From: a virus
IMG/VR virus record: IMGVR_UViG_3300026118_000001
Location: 1 to 64,000 of that record
DNA: 64,000 nucleotides
Strand: one strand, 5' to 3'
Shown here: positions 1 through 64,000 of the stretch, piece by piece
Numbering within the stretch: the first letter of the stretch is position 1
Layout: each line of letters begins with the position of its first letter
Notes under the pieces: model-generated
What the model saw: only the letters and a program-made list of their open reading frames with translations
What the model was told of the DNA's origin: nothing
Database searches by the model: none
Translations under genes and position numbers: made by a program

Positions 1-1
1 T

Positions 2-184
2 CCTTGTATTGAATTTTATAATAAACAAAAACAATATGAAACTTGTTTAATATTTACTGATGGTCATGCAGAAGTTCCTGAAATTAAAACAAATAAAACT
101 TTATTATGGGTAATTAGTAGTAATGGATCAGAAGAAGTAATTAAAGGGTGTGGAAAATGGATTAAAATTCCAAAAGAAAATTAA
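2..184 (+). CDS. 3' end of a VWA-like (DUF2201-type) protein, truncated by the window edge
   Basis: Manual translation ...CLIFTDGHAEVPEIKTNKTLLWVISS...; FTDG followed by LLWV is typical of this C-terminal VWA-like domain; MoxR-type ATPase lies 1 kb downstream. Confidence 0.65.
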   Translation, partial: PCIEFYNKQKQYETCLIFTDGHAEVPEIKTNKTLLWVISSNGSEEVIKGCGKWIKIPKEN

Positions 185-390
185 TGTATTCATTAGGTTA
201 TAAAAATAATAAAGAAACTGTATTTCAGTATAAATTAGACAATGATGATAGAGTAAGTCATATTTCCTATCTTAATATTAATTTTTCTAAAGAGGAACAA
301 AATTTTATTGATGATTTGATGAAATCTGAAGATCTTGATAATTTTTTAATTGCTAAAGCTATAATTGATAATAAAAATGAAAATGGATGA
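184..390 (+). CDS. hypothetical protein with S-x-D-x-D-N-x-x-I-A helical motif
   Basis: ORF coupled to upstream stop; contains DLMKSEDLDNFLIAKAII. Confidence 0.6.
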   Translation: MYSLGYKNNKETVFQYKLDNDDRVSHISYLNINFSKEEQNFIDDLMKSEDLDNFLIAKAIIDNKNENG

Positions 391-625
391 AAAAGAATTA
401 ACAAAGGAAGTTTTATTTAAAAAATTTAATCTTGAGTCTGACTGTAATTTTAGAACCGCTGTTAATTTAGTTTTATCTGAATATAAAAATTATTCATTTA
501 AAAATGATAATGTAGATCAAATAATATCAACAGTTATGGATTTATTAGTAAATTCTGAATCAAAAAATGATCAAGATTTAATAATAGCTGCTCATATATT
601 AAATAGTTTAGAATTAGAAAAATGA
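365..625 (+). CDS. hypothetical protein
   Basis: ORF in a tightly packed operon; true start probably a later Met. Confidence 0.55.
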   Translation: MIIKMKMDEKELTKEVLFKKFNLESDCNFRTAVNLVLSEYKNYSFKNDNVDQIISTVMDLLVNSESKNDQDLIIAAHILNSLELEK

Positions 626-885
626 AAGAAATACAAAGATTAACTAAGCAAGAGAAAATTGAACTTCTTTCTATGTTTAGTAGTGATAGAGATGCTTATC
701 TTTTAGCTAAAACTATGTGTTTAAAATATTTAGAAATTTATCCATCAGAAAAGAAGTTTAAAACTCATGTTTATAATCAAATAAAAGATTATAAGTATGG
801 AAATTCAATTAATAAAACTAGGTATTTTAAAACTTTACAAGATTTGAATTTAGAACCTGAAGATAATGGTAAAGGAGAAATATAA
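622..885 (+). CDS. hypothetical protein
   Basis: ATGA overlap with previous gene. Confidence 0.6.
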   Translation: MKEIQRLTKQEKIELLSMFSSDRDAYLLAKTMCLKYLEIYPSEKKFKTHVYNQIKDYKYGNSINKTRYFKTLQDLNLEPEDNGKGEI

Positions 886-1195
886 ATTAGAAGATTTTGA
901 TGATTTTATATTTTCTAAAGATGGGACCATTAGAGATATGGGTTGGATTATGGCAATAAATTCAATTGATTTAAAGAACATGCCTATTAATGATTTAATT
1001 GAATTAGATATTATTATGAGAGAGATTTATCGTCATTGGGATAATTTAGGGAATAGATTTTTACAAAAGATTAATAAAGCAATTCAAAGACATAGATTAT
1101 CAAGGGTTGCTTATGAAAATAAAAGATATTATATTAGTAGAGATGAAGATTTTCTTAAATATAAAAAAGAACGTAGATTAAAAACTAAATATTAA
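866..1195 (+). CDS. hypothetical protein
   Basis: ORF overlapping previous gene in the operon. Confidence 0.6.
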   Translation: MVKEKYKLEDFDDFIFSKDGTIRDMGWIMAINSIDLKNMPINDLIELDIIMREIYRHWDNLGNRFLQKINKAIQRHRLSRVAYENKRYYISRDEDFLKYKKERRLKTKY

Positions 1196-1202
1196 AATAA
1201 TT

Positions 1203-2423
1203 ATGAGTGTAATTAAACAAACAACATATAAACCTACAGAAACATATAATTTATTAAAACAATTAATAGATTCAAATGATAAAATAATTAATAAAGGTGG
1301 AATTCCAATTTCAATGTCTGTAGTTGGACCTCATGGAATTGGAAAAACTACAGTTATTAGAGAATTAGCTGAAGAATTAGGTAGAGATTTTTTTAAATTA
1401 AATTTATCACAAATTACAGAACCATCTGAATTAGTTGGATTTTATACTAAAGAATATGAAATGGCTAAAAGTGGTACTGATAGTATATGGTGTACTGAAA
1501 ATATGATTCCTGAATATAGTAAATTAGGTTATCAAAGAACTACATTAAGTAAAACATCTGCTTGTCCTCCAGATTGGGTTGTTAATTTGAAAGAAAATGG
1601 AATATTGTGTTTAGATGATTTTAGTAGAGGTAATCAATTACTAATGCAATCAGTTATGGAAATCTGTAATGAGGGAACTATGATTGGTTGGGATTTAAAA
1701 GATAAAAAGATTCAAGTTATATTGTCTGAAAATCCAGATGATGGAGAATATAATGTTCAAACAGTTGATGCAGCTCATGCTTCTAGGATGGTTAAAGTAA
1801 ATATGGTATGGGATGCTAAGGATTGGGCTGAAAGGGCTGAAAAAATTGGTTTAGATGAACGTTTAATTAATTTTGTATTATGGGCTCCTGAACTATTAGA
1901 AAATAAAAAAGCTGAAGGAATTAGTGCAAGTGGAAATGTTAGTCCCAGAATGATGGATAAGTTTTTTAGTTTAGTGAGTACAATTGATGATTTTGATAAA
2001 CATTTAGATATAATATCTACTTATGGAGATATATCAGTAGGTAAAGATTTAACTAGTCAATTAATTAATTTTGTTAATAAGAAATTAGATAAACTTCCAA
2101 GTGTTGAGAAACTAATTAAAGAATATGATGAAAAAACAGCTAAATCTCAATTAACACAATGTTGTGGAGATAGTGAGAAAGATAGTAGCAATTGGAAAGC
2201 GGCTACAGCAGCTATATTAACTACACGTATGTATAATTATATGAGATTTAATCAAAAAACTGTAAGTAAAGATAATATTAAACAATATTTAGCTTTAATT
2301 TTACATCCAAGTTTTAGTGTAGATCAAAAATATTTAATGGTTAAGCAGACTGTAGGAATTAATAATACATTTTCTCAATTATTAGCTGGAAATCCTGAAT
2401 TTATTAAATATATGGTAAAATAA
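1203..2423 (+). CDS. MoxR-like AAA+ ATPase
   Basis: Walker A GPHGIGKT, Walker B ILCLDDFSR, SPR sensor-like motif; near a VWA gene. Confidence 0.85.
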   Translation: MSVIKQTTYKPTETYNLLKQLIDSNDKIINKGGIPISMSVVGPHGIGKTTVIRELAEELGRDFFKLNLSQITEPSELVGFYTKEYEMAKSGTDSIWCTENMIPEYSKLGYQRTTLSKTSACPPDWVVNLKENGILCLDDFSRGNQLLMQSVMEICNEGTMIGWDLKDKKIQVILSENPDDGEYNVQTVDAAHASRMVKVNMVWDAKDWAERAEKIGLDERLINFVLWAPELLENKKAEGISASGNVSPRMMDKFFSLVSTIDDFDKHLDIISTYGDISVGKDLTSQLINFVNKKLDKLPSVEKLIKEYDEKTAKSQLTQCCGDSEKDSSNWKAATAAILTTRMYNYMRFNQKTVSKDNIKQYLALILHPSFSVDQKYLMVKQTVGINNTFSQLLAGNPEFIKYMVK

Positions 2424-3250
2424 TGAGAATAGTAATAAGTGGAAATAATAAATTTATAGATCAAGATTTATTCGATTATATTAATCAGATTTGGGTAACA
2501 TATGATATTGAAATAGACAATGATAGTTGTATTTATTTTACAAAAAATACCACAGTTAATCGTTTAATAACTGATTATTGTGGAAAGAAAATATCAAGAG
2601 TAATAAAGAAAGAAAAAGCTGATTATGTAATTATTAATAAGTTTAATTTATCAAATTATCCTCAATATTTTGATGGAACAAATATAGTTGATGATGATAC
2701 TAAAGAAGTTGTATATGGAATTTATAATGAATCATGTGAAATTCAAGATACAATTGATTTAATATTAGATTTTATAGATAGAAAACAAGAAGTTAAATAT
2801 GTTAATCAAAACAAACTTAATGATAGTCTAAATAATGGTTATATAATTGATATTGAGAGTTATTCTACATTAAAAGAGTTAATTGATAGTAGTCATAGTG
2901 ATAATCATCAATTAGCTATTAATATGATAATTGGAAGTGATTTAAAGAATAATTGGGAGTGGATATTATATTTATATCATAATAAAGGAGCTCAGGTTAC
3001 TTCTTATGATAAAAAAAATATTATAAGAAATTATTTTGATACACTTAATTTAGGTTTTGGATTACATGATTTATTACCAAGAATAGATAGTTCTTTAGCT
3101 GTTGTGACTAATCCTCAAGTTAAAGATAGATTTACTTATATGGTAAAATCTCAATTTCAAAATAAGATTAATGAATATTTCAAAACTTTAGGTACTCAAA
3201 AATTCAAACTTAATGATTTTAAGATAGAATACGATGCAAATAAACAATAA
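2423..3250 (+). CDS. hypothetical protein, distant paralog of next gene
   Basis: KEKADYVII and LIDSSHSDNHQLAINM resemble VSKADVIVI and LLKSKQEDNIRIAMEF in 3234..4022. Confidence 0.7.
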   Translation: MRIVISGNNKFIDQDLFDYINQIWVTYDIEIDNDSCIYFTKNTTVNRLITDYCGKKISRVIKKEKADYVIINKFNLSNYPQYFDGTNIVDDDTKEVVYGIYNESCEIQDTIDLILDFIDRKQEVKYVNQNKLNDSLNNGYIIDIESYSTLKELIDSSHSDNHQLAINMIIGSDLKNNWEWILYLYHNKGAQVTSYDKKNIIRNYFDTLNLGFGLHDLLPRIDSSLAVVTNPQVKDRFTYMVKSQFQNKINEYFKTLGTQKFKLNDFKIEYDANKQ

Positions 3251-4022
3251 ACCTATTCATTTAGAAGTTAAATATAATGAGAATTATTATAATAAACAAG
3301 AATTTAATGATTTCTTTGAAAATAATAATATAAAATATATTTCTGAAGATATTAAAGGAAAATCTTTATATTTAATTAATAATACAGTTTCTCAGACTAA
3401 ATTAAGAGATAGTGGATTTATTATAAAAAGAGATGTATCTAAGGCTGATGTTATTGTTATTTCTGATTATTATAAATTGAAATCAAATTTTTCTTATTTA
3501 ACTAAAAGTGAAGTTGCAATTCATACTAGATATAATATTGAACACTTCTTTAATACTTATAATCAATATAATAGTTATATTTTAGATACTGAATTATATA
3601 AATATCTTTATAAATATGATGGTAATCAAGAATTATTTATTCAATGTAATGATTTATTGAAATCTAAACAAGAAGATAATATTAGAATAGCAATGGAATT
3701 TATGTCTAATGCTAATTGGGAAACTAATGAAATATATTTACAAGAATTATTTAATTTATATTGGTTTGATTGTATTAGACGTAATAATTATAAAGATAGT
3801 ATTTCTTTTAAAGGATTTCTTAATTCTTTAAGTTTTCCTTATATGAGTTTACGTTTAAATGAAGCAAATGATTATAGAGAATTATGTACTAAACAGGAAC
3901 ATCATGAATGGTTATATAATAAATATATTGAAGAATTTCAAGAAGAATTAGATTTTTTATTTGTGAAACATAAAATTAAATTAGATAAAATAGAATTTTC
4001 AATTGATAAAACTATATTTTAA
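3234..4022 (+). CDS. hypothetical protein, distant paralog of previous gene
   Basis: 262-aa ORF sharing two motifs with 2423..3250. Confidence 0.7.
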   Translation: MQINNKPIHLEVKYNENYYNKQEFNDFFENNNIKYISEDIKGKSLYLINNTVSQTKLRDSGFIIKRDVSKADVIVISDYYKLKSNFSYLTKSEVAIHTRYNIEHFFNTYNQYNSYILDTELYKYLYKYDGNQELFIQCNDLLKSKQEDNIRIAMEFMSNANWETNEIYLQELFNLYWFDCIRRNNYKDSISFKGFLNSLSFPYMSLRLNEANDYRELCTKQEHHEWLYNKYIEEFQEELDFLFVKHKIKLDKIEFSIDKTIF

Positions 4023-5101
4023 TGAAAACATTATATAAGCGTGATAGTCGTGGAAAGATTAGAATATGGCAAATTTATACTCAAGGAGCTTTATTAATTC
4101 AAGAAAGTGGATTAGAAGATGGTAAATTAGTTAAACATCAAAAGTTTTGTACTCCTAAGAATATTGGTAAATCTAATGGTACAGATTGTAATCAACAAGC
4201 TTTATTAGAAATGGATTCTTTGATTAAACAAAAACTTGATGAAGGTTATTTTGAAACTAAAGAATTAGCTGAAAGTGAAAAAGTAATTCTTCCTATGTTA
4301 GCTAAATCATATGATGATGAAAAGCATAAAATAGATTGGTCTAAAAATGTATTTATTCAGCCTAAATTAGATGGAATGAGATGTTTGGCTCATTGTAAAT
4401 CTAATGGAGATGTAGAATTAGTTTCTAGAGATGGTAAAATTATTGATAGAGATATAATGTTTCATATAATTAAAGATTTATCTAATATTAAGCAAGATAT
4501 TATTTTGGATGGTGAATTATATGCTCATGGATTAAGCTTTCAAGAAAATATGAAACTAATTAAAAAATATAGAAAGGGAGAAACTGAATTAATTAAATAT
4601 CATATCTATGATGTTGTTTTAAATGAGCCTTTTGATCATAGAGCTTCTATTATATATACAATTTCTCAAAGATTGAAATCTATTAATATTGAGTATGTTG
4701 AATCTATTGGAATGAATGATGAAAAAATGTTAATTGATTTTCATAGTGAAAATATATCTGAAGGATATGAAGGATCAATTATTAGACATGGTGATGAAGG
4801 TTATAAAATGAATGGTAGAAGTTCTAATTTATTAAAGTATAAAGACTTTAAAGATATGGATTTATCAATTTTAGATATAACTCCTAATGAAGCTAATCCT
4901 TTACATGGAACTCCTTGGTTTAAATTAAATGATAAACTGTTTAAAGCTGGGTGTAAACTAAGTCATGAAGATAGGGAGGATTTATTAACTAATAAAGATG
5001 AGTATATTGGTAAAATAGCAACTATTAGGTATTTTGAATTAACAGATGAAGGTTTATTACGCTTTCCTGTAATGGTTGGAATTAGAAATGATTTAAATTA
5101 A
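4022..5101 (+). CDS. lig: ATP-dependent DNA ligase
   Basis: Motif I QPKLDGMRC, LDGELY, YHIYD, EGSIIR, LLKYK, C-terminal LRFP. Confidence 0.93.
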   Translation: MKTLYKRDSRGKIRIWQIYTQGALLIQESGLEDGKLVKHQKFCTPKNIGKSNGTDCNQQALLEMDSLIKQKLDEGYFETKELAESEKVILPMLAKSYDDEKHKIDWSKNVFIQPKLDGMRCLAHCKSNGDVELVSRDGKIIDRDIMFHIIKDLSNIKQDIILDGELYAHGLSFQENMKLIKKYRKGETELIKYHIYDVVLNEPFDHRASIIYTISQRLKSINIEYVESIGMNDEKMLIDFHSENISEGYEGSIIRHGDEGYKMNGRSSNLLKYKDFKDMDLSILDITPNEANPLHGTPWFKLNDKLFKAGCKLSHEDREDLLTNKDEYIGKIATIRYFELTDEGLLRFPVMVGIRNDLN

Positions 5102-5106
5102 TAAAT

Positions 5107-5286
5107 ATGTTAGAAAGAGATTTAAATCCTCCAGAATTTTATTATAAACCTGATAGAAGTGGTTATTGTGATAAATGTTGTGAATTTGATGAATTAAAAG
5201 AAGTAGAAAGAGATTATTGGTTATGTTTTGAATGTAGAGAAGAAGCATGGTTAAATTTACATAATAAAAGTAATAAAGAAGAATAA
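5107..5286 (+). CDS. small putative zinc-finger protein (59 aa, not in ORF track)
   Basis: MLERDLNPPEF...CDKCCE...WLCFEC...; two CxxC pairs; fills the gap between neighbours. Confidence 0.55.
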   Translation: MLERDLNPPEFYYKPDRSGYCDKCCEFDELKEVERDYWLCFECREEAWLNLHNKSNKEE

Positions 5287-5288
5287 AT

Positions 5289-5546
5289 ATGACAGAAGAC
5301 GGTAAAGAAGATATATCTTGGATGGCTACTCAGTTAATTAATGATAGAGATATGTCTAAAATTGAAGAACCTAAAGAATTAACAAGAAGTTTTGGTGGTA
5401 AAATTGATGGTTTTATTTCTTCTTTAGAAGAAGCCCATGAAAAAAGACATTTGAAAGCTTATTTAAAAGGAAAGAAGTATTTTAGACATGGATTTTATGA
5501 GAATAAAAAGCCTAGATATTATGATGTAATAGAAAATTGGAAGTAA
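5289..5546 (+). CDS. hypothetical protein
   Basis: ORF in operon. Confidence 0.55.
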   Translation: MTEDGKEDISWMATQLINDRDMSKIEEPKELTRSFGGKIDGFISSLEEAHEKRHLKAYLKGKKYFRHGFYENKKPRYYDVIENWK

Positions 5547-5711
5547 ACTAAACTAAATTTAAATTTATGATTATTGAAGAACCAGAAGAATTACAAATGT
5601 ATATTGATTTTATGATGAAAAGTAAAATATATGATAATATTCATGATTTAATTGATGATTTAAAATATGAGTTTGATATAAATTTAAATGAACAACAAAT
5701 TGAAAATATAA

Positions 5712-5987
5712 ATGAAAGCGAAGAAAAAACCAGTAATAATTGATTATTATATAATTAATACAGAATCATCAGAGAATGGTACAAAATTAGTTGAATGGGT
5801 TAATTCATTTAATGATAATTTTCTTGATAATTTTGTATTAAATTATGATAGCAAGACAATAAGTGTAAAGACATTGGAAGGAACTTCATATAATGTAACA
5901 AATGATGATATAATTATAAGAGGTATAAAAGGTGAATATTATCCTTGTAAGAAAGATATATTTGAAGCAACTTATGATATATTATAA
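5712..5987 (+). CDS. conserved phage protein (PGDYG-like family)
   Basis: KKKPVII...TLEG...DIIIRGIKGEYYPCKKDIFEATY signature. Confidence 0.75.
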   Translation: MKAKKKPVIIDYYIINTESSENGTKLVEWVNSFNDNFLDNFVLNYDSKTISVKTLEGTSYNVTNDDIIIRGIKGEYYPCKKDIFEATYDIL

Positions 5988-6205
5988 TGATAAATGATGA
6001 AGATATTAAATCATTAATTCAAATAGCAGAATTACAACCACCAAATAAAATAGAAGTAATTCAGAGATATATTTTTGATTTAAAAGAAAAACAAGTAAAT
6101 ATTAATATTCCTAGAGATATGATTAACCAAATGTTAATGGAACAAGCTTATAATATAGCTAAGGAATATTATTTAGATAAATTTAAGGAGAATAATGCAA
6201 GTTAA
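5987..6205 (+). CDS. hypothetical protein
   Basis: TAATG coupling with previous gene. Confidence 0.55.
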   Translation: MINDEDIKSLIQIAELQPPNKIEVIQRYIFDLKEKQVNINIPRDMINQMLMEQAYNIAKEYYLDKFKENNAS

Positions 6206-6806
6206 TATAGATAAATTATTAAAATTAAAGATTCCATTAGAAGCTTATTTTATTCTTTGGTGTATTTATAATGAAGAAGTAGATGCGTTAGCTAATTATA
6301 TTAATAATAATAAATCTATTCCTATTAATATTTATGAATTATTATCTAATGATAATTGGTTAATTTTTACTGGAGAAACCAATGATTTAAATAATGTTGA
6401 ATTAACAGATAAATTTGCTAAAGAATTTCTTGGAATAATTAATTATAATGGTACATTAACATTTGATGATGCTTTTCAACAACTAAGGGATCATTTTCCT
6501 ATTAAAGCTGGTAATTCTGAAAGAAGATTACAAGGAAATCCTGAAAAATGTAAGAATTTATATAAATCTATTATTATTAAAAATGGTAGAATTGATGAAG
6601 CATTACATTCTTTAATATTACAATGTGTTAATTATGAAATTAATTTAAGAACTAAGGCTAAAAGTTTAGAATATTTTAAATTAATGACAACATGGTTAAA
6701 CCAGAGAGAATGGGAATTATATAAATTAGAAGTTGAAGAGATTATTAGGAAAGATGGGTTTATTGATAAGAATGGAAGTGATGAATTAAGAGAAGATAGA
6801 TTATGA
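6195..6806 (+). CDS. putative replication initiator / helicase loader
   Basis: Directly upstream of helicase; C-terminal YFKLMTTWLNQREWE resembles phage replisome-organiser motifs. Confidence 0.5.
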   Translation: MQVNIDKLLKLKIPLEAYFILWCIYNEEVDALANYINNNKSIPINIYELLSNDNWLIFTGETNDLNNVELTDKFAKEFLGIINYNGTLTFDDAFQQLRDHFPIKAGNSERRLQGNPEKCKNLYKSIIIKNGRIDEALHSLILQCVNYEINLRTKAKSLEYFKLMTTWLNQREWELYKLEVEEIIRKDGFIDKNGSDELREDRL

Positions 6807-7879
6807 GTATTATAGAAAGAGTAATAGAAGAGCTAAAGGAAAACAAACAGAAGAGATTAAAAGGTGAAGATATTTTAATACCTTGGTTAAATTTACCTAA
6901 ACTCTCTACTGTTCTTCCTGGAGTACAAAAAGGTAGATATGTAATTATAACAGCAAACAGTAAAGTTGGGAAAACTCAAATTGCTGATTATCTATATTTA
7001 TATGAACCTTTAAATTATATATTAAATAATAAAACTAATCTTAAATTAAAAATTTTTTATTTCAGCTTGGAAATCTCGAAAGAAGATAAATTATTACAAA
7101 TGATTTCTAATAAAATATATAATGATAAGAAATATATTATCTCTATGGATAATTTAAAATCTTATTTTAAAGGATATGTTTTAGAGGATAGAGTTGAACA
7201 ATTAATAGACAGTTATAAAGATTATTTTACTAGAGTGGAATCTATTGTTACAATAATAGATAACATAAGAAATCCACATGGTATATATAAAGAGGTTAGA
7301 AAATATGCTAGAGAAAATGGTAAGTTCTTTTTAAAAGATGGTACAGAAGTGGATCCAGTAGCTAACCCATTTTATGATTATTATGAACCAAATGATCCTC
7401 ATGAGCAAGTTATAGTTATAACTGATAGTTTATCTTTATTACAACCTGAAAAAATTGATGGTAAACAACAAGAACTTTGGGATGCTATGTTTAAATTTAG
7501 TTCTGATTATAGTTTAAAAATGAGAGATAATTTTAAATATACAGTTGTTAATATTCAACAGCAAGCAGGAGATCAAGAAAAACAACAATTTACTTTTAAG
7601 GGAAGTACAATTATTGATAAATTAAGACCTAGTGCTGATGGTTTAGGTGATTGTAAATTAACTGGTAGGGATTGTGATTTGATGATTGGTTTATTTGCAC
7701 CAGCTCGTTATAAAGTTAAAGAATATCAAGGATTTAATATAGAAAAATTAAAAGATAACTATAGAGAACTTTGTATTATTTTTAATAGAAGAGGTGGAGG
7801 AAATATTAATTTAGATTTATTTTTTCAAGGTGAGTGTAATTATTTTAGAGAGCTTGGAGATAGTGAATTTAGGGTATAA
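6803..7879 (+). CDS. DnaB-like (SF4) replicative helicase
   Basis: Walker A ANSKVGKT, YFSLE, VITDSLSL, IQQQ, DCDLMIGL. Confidence 0.85.
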   Translation: MSIIERVIEELKENKQKRLKGEDILIPWLNLPKLSTVLPGVQKGRYVIITANSKVGKTQIADYLYLYEPLNYILNNKTNLKLKIFYFSLEISKEDKLLQMISNKIYNDKKYIISMDNLKSYFKGYVLEDRVEQLIDSYKDYFTRVESIVTIIDNIRNPHGIYKEVRKYARENGKFFLKDGTEVDPVANPFYDYYEPNDPHEQVIVITDSLSLLQPEKIDGKQQELWDAMFKFSSDYSLKMRDNFKYTVVNIQQQAGDQEKQQFTFKGSTIIDKLRPSADGLGDCKLTGRDCDLMIGLFAPARYKVKEYQGFNIEKLKDNYRELCIIFNRRGGGNINLDLFFQGECNYFRELGDSEFRV

Positions 7880-7880
7880 A

Positions 7881-7915
7881 TAAGTTGTAAAATACAAATT
7901 TATTTTGTAACTTTA
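7881..7915 (+). promoter_or_regulatory. phage promoter motif TAAGTTG-N19-GTAACTTTA
   Basis: Same motif and spacing as four copies upstream of structural-arm genes. Confidence 0.6.
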
Positions 7916-7920
7916 CAATT

Positions 7921-8775
7921 ATGAAACAAGCTGGAATATATCGAATAACTAATATAAATAATTCTAAAATTTATATAGGTTCTGCACAAAATCTCTCTAA
8001 AAGAAAGACACAACATTTTTCTAATTTAAAACATAATAGACACACAAATAAATATTTGCAAAATTCTTATAATAAACATAAGAGAGGAGTATTTATTTTT
8101 GAAGTTATACAATATGTCAAAAATATAGAAGATTTAATCTTTTATGAACAAAAATGGATTGATTTAACATATTGTTATGATCGTCGATTTGGTTATAATT
8201 TATGTGAAATTGCAGATAGACCTTTTATTGGAAGAACTATTAGTGAAGAACATAAAAGAAAATTGAAAGAATCAAATACTGGTGAAAATCATTATGCTTT
8301 TGGTGGTCATTTTACAGAAGAGCATAAAAACAGTTTAAAAGAGGCTAGAAAAAGTCAAATTATGACTAATAATAAACCTGTTTTACAATACGGCTTAGAT
8401 AATATGTTTATTAAAGAGTGGAGAACTACTTTAGAACTTGGTAAGTTAGGATTTGATCCTTCTGGTATTAGTGCTTGTTGTAATAACAATAGAAGTAAAA
8501 GTCAAGGATTTAAGTGGAAATTTAAAATCAATAATGAAATTCCTTTAATTTTTAAAGATACTTTTGTAGGAAAACCTAGAACTTATGAAAATACTAGAAA
8601 GAAGACTATAATACAATTAGATTTAAATAATAATTTTATTAGAGAACATGAATCTATAACTAGTGCTGCCATTAATATTAATGGATTAGAAACTTCTATA
8701 TCAAGATGTTTAAGGGGTATTAGAGCTTCATATAAAGAATTTAAATGGAAATATAAAATAATAGAAAAATTATAA
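7921..8775 (+). CDS. free-standing GIY-YIG homing endonuclease with NUMOD DNA-binding repeats
   Basis: GIYRI...YIGSA...R...E...GYN catalytic domain; SEEHKRKL and TEEHKNSL (NUMOD3-like); two LQY...GFKWK repeats (NUMOD1-like). Confidence 0.9.
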   Translation: MKQAGIYRITNINNSKIYIGSAQNLSKRKTQHFSNLKHNRHTNKYLQNSYNKHKRGVFIFEVIQYVKNIEDLIFYEQKWIDLTYCYDRRFGYNLCEIADRPFIGRTISEEHKRKLKESNTGENHYAFGGHFTEEHKNSLKEARKSQIMTNNKPVLQYGLDNMFIKEWRTTLELGKLGFDPSGISACCNNNRSKSQGFKWKFKINNEIPLIFKDTFVGKPRTYENTRKKTIIQLDLNNNFIREHESITSAAININGLETSISRCLRGIRASYKEFKWKYKIIEKL

Positions 8776-8985
8776 ATGGAAAAACAAATATATTATAATG
8801 AAACAATCTTTATTAATTCAGATATTCCAATAGAAGAACCTACAGAGGTTTATTTAACTTATGATTTACAAGAAGATGACATTCAATTGTCATTGGATTA
8901 TAATTTAAATTTAAAACAATTGGAGAAATTTGCTAAAGATTTGTTAAAATTTGTAAATGAAATTAAAAAAGAAATAAAAGGATAA
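8776..8985 (+). CDS. hypothetical protein
   Basis: ORF abutting both neighbours. Confidence 0.55.
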   Translation: MEKQIYYNETIFINSDIPIEEPTEVYLTYDLQEDDIQLSLDYNLNLKQLEKFAKDLLKFVNEIKKEIKG

Positions 8986-8986
8986 A

Positions 8987-9796
8987 ATGGCATTTAAGAA
9001 AGAAAAAACATTAGTTAGTTTACAATCTCCTAATGAAATTCTAATTTATTCTAAACCTAAAATGGGTAAAACTGATTTAGTTAGTAGAATTGAGGATTGT
9101 GGAATTATAGAATTGGAAGGTGGAGCTAATTATGTTAATGGATATGTTCATAATGTTAATAATTTAAAGGAATTAGATGAATTATTAACTTGGCTTGAGA
9201 AAGAAAATCCATATAAATATCTTGCATTTGATACAATGACTAGATTAGAAGAATGGTGTGAGATTGAAGGTACATTAAATTATATGAATAGTAGTCAAGG
9301 TAAATCATTTAATAGAGTGCTACAAGAACATATTGATAGAGGATTAGCACCACAAGATAAATTAGGAGCTAAATTTCCTCCAGGAAAAGAAGGATTTGAA
9401 TCTGTTCATAGTTTAGGTCAAGGTTATGGTTATAGATGGAGTAGAGAGTCTTATCAAAAATGGTTTCTTAGAATGAAAGCTCTAAAATGTAGAAAAATAT
9501 TTTTAGCTCATATTAAGGATAAATTAATTGAAAGTAAAAATGGAGATCAGGTTGTTGGTAGAGATATTGATTTAACAGGCAAGCTCAAGTCAATAACAAC
9601 TTCATTTGTAGACACAATTGCTTATTTGCATAGAGGATCTGATGGTAATACATATTTAAGTTTTAAAGCTGGAGAAGCTGTAGCTGAAGGTAGTAGAAGT
9701 AAACATCTTACTGGTCAGGATTTAATGATTGGAGAATGGAGTAATGAGAAAAAAGATTATTCAGAAACATTCTGGTCTAAAATATATATTGACTAA
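8987..9796 (+). CDS. AAA_24 / Sak4-like P-loop ATPase (recombination)
   Basis: YSKPKMGKT, LAFDTMT, G-x-GY, IFLAH motifs; SSB-like gene nearby. Confidence 0.75.
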   Translation: MAFKKEKTLVSLQSPNEILIYSKPKMGKTDLVSRIEDCGIIELEGGANYVNGYVHNVNNLKELDELLTWLEKENPYKYLAFDTMTRLEEWCEIEGTLNYMNSSQGKSFNRVLQEHIDRGLAPQDKLGAKFPPGKEGFESVHSLGQGYGYRWSRESYQKWFLRMKALKCRKIFLAHIKDKLIESKNGDQVVGRDIDLTGKLKSITTSFVDTIAYLHRGSDGNTYLSFKAGEAVAEGSRSKHLTGQDLMIGEWSNEKKDYSETFWSKIYID

Positions 9797-10173
9797 TGCA
9801 TTGTACTAATATGAAAGTAATTAATATTAATCTATTAGATTTTTTAAATGTTGTAACAAGTACTAGTAATGGTTATTTTATACAAGAATATCAGACAGGT
9901 ATAAGATATAGAATAAGTCCTCAAACAAATTATGATTTAAGAAGAAAATATCAAGATTTAATGACTAATAATCTAATTTCTAATGGTAGAGTTTATATAG
10001 TGTCTATTTGTGTAGAAGATGATAGTAATATTAATGATAGAAATCAGATTAGTATGAGTTCTGATCCATTTAGAGAATTTGATAGAAGCCAATATGGTCC
10101 AATAAGTCCATATAAATTAGAGAGTCCAATTAAACAAGAAAATAAATTAAATAAAAAATTATTATTACTATGA
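9796..10173 (+). CDS. hypothetical protein
   Basis: Coupled ORF ending in NKKLLLL. Confidence 0.55.
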   Translation: MHCTNMKVININLLDFLNVVTSTSNGYFIQEYQTGIRYRISPQTNYDLRRKYQDLMTNNLISNGRVYIVSICVEDDSNINDRNQISMSSDPFREFDRSQYGPISPYKLESPIKQENKLNKKLLLL

Positions 10174-10460
10174 GTGAATTATCAACAGAAGTTAAGAAAA
10201 AATATATAGACCTGATTAAGTTAGGTAAAGATGCTTTAGATGCAATTAAAGCTCCTTTTGAGGCTAGAAAAGCTGAAAAAGATTTAGAGAAAGAAGTAAT
10301 TAATATTGAACAATCAATAGCTGAACAAGAATTAAAAATTCAAACAGCAAAGGGTGAAAAACCTTTTAATCTTAAATTAATTTTAGAAGCAATTGATACT
10401 AAAGATTTAAAAGAAAGAGAATTAAAATTAGCTAAGGAATTACAGAAAGAATTATTTTAA
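10170..10460 (+). CDS. hypothetical coiled-coil protein
   Basis: ATGA overlap, E/K-rich helical sequence. Confidence 0.6.
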   Translation: MSELSTEVKKKYIDLIKLGKDALDAIKAPFEARKAEKDLEKEVINIEQSIAEQELKIQTAKGEKPFNLKLILEAIDTKDLKERELKLAKELQKELF

Positions 10461-10462
10461 CA

Positions 10463-10606
10463 ATGGAACCTATAACTAAATACGTTTATCAAGATGGAGA
10501 ATATAGTTTAAAATATTCTGATGGAGTGATTAAATATTTTGATATAAATGGTGAGTTTCTTGGAGATAATGAAAAAACAATAAATAAAAAGTTATTATTA
10601 GTGTAA
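10463..10606 (+). CDS. small hypothetical protein (47 aa, not in ORF track)
   Basis: MEPITKYVYQDG...INKKLLLV; fills the intergenic gap. Confidence 0.5.
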   Translation: MEPITKYVYQDGEYSLKYSDGVIKYFDINGEFLGDNEKTINKKLLLV

Positions 10607-10614
10607 ATAAGATA

Positions 10615-10815
10615 ATGATTTCTTATAAAGAAAAAGCAGAAACATTATATCAAAATTCTTTAGATAAATTAAGAAATAAAGCAATAGCAGCAGGAAAAGC
10701 AATGGATAATGCTATGAAGTTAGAATATTCTGTTGGTGGAACTACTAATTGTCACTTTATGATTGATAATTATTTGAAGTATTTTGATTATGAAAAAATT
10801 AAAAATTTAAAATAA
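10615..10815 (+). CDS. hypothetical protein
   Basis: ORF in operon. Confidence 0.5.
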   Translation: MISYKEKAETLYQNSLDKLRNKAIAAGKAMDNAMKLEYSVGGTTNCHFMIDNYLKYFDYEKIKNLK

Positions 10816-10826
10816 AAATAAATAAT

Positions 10827-11054
10827 ATGAAACAAATATCAAAAACAGAATTTACAATAGATGTAACTTCAGGAAAAACTAGAAAAGAGTTAATGAAAAA
10901 ATATGAATTATCATTAACAAATATTAAAGCAATAGCTAAAGAACTAAATTTAGAAATTAAAAGAGATTTTAAACCTAAATTTGTATTAGTAGATGATGTT
11001 CCTACAAATCAATTGAATATGGATAAAGAATTAGTTTTTGAAAATCTAAACTAA
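10827..11054 (+). CDS. small putative HTH DNA-binding protein
   Basis: TRKELMKKYELSLTNIKAIAKEL is HTH-like. Confidence 0.45.
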   Translation: MKQISKTEFTIDVTSGKTRKELMKKYELSLTNIKAIAKELNLEIKRDFKPKFVLVDDVPTNQLNMDKELVFENLN

Positions 11055-11152
11055 TATAACAATAATTAGACCGTTTAATAAGTTTTATAGGGAATGTAAA
11101 TCTGCGTAGAAATTTATTTTAAAATATAAAAATAAATATAAAAGAAGAGAAA

Positions 11153-11707
11153 ATGGAATTAAATTTTAGTAGTGCAGTAGAAGTAAAAACAAATGAAAAT
11201 ATCCCAGCATTTTTAGCTCCTGGAAATCATATTGTTACAATAATAGAAGTTAAGAAAGGAGAAAGTGCTCAAAAGAAAACACCTTTTGTTGAAATAAGTG
11301 TTCAAGATAAGAATTTGGCTAAATGTTCTCATGTATATTATATTAGTGAAGGATCTATGCCTTATACAACAAGAGCAATTTTAACATTAATTGAAGCGGC
11401 TTTTGATTGTACAGAAGAAATAGCATTAACTAAAGTGACAGGTTTATCCACTGAAAATATTGATATGAAATTATCTTCATTATTGGTAGGTAAAGAAATT
11501 GCTATTAATATTGCAGGAGAAGAGATAATGCCAACAGAAGAAGATAAATCTAAATGGGTTAAATCTGTATTTGGAGGATTTACATTTGCAAGACCAGTTA
11601 AAGATTTAGGTAAATTATCAACTAAAGTTCATATTAAAGCAGCACCTTCAGTAGAAACAACTGTTGGAATTACAGTTAGTAAAGCTGGAGATGATCTACC
11701 TTGGTAG
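11153..11707 (+). CDS. putative single-stranded DNA-binding protein (DUF669-like)
   Basis: PG-x-H-x-V-x-I OB-fold start, acidic-aromatic tail GDDLPW, lies between Sak4-like ATPase and primase. Confidence 0.7.
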   Translation: MELNFSSAVEVKTNENIPAFLAPGNHIVTIIEVKKGESAQKKTPFVEISVQDKNLAKCSHVYYISEGSMPYTTRAILTLIEAAFDCTEEIALTKVTGLSTENIDMKLSSLLVGKEIAINIAGEEIMPTEEDKSKWVKSVFGGFTFARPVKDLGKLSTKVHIKAAPSVETTVGITVSKAGDDLPW

Positions 11708-11735
11708 TCAATTGTAAAAACAATTAACATAAAAT

Positions 11736-11811
11736 AAATTATTAGGTGCTCAAATGATCTAAATGAATGTATTTGAGTTAAAAGCAAATCATGACTGCTG
11801 CCTAATAATTT
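11736..11811 (+). other. candidate structured RNA (three-way junction)
   Basis: Stems 11736-47/11800-11 (12 bp), 11748-56/11770-78 (9 bp), 11783-86/11796-99 (4 bp). Confidence 0.45.
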
Positions 11812-11828
11812 TTATAATATATAATAAT

Positions 11829-12059
11829 ATGACAACAAATGATATAATAGCTAAATATTCTTTTATATATTATGAAAATCAAGATGATAAATATAGGGAT
11901 ATGTTAATTGAATTTGCTAAAATTCATGTAATAAAGGCATTGGAAAAAGCCAGCTTAAAGATAAAATTAGATGCTCTTGAAACATATGGAACAGAAGTTC
12001 CTGATTGTTGGAGTGTTGATTCAATTTTAAATGCTTATGATTTAGATAATATAAAATAA
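11829..12059 (+). CDS. hypothetical protein
   Basis: Start moved from 11763 (inside the RNA structure) to MTTNDII; MLIEFAKIHV..AL...DSILNAY is a recognisable small phage protein pattern. Confidence 0.6.
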   Translation: MTTNDIIAKYSFIYYENQDDKYRDMLIEFAKIHVIKALEKASLKIKLDALETYGTEVPDCWSVDSILNAYDLDNIK

Positions 12060-12061
12060 AT

Positions 12062-12226
12062 ATGAAAATAAAAAATAAAGAATTTAATTTTTATAAAAGT
12101 GTATATGGAAATACTTTTTTCTCTTTTCTTCCTTTTATAAATATTTGTATTTATAAAGAATTTGCAGTATGTTCAACTGGTTGGCTTTTATTTTATTATA
12201 GTTTTTATATAGATTTAACAAAATAA
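12062..12226 (+). CDS. small hydrophobic protein (54 aa, not in ORF track)
   Basis: MKIKNKEFNFYKSVYGNTFFSFLPFINICI...GWLLFYYSF; fills the gap exactly. Confidence 0.45.
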   Translation: MKIKNKEFNFYKSVYGNTFFSFLPFINICIYKEFAVCSTGWLLFYYSFYIDLTK

Positions 12227-12227
12227 T

Positions 12228-13241
12228 ATGGAATTAAATTTTGATAGTGCCTATTTAAATTCTATTACTAAGGAGGAAATACTATCAAAAATTTCAGAAT
12301 ATGATATATTTAGATATTATTGTCATAATTTTAAAGAATTAGAAGTAGCTTTTTGTTCTGAACTTAGAAAAGATAATAATCCCTCTTGTTATATTACAGC
12401 CAAATATAATAATCTAATTTATAAGGATTTTGGTAATGGAGAATCATATACTTGTTTTGATTATGTAGCTAAGAAGTTTAATTCTAATTATTTTGAAGCT
12501 CTTACTATTATTGGTAATGATTTTTCAATTAGAAAGAGTAATATTACATTAGAACCAAGAATTCTTCTTTCTAATGATGAATTTAAGGGTAAAATTAGTA
12601 ATATTCCTAGAGAGAAATCTATAATTACAATTTTAGAACAACCATTTACAATTTTTGATTACAAATATTGGCAGCAATATGGAATTTCATTAGAAAAACT
12701 TGAAGAATTTGATGTATTTTCAGCTAAACAAGTGTATCTTATAAAAGGTAATAAAAGAATAACGTTTTCCTATAATAAGAATAATCCTTGTTTCGCATAT
12801 AGATTTAATTCTGAAACAGGATATTCATATAAGATTTATTGGCCTTTATCAAAAGATAAGAAACATAAGTGGCTTTTCAGTGGTGGTTCCAGTTCAGATA
12901 TAGAGGGTTATTCTCAGCTTCCATTAATTGGTAATATATTAATCCTAACAAAGTCATTAAAAGATGTAATTTGTTATAATATAATTGGTTATAATGCTAT
13001 TTCACTTCAAGGTGAAGGAAATAAACTAGAACAATCATTAGTTGATAAATTATTAAAAAGATTTAATAAGATAATAATTAACTATGACAATGATGAGAGA
13101 GGAATAATTGAAACAAATAAGTTGGTAAATCAATATAAATTTGATTATTTTTATATTCCAAATGAGAAAGATATTTCAGACTACACTAAGAAATTTGGAA
13201 TAGAAGAAACAAAAAAAATGATAGAAAATAAATTAAAATGA
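12228..13241 (+). CDS. DNA primase (DnaG-type, TOPRIM)
   Basis: N-terminal S-x-LR-x-D-x-NPSC...YKDFG; TOPRIM region ILTKSLKD...YDNDERG...KDISD. Confidence 0.85.
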   Translation: MELNFDSAYLNSITKEEILSKISEYDIFRYYCHNFKELEVAFCSELRKDNNPSCYITAKYNNLIYKDFGNGESYTCFDYVAKKFNSNYFEALTIIGNDFSIRKSNITLEPRILLSNDEFKGKISNIPREKSIITILEQPFTIFDYKYWQQYGISLEKLEEFDVFSAKQVYLIKGNKRITFSYNKNNPCFAYRFNSETGYSYKIYWPLSKDKKHKWLFSGGSSSDIEGYSQLPLIGNILILTKSLKDVICYNIIGYNAISLQGEGNKLEQSLVDKLLKRFNKIIINYDNDERGIIETNKLVNQYKFDYFYIPNEKDISDYTKKFGIEETKKMIENKLK

Positions 13242-13675
13242 ACAATAATAAATTACAAATAGCATTTTCTCCTACAACAGAAATGTGGAGTTTTCAAGTA
13301 TTTAGAGATTTAATTAAAGAAATAGTATTAGATGTTGATGGTAGTGATATTTATATTATTACGAGTAATACAGATCAAGGTCTTATTAATGATATAGTAG
13401 TTGAAACAGGATTAAATACAGATAATATATTTATAGTTAATGATAATAGTGATGTAATTACTAAATTGGAAACTATGAATATATCAATATTTCTTACAGA
13501 TGATAGTATATTAGAAAGAGAAGTAAATTTACAAAATCCAATAAGTTTATTAAAAAATAATGTATCTGGTACACAAGCAATTTTAATAAATAATATAATT
13601 GATGTTAATAAACTTCAATTTAAATATTTTACTTATTTAAAATTCTGGACAGATCAAATTAAAAAATATAAATAA
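13238..13675 (+). CDS. hypothetical protein (possible degenerate HAD-like fold)
   Basis: IYIITS...K...IFLTDD pattern; no DxD motif I. Confidence 0.55.
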   Translation: MNNNKLQIAFSPTTEMWSFQVFRDLIKEIVLDVDGSDIYIITSNTDQGLINDIVVETGLNTDNIFIVNDNSDVITKLETMNISIFLTDDSILEREVNLQNPISLLKNNVSGTQAILINNIIDVNKLQFKYFTYLKFWTDQIKKYK

Positions 13676-13896
13676 TGAAGAGATATAAATTACATTTTAG
13701 TTTAATTTTTAATAAATGTATAAACTTTATACCTAGTATTAATATAAATTTATTGGATTATGATAATGATTTTCAAGTAATTATTTCAATTCCAGAGTTT
13801 TCTTTTTGTTGGTTTGGTATTGAGTTTGAAATTAATATTGGTAATGAATATGAATGGAATAAATATTTAATACAAAAGAATGGTTTGGAAGATTAA
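13675..13896 (+). CDS. hypothetical protein
   Basis: TAATG-coupled ORF. Confidence 0.5.
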   Translation: MKRYKLHFSLIFNKCINFIPSININLLDYDNDFQVIISIPEFSFCWFGIEFEINIGNEYEWNKYLIQKNGLED

Positions 13897-14323
13897 AATA
13901 GTGAAACAAAAGAAAATTAAAGTTAAAAAAGAAAAGAAAATAGTTGAAAAACCATTTAATAATGGTACGATGACAACATCAAGTTTTTTTTCTTTCTTGA
14001 GGGCTGCATTGAGGGCCAAATCTAGATTTTGGTTGCCTGCTCAAGAATGTAGAAAAAATGCTAGAAGACCAAATCAGTCATCTAATAAACGTCTTAAATG
14101 GGAAGTACAGTGTGCTAAATGTGAAAATTGGTTTCCTGACAAAGAAATAAAATGTGATCATATTATTGGTGCTGGTAGTTTAAATTCATTTGAAGATTTA
14201 CCAGAATTTTGTAAGAGATTATTTTGTGAAGTTGATGGTTATCAGATGTTGTGTGATCCTTGTCATAATATTAAAAGTCAAGAAGAAAGAAAACAATTAA
14301 AAGAAGCTAGAAATAATGTATAA
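13880..14323 (+). CDS. HNH-like zinc-binding endonuclease
   Basis: CAKC...CDHI...QMLCDPCHNIK. Confidence 0.75.
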   Translation: MVWKIKIVKQKKIKVKKEKKIVEKPFNNGTMTTSSFFSFLRAALRAKSRFWLPAQECRKNARRPNQSSNKRLKWEVQCAKCENWFPDKEIKCDHIIGAGSLNSFEDLPEFCKRLFCEVDGYQMLCDPCHNIKSQEERKQLKEARNNV

Positions 14324-14495
14324 AGTGCCAACGAGTGTATTAAAAGAAGCTCATTTAGTTTTAAAAATGTATACAAATTCATATCCTTCAGAATATTCAA
14401 CTGGAATGAAGGATTTAGGTACATTTTTAACTAAAAGAAGGAAAAAAGCTGAAAAATTAATTAAATTATTAGAGGAAAATTATGAACTCAAATAA
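14316..14495 (+). CDS. hypothetical protein (59 aa, not in ORF track)
   Basis: MYKVPTSVLKEAHLVLK... overlaps both neighbours. Confidence 0.45.
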   Translation: MYKVPTSVLKEAHLVLKMYTNSYPSEYSTGMKDLGTFLTKRRKKAEKLIKLLEENYELK

Positions 14496-15270
14496 GATTG
14501 CTTTAATTGATTCAGATTCATTATTATACATAAATTTGTATAATAAAAAGGATACAATTCCTAAAACATTAGAAGAATGTAAAGCATCTTTAGATAATTA
14601 TATATATAAAATAATATTTACTACAGAAGCTACACACTTTTTATTATTTCTAACTTTAGGTAAAAACTTTAGATATGAAATAAAATCTGATTATAAAGGA
14701 AATAGAAAAAGTGATAAACCTCTATATTTTGAAGAATGTAGAGAATATTTAATAGATAAATATCAAGCTATTTTTAATCATGATTTGGAAGCTGATGATT
14801 TATGTTTAATTTATAGTAATAATATACCATCTAGTTTTATTTGTGCTTGTGATAGTGATATATTAGAAGGATTAGAAGGAAGTCATTTCAATTATAAGAA
14901 ATTTGAATGGATTATAACTTCTAAGGAACAAGCAAATTATAAATTCTGGTCTAGTATGATTACAGGAACTCATAATGGGATTTCTGGATTAAAAGGTAAA
15001 GGTGAAGTTTATGCTAAAAAGATTTTTTTAGGAACTGGTCTTACTTGGAAAATAACTCATGATAATGATTTGTGTAGAACTAGAACATTTAATGAATATA
15101 TAGATTTTTATAAAGATGAATCTATAGCAATAGAAGAGTTTTATAGAAATTATAAATGTATTAAAATACTAGACAAATATGAAAATTTAGAAATTAAAGC
15201 TCCTATTGAATATAATAGAGCACAATATATTGATAATAATGTCAAAGAGGAGAATATTGAAGAGTGGTGA
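14482..15270 (+). CDS. 5'-3' exonuclease (T7 gp6 / T5 D15-like)
   Basis: LIDSDSL, NFRY, YKGNRK, LEADD, DSD, H3TH-like ISGLKGKG. Confidence 0.85.
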   Translation: MNSNKIALIDSDSLLYINLYNKKDTIPKTLEECKASLDNYIYKIIFTTEATHFLLFLTLGKNFRYEIKSDYKGNRKSDKPLYFEECREYLIDKYQAIFNHDLEADDLCLIYSNNIPSSFICACDSDILEGLEGSHFNYKKFEWIITSKEQANYKFWSSMITGTHNGISGLKGKGEVYAKKIFLGTGLTWKITHDNDLCRTRTFNEYIDFYKDESIAIEEFYRNYKCIKILDKYENLEIKAPIEYNRAQYIDNNVKEENIEEW

Positions 15271-15814
15271 TGATTATAAGAATAAGAGTAGATTATTCTT
15301 ACTTCCAATGCTTGGAATTAAATTATTGCATATAAATAAAGAAAGAGAAATTGATTACTTAATTGATGTTAATTTCTTACAAATTGGATTTCCTCAAATA
15401 GTATTAATATTTGATAATTTTGATTATGAACCATTAAAAGAAGATATATATAGAATATCAAATATAAGTGAATATATTGATTGTGAATATAGTGATGATG
15501 ATAAAGAAGTTGTATTATTTTTTGATGTTCCATTAAAGTTTAAAAAGGATTTTGAATTATTTGTTAAAGGAAAGTATTCAAAGTTTAGTGAGAATTATAA
15601 GAAAGTATTAATTGAAGAATATAAAAGTTATAGAAACACAGGATTAAATAAGTTTAATTTACCAAAAGTTTCTATATATGATGCTATTTATCCATTAGAA
15701 AGTACAAGGAGGATGATAGCAGATGAATTGGAACAAAATATAGAATTGATTGAAGAGGTGTTAGATGCACCAAATCTAGAAAAAGAAGAATTTAAATATA
15801 TAGATGAACTATGA
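15206..15814 (+). CDS. hypothetical protein
   Basis: Long ORF; true start probably the later MSKRR. Confidence 0.6.
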   Translation: MNIIEHNILIIMSKRRILKSGDDYKNKSRLFLLPMLGIKLLHINKEREIDYLIDVNFLQIGFPQIVLIFDNFDYEPLKEDIYRISNISEYIDCEYSDDDKEVVLFFDVPLKFKKDFELFVKGKYSKFSENYKKVLIEEYKSYRNTGLNKFNLPKVSIYDAIYPLESTRRMIADELEQNIELIEEVLDAPNLEKEEFKYIDEL

Positions 15815-15990
15815 CAAAACAAGATGCAATTGGTGTGACACTTAGAAAATTAGATTACATCTGGAATAAGAAATCTATGACATTTTGTAAAGCTGTTAAA
15901 GAGTTAATGGGAGGTAGTTTTGAAGATATGAGTGATGATGAACTTATACAAAAAATAAAAGATATAACAATAGATAAAGAAGCAAAATAA
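15811..15990 (+). CDS. hypothetical protein (59 aa, not in ORF track)
   Basis: ATGA overlap, MTKQDAIGVTLRKLDYIW... Confidence 0.5.
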   Translation: MTKQDAIGVTLRKLDYIWNKKSMTFCKAVKELMGGSFEDMSDDELIQKIKDITIDKEAK

Positions 15991-15993
15991 TTT

Positions 15994-16545
15994 ATGGAAA
16001 TTAAATTAGAAGATTTTGAAAAACAAAGAAGTAATTTAAAAGCATTTGGTCTTAGATTACTTTCAAGATCTACTATTTTAAAAGATGTAGATTTATTAGT
16101 AGATGATTTAATTCAACAAACATATTTAGATTTTCATAGATATGGTGTAGATAAAATGAAAGATGAAGATCATTTTAAAATGTTTTTAAATTCATGTTTA
16201 AAGACAAATTATTATCAACTATTTGATATTACAAGAAAAAATGCTCAATATACAATGTTTAAAAAATCATTAGTTATTTTTGATGATGATAATGAGGAAG
16301 AAGAAATTCTTCCAGATCATTATAAATGTTATATAGAAAATGAATATTTTGATGAAATTGATGTTTTTAAGAAAGAATTAACTGAAAGAGAAACTTTGAT
16401 ATTAAATTATCTTTTAGAAGGATATTCTCAAAGGGAAATAGCAGAAAAAAGTAATTTATATATAAATATTATATTTAGAAATATTCAAAAAATTAAAGAA
16501 AAATATAAAAACTATGAAAATACAAGTAGTAAAATGTTCAGATGA
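15994..16545 (+). CDS. ECF-type sigma70-like factor
   Basis: Region 2-like DDLIQQTYL and region 4 HTH LTERETLILNYLLEGYSQREIAEK. Confidence 0.7.
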   Translation: MEIKLEDFEKQRSNLKAFGLRLLSRSTILKDVDLLVDDLIQQTYLDFHRYGVDKMKDEDHFKMFLNSCLKTNYYQLFDITRKNAQYTMFKKSLVIFDDDNEEEEILPDHYKCYIENEYFDEIDVFKKELTERETLILNYLLEGYSQREIAEKSNLYINIIFRNIQKIKEKYKNYENTSSKMFR

Positions 16546-17005
16546 AGATGCTTGGTATAAAGATTATGATTTTCCAATTAAAACTAGAGTTGATTCCCTT
16601 AATGGGGAATTAGCTAGAGATTTAAATAATGATTTATTTTATCATTCTAGTGATTGTATAAATGATGAAGAATTTATTGATGATAAACCAACTAAAGATA
16701 GTGTAGGAAAATTATTTTATGAAATAGACTGGGAATTTATAGAAGGAATGGCTAAAAGAATGGCATTGAATAAGAAAAATGGTAAATATGATGTGTTTGG
16801 ATGGAGAGATAAAGGTGTTAATATTCCTGAAATGAATCAAGCTCTTATAAGACATTTAATTGCTATTCTTAAAGGTGAATTATCTGATGATACACAAGAT
16901 TATTCTCATTATTATGCTTTGGCTTGTAATTCTATGTTAATAGTTAATGAATTAGAAAGAAATAGAAAGGATTTGATAAATAAAATCAGAAATATAAAAT
17001 TTTAA
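16514..17005 (+). CDS. dATP/dGTP diphosphohydrolase-like (DUF5664-type) protein
   Basis: KY-x3-W...ALIRHL...D...HYYALACNSML pattern. Confidence 0.6.
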   Translation: MKIQVVKCSDEDAWYKDYDFPIKTRVDSLNGELARDLNNDLFYHSSDCINDEEFIDDKPTKDSVGKLFYEIDWEFIEGMAKRMALNKKNGKYDVFGWRDKGVNIPEMNQALIRHLIAILKGELSDDTQDYSHYYALACNSMLIVNELERNRKDLINKIRNIKF

Positions 17006-17009
17006 TAAA

Positions 17010-17414
17010 ATGTCAAAAGAAAGAAAATTATTAATGCAAAAATTAGTTAAAGAAGAAGCAACTAATTTATTAAAATATGCTAAAAAGAAAGAATTAAATA
17101 ATTTGAATTTTGAAAATTTAGATTCAAATGATAAGGAAAAATGTATTTATGGACAAATTACTGGTGATTGTTTTAATAATAGGGCTAGTACTTTAGTTGT
17201 TAAATGTGCTTCTAGAGTTTATGTATATGATGAAGAAAAAGAAGATATTCTAAAAAATAATAGAATTAATGGAAAGCCAAAATTAGAAGAAAGAAATAGA
17301 TATTTTAGTCCAATAGAAGTTTTTATTTATAATAAAACTAATCAAAATAATGGAAATAATAAAATGTTAGTTGATTATTTAAAAGGAGAAAGAAAAACAC
17401 TAAAATTTAAATAA
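17010..17414 (+). CDS. hypothetical protein
   Basis: 134-aa ORF. Confidence 0.6.
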   Translation: MSKERKLLMQKLVKEEATNLLKYAKKKELNNLNFENLDSNDKEKCIYGQITGDCFNNRASTLVVKCASRVYVYDEEKEDILKNNRINGKPKLEERNRYFSPIEVFIYNKTNQNNGNNKMLVDYLKGERKTLKFK

Positions 17415-18448
17415 TGAAATTAACAAAAAAACAAAAATTAATTTATGATTGGTTAATTTCTAAACCTGGATATTTAAAGAAATCAGCAGATAAACTTTGT
17501 GAAATATCTGATTTATATGGATCTTTAAAAGATCATGAAATAGCTTTAAAAGAAGCTAGAAAAGATAATAAATTTAGTGATAAAGTAATAATAGATAATT
17601 TTAGTAAATCTAATGAATTAGTTATTTTAGATAATATTAAGAAATTTGGAATTGAATATCATCCAAAAGATGTAGCTTTTAAAACTAATGTGTCTAAACA
17701 AAGAAATCAATCAGGAACTTATTTTGTAAGTGGTTGTATTCATGCTCCTTGGCAAAATAAATTAATGTTTGATAGTGTATTAAATTTTCTTAAAAAAGAA
17801 GTTGACTTATATGGTATTATTTTAGCAGGTGATATAATTGATTTAAATTCTCTTAGTTCTCATGATAAAGGTAAAAAACCAATAAAAGGAGTAACTTTAG
17901 ATTGGGAATATTCAGAAGCTAATAAGTTCTTAGATACTTTAGATGATTTAAATATTAAAGGAACTAAGGATTATATATATGGTAATCATGAGGATAGATA
18001 TTTGAGATATATGAAAGATATTGATAATTCTAAATTGGGAAGTGCTTTGCAATCTCCAGAAATAGGTTTAAAACTTAGAGAAAGAGGTTATAATGTATAT
18101 ACTGATTGGAAAAATGATGCTATTAGTTTAGGTGTTCATTTAGATATTAATCATGGTGAATTTCTTAATGTGCATACAGCAAAGAAAACTATAGATACTT
18201 ATAGAAAATCTAATTTATATTTTCATACACATAGGTATCAAGTTTATACAGAAGGTAAAGTTGGGGGATTTAATATGGGTTTTGGAGGTGATATAGATGC
18301 ACCAATATTTGGATTTGCTACTAGAGCTATGAAATTAAGCTGGACTAATTCATGTACATTAGTTCATCTAGATAAAGATGGTATGTTTCATGTTCAACCG
18401 CTAGTTTATGTTAATAACCAATTAATTGTTAATGGTAAAAAATATTAA
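17414..18448 (+). CDS. calcineurin-like metallophosphoesterase
   Basis: GCIH (DxH variant), GDIID, GNHEDR, HG, HTHR. Confidence 0.8.
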   Translation: MKLTKKQKLIYDWLISKPGYLKKSADKLCEISDLYGSLKDHEIALKEARKDNKFSDKVIIDNFSKSNELVILDNIKKFGIEYHPKDVAFKTNVSKQRNQSGTYFVSGCIHAPWQNKLMFDSVLNFLKKEVDLYGIILAGDIIDLNSLSSHDKGKKPIKGVTLDWEYSEANKFLDTLDDLNIKGTKDYIYGNHEDRYLRYMKDIDNSKLGSALQSPEIGLKLRERGYNVYTDWKNDAISLGVHLDINHGEFLNVHTAKKTIDTYRKSNLYFHTHRYQVYTEGKVGGFNMGFGGDIDAPIFGFATRAMKLSWTNSCTLVHLDKDGMFHVQPLVYVNNQLIVNGKKY

Positions 18449-18467
18449 TTTATGAATCAATAAAATT

Positions 18468-18977
18468 ATGATTAAATTATTTAAAAATATGAAAACATTA
18501 AAACTAAGTGATGAAAAAGCACTTGAATTATATAAAAATGCAGATCAATCTTTTAAGTGTCTATTAGAAGAAAATTTTGGTAAAGATTTCTTTAAACCTA
18601 AATTAATTACAGATAAAGTTTTTGATATAGAAACTCTTTGTGAATATTTAAATATTGATGAAGATGAGTTATATATTTTTAAAAAGAATACAAAAGACAA
18701 ACATGAAAGATATATAAATGCTTGTAATATTCTTTCTAAAATAGCTCAAGTTTATAATGAAGGTGTAATATTAGATTGGAAAAATAGTAATATTTATAAA
18801 TATTTACCTTATTTAAGCTTTTCTGATTCTGATGGGGGGGTTGTTGAGTTCTGTACTTGGCGCTATTGTTTGTGTGGGTCTGTTGGTCTTTACTATAAAA
18901 CTAATGAATTATCTAAATCTTCTTATAATAATTTTCAATCAATTTGGGAAGATTATTGGGGAATGAAAGCTAATTAA
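18468..18977 (+). CDS. DGR target protein 1
   Basis: Contains VR1; paralog of 20139..20624 (LDW-x5-YK-x-x-PY); start may be 18489. Confidence 0.9.
   Translation: MIKLFKNMKTLKLSDEKALELYKNADQSFKCLLEENFGKDFFKPKLITDKVFDIETLCEYLNIDEDELYIFKKNTKDKHERYINACNILSKIAQVYNEGVILDWKNSNIYKYLPYLSFSDSDGGVVEFCTWRYCLCGSVGLYYKTNELSKSSYNNFQSIWEDYWGMKAN
18817..18890 (+). repeat. variable repeat VR1
   Basis: 74-nt ungapped match to 19004..19077; 18 of 19 mismatches at TR adenines. Confidence 0.95.
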
Positions 18978-18986
18978 TAATATTAA

Positions 18987-19167
18987 AGTTGGTACAATAA
19001 TTTGCTTTTCTAATTCTAGTGAGAGAGTTGTTGAATTCAATAATTGGAACTATAATTTGAATGAGTCTATTAGTCTTCGCTTATTATATCATATTGTACA
19101 ACTGTGGCTATAGCCAAAAAATAAATAAAACTTAAAACAGCTTTGGTAAATTATTGAAAAAGATGTT
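18987..19167 (+). ncRNA. DGR template RNA 1 (TR1 with structured flanks)
   Basis: Non-coding; stem 18987-99/19092-103 encloses TR1; hairpin 19105-16; stem 19136-67. Confidence 0.7.
19004..19077 (+). repeat. template repeat TR1
   Basis: AAT/AAC-rich non-coding copy of VR1, 22 adenines. Confidence 0.95.
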
Positions 19168-19198
19168 AATAATAAGTAAAAAAGAATAAAATAATTTT

Positions 19199-20149
19199 AT
19201 GAAAAGAGAAGGTTATTTATTTAATAAAATATGTTCAATAGATAATCTTATATTAGCTGAAAAGAAAGCTAGAAGAGGAAAAAGTAAACAAAGTGGTGTA
19301 AAAGAATTTGATTTAGATAGTGAAAATAAATTAATTCATTTACACCATTTATTAGTTAATAAAGAATTTATAACTTCTGAATATAATATATTTAGTTTGT
19401 TTGAAAAGAAAGTAAGAATTATATCAGAATTACCTTATTATCCAGACAGAATTGTGCATCATGCAATTATTAATATTATTGGTGATATATTTATAAAGTC
19501 TTTTACTAAAGATACTTATAGTTGTTTAAAGAATAGAGGTATTCACAAATGTTTGAATAATCTTAATAAAGCTTTAAAAAATAGGGAAGAAACTAAGTAT
19601 TGTTTGAAATTAGATATTAAAAAATATTTTCCTTTAATTAATCATGAGATTTTAAAAGATTTTATTAATAATAAAATTAAAGATGAAAATGTATTACAAT
19701 TATTATATGGAATTATAGATTCAAATAAATTAGGAATTCCTTTAGGAAATTATACTAGTCAATTATTTGGAAATATTTATTCTAACAGTTTACTTCATTA
19801 TTTAAAAGAAGAACTAAAAATTAAACATTTGTTTCTTTATTGTGATGATTTAGTTATTTTAGGGTCTAATAAAGATGAATTAAGAGTTATTTTAAATAAA
19901 ATTAGAATTTATTTAGACATTAATTTAAAACTTAGTCTTTCTAATTATCAAATATTTCCTGTAAAATCTAGAGGAATTGATTTTCTAGGATATGTCAGTT
20001 ATCATGATTGTATTTATTTAAGAAAAAGTATTAAAAATGATTATATTAAAATGATGAAGTATTATCCAAATAAAAAATCTAAAGCCAGTTATAATGGTTG
20101 GTTATTAGCTTGTAATAGTGTAAATTTAAGAAATAAATATGAAAAATGA
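19199..20149 (+). CDS. DGR reverse transcriptase
   Basis: DRIVHH, LKLDIKKYF, GIPLGNYTSQ (DGR-type SQ motif), YCDD, IDFLGY; 316 aa, no maturase or endonuclease domain. Confidence 0.95.
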   Translation: MKREGYLFNKICSIDNLILAEKKARRGKSKQSGVKEFDLDSENKLIHLHHLLVNKEFITSEYNIFSLFEKKVRIISELPYYPDRIVHHAIINIIGDIFIKSFTKDTYSCLKNRGIHKCLNNLNKALKNREETKYCLKLDIKKYFPLINHEILKDFINNKIKDENVLQLLYGIIDSNKLGIPLGNYTSQLFGNIYSNSLLHYLKEELKIKHLFLYCDDLVILGSNKDELRVILNKIRIYLDINLKLSLSNYQIFPVKSRGIDFLGYVSYHDCIYLRKSIKNDYIKMMKYYPNKKSKASYNGWLLACNSVNLRNKYEK

Positions 20150-20624
20150 TAATATAATTGAAATGCTTGAATCAAATGATAAAGACTGTGTTTATTTGGC
20201 TGTTTCAATGATTAGAAATTATTCTACATTACTATCTGTTGAAACTAAAAAATCTTTAAATAAAGTTTCTTTATTTGATAGAATTAAAAATTATTCAGAT
20301 GTTTGTAAAGATTTGGAGGAGGATGAATTAAAACTTTCTAATTTTAATTTTCTTTCAAAAGATTATAGAAAGAAAGCTTTTAATCAAGCTAAATTGCAAC
20401 AAATACAAAAATTATTTAATGGTGATTGGAAATTAGATTGGTCAGATATAACTCAATATAAATGGTTTCCTTATTTTGAAATAAAGGTTTCTGGTGGTAT
20501 TGGCTTTTATGTTTCTTATTTTCATACTTCTACTTTCGGTGATGCTCCTGCCTATTTTAAAGATGAAGAAACTTCAAATTTTGTAGGAAAATTATTTATA
20601 GATATTTATAAAGAATTAATGTAA
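20139..20624 (+). CDS. DGR target protein 2
   Basis: Contains VR2; overlaps the RT stop; paralog of target 1. Confidence 0.9.
   Translation: MKNDNIIEMLESNDKDCVYLAVSMIRNYSTLLSVETKKSLNKVSLFDRIKNYSDVCKDLEEDELKLSNFNFLSKDYRKKAFNQAKLQQIQKLFNGDWKLDWSDITQYKWFPYFEIKVSGGIGFYVSYFHTSTFGDAPAYFKDEETSNFVGKLFIDIYKELM
20487..20553 (+). repeat. variable repeat VR2
   Basis: 67-nt ungapped match to 20652..20718; all 14 mismatches at TR adenines. Confidence 0.95.
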
Positions 20625-20633
20625 TATTAATAA

Positions 20634-20811
20634 GGTTGAATATTAAATTTAGTTTCTAGTAGTATTAGCTTTAATGATTCTAATTATCATAATTCTAATT
20701 TCAATGATGAACCTACCTCTTACTTAATAATCATAATATTAACCGTAGCTATTGCTAAAAAATTAAATAATTTAAAAACTATATTAGTACCTTTATTGTG
20801 GAAAGTTTGGT
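20634..20811 (+). ncRNA. DGR template RNA 2 (TR2 with structured flanks)
   Basis: Stem 20634-45/20734-44 encloses TR2; hairpin 20746-57; stem 20778-811; same layout as template RNA 1. Confidence 0.7.
20652..20718 (+). repeat. template repeat TR2
   Basis: AAT-rich non-coding copy of VR2, 21 adenines. Confidence 0.95.
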
Positions 20812-21002
20812 AATTAAAGTAATATTAAAACATTAGCTTCTAGGCCAGAAGATCGAAACTCTTGAAACGCTTAATTATTAAAACGTACCAGTTTATCATG
20901 GAAATTGATAGAACGTAAGTAATAATATTTCAACTAGAACGTTAGCTAGACTGTTTATGGTTATCAGTGAGTAAAACCATTTATAATTAAATAATAAATA
21001 TA

Positions 21003-21233
21003 ATGGCTAGATTTAATAGTAATATAGAGATTTGTAACAAACTTATAGATTTCTTTAATAAAGAAGAATGTAAAGACATTAGATTCTTTCAAGCTTTACA
21101 AATATTAAAATTACAAGATATTATTATACTTGAAGATATAAATCATTCTTATATAGAAGATAATTTTAATGAAGAATCATTAACAACATTAAAGAAAATA
21201 ATAGAATATGAAAAAACAATTAATAGCAAATAG
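21003..21233 (+). CDS. hypothetical protein
   Basis: DIRFFQAL...DNFNEES pattern seen in small phage proteins. Confidence 0.6.
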   Translation: MARFNSNIEICNKLIDFFNKEECKDIRFFQALQILKLQDIIILEDINHSYIEDNFNEESLTTLKKIIEYEKTINSK

Positions 21234-21591
21234 AATATTATGTTTATTGTGTGATGATTTAATTCAAAGTAAACATGGACATGATATGCAATGGTGTAAT
21301 TGTCATTCTGTTGCTACTGATGGTGGATTGAATTATTTAAAAAGAAGTGGAGAATCATATAATTATATTGATGCTTCTATTTATTCTGATGACCATTTAA
21401 TAATTAGAGAATATTTAATCTGGGGAGTTAATTATGATAAAAATATGAATAGATTACCTGATACAATATTTAAACCAATTATGGAGTTGGAATCAGATCA
21501 TATTCAAGCAATATTAGCTACTCAAACTCATATTTCAGAATTATATAAAACTACTTTTGAAAAAGAATTAAAATATAGAAATGGAAAATAA
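21208..21591 (+). CDS. zinc-binding phage protein
   Basis: CLLC...S-x-H-x-HD...C-x-C...DGG-x-x-Y-x-x-R. Confidence 0.7.
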   Translation: MKKQLIANRILCLLCDDLIQSKHGHDMQWCNCHSVATDGGLNYLKRSGESYNYIDASIYSDDHLIIREYLIWGVNYDKNMNRLPDTIFKPIMELESDHIQAILATQTHISELYKTTFEKELKYRNGK

Positions 21592-22708
21592 TGATTCAGT
21601 TTGCTTTATAGCAAAAATCAATAAAATATCTTCAATTGAAAATGCTGATAAAATAGAATTAGCTACATTAAATGGATGGACATCAATAGTTCAAAAGAAT
21701 ATACATAAAGAAGGAGATTTAGTTTTATGTATAACTACGGATGCTGTAATTAGTCAAGATTTATGTGATAAATGGGGAATAATAAGTTATCTTAGGAAAG
21801 GTAATAGAGTTAGAACAGTTAAATTAAAAGGTGTTTATAGTGAATGTATTTTAATTCCTTTATTTGATTTACCGTTTATATCAACTATTAGATATAAAGA
21901 AGGTGAAGATTTAATGGAAAAATTAAAAATATTTAAATATGAACCTCCAGTAATTGTGACTCAAGACTCTAAAGGAAGGAAACATAAATATCATCAAAAT
22001 CCTAATTTTCATATTTATTACAAATTTCCTAATCAAAAGAATGTTCCTAATATGTTTAATGAAGATGATGATGTTGTAATAACTAGAAAAATACATGGTA
22101 CAAATGCCAGATACGGTATAGTTAAAAAATCTAAATTAACTATTCTAGATAGAATTAAGAAATTCTTTGGTAATAAATGGATTGAATATGAGTATATTTA
22201 TGGCTCTCACAATGTAGAAAAGGGTTCAGATTCTCAAGGATTTTATTCTACAGATGTTTGGAAGGAAATAGCTGATAAATATGATATTAAGAATAAACTT
22301 TGGTTTCTAGTTAAAAACTGTCCCGAGTTTAAAGGAGGAATTACTATTTATGGAGAAATTTATGGAGAAGGAATTCAAGGAGAAAAATATTCTTATGGAT
22401 TAAAAACTAAAGAACTTAAAATATTTGATATTGAACTTAATTCATTATATGTAGATCATTTTAGTTTTTGTGCTTTAAATCATGGTTATTTAAATTCATT
22501 ACCAATGGTAGAAGAACTTTATATAGGTAAATGGAATAAAGAAATTCAGAATGCTTTTGTAAATAATCAATTTATAGAAGGAACTAAAATTCCACATGAA
22601 GGAATAATTTGCAAGCATATTTCTGGAAATAGACAAAAGATTTCAAAAGTAATTAATCCAGATTATTTAATATTTGGAGAAAAACATTTAGTACCAGATT
22701 CACATTAA
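21581..22708 (+). CDS. RNA ligase (Rnl2 / DRB0094-like)
   Basis: N-terminal IENADKIE OB-like domain; motif I RKIHGTN, YGEIYG, IFDI, HEGII, KVINPDY. Confidence 0.88.
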   Translation: MENNDSVCFIAKINKISSIENADKIELATLNGWTSIVQKNIHKEGDLVLCITTDAVISQDLCDKWGIISYLRKGNRVRTVKLKGVYSECILIPLFDLPFISTIRYKEGEDLMEKLKIFKYEPPVIVTQDSKGRKHKYHQNPNFHIYYKFPNQKNVPNMFNEDDDVVITRKIHGTNARYGIVKKSKLTILDRIKKFFGNKWIEYEYIYGSHNVEKGSDSQGFYSTDVWKEIADKYDIKNKLWFLVKNCPEFKGGITIYGEIYGEGIQGEKYSYGLKTKELKIFDIELNSLYVDHFSFCALNHGYLNSLPMVEELYIGKWNKEIQNAFVNNQFIEGTKIPHEGIICKHISGNRQKISKVINPDYLIFGEKHLVPDSH

Positions 22709-22709
22709 C

Positions 22710-23231
22710 ATGAAAGAAATAATAATATGTATAGGAATTAGTGGTTCAGGTAAATCAACTTGGACTACTAATTTTATTAAAGAAAATTCTAATTATTTAA
22801 GAATTAATCGTGACTCAATCAGATTAACTTTAGTTGGTAATTTAGATGGTTATTATCAGAGAAAAGATTTAAATTATATTGAAAGAGATGTAACTAGACT
22901 AGAAGATGAGTTTTATAAACATTTAAGTTTAAGTGGATTTAATATAATTATTGATAATACTAATTTAACTGAAAAATATATTAATAGATGGATTAATTTA
23001 TCCAATTGTTTAAAATTAGATGCTAGAATTAATTTAAAATTTAAATTATTTGATATAACATTAGAAGAAGCTAAAGAGAATGTTATTAATAGAGAAGACT
23101 ATTATACTCCAGCATTAACTCCTCATTACAAATATCATCAAGATAAGGTTGAATATATTGATAAACAATTTGAGCAATATAAACAAATAAAAAAGTTTAT
23201 TGAAGAAAATTATAAAGATAAAATAATATGA
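22710..23231 (+). CDS. polynucleotide kinase (P-loop, AAA_33)
   Basis: GISGSGKST, INRDSIR, IIDNTN as in the T4 Pnk kinase domain. Confidence 0.85.
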   Translation: MKEIIICIGISGSGKSTWTTNFIKENSNYLRINRDSIRLTLVGNLDGYYQRKDLNYIERDVTRLEDEFYKHLSLSGFNIIIDNTNLTEKYINRWINLSNCLKLDARINLKFKLFDITLEEAKENVINREDYYTPALTPHYKYHQDKVEYIDKQFEQYKQIKKFIEENYKDKII

Positions 23232-23863
23232 AAAATATATTTTTTACTTCAGATACTCATTTTCATCATAAAAATATAGTTAGAGGAACAACTGAATGGA
23301 TAGCTCAAGAGGAAGGTTCTAATCATGGAATTCAATCTTTAAGATATTTTAATACTTTGGAGGAACATGATGAAGCATTGATTAAATCTATTAATTCTAT
23401 AGTTAAATATGATGATGTATTATATCATTTGGGTGATTGGAGCTTTGGTGGACATGAACAAATTAAAAAGTTTAGAGATAGACTAGAATGTAGAGAGATA
23501 CATTTAATATTTGGAAATCATGACCAACATATAGAACCTATTTCTAGTCCTTATAGAGAATGTTTCAATTCAACTCAATATTATTTAGAATTAGATATGA
23601 AAATTGATTCTCAAAAGTCTGGTAAATATGTAAAAACTAATATAGTTTTATCTCATTATTCTCATCAAGTTTGGAATAAATCTCATAAAGGAGCAATTCA
23701 TTTGTTTGGGCATTCTCATGGAAGTTTAAAAGGTATTGGTAAATCAATGGATGTTGGAGTTGATACTAATAATTTATATCCTTATCATTTAGATGAAATA
23801 TTAGATATTATGAAGAATGTAAAAACTGAAATTGTAGATCATCACAGTTCAAATACAAATTAA
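23228..23863 (+). CDS. calcineurin-like phosphoesterase
   Basis: SDTHFHH, LGD, GNHD, SHY, GHSH, DVGVD. Confidence 0.88.
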   Translation: MKNIFFTSDTHFHHKNIVRGTTEWIAQEEGSNHGIQSLRYFNTLEEHDEALIKSINSIVKYDDVLYHLGDWSFGGHEQIKKFRDRLECREIHLIFGNHDQHIEPISSPYRECFNSTQYYLELDMKIDSQKSGKYVKTNIVLSHYSHQVWNKSHKGAIHLFGHSHGSLKGIGKSMDVGVDTNNLYPYHLDEILDIMKNVKTEIVDHHSSNTN

Positions 23864-24090
23864 TGTCAAGAAGTAAACGTAAACCCATAATTAAAGAAAA
23901 ACCCAGAAATAGAAAAGCTTCTACTTATTATAGAAGAGTTAGAAGAGTTATTAATCAAGCAGTTAAATCATTTAAAGAGATTATTCCTGAATCAAGAGAA
24001 ATAGTTAATGATTATGATTATTGTGATTATACTTTTGGTAAAGATGGATTTAAAGATGAAGAAGATAAAATAAAGTATTCTAGGAAATGA
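23863..24090 (+). CDS. small basic protein
   Basis: MSRSKRKP...; coupled on both sides. Confidence 0.55.
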   Translation: MSRSKRKPIIKEKPRNRKASTYYRRVRRVINQAVKSFKEIIPESREIVNDYDYCDYTFGKDGFKDEEDKIKYSRK

Positions 24091-24338
24091 ATAGAAAATA
24101 TAAACCTATTTTACAATATGATTTAAAAGGAAATTTTATTAAAGAATGGACTAATGTAGAAGAAATTGTATTAAATTTTAAAACTGTAAGACAAAATTTT
24201 TCAAAATGTTTAAATAATAAACAAAGAACTGCTGAAGGTTTTAAATGGAAATATAAGTGGAAAAAGATAAAATTAAATATTCAAGAAAATGAAAGTAATA
24301 AAATATCCAGATGGACAAGTAAATGTTCAAATAAGTGA
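24087..24338 (+). CDS. stand-alone NUMOD1-like DNA-binding domain (homing endonuclease remnant?)
   Basis: KPILQYDLKGNFIKEW...AEGFKWKYK matches the repeats in 7921..8775; no nuclease domain. Confidence 0.7.
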   Translation: MNRKYKPILQYDLKGNFIKEWTNVEEIVLNFKTVRQNFSKCLNNKQRTAEGFKWKYKWKKIKLNIQENESNKISRWTSKCSNK

Positions 24339-25056
24339 TGTTGAATCAAAAATATCTATGAGAATAAATTCTTATGAAGATTTATTTGTATTAAAAGCAA
24401 TAAAAGAAATATCTGATTATACAAATCATTTAAAATATAAAGAATTATTTATTCCTTGTTTATTTGGTCAGAGATCTGATAGAAGATTTAGTGAAAATGA
24501 ATCATTTGGATTAAAAATTATATGTGATTTTATTAATTCAATGAATTTTAATAGAGTTAAAATCTTTGATCCTCATAGTGACGTAAGTTTGGCATTAATT
24601 AATAATTCAGAAAAGATTAGTTCATTTAGTTATGTTAAGGATTCTATATTTTATATTAAAAATTCATTTTTAAACTGTAAAACAGATGATTTAATTTTAG
24701 TTAGTCCTGATGCTGGAGCTTATAAGAAGGTATTTAAATATGCAGAAGATTTAAATTTACCTTTAGTTGCAGCTAATAAATTTAGGAATTTGAAGGGTGA
24801 AGTTACACTTAATATATTAGGTGATGTTAAAGGTAAGAATTGTTTAATAGTTGATGATATTTTAGATGGAGGTTATACTTTTCATTTATTAGCTAAACAA
24901 CTTAAAGAACAAGGTGCAATTAAAGTTTTTCTTTATATCTCTCATGCTTATTTTAATAAAGGAATAGATTTCACTGAACATATAGATAGTTTTTATTGTA
25001 CTAATTCAGTGAAGGATATAGATGATCTTAAAGTAACACAATTTAAAATAATATAA
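24289..25056 (+). CDS. prs: ribose-phosphate pyrophosphokinase-like protein (possible ADPR-PP synthetase)
   Basis: YPDG, RSDRRF, DPHS, VSPDAGA, LIVDDILDGGYT, SH. Confidence 0.88.
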   Translation: MKVIKYPDGQVNVQISDVESKISMRINSYEDLFVLKAIKEISDYTNHLKYKELFIPCLFGQRSDRRFSENESFGLKIICDFINSMNFNRVKIFDPHSDVSLALINNSEKISSFSYVKDSIFYIKNSFLNCKTDDLILVSPDAGAYKKVFKYAEDLNLPLVAANKFRNLKGEVTLNILGDVKGKNCLIVDDILDGGYTFHLLAKQLKEQGAIKVFLYISHAYFNKGIDFTEHIDSFYCTNSVKDIDDLKVTQFKII

Positions 25057-25469
25057 TGGATGAATATTTAGTAGAAGGAAAATCATATGAAAGATTATAT
25101 GATGAATATAAGAGATATGGCAGTTTATATGGAGCTTTTGATTTTGATGGTACAATACATGATTATCATAAAACAGGGGCTTCATATGAATTAGTAAAAC
25201 AATTGATTAGAGATTTATATTCTATTAATTGTAAATTAGATTGTTGGATAGCTTATATAGATCATAGTTATGTTATTTCTTTTTTAAAAGAACATAATAT
25301 ACCTTATGAAAAAATTAATAGTGATGGAATACCATTATCTTGGACAAGTAGAAAACCTTTTCATTCATTTTTATTAGATGATAGAGCAGGTTTAATTCAA
25401 GTATATAATGATTTAAAAAAATTAATACAAACAGTAAAAAATGAAAATAAATCCAATAATACTTTGTGA
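25056..25469 (+). CDS. HAD-family phosphatase-like protein
   Basis: FDFDGTI motif I, KP, LLDDRAG motif IV. Confidence 0.7.
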   Translation: MDEYLVEGKSYERLYDEYKRYGSLYGAFDFDGTIHDYHKTGASYELVKQLIRDLYSINCKLDCWIAYIDHSYVISFLKEHNIPYEKINSDGIPLSWTSRKPFHSFLLDDRAGLIQVYNDLKKLIQTVKNENKSNNTL

Positions 25470-26922
25470 TGGTTACAAGGTTGGACATAAAAAAATGTAT
25501 CCAAAAGGTACAACATTAGTATATAGTAATTATACTTGTAGAACTGTTAAAAGAATGCCAGTTGAAGCCGAAGATATAGTTGTATTTGGAACTCAATATA
25601 TGATTAAATATATTAATGATGTATTTAAAAATGATTTTTTTGGTGTTTCTAAAGAAATTGTTTGTGGAGAAGCTAAAGAATATTTAACTAATTATTTAGG
25701 AAGTGAATATGATGTTTCTCATTTTGAAGCTTTACATGATTTAGGTTATTTACCTATTGAAATTAAAGCTTTAGAAGAAGGAACTATCATACAAGCAGGT
25801 ATTCCATTATTTACAATTAAAAATACATTACCAGAGTTTTTCTGGGTAACAAATTATTTGGAAACTTTAATTTCTACTTTAATTTGGAAACCAGTTCATT
25901 CAGCAAGTTTAGCTTATGGTTATAAAAAACTATTAACTAAATATGCTTTAGAAACTGATAAAGATAATATAGGGTTTGTTGATTTTCAAGGTCATGATTT
26001 TAGCTTTAGAGGAATGCAATCTCCTGAATCAGCAATTAGTTCAGCAATGGGCTTTTTAACTAGTTTTAAAGGTACAGATACAGTTCCAGCATTACAAGCT
26101 TTAAGTTATTATTATAAAGAAAATAATACAGCTTTTAGTGTTCCAGCTAGTGAACATTCAGTAATGTGTTCTCATGGTAAAGAGGGAGAGATAAATACAT
26201 TAGAATATTTAATGGATCAATATCCAAAAGGTATTTTAAGTGTTGTTTCTGATACTTGGGATTTGTGGAAACTTTTAACTGAATATTTACCTAAATTGAA
26301 AGATAGAATTATGTCTAGAGATGGTAAATTAGTAATTAGACCTGATTCTGGAGATCCTGTTGATATTATTTGTGGAATTAATACAAGAAAAGATCCTGAT
26401 AATAGATATGGTAAATTAAAAGACACACCTGAATATAAAGGTGTAATTGAATTACTTTGGGATATTTTTGGTGGAACTATAAATGAACAAAGATATAAAG
26501 TCTTAGATAGTCATATAGGAGCTATTTATGGTGATTCAATTACTTTAGAGAGGGCTCAACAGATTTGTGAAAGACTTAAAGCTAAAGGATTTGCTAGTAC
26601 TAACATTGTTTTAGGTATTGGTAGTTATTCAATGGGATATGCAACTAGAGATAATCAAGGAGGAGCTGTTAAGTCTACTTATGTAGAAGTTAATGGTGAA
26701 GCTAGAGAAATCTTTAAAGATCCAATAACTGATGATGGGACTAAAAAGTCTGCTAAAGGCTTGTTGAGAGTAAATATGAACGGTGATTATTCTTTATATT
26801 TAAAAGATCAATGTTCTTGGAAAGAAGAAGTTGGTGGTGGATTAACTACTATTTATAAAGATGGAGTATTAATCAAAGAAGTTACTTTATCTGAAATAAG
26901 AGAAAGAATAATAAAAGGTTGA
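25441..26922 (+). CDS. nadV: nicotinamide phosphoribosyltransferase-like protein
   Basis: DGYKVGH, HDFSFRG, GTDT, ASEHSVM, SVVSDTWD, IRPDSGDP, YGDSIT, KDPITD..KKSAKG. Confidence 0.92.
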   Translation: MKINPIILCDGYKVGHKKMYPKGTTLVYSNYTCRTVKRMPVEAEDIVVFGTQYMIKYINDVFKNDFFGVSKEIVCGEAKEYLTNYLGSEYDVSHFEALHDLGYLPIEIKALEEGTIIQAGIPLFTIKNTLPEFFWVTNYLETLISTLIWKPVHSASLAYGYKKLLTKYALETDKDNIGFVDFQGHDFSFRGMQSPESAISSAMGFLTSFKGTDTVPALQALSYYYKENNTAFSVPASEHSVMCSHGKEGEINTLEYLMDQYPKGILSVVSDTWDLWKLLTEYLPKLKDRIMSRDGKLVIRPDSGDPVDIICGINTRKDPDNRYGKLKDTPEYKGVIELLWDIFGGTINEQRYKVLDSHIGAIYGDSITLERAQQICERLKAKGFASTNIVLGIGSYSMGYATRDNQGGAVKSTYVEVNGEAREIFKDPITDDGTKKSAKGLLRVNMNGDYSLYLKDQCSWKEEVGGGLTTIYKDGVLIKEVTLSEIRERIIKG

Positions 26923-26940
26923 TAAAGTGAAGTTGAAATT

Positions 26941-26977
26941 AATACACTCTCTAGTTTATGGTGCTAGAGAGTGTATT
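26941..26977. terminator. bidirectional intrinsic terminator between the converging arms
   Basis: Perfect 14-bp inverted repeat AATACACTCTCTAG / CTAGAGAGTGTATT with T-rich tails. Confidence 0.85.
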
Positions 26978-26978
26978 T

Positions 26979-27533
26979 TTATTTGTTTAAATATTCTATT
27001 GCTTTTAATAATATGTTTTTATTTTCTCTTAATAATCCTATTCCAGTATTACAAGCCTGACATAATAATCCTCTTACTTTAAGAGTCTTATGACAATGAT
27101 CTATTGATAATTCTTTTTCTTGGCTTTCTGGATTCTCACATATAGCACAACATCCTTTTTGAATGGAAAGAAATTTATTATATTGTTCTTCTGTTATTTT
27201 AAATTTTCTTAATTTATATTTAAGTCCTAAACATTTTCTACAGCGAGCTTTATATTTTTCTTTTTCTTTTGAAAACTCTTCTTTTGATTTAATCAAATTA
27301 CAGTTTGTACATAGTTTAGTACCATTTTTATATTCAATTGATTTTAATTGATATGTTCCTTTTTTACCTTTATATGGAGTTCCATATTTTTTAATAGCTA
27401 AACAATTTTTACAAAATCCATCTAACCCACATTTGTATAAAATATTTTTGCTGAATTCTGAAATTTCTTTATTTTCATTACATCTTATACAAAGTTTTTT
27501 GTTGTCTATTATTGATAATGATTTTCTTCCCAT
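26979..27533 (-). CDS. endonuclease VII-like (His-Me) homing endonuclease
   Basis: QKGCCAIC...LSIDHCH...VRGLLCQACNTGIG; two N-terminal CxxC zinc repeats. Confidence 0.85.
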   Translation of the reverse strand: MGRKSLSIIDNKKLCIRCNENKEISEFSKNILYKCGLDGFCKNCLAIKKYGTPYKGKKGTYQLKSIEYKNGTKLCTNCNLIKSKEEFSKEKEKYKARCRKCLGLKYKLRKFKITEEQYNKFLSIQKGCCAICENPESQEKELSIDHCHKTLKVRGLLCQACNTGIGLLRENKNILLKAIEYLNK

Positions 27534-30154
27534 TAATGTAATTCCTCCAATTGATTATCTGACAATACTCTTAACATATCATATATAGGTTTAACTAATG
27601 GAGTTACATCAGATAGTTCTTTTAATATTCTATTTTGACCTTTATGAGATCCTTTTTTAATTGTATAATCTCCTGTATATAATACTTTAGGAACTATTGT
27701 TGTAGCTTGAATAATATCTCCAATTGTTTTACTTAATGGAATTGCATTTTTAGCTAAATTATTAATTTGTGACGGAGAATAGAAGAATGTTAAATCTCCA
27801 GATGCTCTGTCTAATAAAGTTAATCCTACTTTAACTAATGGTAGTCTTCTAAACTTTTTATCTTCATCATCATCTCCACCATGTAAAGCTGCATAAAATA
27901 ATATCATAGCAGAAGCTGTAATAATTTCAGCTACCATTCTACGCATATTATATATTTCAGTTTCAGTCATTTTACCTGATTCTAATAACTTCTTATAACC
28001 AAATAATGGTAATAGTAAATTTTCAAATGCTTGTTGTGGATTTCTCCAATTTTTAATTACAAGTCTTCCGAATGTTAAATAAATACCTTCAACATCTGTT
28101 TGAAGTCTATTGTCCCATTGTGGTGTACCTATTCTATTTTCAATTGCTGATGGAATCCATTTTCTAAATTGTGATACAAGTCTATAAACTACATTTTGTT
28201 GTGCAGCAGCAGCTTCTTTTTGTGTATATCTACCATGAATTTTTTGATTAAGTCTTTGAATTTTATCAATTAACTGCTCTATTTCTTGTTCTGAGGCATT
28301 ATTATATTTGTCTGTTAGCTCACCTTGTGAGGTCAAATATCCATCTTTAATCATAACTGCCATTCCAGTTCTTGATTGTAAGAATTTCTCACCAGCTTTT
28401 TGTAGAGAATACATATATTCTAATGCTTTCTCTGTTGAAAGTTTATTAGGTTTTCCAGTTTTAGATATTTTTTCAGCTATTTCATAATCATCTAATTCTT
28501 GTAGAAAGTTCATTCTAATAAGTAATTTATTCATTACAGAATCTTTATCAAAGTTCTGTTTAAAGAATATATTACTAGCATCTTTTAAATTATTAACATT
28601 AAAATATCTTCCTCCAATACCTTCTATTATATTACTTATATCACCAAATAACCAGTTAACTGTAGCACCAATTGGACTAAAACCTATTCTTAATAAAGAG
28701 TTATATCTTAACATTGTGTCAGCTAAACCAACACCATCAATATATTTTTCAACTTTATTCCCATCTGCATCAAAAAAATCTTCAATTATATAATTTCCTT
28801 GGTCAGATTTCATTTTACCTTTAACCTGCATTTCAATTATATCATCAACAATTTTATAAATATTAGAATCTTCACCATTAATTGGTGTAGAAGGTTTAGA
28901 AGGATTGATGAATTTTCTTTTTTGAATTTCTCCATCAACCATTTTAAACTTTAATTGCTCTTGTAGCACTCTAACTTGTGGAAGAATTTCAGACATTTGT
29001 CTATAATTTTCAGCAAATTTAGCAAATTGAAATAATGATGTACCTAAATCATTTGATTTTTCAGATAGAGGAATTGGTTTATGATATTCCAATGGAACTA
29101 TATCTAATAGATTTTCTTCTTCTATTGATCCTTTTAAAGTTCTAGTTTTAATTGGATTTAATCCTTTTAATTTAGATTTTAAATCAGATTTTCTAATATT
29201 AGGAACAAAATATTTACCTAATTTAATAGGCATTCCATCTTCTGCTTCTTCAATAGTTTTCTGATAAAAATCATAAAATTCTTTTAACTCTTTTGTTTCT
29301 TGAATTTTAGTCCAATTTTTATTTTCTTCTCCATTTTGGAGATATTCTTTAGCTAATATTAATGTACCTTTATGTTCTTGAGTTAATATTGTATAAATAT
29401 CATCAATAGTAGCCCCATTTTTTTTAGCATAATCATCTAATTTTGAAACTTGTTCTTGAATATTCTTTCCTAATTCCTTGGTTTTAGTTTCAACTTTATT
29501 TTGTGTCTTTCTAATAATAGAACCAATTGTAGAACCAATATAATTTGGTAGATCACTTAATGATCCAGTCCATCTTTTAAATGTTCTAATATCTTCATCC
29601 TGTCTATTAATATCTTCTAATGTTGGAGCTATTTTAGTAGTAGAATGTTCTTTAACTTGTTCTACCATATTCTCATTATAAAAAGGAATAAGTCTATCAA
29701 ATAAATCACTAGATTTGTCTCTTAATCCTTTAAATTCTATCCAAGTACCAATAACTTCTAAAGCATGTTGAATATTCTTAGCTGTAGGTTCAAATTCTTT
29801 ATTTTCTAAATCTTTAATAAAACTATCTATTTTATCTAATGTATAATTACCTAATTCTAAATATACTTCTTTAGATTTATCTAATAGTTTAGCTTCTTGT
29901 GATTTAGAAGTTAAATATTCTAATTCTTCTAACTTAGCTGAATATTTAGGGTCTTTCTCTTTAAGTTGTTTTAATTCTCCTTCAAGTCTTTTAATTCTCC
30001 TGTCTACATATATTTTCTGTGTAGAATATATTGGAGATTTGATTTCTTCTTGAGTTTGTTTATACCAAGCAGCATTAGCTAATACTTCACTTCCAAGTTC
30101 TTCTACAAGTTTTTTATAAGAAGGATCTGATTTATTTGGGCACTGTAAAGCCAT
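27533..30154 (-). CDS. large virion cargo/ejection protein adjacent to the virion RNAP
   Basis: 873 aa, helical; position next to the RNAP gene as in crAss-like phages. Confidence 0.55.
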   Translation of the reverse strand: MALQCPNKSDPSYKKLVEELGSEVLANAAWYKQTQEEIKSPIYSTQKIYVDRRIKRLEGELKQLKEKDPKYSAKLEELEYLTSKSQEAKLLDKSKEVYLELGNYTLDKIDSFIKDLENKEFEPTAKNIQHALEVIGTWIEFKGLRDKSSDLFDRLIPFYNENMVEQVKEHSTTKIAPTLEDINRQDEDIRTFKRWTGSLSDLPNYIGSTIGSIIRKTQNKVETKTKELGKNIQEQVSKLDDYAKKNGATIDDIYTILTQEHKGTLILAKEYLQNGEENKNWTKIQETKELKEFYDFYQKTIEEAEDGMPIKLGKYFVPNIRKSDLKSKLKGLNPIKTRTLKGSIEEENLLDIVPLEYHKPIPLSEKSNDLGTSLFQFAKFAENYRQMSEILPQVRVLQEQLKFKMVDGEIQKRKFINPSKPSTPINGEDSNIYKIVDDIIEMQVKGKMKSDQGNYIIEDFFDADGNKVEKYIDGVGLADTMLRYNSLLRIGFSPIGATVNWLFGDISNIIEGIGGRYFNVNNLKDASNIFFKQNFDKDSVMNKLLIRMNFLQELDDYEIAEKISKTGKPNKLSTEKALEYMYSLQKAGEKFLQSRTGMAVMIKDGYLTSQGELTDKYNNASEQEIEQLIDKIQRLNQKIHGRYTQKEAAAAQQNVVYRLVSQFRKWIPSAIENRIGTPQWDNRLQTDVEGIYLTFGRLVIKNWRNPQQAFENLLLPLFGYKKLLESGKMTETEIYNMRRMVAEIITASAMILFYAALHGGDDDEDKKFRRLPLVKVGLTLLDRASGDLTFFYSPSQINNLAKNAIPLSKTIGDIIQATTIVPKVLYTGDYTIKKGSHKGQNRILKELSDVTPLVKPIYDMLRVLSDNQLEELH

Positions 30155-30155
30155 A

Positions 30156-33100
30156 TTATTTACACTTTTTTTCTATTAATTTTCCTAAACTTTCATCATC
30201 ATGAACTTCATTAAGTTCTTTTAAAAGTTCTTCTTTTAATTGTGGTTGAAATTCAAATAAAAATTCAATATCTGATTTTAGTTCATTGTATTGTTCTTTT
30301 GATAATTCAAATTTCTCTCCAATATTAGTTATTTTCTCTTGTATTGGCAACTTATTTTCTTCTTTATTTATTTCATTGGATAAATAGATATTTCTAGCTT
30401 CTTCATTCCAAATTCCATTAGTTTGATTATAAGCATTAAACATTTTAATCATTTTAGATGATGTTAAAATAGCTACATTCTTATCATCTAATTTTTTAAT
30501 AATATTCCATGCTTTTAATGCTCTTTCTCTAAATTGTTTAAATGACTCAGCTTTTGGATTTATTTTTTCTTCTTCATTAATTGGATTAGACCATAACTTT
30601 TCATCATATTCATTCTCTTTAACTTCACCTTCCCAATTACCCATATTCATAGTTTTTAGATTTTCATCTGTATAATATGGAATATTTTGTTCTTTTTTAA
30701 TAATTTCTGCTGTTTGAATCACTCTTTCAATTGGAGAAGTAATTAATGATGTAATTCCTTGTATTTTTAATTCTTTTCCTAAATTAGAAGCTTGTTCTTT
30801 TCCTTCTTTAGTGAGATTTGTATCAGATTGTCCATTAATCACATCTTTAGATGAGGGAACATCTTCTCCATGTTCAAATACTATTAAATTACCAACTTTT
30901 ACTGGTTCTACTTTTGGTGATATGTTTTCTATAGTTATTTTTAATGGAGTTGTAATAGGAATATATTTAACATTAAATCCTTTTGTAGCTTTATTTACAT
31001 CATAGTCTTTACCATACATTCCATTACCCAAAGCAGAAAGTTGTAGATTTTTAAATATAGTTGGTACAATTTTATTGTTATTTCTAATAAATAGTTCATT
31101 AAATTTTGGTAGTATTTCTGCCCCATTTTTTTTATTAAATTCTTCAAATGAGTCTTTAACTAATTGATTATAATATTCAAATGGAATAATTCCTAAATAA
31201 GTTATAGGAGAATTATTAAGTCCTGATTGTAATATTCCAACATGAATTAATTCATTTCCTAATGATAAATTAGAATTCTTTAGTTCTCTAAATGCTTCTG
31301 TTAATTGATTAGATGTAAATGTATCTAATTTTTTAGTAAATATTTTAACATTGTCATAATTTAAAGCTGCTTTATCAATTAATGGAAATAATTCTTTAAT
31401 TAGAATATTATTTCTTAATTGCTTTTCATCTTCATTTAAATTTTCTTCTTTTTTATTCTTTAATTCTAATAGTTTCTTAGCAACTGAATTTTCTCCTTCA
31501 AATAATCTCTTTCTAATAGCATTAATATTCTTATATCCATAGTTTTGAATTACAAAATTAATAAAATCATTTTCAATTAGATTAATCATTTTTAATTTCT
31601 CTTTTCTTGATGATTTAAATGGATTTTCTAATTCATTGGCAAGACCTAATATATTATTGATTATTTCTTCTTTTTGTGTGTCATAGAACTGTTTATATGA
31701 AGATATAGCAAATTCATCTTGTTGAAATGATTTAATAAATGTCTTATTAATAATTTCATTAACACCATTAATAAAATTGGTTTTTTGTACTTTATTTATT
31801 TCTTCTAATTTAAGTCTTGAACTATTAATATTTTGACCTAATCCAGCAGTATCAGAATTAGTAACTCTAACAGCATCATTAAATAAACTAGCTTGTTCTT
31901 TATATTTTAAGAAATCATTAAATACTTGTAATTGAAATAATTCAAATTCTTTAGTAGATTGATTCTCAATTAATTTAAAATCTTTTAATTCTTTTAAAGA
32001 AAGTATTTTATTTTCAATATCCTTTTCAGAAACTAAATTAGAATATTTTTTCTTTATTTGTTTAGTTATTTCTGTATTTCTTTGATTCTTTCCTGTAGAT
32101 TTTAAAAATATAGATTTATTCTTATTAATTTCTTCTATATAATCTAAAATAATAGGTTGAGTCATGAAATTAGCAATGTGTTCAAACGGAACTCCTAATT
32201 TATTCAAATATAAATAAATAGGAAGTGTATCCATAGTCATGTTTAAATAACTTACCATTGGAATTTCATCTTTAGCAGCATCCACAATAATATTAATTAA
32301 CTGATTGTTAATTTCAGATATATTATGATTATTTTCTGCGTCTTTTAAAGCTCCTAAATTAAAAACATCTCTAATTTCATTGTGAATTAAATTAATATTC
32401 ACTTTAATTTCTTCTCCAGCAGCATTAATATAAGATTTATTAGCTGTTAGTCCAGATAATTGAGAAAGTGGCCCATAAGCATTAGCAATAGCAGATAAAC
32501 CTACTTCATCTTTAGCAAGCCATAATTTATATCTAGCATTTATTTTATTTTGTAATTTTAATAAGGCTGTATAATTAATCTTTTTATCTTTTGAATTTTG
32601 AGCTTCAAAATATTCTTCTTTAGTTAATATTTTTTTAGGTTCTCTTCCTTTAGAAATTAATTCATTATTAGCTTCTGTTTTATCATTTAAATAATCAATA
32701 TATTTAATATCATCAACTATTGGTGATATAATACTTGTTGAATTGGGTGTTATTAGTGATATAAAGTTATGAGGATTAGAAATAAAATCTTTGATTACTT
32801 GTATTGTTTTATTATCAATATTATCTTCAATATAATTACCATTTTCATCTAAATTTGGTCTATAAGTATATAATTTGTCATTGTCAAAGTCAGATCCAGC
32901 TTTAGCAACTATATCAGGATGAACTATCATAGTAGTAGCTGCATCTTCTGGTAGAAACTCTTTAATAGTTAAATATTCATTGGAATTCATTCCTTGTCCT
33001 GGAATACGACATCCAACTAATTCTAATACTTTATTAGGTATATCTCCATTTTTAATAGCTTCATTAACTGCTTTTAAACTACCAAATTTCTTTAATAATG

Positions 33101-36100
33101 GATAATAACTTTCAGATAGAGGAATCATTACTTCTGCTGGTAATGTATTTCCAGATGTATCTTTTGTATATCCTCTTAGAGCATTATTAGATCCAATAGG
33201 TCTATTTCCAAGTTTCTCCATTCCAGCCACTGTACCTAATACATAAGCATCTCCATTATATTTTTGTTTAATGAGTCTGGCATCAATAATAGACATTAAT
33301 ACAGAATCTAGTTTGGTTTTATTAACCATACTATCAATATTGTATTTTAATACCTTTTTACCTTCTTTTTCTTCAATATCTAATGAATTAATTATGTTAT
33401 CTGTTAATTTCCTATTTTCAGAATATTCTACTAACATATCAACCAATTTAGTAACATCTTCAGCTACATATGTATCAGGATTAATACCTAATTCTTTAAT
33501 TAGCTTATCTTTTTCTATTTTAGTTTTTTCTTCAATTAAGTTAGAGAAAGTTGATAATAGTTTTTCTGCTCCTTCAAATGTTTCTTTACCATTTTCAAAA
33601 GCATTAATTAACATTGTTTTTCTAAACTGTGTAGAAAATATATATTTATCTTTTGGTGGTGAAGGTTTAACTTGTAGTCCTAAATAATTATAAGATATTG
33701 ATTGTATAACTAAATCTGCATTATTAATTTCTCCATGATTATTATTTGTATAAAATGGATTTGCTTTACCATCTTTATTAAGAATAGTTCCAAATTTACT
33801 TGCTGATTTGAATAATGCAATACCTGATTTATTAGATTTCATGTTCTCTAATAATTTAGATAGATTCTTTCCAGCTACCATTTGAGGAATCAAAGGCATT
33901 ATAGTAAATTTATAACCTCCAGGAACAAATAATTGCTGTGTACTTCCATGATTAATTGGTCCAGCATATTGTAGTTTAAGAGTTTGAAAATAAGTTAATT
34001 CATCTTTAGTTAATAATTTCCCCTCTATTAAATTTCCTTCATTATCAAATTTTTGTTTTTGAATTATTTGATAAGCATTTTCCATTTTATTAGTCCAAGT
34101 ACCAACTCTATTATGAAACTCTCTAATAAAATCTAAAGATCCCCATCCTTGAGCATCTCCTTCATCTGCTTTACCATAAGCTGAAATCCCTTTAAATTCT
34201 TCAGATTCAGTTTTCTCATAACCTAATATATTATATGCTGCTTCTTCTGAAACTCCAGATTTAATATAAGTATCAACTAATTCTTTAATATCTTTGGTTG
34301 TAGTTACATCATTATAAACTATTGAATTTTCATTTCCATCAGCTAGTTTATTATCAGATCTAATAAAATTCTTATTTAAGAAATCATTAGTTTCTTCATC
34401 TACTCTAGGAATTAGTTTGGTTCCTGCAAACATCGCAGTTCTTTTATATAAATCCTTATAGAAAGCTAAATTTCCAATAAATAATTTAGTTTGTTCTATT
34501 GAATTTATAAAATCTGTAACAACTATTGCTCTGATTAATTGTTCTTTTGGGTATTTATCTGTATATTCTTTTGGAATACCAAATTCATTTATATTATTTT
34601 CTTTTAATGAATTATTTAATTGTCTTGAATAAGATTCAAAGAAATCAATAACTAATTTATCTAAATCAGGTAATAGAGAATTTACTAATTCATCTAATTC
34701 TTCTTTAGATTCATTATATTTAACTTCCTTAAATTTTAAATCATCTAATTTAGATTTTAATATCTCTTTAATATTTACTTTACTAGATTTTAATAATATT
34801 TCATTAAATATAGTAAAATCACTACCATTTTTAGAATATCCATCTACATTAGTGCCAATACCATCTAATTTGAATAAAGCAATTCCTTTAAATTCTGATT
34901 TAAAATAACCTCTAAATATTTCTTTTAATTTAATAGTATTAAATCCAGATTTTAATAATTCTATTGATACTGGAAGCTTATTACTAAGTCCTAATACAAA
35001 TTCTTGTGATTTATCTGCTGATACAATATAATTAGATTTGCCATTTAATATAGAAGCTATATTTTGAGTGAATAAATCTCCTTTAGTACCTTTTCTTGTA
35101 GATATTTTACTAACATCTTCTGATTCTTTAGAAGAAGCTACACCATCATGTAATTCTAAATTAAGTTTAATATTTTTATTTCTAAGTCCTGTTTTTGGAT
35201 TGAATAATTCATTTAACCAAAATGAGTTTTCTGCTCCAACAGTATTTAAATGTGGAAGTTTTAAAAATAATTCTTCAATAGAATTAACATTATTAATTAT
35301 ATTTGTAGTGATTGATAAAGCATTATTATCACTAACAGAATAAACTGTCTTACCTTCTGTAGACATATAACTTAGTTCATTAACTAAACTAGTATTATTA
35401 GCTTCTAAAGTTAATAGATAATTAATTCTACCTGCTATACCATCTTCTTCTTTTCCAGAATTATATAAATTAGTAACATCCCCATTTTTTTTATCAATAT
35501 ATATCTTTATAGCAGCAACACTATCATTTAGATCATTTAGATTAAAATCTTTATCATTAATAATCTTTTGTGTGTTTTTATCAAATATAATACCTAATTT
35601 ATCTAAAAAAACAAATGGATCTTTTTCATTAATTACATCTTTATTTATAATTAATTTTCCTTTCTCATCTTGTTTAGTGTGTAATAATAAATTAGCTTCC
35701 CAAATAGTTTTTACTTTTTCAGCTTCATTTTGTCTATTAGTATCAACAGGAATTATATTACCATTTGGTTCATATATAGTTACAATAGCATTATATCTAT
35801 TTTTGTTAAAATCTTGTGTAAATTGAGTTTGAAATCTAAATTGTTCCACACTAATATCACTAGATGGTGCTCCAAGTCTATCAATTAATTCTTGAAATTC
35901 AGGTTTAAATTCAATTAAAGACTCTATTTTATTATAAATATCAGAATAATTGTTTCCTGTTCCAGCTAAATTCTTCAATAAATAATTATATGTAGAAGTG
36001 AAATCAACTGGAATAGAAAATCCTAGATCATTAGTGATATTAACTTGTTTTAAACTTCTAATTAATAGTCTTACGGGACTACTAATAGATTCTAGTGTAG

Positions 36101-39100
36101 AAGTTAAATTCCCTTCAGAATAATCTCCCTTACTAGAATGTTCATCTAATTGTTCATCTTTTGATAATTCTTCATCCTCATTTTTAATTTCTTCAATATT
36201 ATTTTCTATTTTAGTAACTATCTCAACACCATTGATGTTAATTCTAGTTTTCCACATATTAATAATATCATCCCAATTTTCTAATATGTATTCATAATCT
36301 TTTATTTGTTTCTCATCAACAGAATTTTGATATTTATCATCTATAATATCATGTATTTTATCTGTTATTTTATTTACATGACTATTTGCAATAACAGGAG
36401 TTCTCCCATTATCAAATATATAATCAAAAAATAAAATATCTATTCCATCTAAAACATCTTTAACAAATTTAGTGCCTTTTTCATTAGTTATTCTTTTTGT
36501 GTTCTCATCCCTGTTAAGTGATGAGAATTCTTTTGTATTAACTAATTTCTTATTTGTATAATAGCCTTTATCAAGTCTTTCATATACTTGTTGAATATTT
36601 GTACTGCTAATACCTAATAAGTCTTTTAAAAAGCTTAAAATACGTCTAAAAATAGTATTTCTTTGTGGAGAGTTATTTAATACTTTACCTCCTAGTTTAT
36701 AACTAACAAAATCTTCTGCTAATATTTCTTCTAATTCTTTTCTAGATTTATTTGAATATTTTTTAGAAGCCTCATTATATAGTTTATCTATTTCTTCTTT
36801 AGTAAGATATAATTGTGTTATAACATGGAATGCTTCATGATGAAGAGTTCCAATAGTAGCTTCATCTGATAATAATACTTCACCAGATGATAGAAATTGA
36901 CCTAAAGATTTTTGTTCAATTAATCCTTGAATAAAATTAATAGGAATATTAGGAAATCTCTCTTTAAACCAATTAATTTCTTCTTGAGATAATTTGTTTC
37001 TATCTTGATTTCTTTTTTTAAGTCTATCTAATACTTTGTCACCACTTCTTTTTTTAAACTCTTTTTTAATTGGTTTAATTTCTTCTGTAATAATTGGAGA
37101 TGTATTATCTTCTATTCTTTCAGAAGTTTCTAAATCAACTTTTTCTTTTAATTTATTTTCAATTAATTTATTATCATAAATAAAATAAGATTGAATAAAT
37201 CTTCTATTTGGTCTTCCATTTAAATCAACTATTGGTTTTAAATCAGTTCCAAACATAGGAACTTCTCCTGATAATAAATATTCATTATAGTGCACATTTT
37301 CACCTCTACCATTAATATCTGGTTTAGTGAAGGATTCTCCCTTAATATATTTATTATTAACATTAACCTTTTTAGTTAATAAGAAATCAATAATTTTAGA
37401 TCTATTTGATTCTATTTCTTCTTTAGTTAGTTCGTTATTATCAAATACAAGTCTTCCATCAGAATTGATATAAATATCTGAAGGTTTATTAGACTTAAAG
37501 AATGTAGTTATTTTCTTAATTTCATCTATTGGATCAAAATCTAAATCTTTTTCTTTAGTATTTAGTTTCTTATTAATTAAATCAATAATTAAACTAGCCT
37601 CATCTACATTAAGATTTCTTGGAATTAAATCAAATATTCTTCTATTACCATCTTTAGTATATAACTTTCCAGGCAACACTTTAATATTATTAAATATTAA
37701 ATTAAATGTTGGAAGTGTTAATGGGATTTCATCATATTTTATATTCTTGTCAAATATTCTTCCTAATAAATTATTAGATTGTCTTTCACCATTAATTTTA
37801 TCTTCAAAAGCAGAATGAATAATGTTAGCATTTTCATCTGTTTCAATCATAAGTCCATTAGATTTACCTATAATTGGAAGATATTTAACATCATTATTTT
37901 TTAATAATAAGATTTCATCTCTTAAAGAATTTAAATCTTTAATTGCTTTCTCTTTAGCTTTTGATTTATCTTCTTTAGAAAGTCCTCTACCAATATCAAT
38001 TTTATTATCAGAAATACGTTGAGCAGTTTCTAATGTAGATTGAATAAATTTATCCTCTTCTAATACTGGATTATTCTCTTTGTCAACTAATATAGTCCAA
38101 ACTCCTTTAAAATCAGGATGTTTTTTCTCATATTCTTTAGCTGTAGGATCATTATCTAATATTTGAGAATATAATTCAGGATTTGTAGCTTTTGTTACTA
38201 CTAATAATTTATGTTCATCTAAAACTATTGTTTCTGTAGTTTTAAAATATCTATCTTCTGATGGTTTCTGTCCATTATCAATTCCTCCATTTGTTTTAAA
38301 TGGTGTATTAGCTTTTCTACCAACATCATTACTATCATCTAATATAAATTCTTTATTAATAAATAAAGGATCTTCATTAATAGTTGTAGGAGATTCTACA
38401 TTAGAAATAATTGGTTCATTATCTACTTTTGTTGATTGAGGAGTAGTTTGAAATTTTAATTCTTTTTCAATTTCTGCTTTATTATTCTCATAAAATTGTA
38501 AATCTTTTGGATCTGTAAGACTTTCAGTGTCCATTATTTTTTGAACAAAATCTTGAATTTCTTTAGAAGCTTTTGATTTAGAAATTAAGGGTTCATCAGT
38601 AACTTTTGGAAGTGGAATTTCTTCTACAATATTTGATTCTTTAGATTCTTCTTCAGAAGTGTCAATAATATCATTAAGAGTTTTCTTTTGTGTTTTTGGA
38701 TCTGCTAATAAGTTATAAGACTCAATTAATTTGTCTTTATATAATTTAGCTAAATGTAAATCTTTATTTGCTTGATTAACTTGTTGAGCAACCATTGGAT
38801 TACCATCAACAGTAAATGGAGATTCTGGTGTTCCTAATCCAGTGATTGTAGCATCATTTTCAGCAGCTATTTTATAAATATCACTATGAATTTGTTTAAC
38901 TCTTTTATCAATATTACTTATTGATGTAGAATAATGCCATAAATTTGTTGTTAATGTATTATATTTTTCTGGAGATTCATAAACCTCTTGTTTATAAGGA
39001 AATAACTCATGAATAGAATTATTAGTTTTATCTAGAGTTTTAACTAATGAAATAGCATCATTAATTATTTGTTCTTTAGAATGCGGAAGAGGTTTTTCTA

Positions 39101-40658
39101 TTGGATAACCAGCTACTTTTTTAAATTCTTCTTCTGATAGTCCTTTTAAATCTTCATATTGAGAAATTAATAATTCTGTAGCATTATTATCAATGAATTG
39201 TTTAGCAATTGATTTATTTTGATTGAATTCAGCATTCAAATAATCAAATTTACTATTATTAATTAATGCTTCAGTTTTTTCTTTCTCATAATTTGTTGCT
39301 CTAACAAAATTAGAAAATGTATTTATAGTTTTTTTAACTTCAGGATTATTTAATAATTCTGCTGCTTTTTGTGTAGCTTGATTCTGTGCACTTATCTCTC
39401 CTTTAGCTTGGATAACACTAGTAGGCCCCCCCATTAATGCACCTAAGAAGAAATTTTCAAGTCCTTCTTCAGTTCCTAATGTTTGTTTAAATCCTTCAAC
39501 TAAGGATTCAATCATTCCATGTTGATCTTTTTTATCTTTAAATCCTTGAGAATAATAATCTGTTAATGTTTTTTGTGTTAATAATTGACCAAGTTCTTGA
39601 GATCCTTCTTCTAGTGAACCTTTAAGTCCTTCTGTAGAAACTTCTCTTAATATTCCTTTAGTTTCTGGAATATATTTTCCATTAACTAATTCAATATCAT
39701 TTAGTTTTAATTTGTTAGCTTTAAATCCTTGAGAAAGTAGTTTTGGAAATAATAAAGCATTTGTAGTTCCTGTAATAGCTAAATTAGAAGCATAACCCCA
39801 ATTACCAGCAGCCTTAGAAGCATCATCTATTTGTTTAAGTACTTCATCATTTGGCTCTTCACCATTATGTTTATCTTTATAATCTAATATTAATTGATCT
39901 TTTGTATCATTATAGATTTGTCTAGATTCAATAGCAGATTCACCATGTGACATTAATGCAGCATTCTTACTAAAATCAACAGCATTAGCTATTTTAATTC
40001 CTCTTGAAGCATCATCTAGTGCTACTAGTCCTTCAGTTGCTAATGTAGTTTCATTTATTAATTTTCCAGATTTAGCTAATTTAGCTAAACTTGCATATTT
40101 ATTTAATCCCCAACCAGTAGCAATTGCAGCACCCATATAAGCTGCTCCAGATAATGCTTGTTCAGACCAGAAATTAGCTGTTCCAAGTTTTTGAGCTAAA
40201 TTATAATCTTCTTCTGCTTTAGTATGATAATTAGGCATAGCTTTAGCTATGTAATCATTCATTTCATCTAAAGAATCAGTAAAATCATTTTTATATAATC
40301 TATTAATATCTTCATTATGAATAGCAGAACCAATACCATATAATAACCCTCCAGTATTTTCTAATATAGAACTTCCAGCAATTCCTGCTGCTTTAGTTAT
40401 ACCATTAGCCCATTTATCTGTTAATGGTTGTCTTTGTGCTCTAATTTCACCTAACTGACTTACATTTTCAGGTGTTACACCTTCATCATATTTAGATTCT
40501 CCAACACCATATTGACCTAATTGAATATCTCTACTTTGAGGAGTTTTTTGTAATTCCTCATTTATTAAACTATGTAAAGATAAATTTGATGTTTGTGTTA
40601 GTTGTTCTGTAGCTTTCTTATTTTCTTGTATTAATTTTCTTAAATCAAGTCTTCCCAT
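30156..40658 (-). CDS. virion-packaged RNA polymerase (crAss-like), multidomain
   Basis: 3500 aa; catalytic loop AGSDFDNDKL (~32871-32900), RIPGQ, DAQGW; zincin HEAFH; C-terminal histidine-phosphatase-like domain. Confidence 0.85.
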   Translation of the reverse strand: MGRLDLRKLIQENKKATEQLTQTSNLSLHSLINEELQKTPQSRDIQLGQYGVGESKYDEGVTPENVSQLGEIRAQRQPLTDKWANGITKAAGIAGSSILENTGGLLYGIGSAIHNEDINRLYKNDFTDSLDEMNDYIAKAMPNYHTKAEEDYNLAQKLGTANFWSEQALSGAAYMGAAIATGWGLNKYASLAKLAKSGKLINETTLATEGLVALDDASRGIKIANAVDFSKNAALMSHGESAIESRQIYNDTKDQLILDYKDKHNGEEPNDEVLKQIDDASKAAGNWGYASNLAITGTTNALLFPKLLSQGFKANKLKLNDIELVNGKYIPETKGILREVSTEGLKGSLEEGSQELGQLLTQKTLTDYYSQGFKDKKDQHGMIESLVEGFKQTLGTEEGLENFFLGALMGGPTSVIQAKGEISAQNQATQKAAELLNNPEVKKTINTFSNFVRATNYEKEKTEALINNSKFDYLNAEFNQNKSIAKQFIDNNATELLISQYEDLKGLSEEEFKKVAGYPIEKPLPHSKEQIINDAISLVKTLDKTNNSIHELFPYKQEVYESPEKYNTLTTNLWHYSTSISNIDKRVKQIHSDIYKIAAENDATITGLGTPESPFTVDGNPMVAQQVNQANKDLHLAKLYKDKLIESYNLLADPKTQKKTLNDIIDTSEEESKESNIVEEIPLPKVTDEPLISKSKASKEIQDFVQKIMDTESLTDPKDLQFYENNKAEIEKELKFQTTPQSTKVDNEPIISNVESPTTINEDPLFINKEFILDDSNDVGRKANTPFKTNGGIDNGQKPSEDRYFKTTETIVLDEHKLLVVTKATNPELYSQILDNDPTAKEYEKKHPDFKGVWTILVDKENNPVLEEDKFIQSTLETAQRISDNKIDIGRGLSKEDKSKAKEKAIKDLNSLRDEILLLKNNDVKYLPIIGKSNGLMIETDENANIIHSAFEDKINGERQSNNLLGRIFDKNIKYDEIPLTLPTFNLIFNNIKVLPGKLYTKDGNRRIFDLIPRNLNVDEASLIIDLINKKLNTKEKDLDFDPIDEIKKITTFFKSNKPSDIYINSDGRLVFDNNELTKEEIESNRSKIIDFLLTKKVNVNNKYIKGESFTKPDINGRGENVHYNEYLLSGEVPMFGTDLKPIVDLNGRPNRRFIQSYFIYDNKLIENKLKEKVDLETSERIEDNTSPIITEEIKPIKKEFKKRSGDKVLDRLKKRNQDRNKLSQEEINWFKERFPNIPINFIQGLIEQKSLGQFLSSGEVLLSDEATIGTLHHEAFHVITQLYLTKEEIDKLYNEASKKYSNKSRKELEEILAEDFVSYKLGGKVLNNSPQRNTIFRRILSFLKDLLGISSTNIQQVYERLDKGYYTNKKLVNTKEFSSLNRDENTKRITNEKGTKFVKDVLDGIDILFFDYIFDNGRTPVIANSHVNKITDKIHDIIDDKYQNSVDEKQIKDYEYILENWDDIINMWKTRININGVEIVTKIENNIEEIKNEDEELSKDEQLDEHSSKGDYSEGNLTSTLESISSPVRLLIRSLKQVNITNDLGFSIPVDFTSTYNYLLKNLAGTGNNYSDIYNKIESLIEFKPEFQELIDRLGAPSSDISVEQFRFQTQFTQDFNKNRYNAIVTIYEPNGNIIPVDTNRQNEAEKVKTIWEANLLLHTKQDEKGKLIINKDVINEKDPFVFLDKLGIIFDKNTQKIINDKDFNLNDLNDSVAAIKIYIDKKNGDVTNLYNSGKEEDGIAGRINYLLTLEANNTSLVNELSYMSTEGKTVYSVSDNNALSITTNIINNVNSIEELFLKLPHLNTVGAENSFWLNELFNPKTGLRNKNIKLNLELHDGVASSKESEDVSKISTRKGTKGDLFTQNIASILNGKSNYIVSADKSQEFVLGLSNKLPVSIELLKSGFNTIKLKEIFRGYFKSEFKGIALFKLDGIGTNVDGYSKNGSDFTIFNEILLKSSKVNIKEILKSKLDDLKFKEVKYNESKEELDELVNSLLPDLDKLVIDFFESYSRQLNNSLKENNINEFGIPKEYTDKYPKEQLIRAIVVTDFINSIEQTKLFIGNLAFYKDLYKRTAMFAGTKLIPRVDEETNDFLNKNFIRSDNKLADGNENSIVYNDVTTTKDIKELVDTYIKSGVSEEAAYNILGYEKTESEEFKGISAYGKADEGDAQGWGSLDFIREFHNRVGTWTNKMENAYQIIQKQKFDNEGNLIEGKLLTKDELTYFQTLKLQYAGPINHGSTQQLFVPGGYKFTIMPLIPQMVAGKNLSKLLENMKSNKSGIALFKSASKFGTILNKDGKANPFYTNNNHGEINNADLVIQSISYNYLGLQVKPSPPKDKYIFSTQFRKTMLINAFENGKETFEGAEKLLSTFSNLIEEKTKIEKDKLIKELGINPDTYVAEDVTKLVDMLVEYSENRKLTDNIINSLDIEEKEGKKVLKYNIDSMVNKTKLDSVLMSIIDARLIKQKYNGDAYVLGTVAGMEKLGNRPIGSNNALRGYTKDTSGNTLPAEVMIPLSESYYPLLKKFGSLKAVNEAIKNGDIPNKVLELVGCRIPGQGMNSNEYLTIKEFLPEDAATTMIVHPDIVAKAGSDFDNDKLYTYRPNLDENGNYIEDNIDNKTIQVIKDFISNPHNFISLITPNSTSIISPIVDDIKYIDYLNDKTEANNELISKGREPKKILTKEEYFEAQNSKDKKINYTALLKLQNKINARYKLWLAKDEVGLSAIANAYGPLSQLSGLTANKSYINAAGEEIKVNINLIHNEIRDVFNLGALKDAENNHNISEINNQLINIIVDAAKDEIPMVSYLNMTMDTLPIYLYLNKLGVPFEHIANFMTQPIILDYIEEINKNKSIFLKSTGKNQRNTEITKQIKKKYSNLVSEKDIENKILSLKELKDFKLIENQSTKEFELFQLQVFNDFLKYKEQASLFNDAVRVTNSDTAGLGQNINSSRLKLEEINKVQKTNFINGVNEIINKTFIKSFQQDEFAISSYKQFYDTQKEEIINNILGLANELENPFKSSRKEKLKMINLIENDFINFVIQNYGYKNINAIRKRLFEGENSVAKKLLELKNKKEENLNEDEKQLRNNILIKELFPLIDKAALNYDNVKIFTKKLDTFTSNQLTEAFRELKNSNLSLGNELIHVGILQSGLNNSPITYLGIIPFEYYNQLVKDSFEEFNKKNGAEILPKFNELFIRNNNKIVPTIFKNLQLSALGNGMYGKDYDVNKATKGFNVKYIPITTPLKITIENISPKVEPVKVGNLIVFEHGEDVPSSKDVINGQSDTNLTKEGKEQASNLGKELKIQGITSLITSPIERVIQTAEIIKKEQNIPYYTDENLKTMNMGNWEGEVKENEYDEKLWSNPINEEEKINPKAESFKQFRERALKAWNIIKKLDDKNVAILTSSKMIKMFNAYNQTNGIWNEEARNIYLSNEINKEENKLPIQEKITNIGEKFELSKEQYNELKSDIEFLFEFQPQLKEELLKELNEVHDDESLGKLIEKKCK

Positions 40659-40659
40659 T

Positions 40660-42447
40660 CTATTGAGTTGTATGTGGTTTTAACACTGTTGTTTCACTAC
40701 CTAAATAACCAGAATTTTTATAAACTTCTCTTTCTGCTTTTCTAATCTCATCTAAAGTTGTTTCTTCTGATTGTATAGGTTCTCCATTTTCATCTGCTAT
40801 ATATTTAACATATCTAGTGGATACTTTACCATCTTTTTTAATTTGTGGAATAACTGCAATCTTAACATCTGGTCTTGATTCAAATGGAGTTATTGTTGTA
40901 GGAGTAAATGATTTTCTAGCTTCATTGATTGCTTGAGAAGTTCTAAAAATTGTTTTAGCTTCTTCATCTGGAGAAATCATAACTCTTCTTGTTTCTCCAT
41001 CACTATTTTTTACTTCAATATAATAACTTCCAGCAACTGGTCCAGCTTGTGTATATCCACTTATTCCTTTTTCTAACTGTTTATCAAATTCTTCTTCTGG
41101 TATATCTAATTCTTCTAATACAGTTTTGAAAGTACCATCTAAAGTTTTACCTTTATCATCATATAAATAGAAGTTTCTTTGTAACTTATTATTTACAAGG
41201 GCTTCTCCTATATTCTTTTTAGCAACATTTGACATACTAATTAAAGGTATTGATTCTTCTGATTGAGATTTAATTGCTTTTCTATAAGCTTCAACTTTCT
41301 CTTTAGGTTTTAAATCTCTTAATTCTGGATGATTTTCATCTAAACTTTTAATGAAGTTTTCATTTTCTATTGTTTTATTAATATCAATTTTAGATTCTCC
41401 TTTTGGTGTAACTCTTACTCCAGGACTCATTCCAGGAATTGAAGATCCATATGGAGTGGCTTCACTTGTATATGCAGTTGTTTTTACAGGTTTTAAATTA
41501 CCTTTTTCATCAAATTGTATATCTTTAGATTTATCTTCAATAAGATCTCCAGTTAAAGCTTCAGATTGTGTTGATGTACCTAATATTTCAGCTTCAGATT
41601 TTTTATTTCCAATATATTCTGGAGCATATTGAAAATCTTTTGCAGATTTAGTATTAGCAAATATTTGATTTTCTCCTTCTCTTTTTAAATTATCAAAAGC
41701 AGCCAAACTTAAATCTTGTTGTGTTGCATTTGGATGTGATGCTAAAAATTTATCTTTGAAATATTGAGAATCTTGATGCTGTAAAAATAATGGTACTTTA
41801 GCAGCAGCCACTCTATCTACATCTTGTCTTGCTACTTGTTCCCAACCAGCTTTTTTGCCAATAACATTACCACTTTCATCAATATCATACCATTCTTTAC
41901 TAGTACCAGAAGGTTTTATTCCCTTCATCATATCTTGAATAACAGGATAATGCTTTTGTACACCTTTCATTCCAGTATAACTAAAAGGTGTTACTCTATC
42001 TTCTTTTGGTTGAATATATTTATAAGGATCATATTCTTTAGAAAGAGGATCATATTCTCCTTTAGAATATCTTTCTTCTTTATCTTTCTGGTATTGTAAA
42101 TAATTTTGATAATTTGATTCTAATTGTAATCTATTAGGATCATTAGCAAATTGTCTTTTTAAATTATGTACTTTATATTTTGTTTCAGGACTTCCTCCAG
42201 TTTTAATATATTCATCAGCTAATTGACTAATTTGATTATTGTAATCTTGAATTAATTTATTTCTATGAGGAGTATGTAATGGATCAGCATTCACTTTTAT
42301 TAGTGATTGTGCATCTTGTATATCTTCAATACCTTTATCATATTCATGTTGTTGTCTTCTATAGTTATTTTCTATATTTTCCAATGGTAATGGAACATAA
42401 GAACTTACTATAGGTCTTTCGTAGACTCTAGACCAGCGATCAGCCAT
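40660..42447 (-). CDS. putative virion cargo/ejection protein
   Basis: 595 aa, SYVPLP N-terminus, directly upstream of RNAP. Confidence 0.55.
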   Translation of the reverse strand: MADRWSRVYERPIVSSYVPLPLENIENNYRRQQHEYDKGIEDIQDAQSLIKVNADPLHTPHRNKLIQDYNNQISQLADEYIKTGGSPETKYKVHNLKRQFANDPNRLQLESNYQNYLQYQKDKEERYSKGEYDPLSKEYDPYKYIQPKEDRVTPFSYTGMKGVQKHYPVIQDMMKGIKPSGTSKEWYDIDESGNVIGKKAGWEQVARQDVDRVAAAKVPLFLQHQDSQYFKDKFLASHPNATQQDLSLAAFDNLKREGENQIFANTKSAKDFQYAPEYIGNKKSEAEILGTSTQSEALTGDLIEDKSKDIQFDEKGNLKPVKTTAYTSEATPYGSSIPGMSPGVRVTPKGESKIDINKTIENENFIKSLDENHPELRDLKPKEKVEAYRKAIKSQSEESIPLISMSNVAKKNIGEALVNNKLQRNFYLYDDKGKTLDGTFKTVLEELDIPEEEFDKQLEKGISGYTQAGPVAGSYYIEVKNSDGETRRVMISPDEEAKTIFRTSQAINEARKSFTPTTITPFESRPDVKIAVIPQIKKDGKVSTRYVKYIADENGEPIQSEETTLDEIRKAEREVYKNSGYLGSETTVLKPHTTQ

Positions 42448-42453
42448 ATTTAA

Positions 42454-44286
42454 TTATCTATTAGATGATGTATTATATTTATTTCTTAATACTGGATATT
42501 GTTGATTTAACCAATTTAAATAATCCATATCTTGTTGTGTTGCTTTATTACCTAAAGCTCCTTGAGCAACAACAGTACCAATTTGTCCAACATTACCTGT
42601 TTTAAAATCTCTATTTGCTGTAACATCATGCTGTCTATCAATATTTCTTTGAGTTTGCATTTGAGCAATTGGTAATTGTGCTTGATTATAAGTGGAGGTA
42701 TTCATTTGGTCATATTGTTGTTGAATACCTGCTTTATTTCTAGTTAAATTTGATTGTAATCCAGCTAATGAACTCAAATAAGCACTAGAATTTCCACCAG
42801 AATTAACTCTTGCTTGTTCTCTCAACATTCTATTCTCCTGATCTGCTATTTGTAAAGCATTTGATGGATTATATTGTTTAAATTCAGGTTTAGCTATATC
42901 ATAAGTTTCAGGTGCTTTATTAGTAGCTAAAGCATATGTAGGGCCTAATAAGTTTCCAGCCATTATAGCTGCATCTTGCCAACTTGGTTTTGCTCTCATA
43001 CTTGGTTGTTGACTTGGTAATTTACTATATTCTCTATCAAATCCTGATTGAATAATATCAGATGTTGTATCCACTTCATCTAATGGATAATCATCTATTA
43101 TACCACCAGATGGATATTTCATTCCACCATAAGCATATTGTATTTCTTCTGGATGATCTTCTGGTCTTTGATAATGAGAACCACTATCTTCATTATTAAT
43201 ATTTAGTTTAGATATATCAACTCCAAGTTTTTTTGCATATTCATTTACTTTTGATTTTTTTAATAATTCTTGTTTATTAAATATTTCACTAAGTTTTTGT
43301 TGTTTTAATTGCATATTTAATTCTGCTGTTGATCTTGCTAATGAAGAAGATTTTTTATTATCTAAAACTTTTTCTTCTTTATTCACTTTATATTTTTCTG
43401 CCAATTTAGCAAAAGTTTTCTTTGATTCTGGATCTTTAAGTCTATCAGAATAAATTTGTGTACCATTTGGAATATTAACAGGAATACCTCCTTGTGCATG
43501 AGAATTTCCATCCACTTGCATTGTAGAACCATTTGGTGATCTCATTAATTCTTCATTTTCAATTTCAGCATTAGGATTTTCATTATCTATTGACATTCCT
43601 CCATTAGCATAAACTCCTTTTGGAATATGATAACCACCATAATTATATTTTTTAGAAGTTGGAGCTATTATTTGTTTCTTTATTGGAGGATAAAAATTAT
43701 TTAAATTAGCTAATGGAGTTACATATTTTTGTTTAGTTCCACCATTAGGAAAATAATCACTTGGAGTTAATGTAAATCCTTGAACTCCTCCATTATTATA
43801 ATTATATACTTCAGCATCATTTAAAAAATCTTGATGTATTCCACCATCTTCATGTTTCCATTTAGCCGCATTCCTAGCAAAATTAGCCATTTGTCTTACA
43901 TGAGGATTTTTAGAATGTAGTGCCTCTTCTGTAGTTTTACCTGTTCTTTGTTTATAAGCAGTAAATCTACCTTTATGTGAAGGTTTAATATGAATTCCAC
44001 CATTTTTATAAGCTGCTTGTGGAGCACCTTCAACTAATGGAGAATTTCTCATATTATTTATTTGTGTGCTATTTATTTTATTTAAATTTTGTTGATTTAA
44101 ATAATCTTTATCCTGCTGGTTTTGTTTTTGTTCTTGTAAATAACCTAAACCAGCACCAATTCCAGCACCTGCTAATGCTCCCCAAGGTCCAAATTCCATT
44201 CCAATTCCAGCACCAGAGATTGCACCATTTAATGCTCCTCCATATGGATAAATTTCTGTTTTTGCTTTTAACTTTGGTTTCTTCAT
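42454..44286 (-). CDS. putative virion cargo protein with repeated Y/H-x-x-GG motifs
   Basis: N-terminal glycine zipper; IHIKPSHKGRFT...ANFARNAAKW; NAEIENEE...GNSHAQGG blocks familiar from crAss-like cargo proteins. Confidence 0.6.
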   Translation of the reverse strand: MKKPKLKAKTEIYPYGGALNGAISGAGIGMEFGPWGALAGAGIGAGLGYLQEQKQNQQDKDYLNQQNLNKINSTQINNMRNSPLVEGAPQAAYKNGGIHIKPSHKGRFTAYKQRTGKTTEEALHSKNPHVRQMANFARNAAKWKHEDGGIHQDFLNDAEVYNYNNGGVQGFTLTPSDYFPNGGTKQKYVTPLANLNNFYPPIKKQIIAPTSKKYNYGGYHIPKGVYANGGMSIDNENPNAEIENEELMRSPNGSTMQVDGNSHAQGGIPVNIPNGTQIYSDRLKDPESKKTFAKLAEKYKVNKEEKVLDNKKSSSLARSTAELNMQLKQQKLSEIFNKQELLKKSKVNEYAKKLGVDISKLNINNEDSGSHYQRPEDHPEEIQYAYGGMKYPSGGIIDDYPLDEVDTTSDIIQSGFDREYSKLPSQQPSMRAKPSWQDAAIMAGNLLGPTYALATNKAPETYDIAKPEFKQYNPSNALQIADQENRMLREQARVNSGGNSSAYLSSLAGLQSNLTRNKAGIQQQYDQMNTSTYNQAQLPIAQMQTQRNIDRQHDVTANRDFKTGNVGQIGTVVAQGALGNKATQQDMDYLNWLNQQYPVLRNKYNTSSNR

Positions 44287-44330
44287 AATTTTAATTGTTA
44301 TATGTTTTCTTTACATATATCTATCTATTA

Positions 44331-44365
44331 TAAATATACGTTTAATTTTTGAATTTTGCAACTTA
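44331..44365 (-). promoter_or_regulatory. phage promoter motif TAAGTTG-N19-GTATATTTA
   Basis: Intergenic, upstream of the cargo/RNAP operon. Confidence 0.7.
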
Positions 44366-44422
44366 ATTACATTATAAATTGTTATAATATAATTTATTTA
44401 ATTATAAGTATAATTTTATTTA

Positions 44423-47400
44423 TTATCTAGGAGATTGTCTAAATTCTGTTGTTATAAGACTTGTTTTTAATAAATTACTATTTGGATTATTATATTGTAA
44501 TTCAATATTAATGTATTTATCTCTCATTCTTTCACCAAATAATTTTCTTGTTGCTGATATATCTATCATAATATCAGGACTATTAGAAGTTGTATATAAT
44601 ACCCTATTTCTAGGAATATCTAACTTCCATATTCTTTCTGGTCTTCTAATATTATTATCTACTATTAAATCTATCCAATCAGTATTCTGATAGTCATTTG
44701 TAACTCTTATTTTCTTCCAAGTATCATCATTATTGTTAATATTTGGATTATTTTCATTAACCGATTGTGTAATTATTTCAAGATTATCAAATACTTTAGT
44801 TTCATTTGGAGAATCATTAACTATATATTTTATAGTTGATGGTTGTTTTACTCCATAAAATTCATTATAATTTCCTTTCTCATTTACATAAATAGTTTGA
44901 ATGTCATCAAATGTAAATACATTTGTATAATCTGATATATATAGTTTTGGAACAAATGATTTGAAAGAAACAAATGTACCAGTTAAATTACTATAAGTAA
45001 TAGTAAATGAACTTTGAATTCCATTTACTAATCCATTATGTACTGTATAATAAATTTTATCTCTAAGTACATCATAAATTGCTGATATACCACTTAATCC
45101 ATTAGGATTGACATCCCAACAAGCTTTATCTATTAAATCATGTTTAAAGTTCTTGATTAAATAAGCATATAATCCTTTAACATCTGATATAGGAGCCATT
45201 GAAGATCCATCTTTAGTATTTTGGAAATTCATTAGTTTCTTTAGATTTGTATCCATCCAGAATAATCCAGATTTAGTATTTAAAATACTTCCTTGATGTC
45301 TAGTTCCACTAGTATTAGAAATATAATCATGTCTTTGTAACTTATTACCAAATCCTAATTGAATTTGAGAGTCCACATCAGGATTATTTAAATCTCCAAT
45401 GAACACTCTAGGATTAACTTGTAATATACCAAATGCTCTATCTTGCCAGAAAAACATTTTACTATCATGATTTATAATTCCATTTATTTCTCCATATTGA
45501 CCATCAGCATCCCATACATCTCCAATAGGAAAAACACTCCAATTATCAACTAATTCTCCATTAATCTTGACATTTGAAGCAGCAAATCTATTAATCCATT
45601 TATCCACTTGAAAGAAAGTTGATGGGGGAGGAAAATAACTTCTAAGGTTATCTTCTGCTGAATATACAGTAAAATAATTTCCTGATTCTATAATATCAGC
45701 TTCATTGTTATTAGCATCTAATGTATAAGTATTATTGGCTCTATCACCAGGTAATAAATCAATATTTATATCAGTTTCTAATGGTACTGTATGTATAATT
45801 CCTCTTATATATCCTGTTGAATTTCCCCAATTTTTTCTATAAGTGAGAGAATCATATAAACAAACAAATATATCTCCTCCAAATACTTCTGGAGTTTCTA
45901 TTGGATCAGCAATTATACCTAATGGAATTGGTCTAAAATGCCCACATGATATATATGTATTTTCAGATCTATCTGAATATGTTCTTCCTCCATATTGTCC
46001 AGGATTATCAATAACAATATTAGATATTATAATTGAACTATTTCCAACACTTGCTAAACTATTTTGAGTTTCTATAAAATAAGCATATTGACCAAAATTA
46101 TCTTGGGCAACATTTGGATCAGAATAATTAATTGTTCTATTATTTATAGATAGACCACTTGATGTGTTTATTTCTGAATTTGGATAACTTTCTTGTCCTG
46201 ATAAAAGAGTTGATTGAATTATTGGATTTGCTATATTATAACTTGGTGGTGAAGATATACCATAATATTTAAATGTATATTGGTCACTACTACTTGGACC
46301 AGTATAATGTACAGAATTAGTTAAACTTAATTGTTGTACAGTTTTTAATTTCATTGATGTATCAATAGTTTTTCCACTTCTTCCAACTCTTGGATAATGT
46401 ATAAAAAATTTATTTATTGGAGAACCTGCTAAATTTTGTATATTTATTCCCAAATCAGCAACTAAACTGTTTGATCTTTGTATAGCAGAATTAATAAAAC
46501 CTTGATTAATAATTGTTCTATCAGCATATTTTCTCTGTACCCTTACTATTGAATATCCTCCAATACTATCAGAAATTTGATCTAGTCCTGATATAGAAAA
46601 TAATATACCTAGTGTTCTTGTTTGTGCTTGTAATGCTCCAGTGCTACTTGTAGTTAATGTTAATGTTCTAAAATCTCCTGAAGGACTTGTTGGATTTGAT
46701 TGAAAATGATCTGGAAATTTAATATCACCTATCCATTTAACAAATAAAGGTTGCATAGATTTTGTAAAAAATTGAATACCAAATCTGTAAACTTCTCCTC
46801 TCATATATCCTTTTAATAATCCAGAATATTGAGGATTTTTATAAGTACTATAAAATGTAGAACCATTACCATTTGAATAACGTTGATAATCTATTGGACT
46901 TTTTACTAATAAATTTTGAGAAACATTTTCTGGATAGGCTATAAACCAAGGAGCAAATGCTGCTGAATTAGTTACACCTCCATCAACATTTATTTGTTCT
47001 GTTATAAATGTATATGATACATTTGGTCCAGCTCCTCCTAATACATTAGTGTTGGGTTTATAATAGCAAGCATTACCACTTGTATAATCATTAATACAAT
47101 CAGAAGTTTGTGGTAATGCAGAAGCAGCAGCTAGTGTGTATGATGAATTTATATTATTATTTGTAAGTCTTATATCTTGAGAATTTGGAGAAAAAGATCT
47201 GAATGCTCTAGCATCAAAATTATCTAATGTATTAACTAATTCATTCTTTAAGTTTGCAGCAATTAATAAATTATCTTTTTCAGCAATTGTCTTACAATGT
47301 GTAAATCCATTATATTGTTGTACAGAGGCTTGTGAATCTGTTATTATTATACCATTTACAATAGCTGATTGATCTACAGAAAAAGTGATTGAAGATTGAT

Positions 47401-48550
47401 TATTTATGGACTTAGTATCTACTCTAACAGATCTTCTATTTACACCAAAATCATCTGTTTCTCTTATAACAACATAAAATTCTATGTTATCAAAATTAAT
47501 ATCAATATTATCAACTTGCCATGTTATTATTTTTGGTGTACTACTTGTATCTCCTACATAACCTTGAAAACTGGATGACATTGCTGTAGCTCCAACACTA
47601 ACTAAATTACTTATTTCAGAATTAACACTATCTTTAGAAAGATTTTTAGTTAATTTATAATAAGATTGATATACACCACTATGTAAAGCATTTGTTCCAC
47701 CATCTAATAAACTAACAAATATAGGTTTATAAATTAATACATTTGGAGAAATAGAAAGTATTTCTGGATTTTGTGTCATCACATTAGGATCAGCAACATT
47801 AATTGATCTTAAAGGATTATAAAAGTCAGTAAACCATATTTTTCTTATAGCATCAGTTTCATATCTTGTTACTATACCTGTTTGTGGAAAATTCCAATAT
47901 GTTGACCAATTTAAATTAGCAGCATATATTAATTGAAAAGATGCTGATAATGGATCAAAAGATTCAGTATCATATGAAAATCTCCATATAAATCCATAAC
48001 CATTTCCTGTAGTTTTAGGATCAATATCATCACATGATGTTGTAAATATATATATTTCTCTATTTATTATACCATAACCAATTGGTTTTTGTATGGTGGT
48101 TAATGGAATCTCTAAATTAGAATTTATTCTTAATCCTGTACCACTTACAGTAGTTAATAATAATGCAGATTTTTCAACTATAACCACTCTATTATCATCA
48201 TAAAAAACAGAAATTAAATTACTGGTAATTAATGAAGCATAATTAGTGATAATAAAAGTATATAGATCAAAATTAGTTGATCCAGTTGTACTAGGAAATA
48301 TTGTAGATACATTATTTATAGTAATAGTGTTATTTGCATTTATCTTTATAACACTCCAATTATGAATTGGAAATGATGTAGGAATAGTTGATTGTAACTT
48401 ATTTCCTTTAGAATTAGTTAATACAATAGAACCATTAATTTCATCTAATATAATATCAACATTTAAAGCGTTAGTATATGTATTAGGTTTATTAACAAGT
48501 TGATTTCTATCAGCATCTAAACCTCCTAAAAAGTTTGTAGTAGATTTCAT
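44423..48550 (-). CDS. tail stabilisation protein (P22 gp10-like, crAss-type)
   Basis: 1375 aa beta-rich; GYMRGEVYRFGIQF, FGGDIF, ERMRDKY; follows tail tubular gene. Confidence 0.75.
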   Translation of the reverse strand: MKSTTNFLGGLDADRNQLVNKPNTYTNALNVDIILDEINGSIVLTNSKGNKLQSTIPTSFPIHNWSVIKINANNTITINNVSTIFPSTTGSTNFDLYTFIITNYASLITSNLISVFYDDNRVVIVEKSALLLTTVSGTGLRINSNLEIPLTTIQKPIGYGIINREIYIFTTSCDDIDPKTTGNGYGFIWRFSYDTESFDPLSASFQLIYAANLNWSTYWNFPQTGIVTRYETDAIRKIWFTDFYNPLRSINVADPNVMTQNPEILSISPNVLIYKPIFVSLLDGGTNALHSGVYQSYYKLTKNLSKDSVNSEISNLVSVGATAMSSSFQGYVGDTSSTPKIITWQVDNIDINFDNIEFYVVIRETDDFGVNRRSVRVDTKSINNQSSITFSVDQSAIVNGIIITDSQASVQQYNGFTHCKTIAEKDNLLIAANLKNELVNTLDNFDARAFRSFSPNSQDIRLTNNNINSSYTLAAASALPQTSDCINDYTSGNACYYKPNTNVLGGAGPNVSYTFITEQINVDGGVTNSAAFAPWFIAYPENVSQNLLVKSPIDYQRYSNGNGSTFYSTYKNPQYSGLLKGYMRGEVYRFGIQFFTKSMQPLFVKWIGDIKFPDHFQSNPTSPSGDFRTLTLTTSSTGALQAQTRTLGILFSISGLDQISDSIGGYSIVRVQRKYADRTIINQGFINSAIQRSNSLVADLGINIQNLAGSPINKFFIHYPRVGRSGKTIDTSMKLKTVQQLSLTNSVHYTGPSSSDQYTFKYYGISSPPSYNIANPIIQSTLLSGQESYPNSEINTSSGLSINNRTINYSDPNVAQDNFGQYAYFIETQNSLASVGNSSIIISNIVIDNPGQYGGRTYSDRSENTYISCGHFRPIPLGIIADPIETPEVFGGDIFVCLYDSLTYRKNWGNSTGYIRGIIHTVPLETDINIDLLPGDRANNTYTLDANNNEADIIESGNYFTVYSAEDNLRSYFPPPSTFFQVDKWINRFAASNVKINGELVDNWSVFPIGDVWDADGQYGEINGIINHDSKMFFWQDRAFGILQVNPRVFIGDLNNPDVDSQIQLGFGNKLQRHDYISNTSGTRHQGSILNTKSGLFWMDTNLKKLMNFQNTKDGSSMAPISDVKGLYAYLIKNFKHDLIDKACWDVNPNGLSGISAIYDVLRDKIYYTVHNGLVNGIQSSFTITYSNLTGTFVSFKSFVPKLYISDYTNVFTFDDIQTIYVNEKGNYNEFYGVKQPSTIKYIVNDSPNETKVFDNLEIITQSVNENNPNINNNDDTWKKIRVTNDYQNTDWIDLIVDNNIRRPERIWKLDIPRNRVLYTTSNSPDIMIDISATRKLFGERMRDKYINIELQYNNPNSNLLKTSLITTEFRQSPR

Positions 48551-48551
48551 A

Positions 48552-49286
48552 TTAAATATTTAAATTTTCTCTTCTTGGCATATTTCTAAAATTTTTAGAA
48601 TATTCCCTACGCATAGGCATTAACCTAGTCATAATACTTGTAAGATTTTCTAATTGTGCTGTATTAGGCATATTACCACTACCTCTAGCACTATTAACAT
48701 AAAATAACCAATTTGCTTCTGAAGCATCTTTAACTTTATCTGTTATTTTTCCTTTTCTCCATTCTCTATAATCAATCATATGAATTATAAAAGATTCAAT
48801 TGCTTTCTGATAATATATATCATCTGGGATCATTGGAAATCCATCTTCATCTAAATGTATTCCTAAATAATTAATACAAACACTTTTATCTTCATCTGGT
48901 AGATTACTATCAATTCCATTATTAATATTTGTTATTAAATAACTATCATTTAAATAAAATGTATTACCACAATTATCTCCTTTACAAATAGGAACTTGAC
49001 ATGAATGACAAGCATAATTATTTGCTGCACTTTGACTAGCCCAATATAAAGGTTGTTGTTTATAATTAATATCAATTAGTTTATGAAAACCACATGGTAA
49101 TTTAGCTTTTCCATTAGCTAATGTAATACAATCAGTTATTTCATCATATTGGCCATATACTCCAATTAACTCTAATGCTTCTGCTGCAAACTCAACCATA
49201 TCATTAACAGGTATTTCATAGTTTATATCTAAACTGCGATATACTTTAGCTATTATTCTATTGATACTAATATATCCACTTATCAT
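48552..49286 (-). CDS. tail tubular / ring protein (P22 gp4-like)
   Basis: EALELIG...LPC...DEDGFPMIPD; crAss-type order IHF, tubular, stabilisation. Confidence 0.65.
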   Translation of the reverse strand: MISGYISINRIIAKVYRSLDINYEIPVNDMVEFAAEALELIGVYGQYDEITDCITLANGKAKLPCGFHKLIDINYKQQPLYWASQSAANNYACHSCQVPICKGDNCGNTFYLNDSYLITNINNGIDSNLPDEDKSVCINYLGIHLDEDGFPMIPDDIYYQKAIESFIIHMIDYREWRKGKITDKVKDASEANWLFYVNSARGSGNMPNTAQLENLTSIMTRLMPMRREYSKNFRNMPRRENLNI

Positions 49287-49287
49287 T

Positions 49288-49737
49288 TTATTTAAGTTTA
49301 AAAAAATCTACTTTTTTAATATTTATTGCTGGAGCAATTGTTCTTTTAGCTTTTCTACAAGGAATAAATTTATATCTTGTTTTGCCTATTATAATTGCAT
49401 TCCTCTTATTCCAATACCATTGATATGTATATTTCTGGTCAAAATATATTACAAATCCATTTTCTTTTGTTCTTTTATAATCAACAGCCCAATATTTCTT
49501 TTGTTTATTATAAGACATTTCATTTTTAATTATTTGTAACATTCCCAATCTATAAGGAATTTCAAATTCATTAGAATTATTAACTACTTGATCTAATATT
49601 TCTAAATTACATTCTTTAATTATTTTGGAATATTCTTTATAAGAAATTGGTTTTTCTTTATGTTTAGCTTTATAATAATTGTAAAAATCTCTTAAATTAA
49701 TATCACTTGGCTTTTTTCCTTTTGTTCTCTTTCTCAT
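49288..49737 (-). CDS. IHF/HU-like DNA-binding protein
   Basis: Basic; FEIPYRLGMLQI...YKFIPCRKAKR; position typical of crAss-like phages. Confidence 0.65.
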   Translation of the reverse strand: MRKRTKGKKPSDINLRDFYNYYKAKHKEKPISYKEYSKIIKECNLEILDQVVNNSNEFEIPYRLGMLQIIKNEMSYNKQKKYWAVDYKRTKENGFVIYFDQKYTYQWYWNKRNAIIIGKTRYKFIPCRKAKRTIAPAINIKKVDFFKLK

Positions 49738-50441
49738 TAAGAATTAGCTTGTTTTTCCTCTGCTTTTTGCTTATTTGTAGATCCATCTAGATTATTAGTA
49801 TTTTTCATGTCAAATGTCATAAATGGAGCAACTTTTGTCTTTAATATAATATCAGTTATTTGTGTAGCTAATGTTAATGAAACTGGATATGGACTGTCAT
49901 CTGTAAAGCATAAATTACCAGAACAATCTGCAAATCTTTTTAAATCTGAAGGAGTTTCAAATAATCCAGCAACTTCTACTACTTCTAAAAATTGGTCATT
50001 TGAAATATACAAATAATCATTTTTAACATACCAGCCTCTTTTATTTCCTGTATATTTATTATATTGTTGATATTTAGATTTAATTGGATTTGATTTAGAA
50101 ATCATATTTCCGTCAATTGTACTAACAGAAACTAACCAATTATCTCTCCAAGAATCTATAGTTGAGGGAAGTCTCAGTTTAGATTTTAATAAATAACAAC
50201 CACTATCTACCGTGCAACATTCTGAAGCATCTACTTGCTCTAATTCTACACATGGGATATAAGAAATCCAAGAATCATTAATATCATCATGTTTGTTTAA
50301 ACTTTGAGATATTAATATTGATCTTGTTTGCTCAACCCAATAGGCAATTTGTTGAGTTGGTATTTTGAATTCAGAAGGTAATCCTCCAGAAGAAGCAATC
50401 TCCAAAATATCATATACCATATGATTTAATGTAATACTCAT
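49737..50441 (-). CDS. conserved crAss-like virion (ring-type) protein
   Basis: CVELEQVD...LP...YLY...GLFETP...DDSPYP; synteny. Confidence 0.55.
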   Translation of the reverse strand: MSITLNHMVYDILEIASSGGLPSEFKIPTQQIAYWVEQTRSILISQSLNKHDDINDSWISYIPCVELEQVDASECCTVDSGCYLLKSKLRLPSTIDSWRDNWLVSVSTIDGNMISKSNPIKSKYQQYNKYTGNKRGWYVKNDYLYISNDQFLEVVEVAGLFETPSDLKRFADCSGNLCFTDDSPYPVSLTLATQITDIILKTKVAPFMTFDMKNTNNLDGSTNKQKAEEKQANS

Positions 50442-50458
50442 TTTAGTTTAGTTTTAAA

Positions 50459-50485
50459 TAAAAAAAGGTCATAAATTTGACCTTT
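50459..50485 (-). terminator. intrinsic terminator after the lysis cassette
   Basis: AAAGGTCA / TGACCTTT stem running into a T-tract on the minus strand. Confidence 0.65.
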
Positions 50486-50519
50486 AAATATACTCATTAT
50501 TTTTGTAATTTACAACTTA
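50485..50519 (-). promoter_or_regulatory. phage promoter motif TAAGTTG-N19-GTATATTTA
   Basis: Intergenic, upstream of 50441. Confidence 0.7.
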
Positions 50520-50521
50520 TT

Positions 50522-50935
50522 TTAAATTATTATATTAAATAATATTATTCCTATAATAATAAATGTTTCTGTTATAATTAATTTTGTTTTTATTTTATTC
50601 TTCTTTTCTAAATTTCTTATTTCTCTTACATTTGATTTTAAAAATTCATCTTGATCCTTAATAAATACTGATTGAGAATCAATAATAATATTTTGATCTC
50701 TAATTATTAGGGTGTCATTGGATAGTTGCTTTTGACAAATATTATAATTAATAGTAATTAAAGAATCTTCAGTTTCAAAAAAATGTTCTTTTGTATCTTG
50801 TAATATGAAATATTGTATCTCATTAAGAGTTAATGAAATACTATTATTATCTAATACCTTTTGAGCGTAAGATGGAATCCACAATATAATTAGCAGATTT
50901 AATACTATTAATGTTCTTATCCTTTTTAAGTTCAT
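50522..50935 (-). CDS. membrane protein of the lysis cassette (spanin-like?)
   Basis: Signal peptide, coiled coil, C-terminal TM; overlaps upstream gene. Confidence 0.45.
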   Translation of the reverse strand: MNLKRIRTLIVLNLLIILWIPSYAQKVLDNNSISLTLNEIQYFILQDTKEHFFETEDSLITINYNICQKQLSNDTLIIRDQNIIIDSQSVFIKDQDEFLKSNVREIRNLEKKNKIKTKLIITETFIIIGIILFNIII

Positions 50936-51275
50936 TTTGATACTTATTATAATTTAATTTTATTTTTTTATTATTATCTACCATTTGTAGTGATAAAGAA
51001 TCATTTAGTCTATTTAATTCAACTATTTCCTGTTGTTTTAATCTAATACTATCATTCAATACTGATTCTCTTTTTTTAAATTCATTATATTGATTTTCAA
51101 TACAATTTGATTTATCTGTAGAATCAGAAAATTCATTATACCACCCACAAGTGGTTATCCCTGTTATTATAACTAGTCCTATTATAGATAGTATAATATA
51201 ATCATTAAATGTGAATCCTTTCATTTTTTCCTTTTTTAAATTTTCCATATTCATTAATACCAAAAAGAGTTGCAA
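50847..51275 (-). CDS. i-spanin-like membrane protein
   Basis: N-terminal TM then coiled coil; true start probably MKGFTF. Confidence 0.5.
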   Translation of the reverse strand: MQLFLVLMNMENLKKEKMKGFTFNDYIILSIIGLVIITGITTCGWYNEFSDSTDKSNCIENQYNEFKKRESVLNDSIRLKQQEIVELNRLNDSLSLQMVDNNKKIKLNYNKYQNELKKDKNINSIKSANYIVDSILRSKGIR

Positions 51276-51453
51276 TAAAAGTATAATCTATAGTGAGTAT
51301 CATTTCTAATTGAGAAAAATTTCCTAGAGATAACCATTTAATATGAATTGCAATTACACATAATATTATAGTAAATGCAGATAGTTTTTTAGAACTAAAT
51401 CCAATAGATTTATTATCAAATGAATTAATTAATTTGGTAATAATTTGTTTCAT
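51205..51453 (-). CDS. holin-like membrane protein
   Basis: Two TM segments, basic tail, coupled to the lysozyme gene. Confidence 0.55.
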   Translation of the reverse strand: MKQIITKLINSFDNKSIGFSSKKLSAFTIILCVIAIHIKWLSLGNFSQLEMILTIDYTFIATLFGINEYGKFKKGKNERIHI

Positions 51454-51908
51454 TATTTTTTGAAATATAAATCTGCTTCTTTTTGTCGTCTCAAAGTTAA
51501 TCCATTTAATACTTTTCTACAACTTTTATTCCATTTTTTAAATTCTTCTTTAATAGAAATATCATTTGGATTTAAGTTTACCTTTTTTAGTAAAGTAGAG
51601 GATTTTAAATTTTGTATTCCAACATTATATGCAAAACATACTAATGCTGAAAATTGATTTTCTGTGATATCATCTCTGGTTATAGAGTCAACTCCTAATT
51701 CAAAAGGAGTTAATGTATTTAAAAGTAATTCTGTAGCTCTTTCTTCTGTAATTATATCTCCTAATTTAAATTTATTACCTTTTTCATCATGTGTACTTCC
51801 AAATCCAATTGTTATTGGTAGATTTCCACTTCCAGGATCTACATAAGCTTTTAAACTTAATCCTTCAGAAGATTTAATCAATGTAAGTCCATCTTTATTT
51901 ATCTTCAT
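51453..51908 (-). CDS. endolysin, GH24 lysozyme
   Basis: E-x8-D...T catalytic loop EGLSLKAYVDPGSGNLPITIGFG, ALVCFAYNVG, GLTLRRQKE; start moved to MKINKDG. Confidence 0.92.
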   Translation of the reverse strand: MKINKDGLTLIKSSEGLSLKAYVDPGSGNLPITIGFGSTHDEKGNKFKLGDIITEERATELLLNTLTPFELGVDSITRDDITENQFSALVCFAYNVGIQNLKSSTLLKKVNLNPNDISIKEEFKKWNKSCRKVLNGLTLRRQKEADLYFKK

Positions 51909-52161
51909 TATCTTCTTTAAATTTAGGTTTCCTTTTTTTAATCCATCCATTATCTTGTAGGAATTTAATAAATGTTATAAATCCTACTACCATAGCTGTT
52001 CCCCAAGCACCCCATTGAAATATAGTACTAATAGCATCAACTTCATCTGAATGTGTTTTAAAAAAAGAAATCCATTCTCCTGTTAAAGCAAGTAAAATAG
52101 AAGTTGCCAAACATTTAGTGTTTGTTGTGTTTGGATCTGAACAAATTAATTCCATATTCAT
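51895..52161 (-). CDS. holin-like membrane protein
   Basis: Hydrophobic segments and basic C-terminus, upstream of endolysin. Confidence 0.5.
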   Translation of the reverse strand: MNMELICSDPNTTNTKCLATSILLALTGEWISFFKTHSDEVDAISTIFQWGAWGTAMVVGFITFIKFLQDNGWIKKRKPKFKEDNEDK

Positions 52162-52504
52162 CTTTAATTATAAAAAGTATAACAACTAGTGTTGCTATAG
52201 TTAATCCTGTTAATTTAAATAATTCTATATACCTATTATATTCTATTAAATTCATTTTTATTATTATATTTACTATACAACAAAACATTAATCCAAAAAC
52301 ACTAGCAAAATAATATGTACATCTTCTTTTTAAATAGCCTTCAAATAGCCAATATAAACATACAAAAATACTATAACCAAATAATTGATCTATTATATTA
52401 TAGGTTATAGTATATAATCTGTTATATGCCAATAATGATAAAAGTGATATTAAAAATAATAAGAAAGGACATCCATATTTGTATAGAAGTCTTAATTTTC
52501 TCAT
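52115..52504 (-). CDS. integral membrane protein (about 4 TM)
   Basis: Four hydrophobic segments. Confidence 0.55.
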   Translation of the reverse strand: MRKLRLLYKYGCPFLLFLISLLSLLAYNRLYTITYNIIDQLFGYSIFVCLYWLFEGYLKRRCTYYFASVFGLMFCCIVNIIIKMNLIEYNRYIELFKLTGLTIATLVVILFIIKDEYGINLFRSKHNKH

Positions 52505-52656
52505 TTATTTTTTCTTGGAGAATCAACTTTTATTTTTGTTTTTGATGGAGGAACTGGAATTCCCCCATCAAATGGTTTAGTTGGATTTAAAAATTCTTGT
52601 AAAAATAATTGATATTGTTTTTCGTTCATTTATTAAATTAAGTATTAAAGAAATAA

Positions 52657-53007
52657 TTATAGTAAATTCTCATAAACTTTAATATGAACCCAAAATCTAT
52701 GTTCATCAGTTAAAACATTATAATAATCTGCGAAGATAAAATAAATTTTATCAGGCATTTCATCAATAAAAGCATTAGTCTTTATAATTCCAGCATTTGC
52801 TCCTTCAGATTGATAAGCAGATTCAAATCTGATTATTGTATTATCAATAGAAAAAGCTCCAGTACATTGGATAGAATAATTACCAGCAGCAGAATATGCC
52901 CATACTGGTGAAAATGGTAATGTATTTTTTACTAATAATTTTTCTACTGGTGCTCCTGTTCCTGTTTGTTCTAAATAAGCTTCATATTCATACTTTAGTG
53001 TTGCCAT
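52657..53007 (-). CDS. small virion / tail-fibre-associated protein, paralog of 53049..53453
   Basis: Y-x-A...QTGTGAPV...NTL-x-F-x-PVW...AGNY shared. Confidence 0.6.
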   Translation of the reverse strand: MATLKYEYEAYLEQTGTGAPVEKLLVKNTLPFSPVWAYSAAGNYSIQCTGAFSIDNTIIRFESAYQSEGANAGIIKTNAFIDEMPDKIYFIFADYYNVLTDEHRFWVHIKVYENLL

Positions 53008-53048
53008 GTTGTTTGATTTTTATATTTGTTTTTAGTTATTATTAATTA

Positions 53049-53453
53049 TTAAGGATAAACTCTTATATTCATCCACCATGTATTATCATCTATTGCAGTT
53101 CCACTGCCAATAAAATTTGATGTTAAAATAGTTACTTTATCAGGTAGATGTGGGTGATATATTAAAGAATATACTCCACCAAATGTATTATTATAAGCCA
53201 TATTAATAAATACTGCTGTTTTTCCAACTGGAAATCCTCCAGTTTGTCTTAATTCATAATTTCCTGCTGAAGCTCTAAACCATACTGGAGTAAATCCTAA
53301 AGTATTCTGAAAAATTGTAGAAACTGGAGCATTTGTTCCTGTTTGTGTTACAATTGCATCATAGACAGTATAAGGAGTAGATCCTCCTCCACCCCCACCT
53401 CCTGTTGAAGATGTAGGAATTTCATATATTTTTTTTCTAACTATAACACTCAT
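53049..53453 (-). CDS. small virion / tail-fibre-associated protein
   Basis: Poly-Gly linker then QTGTNAPV...NTLGFTPVW domain. Confidence 0.6.
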   Translation of the reverse strand: MSVIVRKKIYEIPTSSTGGGGGGGSTPYTVYDAIVTQTGTNAPVSTIFQNTLGFTPVWFRASAGNYELRQTGGFPVGKTAVFINMAYNNTFGGVYSLIYHPHLPDKVTILTSNFIGSGTAIDDNTWWMNIRVYP

Positions 53454-53464
53454 ATTTATGTATA

Positions 53465-53806
53465 TTATTTATAATAAGTTATATTTAATTGAGTAGTTCC
53501 ACTGGTCCCTTGAATCACTTTAAAATTTCTTAAATTTTCACTTGTTGTTATTTCAAATACTGCTGTACTTCCTTGAAACCAACCTACACTTGATGTTGGA
53601 ATACTTCCATCTTCCCAATATCTAATGGCATAATCTGTCACTGTTGATTCTACTTGAATTAAAGCTGATTTTGCTTCTGATGGAATAGTGAGTCCTTGAG
53701 CAGCAGTTGTAACTGTTAAAGTTTGTTTACTAATAGCATTTTTTTCATTTGTTAATGCTTGTAATATTTTGGTTAAATAACCAACTTCCGTTTGTATAAT
53801 TGACAT
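53465..53806 (-). CDS. putative virion protein
   Basis: IRYWEDGSIPTSSVG beta-rich pattern in structural region. Confidence 0.55.
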   Translation of the reverse strand: MSIIQTEVGYLTKILQALTNEKNAISKQTLTVTTAAQGLTIPSEAKSALIQVESTVTDYAIRYWEDGSIPTSSVGWFQGSTAVFEITTSENLRNFKVIQGTSGTTQLNITYYK

Positions 53807-53829
53807 TTTATTATATTTTAATTAGTTTA

Positions 53830-54363
53830 TTATCCTGTAACATCAATTTCTAAAATTGCTGTAGTATTTCCTGTTCCAACTTTTGTATATACTATATCAA
53901 ATGAACTACTTGTAAAATTATTAGTAATAATTGTCCAACCATTACCACTACTATCAGTTCCAGCAGCACACATTAAATTTGATGAAAAAGGTTCAAATAC
54001 AGTACTGAAAATATTTCTGTAACAAGAATGATGTGTTCCATCCGATCTTCCAAATGAACCAGCACTATAAACCGGAATTCCAGAAAATACTAATGTTATG
54101 TGAAGTAATTTTGGGGCAAATGTTGTACTTACAGTAACTGTTCCACTTCCTGCTACTGTTGTTCTTGTTGCTTGTATGTGTTGATGATTAAATCCACTTA
54201 GAATACTAGGATTAACTGTAGCAACATTATTTAAATCAATTGTTACATCACCAGTAATTAAATTATTACTTGTACTATCAATTAAATCTGCAAATTGAGA
54301 TTGTGTTGGGTAATCACCAGTTTCAAAAAATGTTTTTAATGTTGTTGCATTTCTTATTGCCAT
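53830..54363 (-). CDS. putative tail fibre protein
   Basis: N-terminal LKTFFETGDYPTQSQFADLIDS anchor-like motif, S/T/G-rich. Confidence 0.55.
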   Translation of the reverse strand: MAIRNATTLKTFFETGDYPTQSQFADLIDSTSNNLITGDVTIDLNNVATVNPSILSGFNHQHIQATRTTVAGSGTVTVSTTFAPKLLHITLVFSGIPVYSAGSFGRSDGTHHSCYRNIFSTVFEPFSSNLMCAAGTDSSGNGWTIITNNFTSSSFDIVYTKVGTGNTTAILEIDVTG

Positions 54364-54384
54364 TTTATTATATTATTAATGTTA

Positions 54385-54750
54385 TTAGGATACAATAAAA
54401 TTACATCCTATTTGCATACTTCCTATTCCTTGTGAATTTTCACTTCCTATATATTTATATCCATAAGGTTGAAAACATATTCCTGTTAATTTTGATAATT
54501 TATCAAACACTGATTCTATTTCTGTTTCAGTGAGACAATTATTTGTATTACTATAAGTAGTTGGATCACATTGATAAATCTTATAATCTAACATCATATC
54601 AATATAAACACTTAATATAAATAGTTTATTTTGTATTTCAATTGTGGTTTTTTTACCATATCTTAGAGCATTAATATAATCATTTAACCATTCTGAATAT
54701 TTTTGTCCAGATAATTGAAGTCTTACGTTTAAATCTAATTGTGAAAACAT
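54385..54750 (-). CDS. putative structural protein
   Basis: ORF in tail region, ends GIGSMQIGCNFIVS. Confidence 0.5.
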   Translation of the reverse strand: MFSQLDLNVRLQLSGQKYSEWLNDYINALRYGKKTTIEIQNKLFILSVYIDMMLDYKIYQCDPTTYSNTNNCLTETEIESVFDKLSKLTGICFQPYGYKYIGSENSQGIGSMQIGCNFIVS

Positions 54751-54761
54751 TTTTCTTAATT

Positions 54762-55781
54762 TTATGTTCTTACTATTCTTAATGTTACTAGAACTTTTCC
54801 TCCTGCTGTTGTTTTAGCAGTATTTATTGTTATTGTTTCAAAAACTGCAAATGAATTATTAGCAGTTACTGCACTTGCATAAACTGTTCCAAAAATATCA
54901 GAAGGAGCAAAAACAATTGGTGTTGTTACAGTCATAGTAGTTCCTGATCCATCTTTTAATATAATTGTTCCACTATCTGTAGCAGCAATAGGTTTTATAG
55001 CTGATGTATATATCTCTATTATAGTTCCTGGGTAAGGCATTCTTATTTTATAAGGCCCTTGTTCATTTGCTTCAAATGATACTGGAACTACTAATAATTC
55101 GGTTTGTAGAATAGTTGATAATTTATCTGTAGTTACATTATTATTAGCAATCATTGTAGTTAATACTTTATTTGCTCCAATTGTTGTAACTCCACTTCCA
55201 TTTATTGTAATATCTCCAGACATTGCTGTAGAATTTATCGTAGTTCCATTTCCAAGTAATAAATTACCAGAAGTCTTTGCACTAAATTCTTCTATATTAT
55301 TAGAAGCATCACTTCTAAGCATATACCCTTGACTAGTAAGTTGTTCTATTTTAGGAAGAGTAATTTCATTATCTCCTATTTTTGATGTACTAATTGAACC
55401 GCCCAATAAAGATGCTGGTATAATTAAATTTGTTTGTTGTTCAGAAAAATCTGGTCTAACAGATACATTCCATGTTCCAGCAGCAGTATAATATGCTGTT
55501 ATATCACATCTTGAATTAGCTTGAGCATCTGTTAAATCTACACCAAAGAATGATACTGTTATTCCTCCACTATAATTAGAAACTATATTTCCTATATATT
55601 CTATGTAAAAAGTACAACCTTGATTTGGTGTTCCTGTATGGATAAATTCTTGATCTGCTAATAACACAACAGAAGTTGTAGAACCAATTACATATTTACT
55701 ATATGGTGCTCTTACATCCAAAGAAACTGTTCCTCCAGCAGCAAGAATTGAATAATTATATATTGAGTTTTGTACTGGCAT
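54762..55781 (-). CDS. putative tail fibre/spike protein
   Basis: I-x-x-x-x-VTTxK short repeats and MSGDITI, typical of fibres. Confidence 0.55.
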   Translation of the reverse strand: MPVQNSIYNYSILAAGGTVSLDVRAPYSKYVIGSTTSVVLLADQEFIHTGTPNQGCTFYIEYIGNIVSNYSGGITVSFFGVDLTDAQANSRCDITAYYTAAGTWNVSVRPDFSEQQTNLIIPASLLGGSISTSKIGDNEITLPKIEQLTSQGYMLRSDASNNIEEFSAKTSGNLLLGNGTTINSTAMSGDITINGSGVTTIGANKVLTTMIANNNVTTDKLSTILQTELLVVPVSFEANEQGPYKIRMPYPGTIIEIYTSAIKPIAATDSGTIILKDGSGTTMTVTTPIVFAPSDIFGTVYASAVTANNSFAVFETITINTAKTTAGGKVLVTLRIVRT

Positions 55782-55782
55782 T

Positions 55783-56715
55783 TTATTTATTTAAAAATAT
55801 TACACTTAATTGTTTTGATGTTGCTGTTCCAGATCCACTTACTCTTTGCATTTTAATGTCAATTGGAATTGCATTTGCAAATGTTAATGCTCCAGAACCA
55901 TAAGTATTTCCTGATGCTCCCCAAGTAAAAAATCCACCAGAAGTTGCATCAAATGATGTCATTATTGATTCAAAGAAATAAGTTGTTGCGCTTTCTCTTG
56001 TTATTGTTGCTCTAAGTCTTGCACATTTAGTTCCATTTGGTAATGTATATGTTCCAAATATCACACTATTTATTACTAGTGTTAATGTAAATTCATCTGT
56101 TATTACAGATTTTTCAAGCCAAGATGTTATTAATAAAGCATCTTGATTTGTATTACATTGTCCAGCAGTTACTGTATATGATAATAATGTTGTAAGAGTT
56201 GTTCCACTAGTTGTAGCACTTCCTGTTGTAACATTATTTAATACAGATACTCCATCAGTACCATTAGTTCCATTTAATCCATTAGCACTAAAAGTTAGAA
56301 CTAAATTATCAGAAGCTGTATAAATATTTGTAGGTATTGTAGCATTTGAAGCAACAGTATATGTTACTGTTAATGTATGATAGGTTCCACTATCAGTGAC
56401 ACCTGTTATAAGACCAGTCCAAAATTTAGTACTATCAAATTCTTTATATATAGTTATTGATCCATAACTTCCAGAATTTGAAAAACTATCTAGTAATAAG
56501 TCATAATCTATACTATTTAATCCAGTATCAGATACATAGATTGATGTTACTAAACTTGAAGATGTATTATTAAATCTTATTTCTCCAGAACTTGGGGAAA
56601 TCACTGTTGATGTAGAAAAACTCCATCTTCCATTAATTCCTCCATGATTTCCATTTGATCCTGGAAGTCCATTATTTCCTGCCGGTATTGCTGTACTATT
56701 GTTGTTGCAACTCAT
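55783..56715 (-). CDS. putative tail fibre protein
   Basis: Short collagen-like G-x-x repeats, PSSGEIRFNN, S/T-rich. Confidence 0.55.
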   Translation of the reverse strand: MSCNNNSTAIPAGNNGLPGSNGNHGGINGRWSFSTSTVISPSSGEIRFNNTSSSLVTSIYVSDTGLNSIDYDLLLDSFSNSGSYGSITIYKEFDSTKFWTGLITGVTDSGTYHTLTVTYTVASNATIPTNIYTASDNLVLTFSANGLNGTNGTDGVSVLNNVTTGSATTSGTTLTTLLSYTVTAGQCNTNQDALLITSWLEKSVITDEFTLTLVINSVIFGTYTLPNGTKCARLRATITRESATTYFFESIMTSFDATSGGFFTWGASGNTYGSGALTFANAIPIDIKMQRVSGSGTATSKQLSVIFLNK

Positions 56716-56724
56716 TTTATTTTA

Positions 56725-57291
56725 TTATCTACAAGTGGTACATTCTTGATTTCTACACAACTTATTCAATTGTGTTAATGTATTGTTAAAAGTTGTGGTG
56801 TCATTACAGTTTAATGTGTATTCCAGTCCTTTTAACATTAAATATGCTTTTATAGAATTACTTTCTATAGATTTTATACAATCAGAGCATTCAGTATCAA
56901 TATCTAAAAACATTGATTTTACACAACAAGCTACATTACAATAAAGTCCTTGTGTTATTGTCTGTGTTATTATTGTTCCTAATGTTGTTGTAACAGTGTA
57001 TATAAATGTGTATAATCCATCAGTGATAGTTCCACTTGAATATCCTATATCTTCTCCAAGAATTGTAAATTCTAATGTTTTATCTGTTGTTGGAAATCCT
57101 GTTAATGTAATAACTGTTTCAACATCAGTGGGTGATGTTATTGTTAATGTAGCAGTGGCATTTGTTATACTTTCATTTGGTGAATTATAACCATTTAAAT
57201 TATCTAATGAATAAGCTCCTGTGTTATCATTGAATATCAATGAAGAACATCCGTTTACTTGACAGATAGAGAATTGTGTAGTAATTGCCAT
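56725..57291 (-). CDS. conserved virion (tail hub-type) protein
   Basis: D-x-TG-x-Y...GY...DGLY-x-F-x-Y, Cys-rich tail; start moved to MAITTQF because 57339 lies in a terminator. Confidence 0.55.
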   Translation of the reverse strand: MAITTQFSICQVNGCSSLIFNDNTGAYSLDNLNGYNSPNESITNATATLTITSPTDVETVITLTGFPTTDKTLEFTILGEDIGYSSGTITDGLYTFIYTVTTTLGTIITQTITQGLYCNVACCVKSMFLDIDTECSDCIKSIESNSIKAYLMLKGLEYTLNCNDTTTFNNTLTQLNKLCRNQECTTCR

Positions 57292-57312
57292 TGTATTTAT
57301 ATATTTTAAACT

Positions 57313-57402
57313 AAAAAAGACACTTAACCCCCTAGACAAGAGAAAGGAAGAAAACTAGATCTAGGGGGTGTGTCAATAATAATAGTGTCTTCCTTCACTA
57401 TT
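57313..57402 (-). terminator. terminator-like hairpin with an upstream hairpin whose loop is complementary to the terminator loop
   Basis: 10-bp stem 57327-36/57360-69 plus 5 bp, then T6; second hairpin 57381-402; 8-nt loop-loop complement. Confidence 0.65.
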
Positions 57403-57413
57403 CAATCAATTTA

Positions 57414-58733
57414 TTAAATAGCTATATCTGCTGGTGATAGAGGTGTTGTAACCATCCAACCATTCAATATATCCATCCAATCTTGACTTTCTGCTGATGC
57501 AGTAGTCATTGCTGAGTTACCTGTTTGACCAGATATAATAGCTGGGGATGCTATGACAATGTTTTTTCTTGAAAGTTGACCTACACCAGAACCATCTTGT
57601 AATGTTACATCTTGTACAGTGATATTAATTATATCATACCAAGCTTTAACTAAAACAACTCCTGTTGCATTTGTAGTGGTGGCTACTGCTGTTAAAATTG
57701 CTACAGTTGTAGATGCCATATATTTTACTTCATAGAATACACCATCAAGTGATACAATTGATCCTGGTTGTATTTGAGGGCCTGTTGCTACAGAAGCACT
57801 AAATGTTACTGAATCAACTCCAATAGTTGTTGCTGATGTAATTGTGTATGCTCCAGTTGTATAACCTGCTGAACTAGCCAAAAATGATTGTGTTGGAATA
57901 GGCCAAGTTGTTCTGTTAAGCAATCCATAGTATTTATTTTCTAAGTTATAAACTTGATTATAAGTACCAGTACCATATTTCATTGTTTGAATTTGTGAAC
58001 AAGTTGTTGCACCAAATCCACTTGAATCATCTACATGACAAGAGAAATTAACTAATTCTTCTTGATATTGTGTATTTTGAAATTGATTAATTGTTAATCC
58101 AGTTACTTCAACACCATGATTAGTAGCTCCAGTTAATCCATAAGCTCCAGTACCATCACCAACTACTACTGCAATGATTTCTTTTACCCCAGAAACAGAT
58201 GAACCAAATGCTGAACTATTAATAGCAGCAGCTAATTGAGTTGCAATACTTAATTGAGTTGCACTTGCAGAAGATGTAAATGAAATTGAAAGTCTTTCTG
58301 GTCTAACTGAATAGAAAGATTTATCATTTTTAAATATAATACTTGCAGTGTATTCAGTAGAAGCATTTACTTCAATTGAACCAGTGGCAGCAGTTGCTGT
58401 TGAACTTGATGTATCAGGATTTGTTAAATGTGCTCTAGTATAACCAAATCCCCAAACACAACGTCTTGAAGGTTGATAACTTTCACCTTTAAATCCTACA
58501 ACAGAGGTTCCTCTTATTGGATTACTTTTTTTGAAATCACCATTAGCTAGTTTATTAACTATTTGTATATAAGGTTGTGTCCTTATTGTATCATTACCTG
58601 CTGGATCTAATGTCAGCATATCTGAACCAACAACACCTGTTTGAACAGCAATTGCATTTAGTGCTGTATTATTTGCACTTAGAGCAGCACCTGCACCTAT
58701 AAAAATTTCTGTTACATTTCTTTGAATACTCAT
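57414..58733 (-). CDS. conserved crAss-like structural protein
   Basis: 439 aa A/T/S/G-rich, in the block downstream of the MCP. Confidence 0.6.
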   Translation of the reverse strand: MSIQRNVTEIFIGAGAALSANNTALNAIAVQTGVVGSDMLTLDPAGNDTIRTQPYIQIVNKLANGDFKKSNPIRGTSVVGFKGESYQPSRRCVWGFGYTRAHLTNPDTSSSTATAATGSIEVNASTEYTASIIFKNDKSFYSVRPERLSISFTSSASATQLSIATQLAAAINSSAFGSSVSGVKEIIAVVVGDGTGAYGLTGATNHGVEVTGLTINQFQNTQYQEELVNFSCHVDDSSGFGATTCSQIQTMKYGTGTYNQVYNLENKYYGLLNRTTWPIPTQSFLASSAGYTTGAYTITSATTIGVDSVTFSASVATGPQIQPGSIVSLDGVFYEVKYMASTTVAILTAVATTTNATGVVLVKAWYDIINITVQDVTLQDGSGVGQLSRKNIVIASPAIISGQTGNSAMTTASAESQDWMDILNGWMVTTPLSPADIAI

Positions 58734-58790
58734 TTTAATTTTTTATTAATTTGAAATTATTATTTATTTTGTTTTGTTTATTGTTTATTA

Positions 58791-59456
58791 TTATCCTGCA
58801 AATGGTGTTGCTACACTACCTGTTGCTGTTTGTGTTCCATTTACTAACCAAGCATTTAATCCTGTACAAACTACAGTGTATTGATCTCCAATTATTCCAC
58901 CTGTTGTACTTCCATTTCCGCTCACTTTATAATTACTAGAACCATTTGGTGCATATTTTGCAAATGCTGGTGTAGCTGTAACTTGTTGCATAATTGAACT
59001 TCCAGCTATAAATAAGTCAGAAGATGAAGCTCCTTGAATAATTGCAGCATTACTTGTAACTGTTGCAGTTTGAATAAATTTAAATGTTACACCTACATTA
59101 GCAGCAGTTGCAGCAGGTAATGTAAATACATTTCCAGCAGCAGCATTCAATAAACATATTGCTCCTGATTGACTAGCAGTTAAAACTGTAGGAGAAGCAT
59201 ATGCAGTTCCAGCTATTACTGGAGATTGAATTGAAGTTCCACTACCAGCAGTTCCTGGAGAAATTATAGGAGTTGTTAGAGAGGTTGTTGCAGTTAATGT
59301 TGCTGCTGATGCTGAAGTGAATGATAATACACCAGAAGCTGATGAAATTGAGTTCAATCTATCAATAATAGATTTTATAACAGCATATTGTGCTCTTGGA
59401 AATTGTTGAATTATAGCACCTGTTGATGGCTGTAATGGTAATGATATTAGTGTCAT
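58791..59456 (-). CDS. putative head fibre / decoration protein
   Basis: LTASQSG...LNAAAG..FTLPAA...G-x-x-F-x-F pattern. Confidence 0.55.
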   Translation of the reverse strand: MTLISLPLQPSTGAIIQQFPRAQYAVIKSIIDRLNSISSASGVLSFTSASAATLTATTSLTTPIISPGTAGSGTSIQSPVIAGTAYASPTVLTASQSGAICLLNAAAGNVFTLPAATAANVGVTFKFIQTATVTSNAAIIQGASSSDLFIAGSSIMQQVTATPAFAKYAPNGSSNYKVSGNGSTTGGIIGDQYTVVCTGLNAWLVNGTQTATGSVATPFAG

Positions 59457-59476
59457 TTAATTAATATTAAATTTGT

Positions 59477-60166
59477 TTATTCTGTTTTATTTAGTACTAT
59501 TTGTGAATAAGTATTAATTCTATTAGTTTCAATATTTTCAAGAGCAATCATAATAGCTGTATTTACTATTTCCTGATGTGTGTGTTCAGATAATTCACAA
59601 TCTACATTTGGTAAATTACTACTATCTATTCTAACTGGTCTTTTTATATATCTTATTTTATAAGAATTGATTGTTGATGTTGGACTATGTAGTAATTCTA
59701 CACCTTCTTTTGTCATTAATCTTAATACTTTTTCATCAGTGGGTTTAGCAAATGGATTACTGATTATTTTACTATAATCATTATGTTGTATTCCAAGAGT
59801 GAAGACATCTTCTGTTTTACTTACTCCACAATCAGTAAATGTAAGATTTGTTAATTCTTGTATTGTTATCCAATGATCTGCTGGTAATGTTATAAAGTTT
59901 GCATTAGAGTTAATATTATCACTTGTATTTGCTAAAGGTGTAATATTTTGTGTAACTATTAATGCTTTTAAATCTTCTGTTCTTTTTTGAGTTTCTTCAA
60001 AAGATTCTTTCTTTATATTATTATATCCATATCTCTGCTTAACAAAAGCATCTTGAGCTTGATTTAATACTAAATCTATTTCCTCTGGTTCAAGATTTGG
60101 ATAATTTTTGCTATCAAATTTATCTAATCCTTGTTTAAAGGATATGACCATTTCTGAAGCTGTCAT
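59477..60166 (-). CDS. conserved crAss-like virion (head-tail ring) protein
   Basis: EIDLVLNQAQ...FEETQKR..DL...YIKRP...CEL.EH.HQEIV. Confidence 0.65.
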   Translation of the reverse strand: MTASEMVISFKQGLDKFDSKNYPNLEPEEIDLVLNQAQDAFVKQRYGYNNIKKESFEETQKRTEDLKALIVTQNITPLANTSDNINSNANFITLPADHWITIQELTNLTFTDCGVSKTEDVFTLGIQHNDYSKIISNPFAKPTDEKVLRLMTKEGVELLHSPTSTINSYKIRYIKRPVRIDSSNLPNVDCELSEHTHQEIVNTAIMIALENIETNRINTYSQIVLNKTE

Positions 60167-60960
60167 TATTTTTTAGTTTTAGTTGCTGCTGTAGCTGCTA
60201 GTTTAACTGATTGATTTCTTAAATCTTTAAAATAAGCAATTACTGATTCTACAGAACTTCCAATAGTTTCATTTTGAAATGTGTAATAATTACCTTTTTT
60301 AATTAAAACACCACCTTCAAGCATTTCTTCAATTTCAATTCTTAATTTAATATCAGGATTCTCATAAAGTTCTAAGAATTTCTTTGGATTAGCATCTACT
60401 TCTTTAAATAAAGAGGTATTTACAAAAGCTTCACTCACTGTATCTAATCCACGTTTACCATATAGCTTCAAATAACCTTTTTTCTCTTCTAAAGAAAGTG
60501 TTCTTAGAGCATCTAAGGCATTCATCTTATAATTGATAATAACTTCTTCAACTTTAGCTTTAGCCTCTTTATCATCAATAAAAAACTCTGCAAATGGTTT
60601 ATTTTTTATATCAGTTTCATTAATTGCAATATTACTACGTTGCATTAATACACCAAGTTTTATTTCATCTAATAGAGTTTCAACACTAAAAATAAATGGT
60701 TTATCTGTTGGTAGTCTTAAATTCAACAATGGTCCCCAATATTCTGCATTATTTCTTGATAAAGTTCCTTTTGGAAGACCTAATTCTTCACAATAAAGAG
60801 TTTCTTGTTCTTTTGTTAAACCAGTTTTATATAAACCAGTTTTCATTTCCAATTGAGCACCCTCAATTGCTATCCCTGTTCCTGAATAATTAGATATTCC
60901 AGAAAATTTACTTCTTGGAATTGCTTTAATTACTACTTTCTTTGGTGTTATTTCTATCAT
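60166..60960 (-). CDS. conserved crAss-like protein downstream of the MCP
   Basis: 264-aa ORF; synteny with crAss capsid block. Confidence 0.55.
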   Translation of the reverse strand: MIEITPKKVVIKAIPRSKFSGISNYSGTGIAIEGAQLEMKTGLYKTGLTKEQETLYCEELGLPKGTLSRNNAEYWGPLLNLRLPTDKPFIFSVETLLDEIKLGVLMQRSNIAINETDIKNKPFAEFFIDDKEAKAKVEEVIINYKMNALDALRTLSLEEKKGYLKLYGKRGLDTVSEAFVNTSLFKEVDANPKKFLELYENPDIKLRIEIEEMLEGGVLIKKGNYYTFQNETIGSSVESVIAYFKDLRNQSVKLAATAATKTKK

Positions 60961-61002
60961 TTTAATTTTTCCTTTATTAATTTTCTGTAATGTTCTCTAT
61001 TT

Positions 61003-61037
61003 TAAATATAGTTAAAATAAATGATATTATCAACTTA
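61003..61037 (-). promoter_or_regulatory. phage promoter motif TAAGTTG-N19-CTATATTTA
   Basis: Follows the MCP terminator, upstream of 60960. Confidence 0.65.
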
Positions 61038-61059
61038 TTATTTAACTATTTATAATTTA

Positions 61060-61100
61060 ATAAGAGATGATAAAAGTTTTTAGTTTCTACCATCTCTTAT
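61060..61100 (-). terminator. hairpin downstream of the MCP gene
   Basis: ATAAGAGATG / CATCTCTTAT inverted repeat extended by G-U pairs on the minus strand. Confidence 0.7.
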
Positions 61101-61111
61101 TTAATCTTATA

Positions 61112-62566
61112 TTAACTAATATTATCAATATCCAAAATTAATTGGGCTGCATCAGTTGGATTTCTCAACATGATTCCCTGTTCAGACATTGCAATGAAAT
61201 CATATCCATCTTTACCTGTTGCAGAACTACCATTCCTTTTAGGACCAGTTGGGCCATATAAACCTTCAACATAAGTAGTAACCATTTCCCTACCTTTTGT
61301 ATAAACCTTTTGAATATTAGGTTCTCCACCTGAATATGATTTAAAGTTTAAGAAAGTTGCTTTATATGATTCTGCTGGTCTTCCTGTTTGAGGATGTAAA
61401 GCTCTATTTCTCCAAGTGTTATTATATGGAGCATATTGTTTCAATGTAATTTTATCTCCATTTAAACCAACATATGTTTTAAATTGATTTCCAAATTTCA
61501 AATCTTGATCTCCACCTTGAATAAAATGACTATCAACAAGTGTATAATTGGAAGCAGAACGTTTCATTGCTTGGTCAAATAGATCCATGAAATTTCTACC
61601 ACATAATGCAATATATTCACGTTCACCATCTTCAGTACCATTGAATGCTAAATCATTCATGAAATTCCTAATAGTATTTTCTGTTAGTGAAGTGTAATAA
61701 CGTTTGTTAGATGGAGCAATTTGTTGTTCTAAACCTGCTGACAAATAAACTGGATGACCACTAGCACCTTTCATATCAGTGGTACCATCTGCTTTAATAT
61801 TTGATTTACCATACATTAAAAGTAATTCAATTTCATCCATCCATTGACACCAGAATTCCCATTCTGCATATTTAACCCATGTAGAAGCTAATTCAGTTCC
61901 ATCAGGATTCATCAATTTCATTTCTAACACTTTATCATGTACAGCACCTGTAATAGAATATTTCTTTCTAACAGTTGACATATAATTTTGCATTAACACT
62001 GGTGTAGTAAAATGAGTTTCACCTGAAGTTTCAGAAGCATCATTTTCAACAGCATTAAAATCTTTAGATAATTCTTTACCTACAGCAAGTAATGATGCTG
62101 GAATATAATCTGCTTGGTTATTTGATACTAGTTGTAATGTTAAGATCATATCAGTACCATCATCATATGGACTTCCCATTACTCTCATTGAATAACGTCC
62201 ATCATCTGGAATTAAAATATCACCTTCTGCAAACCAACGTTCTCCAACACCTACTTTAAATGTGGTTGAAGCAATACCAGGAGTTGCTGTTACAGCATCA
62301 AATACACCCCTTGTAATAGGAATAGCTTTTCTACTATCACCCATAATAGACCAACGATAAATAATATCATTCATCTCTTTAGCTTTACCCATACCACTGG
62401 TTAAATAGGATAGAGCATTTTTATAGTTATTTTGTTTATTGTAAACTCGTGTAACAATCAAACTAGCCATTTCTGGTTTAGTTAAAAAGAATGTACGCAA
62501 GTGGTTGGCATCAGTTAAACCTGCGTGCCAGTTCTGTTTGCTAATCTGTAAATCGCTTATTTGCAT
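61112..62566 (-). CDS. major capsid protein (crAss-type)
   Basis: 484 aa; HAGLTD-x-NHL, E-x-EF-x-x-QW-x-x-E-x-E, G-x-GL-x-x-QI, LHP-x-TG-x-P-x-ESY; follows an acidic scaffold-like gene. Confidence 0.85.
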   Translation of the reverse strand: MQISDLQISKQNWHAGLTDANHLRTFFLTKPEMASLIVTRVYNKQNNYKNALSYLTSGMGKAKEMNDIIYRWSIMGDSRKAIPITRGVFDAVTATPGIASTTFKVGVGERWFAEGDILIPDDGRYSMRVMGSPYDDGTDMILTLQLVSNNQADYIPASLLAVGKELSKDFNAVENDASETSGETHFTTPVLMQNYMSTVRKKYSITGAVHDKVLEMKLMNPDGTELASTWVKYAEWEFWCQWMDEIELLLMYGKSNIKADGTTDMKGASGHPVYLSAGLEQQIAPSNKRYYTSLTENTIRNFMNDLAFNGTEDGEREYIALCGRNFMDLFDQAMKRSASNYTLVDSHFIQGGDQDLKFGNQFKTYVGLNGDKITLKQYAPYNNTWRNRALHPQTGRPAESYKATFLNFKSYSGGEPNIQKVYTKGREMVTTYVEGLYGPTGPKRNGSSATGKDGYDFIAMSEQGIMLRNPTDAAQLILDIDNIS

Positions 62567-62592
62567 TTTTATTGTTGTTTATTGTTTAATCT

Positions 62593-63732
62593 TTATATTT
62601 TTAGTTTAGCAAATCCAGCAAATGGATCTGAATCTATATCATCTTTTGTAATTTTGCTTTGAGGAGATTTTTGTTTTTGTCTTGTATCTGTAAAATTACC
62701 AAGTTTACCTCTTAGTTCACTTACTTTTTTTGTTTCAAGTGATTTTTCAAGACTACTAACATCCCATTTATTTTTAAGAAGGTATGCAAAAATATATCTG
62801 GAGTCTTCATTTTCTTTCATATCTTTTTGATATGCTGTCTCTTGAGATTTTTTATCAACAACTTTAGTCATATAATCCCAAAGATCATTTTTTGTTTTGG
62901 GAGTCATTGGAAAACTACCAATTTTTTCCTTATCAAAAAGTCCTTTTTTAAAACTATCCCATTCAGCTTGTCTTTTTTCTTCCTCTTGTTTAGCATATTG
63001 CTTTTGAGATTCAAGAAAAATATTCTTTTGTTCTTTTTCTACTTTTTGTAGTTTCTTTAAATGTGTAGCAGCTTTAGTTGCTAGTTTCTCTGTATCTTTA
63101 TATAGATTTATTTGATCTTCGATTTCAGCTTCATCATAATCTTCAAGTTTTAAAGCCTCTCTAATTACATATTCCTGATTTTCCTCATTATCTATATTGA
63201 ATTCTTCAAAACTACCATCTTCATAATAATACTTATGAAAATCTGCTGGTTTACCACCTTGTTCAATGAACTCTAAGAACTTTTTACCATCTTCTGGTAT
63301 AGTTTCTTTATATTTAGTAATACCTTTTTTAATTGTATTATCTGTAACTCTTAATAGATCCTTTTCAGATTCTATTTTTTCACCTTCTTCTAAATCAATA
63401 ACACCTTCTTCTTCTAAGAATTTAGCAAATCCTAAGAATGGATTTGAATCTTCTGTTTCTTTCTGTTCAATAGAAGTTTCTTTAATATCATCCTCAACAA
63501 CCTTTTTTGTTGTTTTTCCTTTATCAGGTTTAGATGCAGCTTCAAGAGCAGCCAACTCATCTTCAGATAAGTCATCATCTTCTACTTCTTTTAGAATTGG
63601 TTCTTTCTCTTTAGGTTCCTCTTTCTTAGAAACTTTAAGTTTTGGTGCTGGGTTATTTAAATTTTGATTTAAAATATCAAATCCACCAAATGGATCAATA
63701 ACTTCTTCTGGTACTTCTTTAATTTTTGTCAT
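62593..63732 (-). CDS. acidic scaffolding-like protein
   Basis: E/D/K-rich, coiled coil, immediately upstream of MCP. Confidence 0.6.
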   Translation of the reverse strand: MTKIKEVPEEVIDPFGGFDILNQNLNNPAPKLKVSKKEEPKEKEPILKEVEDDDLSEDELAALEAASKPDKGKTTKKVVEDDIKETSIEQKETEDSNPFLGFAKFLEEEGVIDLEEGEKIESEKDLLRVTDNTIKKGITKYKETIPEDGKKFLEFIEQGGKPADFHKYYYEDGSFEEFNIDNEENQEYVIREALKLEDYDEAEIEDQINLYKDTEKLATKAATHLKKLQKVEKEQKNIFLESQKQYAKQEEEKRQAEWDSFKKGLFDKEKIGSFPMTPKTKNDLWDYMTKVVDKKSQETAYQKDMKENEDSRYIFAYLLKNKWDVSSLEKSLETKKVSELRGKLGNFTDTRQKQKSPQSKITKDDIDSDPFAGFAKLKI

Positions 63733-63762
63733 TTTATAATTTCCTTTATTATATCCTTTAAT

Positions 63763-63797
63763 TGAATATACATTTTTTTAACTAATTATGCAACTTA
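63763..63797 (-). promoter_or_regulatory. phage promoter motif TAAGTTG-N19-GTATATTCA
   Basis: Intergenic, upstream of the scaffold-MCP operon. Confidence 0.7.
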
Positions 63798-63816
63798 TTT
63801 GTTAATTATTTTTATA

Positions 63817-63999
63817 TTATTTTAAATTTTCTAGTTTATATATTGTTGAATAAACTAATTTGGTTATTTCATCAATTTGATTTTGCATATAAGTTTCTTT
63901 AAATTTTGAATAAATATCTCCATCATCTATTGATTTAACAAATGCTTTTAATACCGTTAATTCATTAGTTGAAGAATTTGAACTTGGTATTATAATAGA
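63817..63999 (-). CDS. 3' end of a ferritin/Dps-like phage protein (DUF5856-type), truncated by the window edge
   Basis: Manual translation ends MQNQIDEITKLVYSTIYKLENLK. Confidence 0.55.
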   Translation of the reverse strand, partial: SIIIPSSNSSTNELTVLKAFVKSIDDGDIYSKFKETYMQNQIDEITKLVYSTIYKLENLK

Positions 64000-64000
64000 T

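Follow-up and report, generated by a model that had tools for sequence, protein, structure and literature searches.

We report a DGR in which a single reverse transcriptase (RT) very probably serves two complete template modules, the whole forming a working system. It lies in the window, a 64,000-nucleotide stretch of viral DNA (positions 1 to 64,000 of IMG/VR record IMGVR_UViG_3300026118_000001). On the + strand, the elements follow one another in the order T1(VR1)-TR1-Sp1-RT-T2(VR2)-TR2-Sp2, where T1 and T2 are target genes that carry the VRs and Sp1 and Sp2 are structured RNA elements placed after the TRs. The gene order Target1-TR1-RT-Target2-TR2, which had been claimed in an initial annotation of this DNA, is borne out by the open reading frames. 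The features are the following:

18468..18977, + strand: T1, target gene of 169 aa (ORF), paralog of T2 and member of an uncharacterised phage family
18817..18890, + strand: VR1, codons 117-141 (of 169) of T1, from the alignment with TR1
19004..19077, + strand: TR1, intergenic, 22 A, six AAY codons in the VR frame, from the alignment with VR1
19100..19177, + strand: Sp1, RT-17-like structured RNA element between TR1 and the RT gene, from covariance (model R1)
19199..20149, + strand: RT, DGR-type, 316 aa (951-nt gene), from PF00078, phrog_1423 and motifs
20139..20624, + strand: T2, target gene of 161 aa (ORF; phrog_11581), paralog of T1
20487..20553, + strand: VR2, codons 117-139 (of 161) of T2, from the alignment with TR2
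20652..20718, + strand: TR2, intergenic, 21 A, five AAT codons in the VR frame, from the alignment with VR2
20741..20818, + strand: Sp2, second RT-17-like copy, 3′ of TR2 and with no RT gene after it (model R1)

The end of the RT gene overlaps the start of T2 by 11 nt; TR1 ends 121 nt before the RT start, and 502 nt separate the RT stop from the start of TR2. In each module the distance from TR to Sp is ~23 nt, and Sp itself is ~80 nt long. Both VRs are found near the 3′ ends of coding genes and both TRs are non-coding and close to the RT, which is the layout of a DGR.

The coordinates, mismatch counts and base classes that had been assigned to the two TR/VR pairs were all reproduced exactly. 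VR1 aligns with TR1 over 74 nt without gaps and with 19 mismatches, 18 of them at TR adenines (13 to G, 3 to T and 2 to C); the sole exception is a TR-G that is read as A in VR1 at 18832. VR2 and TR2 differ at 14 positions over 67 nt, and 14/14 are TR adenines (6 to G, 5 to T, 3 to C), so that both pairs have the adenine-directed mismatches of DGRs. The whole 89,726-nt genome was then scanned on both strands for further repeats, scoring only non-A template positions. TR1 retrieved itself (0/52 non-A mismatches) and VR1 (1/52), the next-best match having 22/52; TR2 retrieved itself and VR2 (both 0/46), followed by a match with 18/46. This pairing is far beyond chance. Since TR1 and TR2 have no other matches in the genome, neither TR can template the VR of the other, as the initial annotation had also stated. 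The upper bounds of 4^22 and 4^21 nucleotide variants that it gave are arithmetically correct; at the protein level, the accessible space is about 1.2e12 variants for VR1 and 1.0e12 for VR2. The sequence 3′ of VR1 and of VR2 shows no extended IMH-like homology.

The RT is recognised by PF00078 (E 1.8e-15) and by phrog_1423 (E 1.6e-94), and its translation carries the motifs LGNYTSQ and YCDD. A GxxxSQ-type motif together with YxDD is a hallmark of DGR RTs. An RVT_1 domain and both motifs being present, the enzyme is of the DGR type; GxxxSQ is also named as a DGR RT motif in a passage of PMC12386605. The complete genome contains a single PF00078 match (19199-20149) and a second RT was not found, which agrees with the single enzyme of the initial annotation. 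A genome-wide search with PF05635 for Avd, an accessory protein that many but not all DGRs have, found nothing up to E 1, and no ORF lies between target and TR. This lack of Avd does not exclude membership of the DGRs, since Avd-less DGRs are described in a portion of PMC5758913. According to a passage of PMC6182149, the RT of Bordetella has no activity in the absence of Avd; the RT of the window would have to be active without it. We also note that a conserved ORF of ~100 aa follows the RT in 67/97 related loci and is absent from this locus.

Variation was assessed on assembled contigs, and the differences given here are thus between samples or strains and not within one population. The same arrangement is present in an 80,464-nt contig (X1) which may derive from the source sample, in a 4,258-nt contig from an independent sample (X2), and in two IMG/VR contigs of other samples (L002 and L003). 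The phage occurs in rhizosphere runs (X1-X6). Between X2 and the window, 21 differences are listed (with at most 2 beyond these): 10 in VR1, 6 in VR2, none in the TRs and 5 elsewhere. Nine of the 10 in VR1 fall at TR1 adenines and 6/6 in VR2 at TR2 adenines, and no listed change affects the RT, either TR, or T1 and T2 outside the VRs. Among the differences listed for a further contig, X4, five are in VR1 (four at adenines) and six in VR2 (all six at adenines), giving 10/11 at TR adenines; among those listed for X3, nine are in VR2 (eight at adenines) and 8/10 over both VRs are at TR adenines. No TR difference is among those listed for X3 and X4, an unlisted one being possible. Contig breaks inside VR1 (X3) and VR2 (X4) were also seen and would fit within-sample heterogeneity; gaps in cover were not counted as evidence.

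The L002 contig belongs to the same species (98% RT identity), and 15/20 of its VR differences from the window are at TR adenines. Its VR1 has 13 differences in 74 nt, of which 11 are at TR adenines and 2 are not; its VR2 has 7 in 67 nt, with 4 at TR adenines, 1 that mirrors a change in TR2 and 2 that are unexplained. For comparison, the RT gene has 21 differences in 951 nt. TR1 shows one boundary difference, and TR2 carries a T-to-C change at the non-A position 20705 which is mirrored in VR2 at 20540. Altogether, A-specific diversification of both VRs with invariant TRs, which the initial annotation had put forward as a check, is observed between samples and between relatives, and on this comparison both VRs appear to be active.

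The finding of an Sp element after each TR is new here. Model R1 scores Sp1 at 71.7 bits and Sp2 at 60.2 bits, both sequences being in its training alignment. In the nine sequences first aligned, the P1 hairpin is paired in 36/36 cells, with compensatory changes at 3/4 pairs. In 59 further sequences outside model building, P1 is 97.9% paired with compensatory changes at 4/4 pairs and P2 is 78.3% paired with such changes at 6/7 pairs, counts that were taken from an alignment (A6) fitted to the model and favouring its structure. When partners were slid as a control, pairing fell to 29-52%. Sp1 and Sp2 share the hairpin with compensatory changes. We argue for the Sp structure from covariation, since the single-sequence folds of Sp1 and Sp2 are no better than shuffles; this is equally the case for the 20830-20975 spacer. 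RNAalifold returned no pairs on the first spacer alignment (A2), in which loop-length differences shift the 3′ arm out of register, and a tighter alignment (A3) restored the register of this arm. The MFE fold of Sp1 suggested a closing stem, P0, that would pair the 3′ ends of the TR and of Sp. It is not claimed, because the duplex energies of 70 elements had a mean z of -0.40, with only 11/70 below -1.

Only two Rfam matches were obtained in the region, both to RT-17, with 25.7 bits for Sp2 and 22.4 bits for Sp1, neither of which reaches the gathering score of 40.4 bits. The copy of one locus (L051) among the 20 related loci searched passes it with 43.6 bits. The RT-17 motif (RF03020) was described by Weinberg et al. 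2017 (PMC5737381, in part). Like RT-17, Sp has a conserved covarying structure, adjoins an RT gene, and displays the same core: an ACC-type lead, a 4-bp GC hairpin, an A-run and a second stem enclosing a UGGUA...GAAA-type segment. It differs in that the window copies do not have the inner hairpin of the Rfam consensus. Sp is a divergent relative of RT-17, the window copies being too diverged for Rfam membership. The element described here always follows a TR, whereas passages of the RT-17 paper linked only RT-10 to a DGR.

We propose the following mode of action, by analogy with the Bordetella phage DGR. T1-TR1-Sp1-RT-T2-TR2-Sp2 would form a single transcript, which we put forward as likely rather than established, since scans for promoters (26 promoter-like sites against 24.9 expected from shuffles) and terminators (0) found no more than shuffles. 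The RT would recognise each Sp, prime there and copy the adjacent TR into cDNA, with misincorporation at template adenines; this cDNA would then take the place of the homologous VR, and only in the cognate target. As a putative handle and primer, Sp recalls the Bordetella system, in which the non-coding segment 3′ of the TR serves both to recruit the enzyme and to provide the priming 2′-OH (passages of PMC6182149 and PMC5737381). T1 and T2 would be diversified independently because TR1 and TR2 share no usable homology.

Other readings of the locus were considered. The A+T content of the genome, 74%, produces spurious A-biased pairs under loose criteria, and one could ask whether an assembly artefact, or ordinary divergence of paralogs, mimics the A-bias. 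This is already refuted: of 52 non-A positions one is mismatched in the first pair, and of 46 none in the second, where the genome-wide background starts at 22 and 18, respectively; the between-sample differences fall on TR-adenine columns, and the same order recurs in four independent assemblies, one of which (X1) may be from the source sample. With X2, L002 and L003 among them, the caveat of misassembly raised in the initial annotation does not apply. It is improbable, too, that a single cassette is still active while the other TR/VR pair, a relic of earlier retrohoming, is now drifting. Such a case may exist in Lera, a Zeta crAss-like phage whose extra TR-VR pairs have non-A substitutions and perhaps no longer function (passage of PMC12386605), and a few non-A differences are present in each VR here. 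A drifting fossil would, however, also gather non-A and TR changes, and the near-identical X2 contig shows the opposite pattern, its VR differences being concentrated at TR adenines and its listed changes elsewhere sparing T1, T2, the RT and the TRs. Furthermore, a recent non-A change is common to TR2 and VR2, the covarying hairpin is kept in both Sp copies, and the downstream cassette is kept in L003.

We consider it very improbable that one TR is served in trans by the RT of the host or of a co-infecting element. DGR components can lie on different strands or transcription units (passage of PMC5758913), but the complete phage genome has one RT, and Sp1 and Sp2 belong to one element family, which adjoins the gene of this RT clade on its upstream side in most further related loci. 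With the element directly upstream of this RT clade, Sp1 and Sp2 would both offer the handle that the resident RT should recognise. A working DGR whose two modules share one RT is the reading that we retain.

We looked for two TRs among relatives of the RT, as the initial annotation had recommended. In 106 related loci, a second TR with an Sp is restricted to L002 and to L003, which has 63% RT identity and the same layout (T-TR-Sp-RT-T-TR-Sp). Apart from these two-copy loci, every locus in which Sp was detected has a single copy, immediately 5′ of the RT. It was found directly upstream of the RT in 68/89 further related loci (59/80 and 9/9), in addition to the viral loci tested first. A loose TR/VR finder gave many false pairs from A-rich windows and its criteria were then tightened; the tightened filter misses the second pair of L003, whose TR is A-rich, and that pair rests on other comparisons. 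Five loci that had come up as multi-TR candidates (L021, L036, L051, L078 and L094) really have two VRs of one TR.

T1 and T2 share 25% identity over 142 aa (E 5e-8). Common ancestry of the T1/TR1 and T2/TR2 cassettes is supported, since T1 and T2 are paralogs and the same RNA element follows both TRs. The initial annotation had proposed a target and TR unit that duplicated and diverged; its common ancestry holds, and the second cassette may have arisen by duplication in place or have come from another DGR. Capture of T2-TR2-Sp2 by recombination, from a DGR of the same RT clade whose RT was lost, is possible although we regard it as somewhat doubtful. In its favour, the downstream target of L003 groups with T2 of the window (SH-aLRT 97, target tree), the two lying together on a long branch apart from other sampled family members. 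Sp2 shares 60% identity with Sp1 and 42-65% with the Sp elements of other loci, and is thus no closer to Sp1; these identities do not resolve Sp orthology. Downstream targets also exist in L005 and L061, which are placed elsewhere in the RT tree. Against it, neither the 106 related loci nor a pattern-limited IMG/VR search with T2 yielded a donor whose own RT is preceded by a T2-like target, and both trees are quick trees on short alignments with many unresolved forks. The RT tree holds 84/98 rows, leaving out L049, L056, L066 and L074 (stops in the match) and L010-L018 and L095 (<45% identity); the target tree holds 20 rows, 6 others being left out as they have no motif of the kind used for trimming off the VR.

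Like BPP-1-type DGRs, the system has an RT with GxxxSQ-type and YxDD motifs and, shortly before it, an intergenic TR that is separated from the RT by structured non-coding sequence; the VR, with A-only mismatches, is close to the 3′ end of its target. It differs from them by its two TRs and two spacer elements per RT, the second module being downstream of the RT, by the absence of Avd and of an IMH-like extension, and by targets of ~165 aa with no match to Mtd, FGE-sulfatase or C-type-lectin proteins. The initial annotation saw in the two TRs a departure from the canonical DGR. The layout is indeed rare; it is not unprecedented, because multi-TR DGRs, which likewise have more than one TR-VR pair per RT, are already in print. 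A passage of PMC6642488 counts 216/271 multi-VR DGRs with one TR, which implies more than one in the others, and cites a two-TR case from Stenotrophomonas; a passage of PMC12386605 reports three TR-VR pairs in the Zeta crAss-like phages Lera and ct1yV3. In Lera, as described there, only TR1-VR1 is A-only and the other pairs are possibly inactive; Avd is present, and C-type-lectin tail-fibre proteins are the targets. Here, in contrast, both pairs are clean and varying, an Sp accompanies each TR, the RT lies between the two cassettes, and small proteins of the non-structural arm are targeted. Term searches of PMC8144416, PMC7517822, PMC4159848 and PMC6602519 brought up no passage on several TRs per RT, and PMC5758913 matched only with 'two transcription units'; supplementary tables may list cases or closer parallels. 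The DGRs of gut crAss-like phages (Suoliviridae, such as cr52_1 and cr60_1) are related through the RT clade (45-49% identity) and, by the major head protein (36-38%), through the virus order. In cr52_1 and cr60_1 the RT is preceded by a gene for a 413-aa tail protein, which carries an annotation of similarity to the major tropism determinant and lies in the structural/lysis region, whereas the DGR of the window is in the + strand arm with small targets. We conclude that this is a rare, well-supported variant and not a new kind of DGR.

The locus offers a clean natural case of one RT keeping two unrelated templates in use, while the multi-TR cases in the printed passages mentioned above are survey counts or pairs that their authors suspect to be dead. 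The RT-17 motif would gain a definite function in a large DGR clade, that of the spacer after the TR, and two diverged Sp copies that one enzyme would recognise allow a comparison for the RNA features that the RT needs. With a 316-aa RT, no Avd, TRs of ~70 nt and handles of ~80 nt, this small multiplexed system is also relevant to multi-TR directed evolution (bioRxiv 10.64898/2026.07.21.739853, in part).

Neither T1 nor T2 matches a Pfam family over the cut-off. Both match phrog_11581, of unknown function, T1 weakly and T2 with E 2.3e-10. The T1 family comprises 315 'hypothetical' proteins that are widespread in environmental phages, and no Pfam domain was found among the best 120 of the 315. 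A search of PDB with a 14-sequence profile gave nothing significant, the best hit being dipeptidyl peptidase I (E 0.34). At the level of sequence, T1 and T2 have no match to Mtd, FGE-sulfatase, C-type-lectin or DUF1566-type proteins. The family sits outside the structural modules and is uncharacterised. Speculatively, and with little confidence, the targets could be small intracellular binders from the early non-structural arm rather than virion receptor-binding proteins, that is, DGR-diversified host-takeover or counter-defence proteins, and the locus a multiplexed Avd-less minimal DGR with a portable TR and RT-17-like module that enrols genes. If this were true, a TR and an RT-17-like RNA alone would suffice to enrol a gene, the 316-aa RT would run two private libraries, and each target would evolve its own specificity.

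The genome that harbours the DGR is 89,726 bp long, is rated complete and has a 99-nt exact terminal repeat. Its major head protein matches phrog_11589 (E 1.6e-105), and the best GenBank matches of this protein are from Suoliviridae crAss-like phages, with 36-38% identity over 99% of the protein. A head protein of this kind, a genome of ~90-100 kb in two opposed gene arms and a giant virion-associated ORF are the features of Crassvirales; the genome also has an ORF of 3,500 aa on the - strand, and we assign the virus on this basis as a soil crAss-like phage. The DGR is located on the + strand arm, among genes for a phosphoesterase, an RNA ligase and a polynucleotide kinase; in this arm the targets have RNA-repair and NAD-salvage genes beside them.

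We showed that this diversity-generating retroelement (DGR) combines two modules, each a template repeat (TR) followed by an RNA element (Sp), with one reverse transcriptase (RT) gene. A target gene (T1 or T2) carrying its own variable repeat (VR) precedes each module.

Features of the DGR
18468-18977, + strand: T1, ORF of 169 aa
18817-18890, + strand: VR1
19004-19077, + strand: TR1
19100-19177, + strand: Sp1, match to covariance model R1
19199-20149, + strand: RT gene, 316 aa; spacer from T1 to RT, 221 nt
20139-20624, + strand: T2, ORF of 161 aa, its start overlapping the RT stop by 11 nt
20487-20553, + strand: VR2
20652-20718, + strand: TR2
20741-20818, + strand: Sp2, match to covariance model R1
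21003: start of the next ORF; spacer from T2, 378 nt

The initial annotation had described both TR-VR pairs, and their coordinates, lengths, mismatch counts and mismatch types were all reproduced exactly. VR1 differs from TR1 at 19 of 74 nt, 18 of them among the 22 adenines of TR1 (13 to G, 3 to T and 2 to C), the sole exception being a G in the TR that reads A in the VR at 18832. In the second pair, all 14 mismatches over 67 nt fall on the 21 adenines of TR2 (6 G, 5 T, 3 C). When the whole genome was scanned on both strands at non-adenine template positions only, TR1 matched nothing except itself and VR1 (0-1 mismatches out of 52, next-best place 22/52), and TR2 nothing except itself and VR2 (0 out of 46, next-best place 18/46), in agreement with the proposal that neither TR templates the other VR; half-length TR scans of the genome revealed no additional shorter VR. 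Each TR being unique to itself and its own VR, both TR-VR pairs are private and remote targets are absent. In the reading frames of their targets, TR1 offers 14 variable codons (6 AAY) and about 1.2e12 protein variants, TR2 15 variable codons (5 AAT) and about 1.0e12, with a single stop-capable codon in both TRs together, AGA at 19024.

The full record (89,726 bp, G+C of the window 25.7%) is rated complete in IMG/VR and has direct terminal repeats (99 nt, exact), the window being its first 64 kb. It yields one RVT_1 match, consistent with the claim of a single RT between the cassettes. The RT matches PF00078 (E 1.8e-15) and phrog_1423 'reverse transcriptase' (E 1.6e-94), and its translation contains LGNYTSQ and YCDD. 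As for misassembly, four assemblies share the gene order: one contig of 80,464 nt from run X1, perhaps the sample of origin; one of 4,258 nt from X2, an independent rhizosphere sample; the IMG/VR contig of L002, a same-species locus with 98% RT identity; and the 94-kb contig of L003, a relative with 63% RT identity. Judged on all criteria that could be tested, the locus qualifies as a DGR except for Avd, which is not universal.

Both VRs change specifically at template adenines while the TRs stay fixed. Variation was read from assembled contigs and thus compares samples, not members of one population. Over 18400-20900, where 21 differences between X2 and the window are listed and at most 2 more exist, VR1 holds 10, of which 9 lie at TR1 adenines, VR2 holds 6, all at TR2 adenines, none of those listed is in TR1 or TR2, and 5 lie 3′ of TR2. 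The tenth VR1 difference is position 18832, an oddity of the window itself, every other sample having the G of the TR. For two further runs, among differences listed and with TR differences possible beyond these, X4 departs from the window at at least 5 positions in VR1 (4 at A) and at least 6 in VR2 (6 at A), and X3 at at least 9 in VR2 (8 at A). L002 provides a comparison with another strain.

Differences between L002 and the window
VR1 (74 nt): 13, of which 11 at TR adenines
VR2 (67 nt): 7, of which 4 at TR adenines
TR1 (74 nt): 1
TR2 (67 nt): 1
RT gene (951 nt): 21
Non-VR part of each target: 13

The TR2 difference is a T/C change at 20705, and the counterpart position in VR2, 20540, carries the same change; such mirroring is the expected outcome of TR-to-VR copying after the strains split.

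A covarying Sp structure follows both TRs. A repeat finder had paired 19100-19138 with 20741-20779 (family D4), and aligning nine post-TR spacers (two each from the window and L003, one each from L004, L005, L006, L008 and L009) delimited a conserved element of about 80 nt, which runs from an AACC-type lead through a P1 hairpin (4-5 bp) and an A-run to a P2 stem enclosing a conserved GTA...ATTG.AAA segment. Among 11 copies, P1 occurs in seven Watson-Crick versions; on the spacer alignment, 36/36 cells are paired and 3 of the 4 pairs show compensatory changes. With R1, a covariance model built from the nine spacers (matches counted at E up to 0.01), L002 and L003 have two matches each, and L004-L009 and L013 one each; elsewhere in the genome no convincing third Sp turned up (best E 0.22). 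Among 80 further metagenome loci (RT identity 45-54%), 59 have exactly one match; its end lies no more than about 155 nt before the RT start, save in L059, where about 240 nt separate it from the downstream RT match. Nine further IMG/VR loci have one match each (E up to 0.1), mostly ending just upstream of the RT match, and about 290 to 410 nt upstream in L112-L115. In the 59 metagenome sequences with a match, all from outside the training of R1 but aligned by fitting to R1 and hence biased toward its structure, P1 is 97.9% paired with compensatory changes at 4/4 pairs and P2 78.3% paired with changes at 6/7, while sliding the partners by 1-3 columns leaves only 29-52% pairing.

Rfam matches over the region are solely to RF03020 (RT-17), exactly at Sp1 and Sp2, with scores (22.4 and 25.7 bits, respectively) under the gathering threshold of 40.4; one of 20 loci searched, L051, exceeds it (43.6 bits). 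In Weinberg et al. 2017 (PMC5737381), RT-1 to RT-19 are motifs found beside RT genes, RT-10 being tied to the BPP-1 DGR spacer and others guessed to serve DGRs. Wherever we detected it, the RT-17-like element comes after a TR, and in three loci it lies on both sides of the RT.

In Bordetella, the non-coding segment 3′ of the TR is described as necessary for processive cDNA synthesis and as the source of the priming 2′-OH, at Sp A56 (PMC6182149). By analogy, the RT would bind each Sp and prime there, then reverse-transcribe the TR beside it, making errors opposite A, and the cDNA would replace the homologous VR only. No IMH-like extension is visible at the VRs. Whereas the Bordetella RT requires Avd (PMC6182149), the window genome gives no match to PF05635 up to an E of 1. 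Of 97 related loci, 67 have a conserved ORF of about 100 aa after the RT, and we consider it a candidate DGR accessory gene not described before. It stands directly after the RT, often overlapping it (for example L006:3947-4252), belongs to phrog_19665, of unknown function, and has no Pfam or PDB match; it is missing from the window genome and from L002-L005, L009 and L061.

Several TRs per RT are already in print: Yan et al. 2019 (PMC6642488) report one TR in 216 of 271 multi-VR DGRs and show a two-TR case from Stenotrophomonas. Our literature search, confined to sources other than supplementary tables, returned no case combining clean variable pairs, an own spacer RNA for each TR and cassettes flanking the RT. 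We therefore regard the window DGR as a rare and well documented form of an already known system.

We examined 106 related loci (97 and 9 more); the sequence of 80 of the 97 extends 900 nt or more past the RT. At least one T1/T2-family ORF is present in 54/97, and the usual form has one to three tandem upstream targets, all matching one TR just before Sp and RT. A family member lies downstream of the RT only in L002, L003, L005 and L061. Among relatives searched for two TRs beside one RT, as the initial annotation had suggested, a second TR and second Sp occur only in L002 and L003. L005 and L061 have one TR only, upstream of the RT, and it also serves as template for the downstream VR; this arrangement (target-TR-RT-target) solves the two-target problem in another way. 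In L005 the TR lies at 2824-2897 and the VRs at 2666-2737 and 4316-4389, on either side of the RT, and L061 is alike.

A quick RT tree (84 rows) groups the window with L002, L003 and L004 (SH-aLRT 91), L004 having no second cassette, and places L005 and L061 elsewhere. A tree built from the parts of 20 targets that precede the VR places T2 as sister to the downstream target of L003 (SH-aLRT 97), apart from all others. These phylogenies indicate that the second cassette predates the split of the window phage and L003 (RTs 63% identical) and has been retained since. T1 and T2 are paralogs (E 5e-8, with 25% identity over 142 aa), and T2-TR2-Sp2 may be an in-place duplicate or a captured cassette.

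The target family has 315 matches at E up to 1e-5; the names, where given, are all 'hypothetical protein', and the best 120 of the 315 contain no Pfam domains. A motif of the W-x-P-D-W ... K-Y-Y-P-W-F type opens its conserved core, followed by the VR and a C-terminal helix-like segment. The role of these small non-structural targets is the most promising side of the system.

The window belongs to a crAss-like phage, whose major head protein matches phrog_11589 (E 1.6e-105) and has its best GenBank relatives in Suoliviridae (36-38% identity). A 3,500-aa ORF (30156-40658, - strand) in the structural arm matches in size the giant virion proteins that crAss-like phages encode. The RT clade also occurs in gut Suoliviridae (45-49% identity); in cr52_1 and cr60_1 the gene before the RT encodes a tail protein whose annotation notes similarity to the major tropism determinant, whereas the window DGR sits in the + strand arm. 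The clade is not limited to crAss-like phages, as it is found on very large contigs of possible jumbo-phage or cellular origin (L005, 362 kb; L025, 412 kb; L036, 1.54 Mb; L087, 233 kb). Small T1/T2-family targets precede the RT in L005, L025 and L036; L087 lacks such an ORF and has a single, longer VR.

The DGR is preceded by a metallophosphoesterase gene (17414-18448) and followed by RNA ligase, polynucleotide kinase and phosphoesterase genes (21581-23863); it thus sits within an RNA-repair-like cluster, whose RNA ligase has an OB-fold domain. Among 20 neighbouring ORFs from 10 related loci, none is structural, 5 encode nucleic-acid enzymes (HNH or homing endonucleases, helicase, ParB-like), 1 a hydrolase, 7 belong to families of unknown function and 7 have no match. 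The 110-kb relative L009 has three tRNA genes (4112-5033), which begin some 170 nt past its DGR and extend to about 1.1 kb from it; the window has none. The 183-nt intergenic stretch 3′ of Sp2 (20820-21002) has a higher G+C than its surroundings, gives no match in Rfam and tRNA searches and folds no better than shuffles; within it, the X2 contig has 88 other letters in place of 8 nt at 20826-20833. Further downstream, 25441-26922 is a nicotinamide phosphoribosyltransferase gene (phrog_448, E 1.9e-184).

Follow-up and report, generated by a model that had tools for sequence, protein, structure and literature searches.

The textbook target of a diversity-generating retroelement (DGR) is the Mtd protein of Bordetella phage BPP-1, in which, as in the system described here, a dedicated reverse transcriptase (RT) serves adenine-specific rewriting from a template repeat (TR) to a target, with AAY-rich codons. 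Mtd is described as a 381-aa trimeric tail-fibre tip protein whose lectin fold carries the variable repeat (VR) at its extreme C-terminus (PMC10743442), whereas the VRs of the present system are internal and are followed by two conserved helices. All DGR variable proteins of solved structure have been assigned to the C-type lectin fold, and so have all the VR domains annotated in the largest survey (PMC8144416).

Non-structural targets had been regarded as atypical in a sequence-only reading of this DNA. Most characterised phage DGR targets are indeed receptor-binding proteins, but small non-structural targets are not unprecedented, and have been published for Quimbyvirus, Shimadzu, Toutatis, and nd4/nd12 (Benler 2021, PMC8008677; Cornuault 2019, bioRxiv 10.1101/575076; Baykov 2023, PMC10743442; Egorov 2024, bioRxiv 10.1101/2024.10.15.618418). 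The second target of Quimbyvirus (“Quimbyviridae”) resembles those described here in being encoded at a distance from the virion genes and on the opposite strand, beside counter-defence-type genes including a tRNA/RNA ligase, and its authors likewise proposed a role in phage–host conflict for the non-structural target (PMC8008677). As described there, the Quimbyvirus target contains a C-type lectin domain and its DGR, which has a single template, also serves a structural target, whereas the present system has no structural target, two templates, and no detected lectin likeness. The gut-phage proteins nd4_tgt2/nd12_tgt2, the second target of FP_Toutatis, and Shimadzu orf43 are, like the present targets, small proteins of a single domain flanked by helices, whose VR lies on a surface β-hairpin and is actively diversified, as shown by reads in Shimadzu (bioRxiv 10.1101/575076). 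The domain of nd4/nd12 tgt2 and FP_Toutatis is reported as the lectin-type DUF6273, and the nd4/nd12 tgt2 proteins have 234–294 aa (PMC10743442; bioRxiv 10.1101/2024.10.15.618418), whereas the present proteins have 161–169 aa and no DUF6273 match. Moreover, in the published accounts of nd4/nd12, FP_Toutatis, and Shimadzu, a tail or tentaclin target draws on the same template as the second target, whereas each of the present targets has its own template and the two are the sole targets.

Also close are the DGRs of crAss-like phages (LMMB, the Epsilon and Zeta groups, and cr52_1; PMC7290462, PMC11054128, PMC12386605, PMC10136315), which belong to the same phage order and have a related RT; identity to the RT described here is 44–49% for the gut phages LMMB (published as DGR-encoding) and cr52_1 (TR/VR pair checked). 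Several TR–VR pairs are also reported in Lera (PMC12386605). The crAss-like DGR targets described in these reports are all encoded in the virion block and are tail-fibre or receptor-binding proteins that end in a lectin domain (checked for cr52_1 gp18), whereas the present targets belong to a different family and are encoded in the replication arm.

A retroelement with two target cassettes

The DGR is carried by an 89.7-kb genome (100% complete, with terminal repeats) from rhizosphere (soil) metagenomes, of which the window analysed here comprises 64,000 nucleotides. The phage is distantly crAss-like and lytic-looking, and carries the Crassvirales hallmarks of a major head protein (phrog_11589, E 1.6e-105, 36% identical to cr10_1), a muzzle protein (PF25731, E 1.2e-131), and ring proteins 1, 2, and 3/4. 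In the window the genome has two arms, a + arm (1–27 kb) and a − arm (27–64 kb). The virion genes and the neighbours of the DGR are as follows.

17414–18448, phosphoesterase, DGR neighbour
21581–22708, RNA ligase, DGR neighbour
22710–23231, AAA_33 kinase, DGR neighbour
23228–23863, weak Metallophos match, DGR neighbour
24289–25056, PRPP-synthetase-like, DGR neighbour
25441–26922, NAMPT, DGR neighbour
44423–48550, − strand, muzzle protein
48552–49286, 49737–50441, and 59477–60166, − strand, ring proteins
61112–62566, − strand, major head protein

The targets lie on the + strand and the virion genes on the − strand, as had been proposed, and the neighbours are those originally noted: a phosphoesterase, RNA repair (RNA ligase), and NAD genes (NAMPT). 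A distance of more than 30 kb from the tail-fibre genes had also been claimed; the targets lie 24–39 kb from the named virion genes (muzzle, ring, and head), which checks the 30-kb figure only roughly. The gene position by itself is compatible with a virion role. A sigma-70 promoter scan returned 47 sites against 44.5 expected, and 0 terminators.

A single RT resides between two cassettes, in each of which a small target gene precedes a template repeat of its own.

18468–18977, + strand, target gene 1 (T1) of the T1-type clade, encoding a small, acidic, soluble protein of 169 aa (ORF; family profile E 1.6e-29, T1 itself being a row of that alignment)
18817–18890, + strand, VR1, variable repeat of T1, codons 117–141, 74 nt, with mismatches to TR1
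19004–19077, + strand, TR1, template repeat for VR1, non-coding, rich in AAT codons in the VR frame
19100–19183, + strand, structured-RNA candidate after TR1, RT-17-like (RF03020, 22.4 bits, E 0.45)
19199–20149, + strand, DGR reverse transcriptase, 316 aa (PF00078, E 1.8e-15; phrog_1423, E 1.6e-94)
20139–20624, + strand, target gene 2 (T2), encoding a small, acidic, soluble protein of 161 aa near the family consensus (ORF; 18 relatives)
20486–20557, + strand, VR2, variable repeat of T2, codons 116–140, 72 nt, with mismatches to TR2
20651–20722, + strand, TR2, template repeat for VR2, non-coding
20741–20819, + strand, structured-RNA candidate after TR2, RT-17-like (RF03020, 25.7 bits, E 0.068)

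The RT translation contains LGNYTSQ and YCDD, which fit the DGR-type patterns GxxxSQ and YxDD, and the SQ motif has been described as a mark of DGR-type RTs (PMC11054128). VR1 differs from TR1 at 19 of 74 nt, 18 of these mismatches falling at a template A and one at a G, with four template A left unchanged. VR2 differs from TR2 at 17 of 72 nt, 16 at a template A and one elsewhere, and within a stricter 67-nt core all 14 mismatches are at A. The variable positions alternate along the strand, as N-x-N-x-N in the TR. VR1 ends 28 codons and VR2 about 22–23 codons before the stop codon, in line with the 23–28 codons first claimed, and both repeats are thus internal rather than at the extreme end. 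Adenine-specific TR/VR pairs, an adjacent DGR-type RT, and the natural diversification described below identify the system as a DGR.

The accessory gene avd, carried by many but not all DGRs, was sought with PF05635, which gave no match at E ≤ 1 in the complete genome; this does not bar the system from the DGRs, because an Avd gene is reported in just 2 of 18 Zeta crAss-like DGR cassettes, those of Lera and ct1yV3 (PMC12386605). When both TRs were scanned against both strands of the whole genome, only VR1 and VR2 matched, and hence no tail or virion gene is diversified.

The stretch after TR1 is 74% identical to 20741–20779 after TR2. Both structured-RNA candidates score below the gathering score of RF03020 (Rfam RT-17; 40.4 bits), as do matches in five related loci (30.2–39.4 bits). 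All matches span the full model and lie directly 3' of a TR, except for one in L002 (217–310), which is located just upstream of the RT in a sequence that, as available, contains no TR. Given this extent and placement, the RNA is likely a distant relative of RT-17. Single-sequence folding of the two post-TR RNAs was not better than that of shuffles (z −0.69 and +0.92).

The target family and its predicted scaffold

T1 and T2 are, as had been stated, small paralogs (25% identity over 142 residues by BLASTP, E 5e-8) encoded away from the virion arm, and the family profile finds just these two members in the complete genome. Both match phrog_11581 (T1, E 0.0051; T2, E 2.3e-10), to which PHROG assigns no function. 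The proposed shared motif, D-K/R-V/I..C..L..DE...LDW-x5-YK-x-x-PY ... Y/F-K ... F..I-W/Y, is visible in the T1/T2 alignments. The proteins are acidic (pI 5.6 for T1 and 5.5 for T2; GRAVY −0.48 and −0.46) and, with a top 19-residue hydropathy of 0.9, look soluble, so that the claimed lack of signal and transmembrane segments agrees with a simple hydropathy measure (rather than a dedicated signal-peptide predictor). A match of T1 to the Pfam family GP3_package (E 0.0035, below the cut-off) was discarded as noise.

T1 and T2 are members of a phage-restricted family of small, acidic, soluble proteins that is large and has no name. A family profile search recovered 2,901 metagenome clusters (at 50% identity) at E ≤ 1e-3, 1,282 at ≤ 1e-10, and 73 at ≤ 1e-30. 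The family has no sequence match in Pfam, NCBIfam, or the PDB, where the profile search gave chance-level rows only (E ≥ 0.074); a pattern scan of 185,579 prokaryote genomes found no member, and tblastn of T2, T1, and P0011 against 50,697 deposited phage records gave no match. The neighbouring clusters in the ESM Atlas are 60–92% viral, and no named cluster there stood above 0.78. A profile search brought up only one distant member there, gp91 of the gut phage cr52_1, a non-diversified protein encoded in a block of small non-virion genes; the DGR of cr52_1 rewrites the lectin-type tail protein gp18, not gp91.

Twelve independent loci were compared for gene context. Seven of the 12 have a related RT (52–60% identity) adjacent, and nine have a TR/VR pair with A bias, among them L006, L011, and L013, which contain no RT within the sequence available. 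The T1-type copies of seven loci (one row per locus) form one clade with support 88/94, and each of these loci also carries a T2-type copy; the same tree does not unite the T2-type sequences in a clade. Among eight fused two-domain proteins, six have one domain of T1 type and the other of T2 type, the typing margin being below 3 bits in four of the eight. On these comparisons, T1 and T2 are an anciently duplicated paralog pair.

AlphaFold2 models of T1 (residues 43–169; pLDDT 89.1, pTM 0.84) and T2 (pLDDT 85.2, pTM 0.81) consist of a helical scaffold with the VR on a β-hairpin and loop, which is the least confident part of both (pLDDT 68–79 in T1 and 56–69 in T2). The rewritten codons are predicted to lie on the second strand of the hairpin and the following loop, and the VR is predicted to lie between an aromatic-rich conserved motif (W..D/N-W...Q.K-Y/W-Y-P-Y-F) and two conserved C-terminal helices.

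A minimal C-type lectin fold had been suggested for these proteins. Structure prediction and fold search give this suggestion no backing: neither Foldseek nor a scan of 48,161 PDB chains matched the two confident models to a lectin or any other solved fold, and T1 and T2 have no match to the lectin-type Pfam families DUF6273, FGE-sulfatase, and DUF1566 at E ≤ 0.01. For 150 members, no lectin-type family occurs among the matches listed at E ≤ 0.1 (25 of 101 families), and hhalign of the family with the lectin domain of cr52_1 gp18, represented by the stretch after the second of two in-frame stops in that gene, gave a probability of 0.2%. In addition, lectin-fold DGR variable proteins such as Mtd, TvpA, and TaqVP have the VR at the C-terminal end of the domain or directly beside it, whereas here two conserved helices follow the VR. 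It is quite unlikely, in our assessment, that the scaffold is nevertheless a very divergent, stripped-down C-type lectin fold missed by the searches. An absent fold match is no proof of a new or different fold, and such a relationship would agree with the expectation of Roux et al. 2021 (PMC8144416) that uncharacterised VR domains are new lectin-fold variants, and with the report of Baykov et al. (PMC10743442) that the VR of DUF6273 lectin domains is a surface β-hairpin, the element that carries the VR in the present models. The modelled scaffold is without detectable likeness to the C-type lectin fold and is apparently non-lectin.

Natural variation at both sites

Natural variation was followed in contigs. 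The relative L001 is 97% identical; against it, VR1 shows 13 differences in 74 nt (11 at template-A positions) and VR2 7 in 72 nt, while TR1 and TR2 show one each and the RT 21 in 951. Three of the VR2 differences are at non-adenine positions, a sign that decay or ordinary mutation also contributes. Among six strain variants of T1, 12 columns vary within the VR against 5 of 144 outside it; among eight of T2, the counts are 12 and 6 of 137. In each protein, 11 of the 12 variable VR columns stand over A-bearing template codons. In two other sequencing runs, contigs break inside VR1 (X3) and inside VR2 (X4), and a further run (X2) yielded only short pieces less than 90% alike. As near-identical strains differ mainly at template-A codons, both DGR sites are active, and both targets are being diversified in nature.

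Diversification could be real and yet of little adaptive value, the DGR being a semi-selfish cassette that homes into dispensable small genes and leaves variation largely unselected. The non-adenine changes in VR2 of L001 and the lack of a nearby RT in some related loci would fit such a scenario, as would the published account of Shimadzu, in which VR2 alleles show little dominance and the gene was judged less essential by the authors (bioRxiv 10.1101/575076); as reported there, the non-structural second target is seemingly under weaker selection than the tail target. Such targets may matter less than supposed. We nevertheless consider the scenario highly improbable. VR codons with a template A vary at 11 of 17 sites in T2 and 11 of 14 in T1, against 1 of 8 and 1 of 11 without A, and the VR scaffold residues G122, F123, S131, F133, and P137 of T2 are invariant in all eight variants. 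The regions flanking the VR are strongly conserved over 150 cluster representatives, the T1/T2 pair has been kept across seven diverged loci, and the family is very large.

Possible roles of the two targets

By analogy with BPP-1, T1 and T2 would be virion-associated accessories for receptor binding or adhesion, such as fibre-docking tips or decoration proteins, which are encoded outside the structural arm by chance and diversified for host range. Nearly all characterised phage DGR targets are described as receptor-binding proteins (PMC8144416, PMC10743442, PMC12386605), and small stand-alone second targets are taken as likely receptor binders by Baykov et al. (PMC10743442) and Egorov et al. 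(bioRxiv 10.1101/2024.10.15.618418). In deposited phages, the DGRs with the closest RTs act on tail proteins, such as cr52_1 gp18, and the alternation of variable positions on the strand is like that of a displayed binding face. Gene context argues against a virion role, as the genes are in the replication arm and on its strand, 24–39 kb from the tail genes, and this placement recurs in relatives: of 26 neighbour proteins scanned, 18 match a PHROG, 16 of them with a named function, and all 16 are replication, nucleotide, or auxiliary proteins, with no head or tail protein among them. Family members have 124–194 aa and no docking domain, no lectin or fibre-like domain is seen, and a search for longer fused forms (339–2000 aa) found none, which is weak evidence. 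Furthermore, phi14:2 gives no family match, and crAss001 only a marginal one (E 0.003, N-terminal helices only), to gp100 of its non-virion block. In our assessment, a virion-accessory function is rather unlikely.

We give roughly even credence to the overall reading that this is an active DGR in a complete crAss-like phage whose sole targets, T1 and T2 of a phage-restricted family, act as intracellular evolvable binders. Given the position and neighbours of the genes, T1 and T2 are plausibly such binders, directed against host defence or serving takeover. One RT serves both cassettes, and its adenine-specific rewriting alters about a dozen codons per target. T1 and T2 would be made in the infected cell alongside the products of replication, RNA-repair, and NAD-salvage genes. 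There they may act as a pair of evolvable binders, perhaps as a putative heteromer, whose ligand would be some host factor that varies, most likely one involved in defence or targeted for takeover, so that the phage population would always contain variants fitting whichever host strain is met. The fused two-domain relatives would predict such a heteromer, its two variable regions lying next to each other. The sequence-only reading holds insofar as T1 and T2 are paralogs, small and soluble, that are encoded apart from the virion genes, are the sole targets, and are diversified, while the intracellular anti-defence or takeover role that it proposed continues to draw on gene position and neighbours. 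A more ambitious version, in which lytic crAss-like phages use a second natural, non-lectin scaffold for DGR-scale hypervariation as an intracellular, heteromeric pair of binders that is continuously randomised anew and directed against variable proteins of host defence, providing an “adaptive” counter-defence without a virion role, is unlikely on present evidence.

New in this system are the family to which the targets belong, a scaffold that is apparently not of the lectin type, and the absence of any structural target. The family represents a sizeable blind spot in current annotation, with its thousands of metagenome clusters set against none of the deposited phage genomes by BLAST and one distant profile match in cr52_1. 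A compact and mostly helical scaffold, confidently modelled and tolerant of about a dozen randomised positions, would stand beside the C-type lectin fold as a second way to accommodate such variation, of interest for both DGR biology and binder engineering. That a lytic phage directs its mutator solely at proteins whose genes adjoin those for replication, RNA repair, and NAD salvage suggests a use of hypervariation after entry as well, in an intracellular arms race.

The DGR cassette and the genome that carries it

The window takes in the opening 64 kb of a complete phage genome of 89,726 bp. The genome has a G+C content of 25.3%, its ends share a 99-bp terminal overlap, and its completeness, with direct terminal repeats, is rated at 100%. 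The phage is a distant crAss-like phage, whose major head protein matches phrog_11589 (E 1.6e-105) with approximately 36% identity to gut crAss-like phages, and whose virion arm yields Pfam matches to the Crassvirus muzzle protein and ring proteins 1, 2, and 3/4. Rhizosphere metagenomes contain contigs near-identical to the phage, among them those of runs X3 and X4, and the phage may itself come from a further run, X1. The + strand arm (1-27 kb) encodes ligase, helicase, primase, and Sak4, followed by auxiliary genes, and the - strand arm (27-64 kb) contains the virion protein genes, among them a single ORF of 3,500 aa (window 30156-40658, - strand); giant virion RNA polymerase proteins occur in crAss-like phages. 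Homing endonuclease genes of the GIY-YIG/HNH and LAGLIDADG types are dispersed through the replication arm (window 7921-8775; related locus L022, 3957-4793), and a 163-aa protein (window 16514-17005) matches PF18909, the dATP/dGTP diphosphohydrolase N-terminal domain (E 8.7e-8), which hints at nucleotide-pool manipulation or DNA modification.

The DGR lies in the + arm, with the reverse transcriptase (RT) flanked by the two target genes; a separate non-coding template repeat (TR) lies 3' of each target gene.

Features of the DGR cassette (window coordinates)
18468-18977, +, target gene T1, 169 aa
18817-18890, variable repeat VR1 (74 nt; 19 mismatches to TR1, 18 at template A)
19004-19077, template repeat TR1
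19100-19183, RT-17-like segment
19199-20149, +, reverse transcriptase, 316 aa (PF00078, E 1.8e-15; phrog_1423, E 1.6e-94)
20139-20624, +, target gene T2, 161 aa
20486-20557, variable repeat VR2 (72 nt; 16 mismatches to TR2 at A, 1 elsewhere)
20651-20722, template repeat TR2
20741-20819, RT-17-like segment

In the 67-nt core of VR2/TR2, all 14 mismatches fall at A. In the reading frame of the targets, AAT codons are abundant in both templates, at every other position. The sequence-only reading had described the targets as small paralogs with internal VRs and no signal or TM segments, and this description was borne out: T1 and T2 share 25% identity (E 5e-8) and the motifs that it listed, both are acidic and hydrophilic and lack any hydrophobic stretch, and the VRs end 28 (VR1) and about 22-23 (VR2) codons before the stop rather than at the extreme C-terminus. 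Their location in the replication/auxiliary arm, on the strand opposite to the virion genes, and their proximity to phosphoesterase, RNA ligase, and NAMPT genes also proved correct. In L001, an otherwise 97%-identical relative, unrelated sequence (1918-2590) takes the place of the stretch that precedes T1 (window 17684-18469), which comprises the last part of the phosphoesterase gene and the spacer; this marks a mosaic junction at the cassette edge.

Each template has, within about 20-25 nt on its 3' side, a match to Rfam RT-17 that spans the full model but stays below threshold, scoring 22-26 bits in the window and 30-39 bits at five loci of relatives (L002 217-310 and 1814-1909; L004 6476-6560; L005 4953-5037; L012 785-870; L013 2812-2901), against a gathering score of 40.4. 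Single-sequence folds of these segments are no better than those of shuffled sequences. The segment is probably an RNA element of this DGR clade that recruits the RT. No Avd-type gene (PF05635) was found in the complete genome; in the accessible text of PMC12386605, only two Zeta crAss-like DGR cassettes have an Avd gene.

Activity of the cassette and its only targets

Both diversification sites are active. The window and L001 disagree at 13 of the 74 nt of VR1, 11 being template-A positions, and at 7 of the 72 nt of VR2 (4 at A, 3 at T), with a single difference in each of TR1 and TR2 and 21/951 in the RT. Among strain variants of at least 90% identity in the protein collection, T2 (n=8) shows 12 variable columns within the VR vs 6/137 outside, and T1 (n=6) shows 12 vs 5/144; in each protein, 11 of the 12 lie over A-bearing template codons. 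The scaffold residues of the VRs are invariant among these variants, and a cassette running free of selection is very improbable. Contigs end inside VR1 (run X3) and inside VR2 (run X4), and as the data are contigs, these ends indicate fragmentation and not haplotype counts.

T1 and T2 are the only DGR targets in the genome. When each template was run against both strands of the complete genome, with unrestricted change at A and a tolerance of up to 6 changes elsewhere, VR1 and VR2 were the sole matches, and the family profile detects two members, T1 and T2.

The target family and its relatives

The 18 relatives recovered by a word-indexed search are 129-193 aa long and carry no Pfam domain. 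An exhaustive profile search recovered 2,901 clusters (50% identity) at E<=1e-3, of which 1,282 reach <=1e-10 and 73 reach <=1e-30; the majority of the clusters are 124-194 aa in length. At least 8 two-domain fusions occur among the 150 family matches listed; one domain scores as T1-type and the other as T2-type in 6/8, with a margin below 3 bits in 4/8. A search for forms longer than 339 aa found none, which is weak evidence of their absence. The family has no sequence match in Pfam, NCBIfam, or the PDB, and the only family entry that it matches is phrog_11581 (unknown function). No relative was detected by tblastn against 50,697 deposited phage genomes, nor any member by a pattern scan of 185,579 prokaryote genomes, and the Atlas clusters neighbouring the family are viral for the most part. 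Across 150 representatives, the flanks conserve Y-S-D-V-C, N-G-x-W-x-x-D/N-W, Q-x-K-Y/W-Y-P-Y-F, and Y-K-D-E-E-T-S-x-F-V-G-K-x-F-x-D-I-Y, and the columns over A-bearing template codons exceed 3 bits of entropy, with Y, S, G, C, and D dominant. The family is a new, very large, apparently non-lectin family of small non-virion proteins; a lectin fold hidden in the scaffold, whatever the role of the proteins, is unlikely.

Twelve independent loci were compared (L002-L007 and L010-L015; 3 are contigs of <=1.4 kb), with L001 and L009, a near-identical relative, set apart. An RT (52-60% identical) adjoins the target in 7 of these loci, and an A-biased TR/VR pair is present in 9, with two pairs each in L003, L004, L005, and L012. 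A tree of 22 family ORFs groups the T1-type copies from 7 loci into one clade (support 88/94); each of these loci also has a T2-type copy, and the tree does not resolve the T2-type rows. The replication-arm context is conserved: 18 of 26 neighbouring proteins match a PHROG, 16 of these with a named function (DNA polymerase, helicases, primase, Sak4, homing/HNH endonucleases, ribonucleotide reductase, phosphoesterases, and endonuclease VII), and none of these 16 is a head or tail protein. tmRNA is also encoded in phages with the family (RF00023, 59 bits, L006 5825-6248; 36.7 bits, below the 47-bit threshold, L005 3363-3750; annotated in cr52_1, NC_055888.1 81171-81551).

The closest RTs among deposited phages (44-49% identity) belong to gut crAss-like phages. 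In one of these, cr52_1, the RT instead adjoins the tail protein gp18 (annotated 'similar to sulfatase, major tropism determinant'), where a TR/VR pair is located. The T1/T2 family has a distant, non-diversified member in cr52_1, gp91 (134 aa, E 1.7e-7), encoded within a block of small hypothetical genes that is distant from the RT and has no TR/VR close by. The scaffold thus occurs in Crassvirales as an ordinary small protein of a non-virion block, and it has become a DGR target in some lineages. Under table 11, the gp18 gene (L008 3495-4736) is interrupted by two in-frame stops, which fits stop-codon recoding by cr52_1. Papers on crAss-like DGRs describe, in their accessible portions, tail or receptor-binding targets only (PMC11054128, PMC12386605, PMC10136315, PMC7290462).

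Proposed function and published comparisons

With two templates and one RT, the DGR mutates the paralogs T1 and T2 at adenines, in about a dozen codons each, and nothing else in the genome. Just downstream lies an auxiliary island (window 21581-26922) encoding RNA ligase, a PNK-like AAA_33 kinase, a phosphoesterase, a PRPP-synthetase homologue, a 137-aa ORF without a family, and NAMPT (phrog_448, E 1.9e-184), which looks like RNA repair and NAD salvage. T4 Pnk/Rnl and phage NAD-reconstitution pathways answer anticodon nucleases and NAD-depleting defences. T1 and T2 would be made together with the replication-arm genes and would stay inside the cell, as an evolvable binder pair whose position beside RNA-repair and NAD genes would fit counter-defence or takeover; that they are such intracellular binders is an evenly balanced proposal, and a virion or receptor role is the less likely alternative. 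The sequence-only reading had suggested the same role: its observation stood, and its interpretation is supported in part, by the non-virion placement and the sole-target status, and not in the lectin fold that it had raised for checking.

Non-structural phage DGR targets are already in print: a second target of Quimbyvirus, which lies in a defence island (PMC8008677), Shimadzu orf43, diversified according to reads (bioRxiv 10.1101/575076), nd4 and nd12 tgt2 (PMC10743442), and the FP_Toutatis second target (bioRxiv 10.1101/2024.10.15.618418). These targets have a lectin-type domain where one is described (DUF6273 in nd4/nd12 tgt2 and Toutatis), and each of them uses a single template together with a structural target, whereas T1/T2 are apparently non-lectin, have their own templates, and are the sole targets. 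Full-text searches of the literature outside subscription journals and the target-cluster tables of Roux et al. 2021 yielded no description of the T1/T2 family or of a non-lectin DGR scaffold. The DGR is real and active, and it targets solely small non-virion proteins of a new, very large, apparently non-lectin family. Relative to print, the novelty lies in the family targeted, in its apparently non-lectin scaffold, and in the lack of a structural target; the function of the family is now testable.
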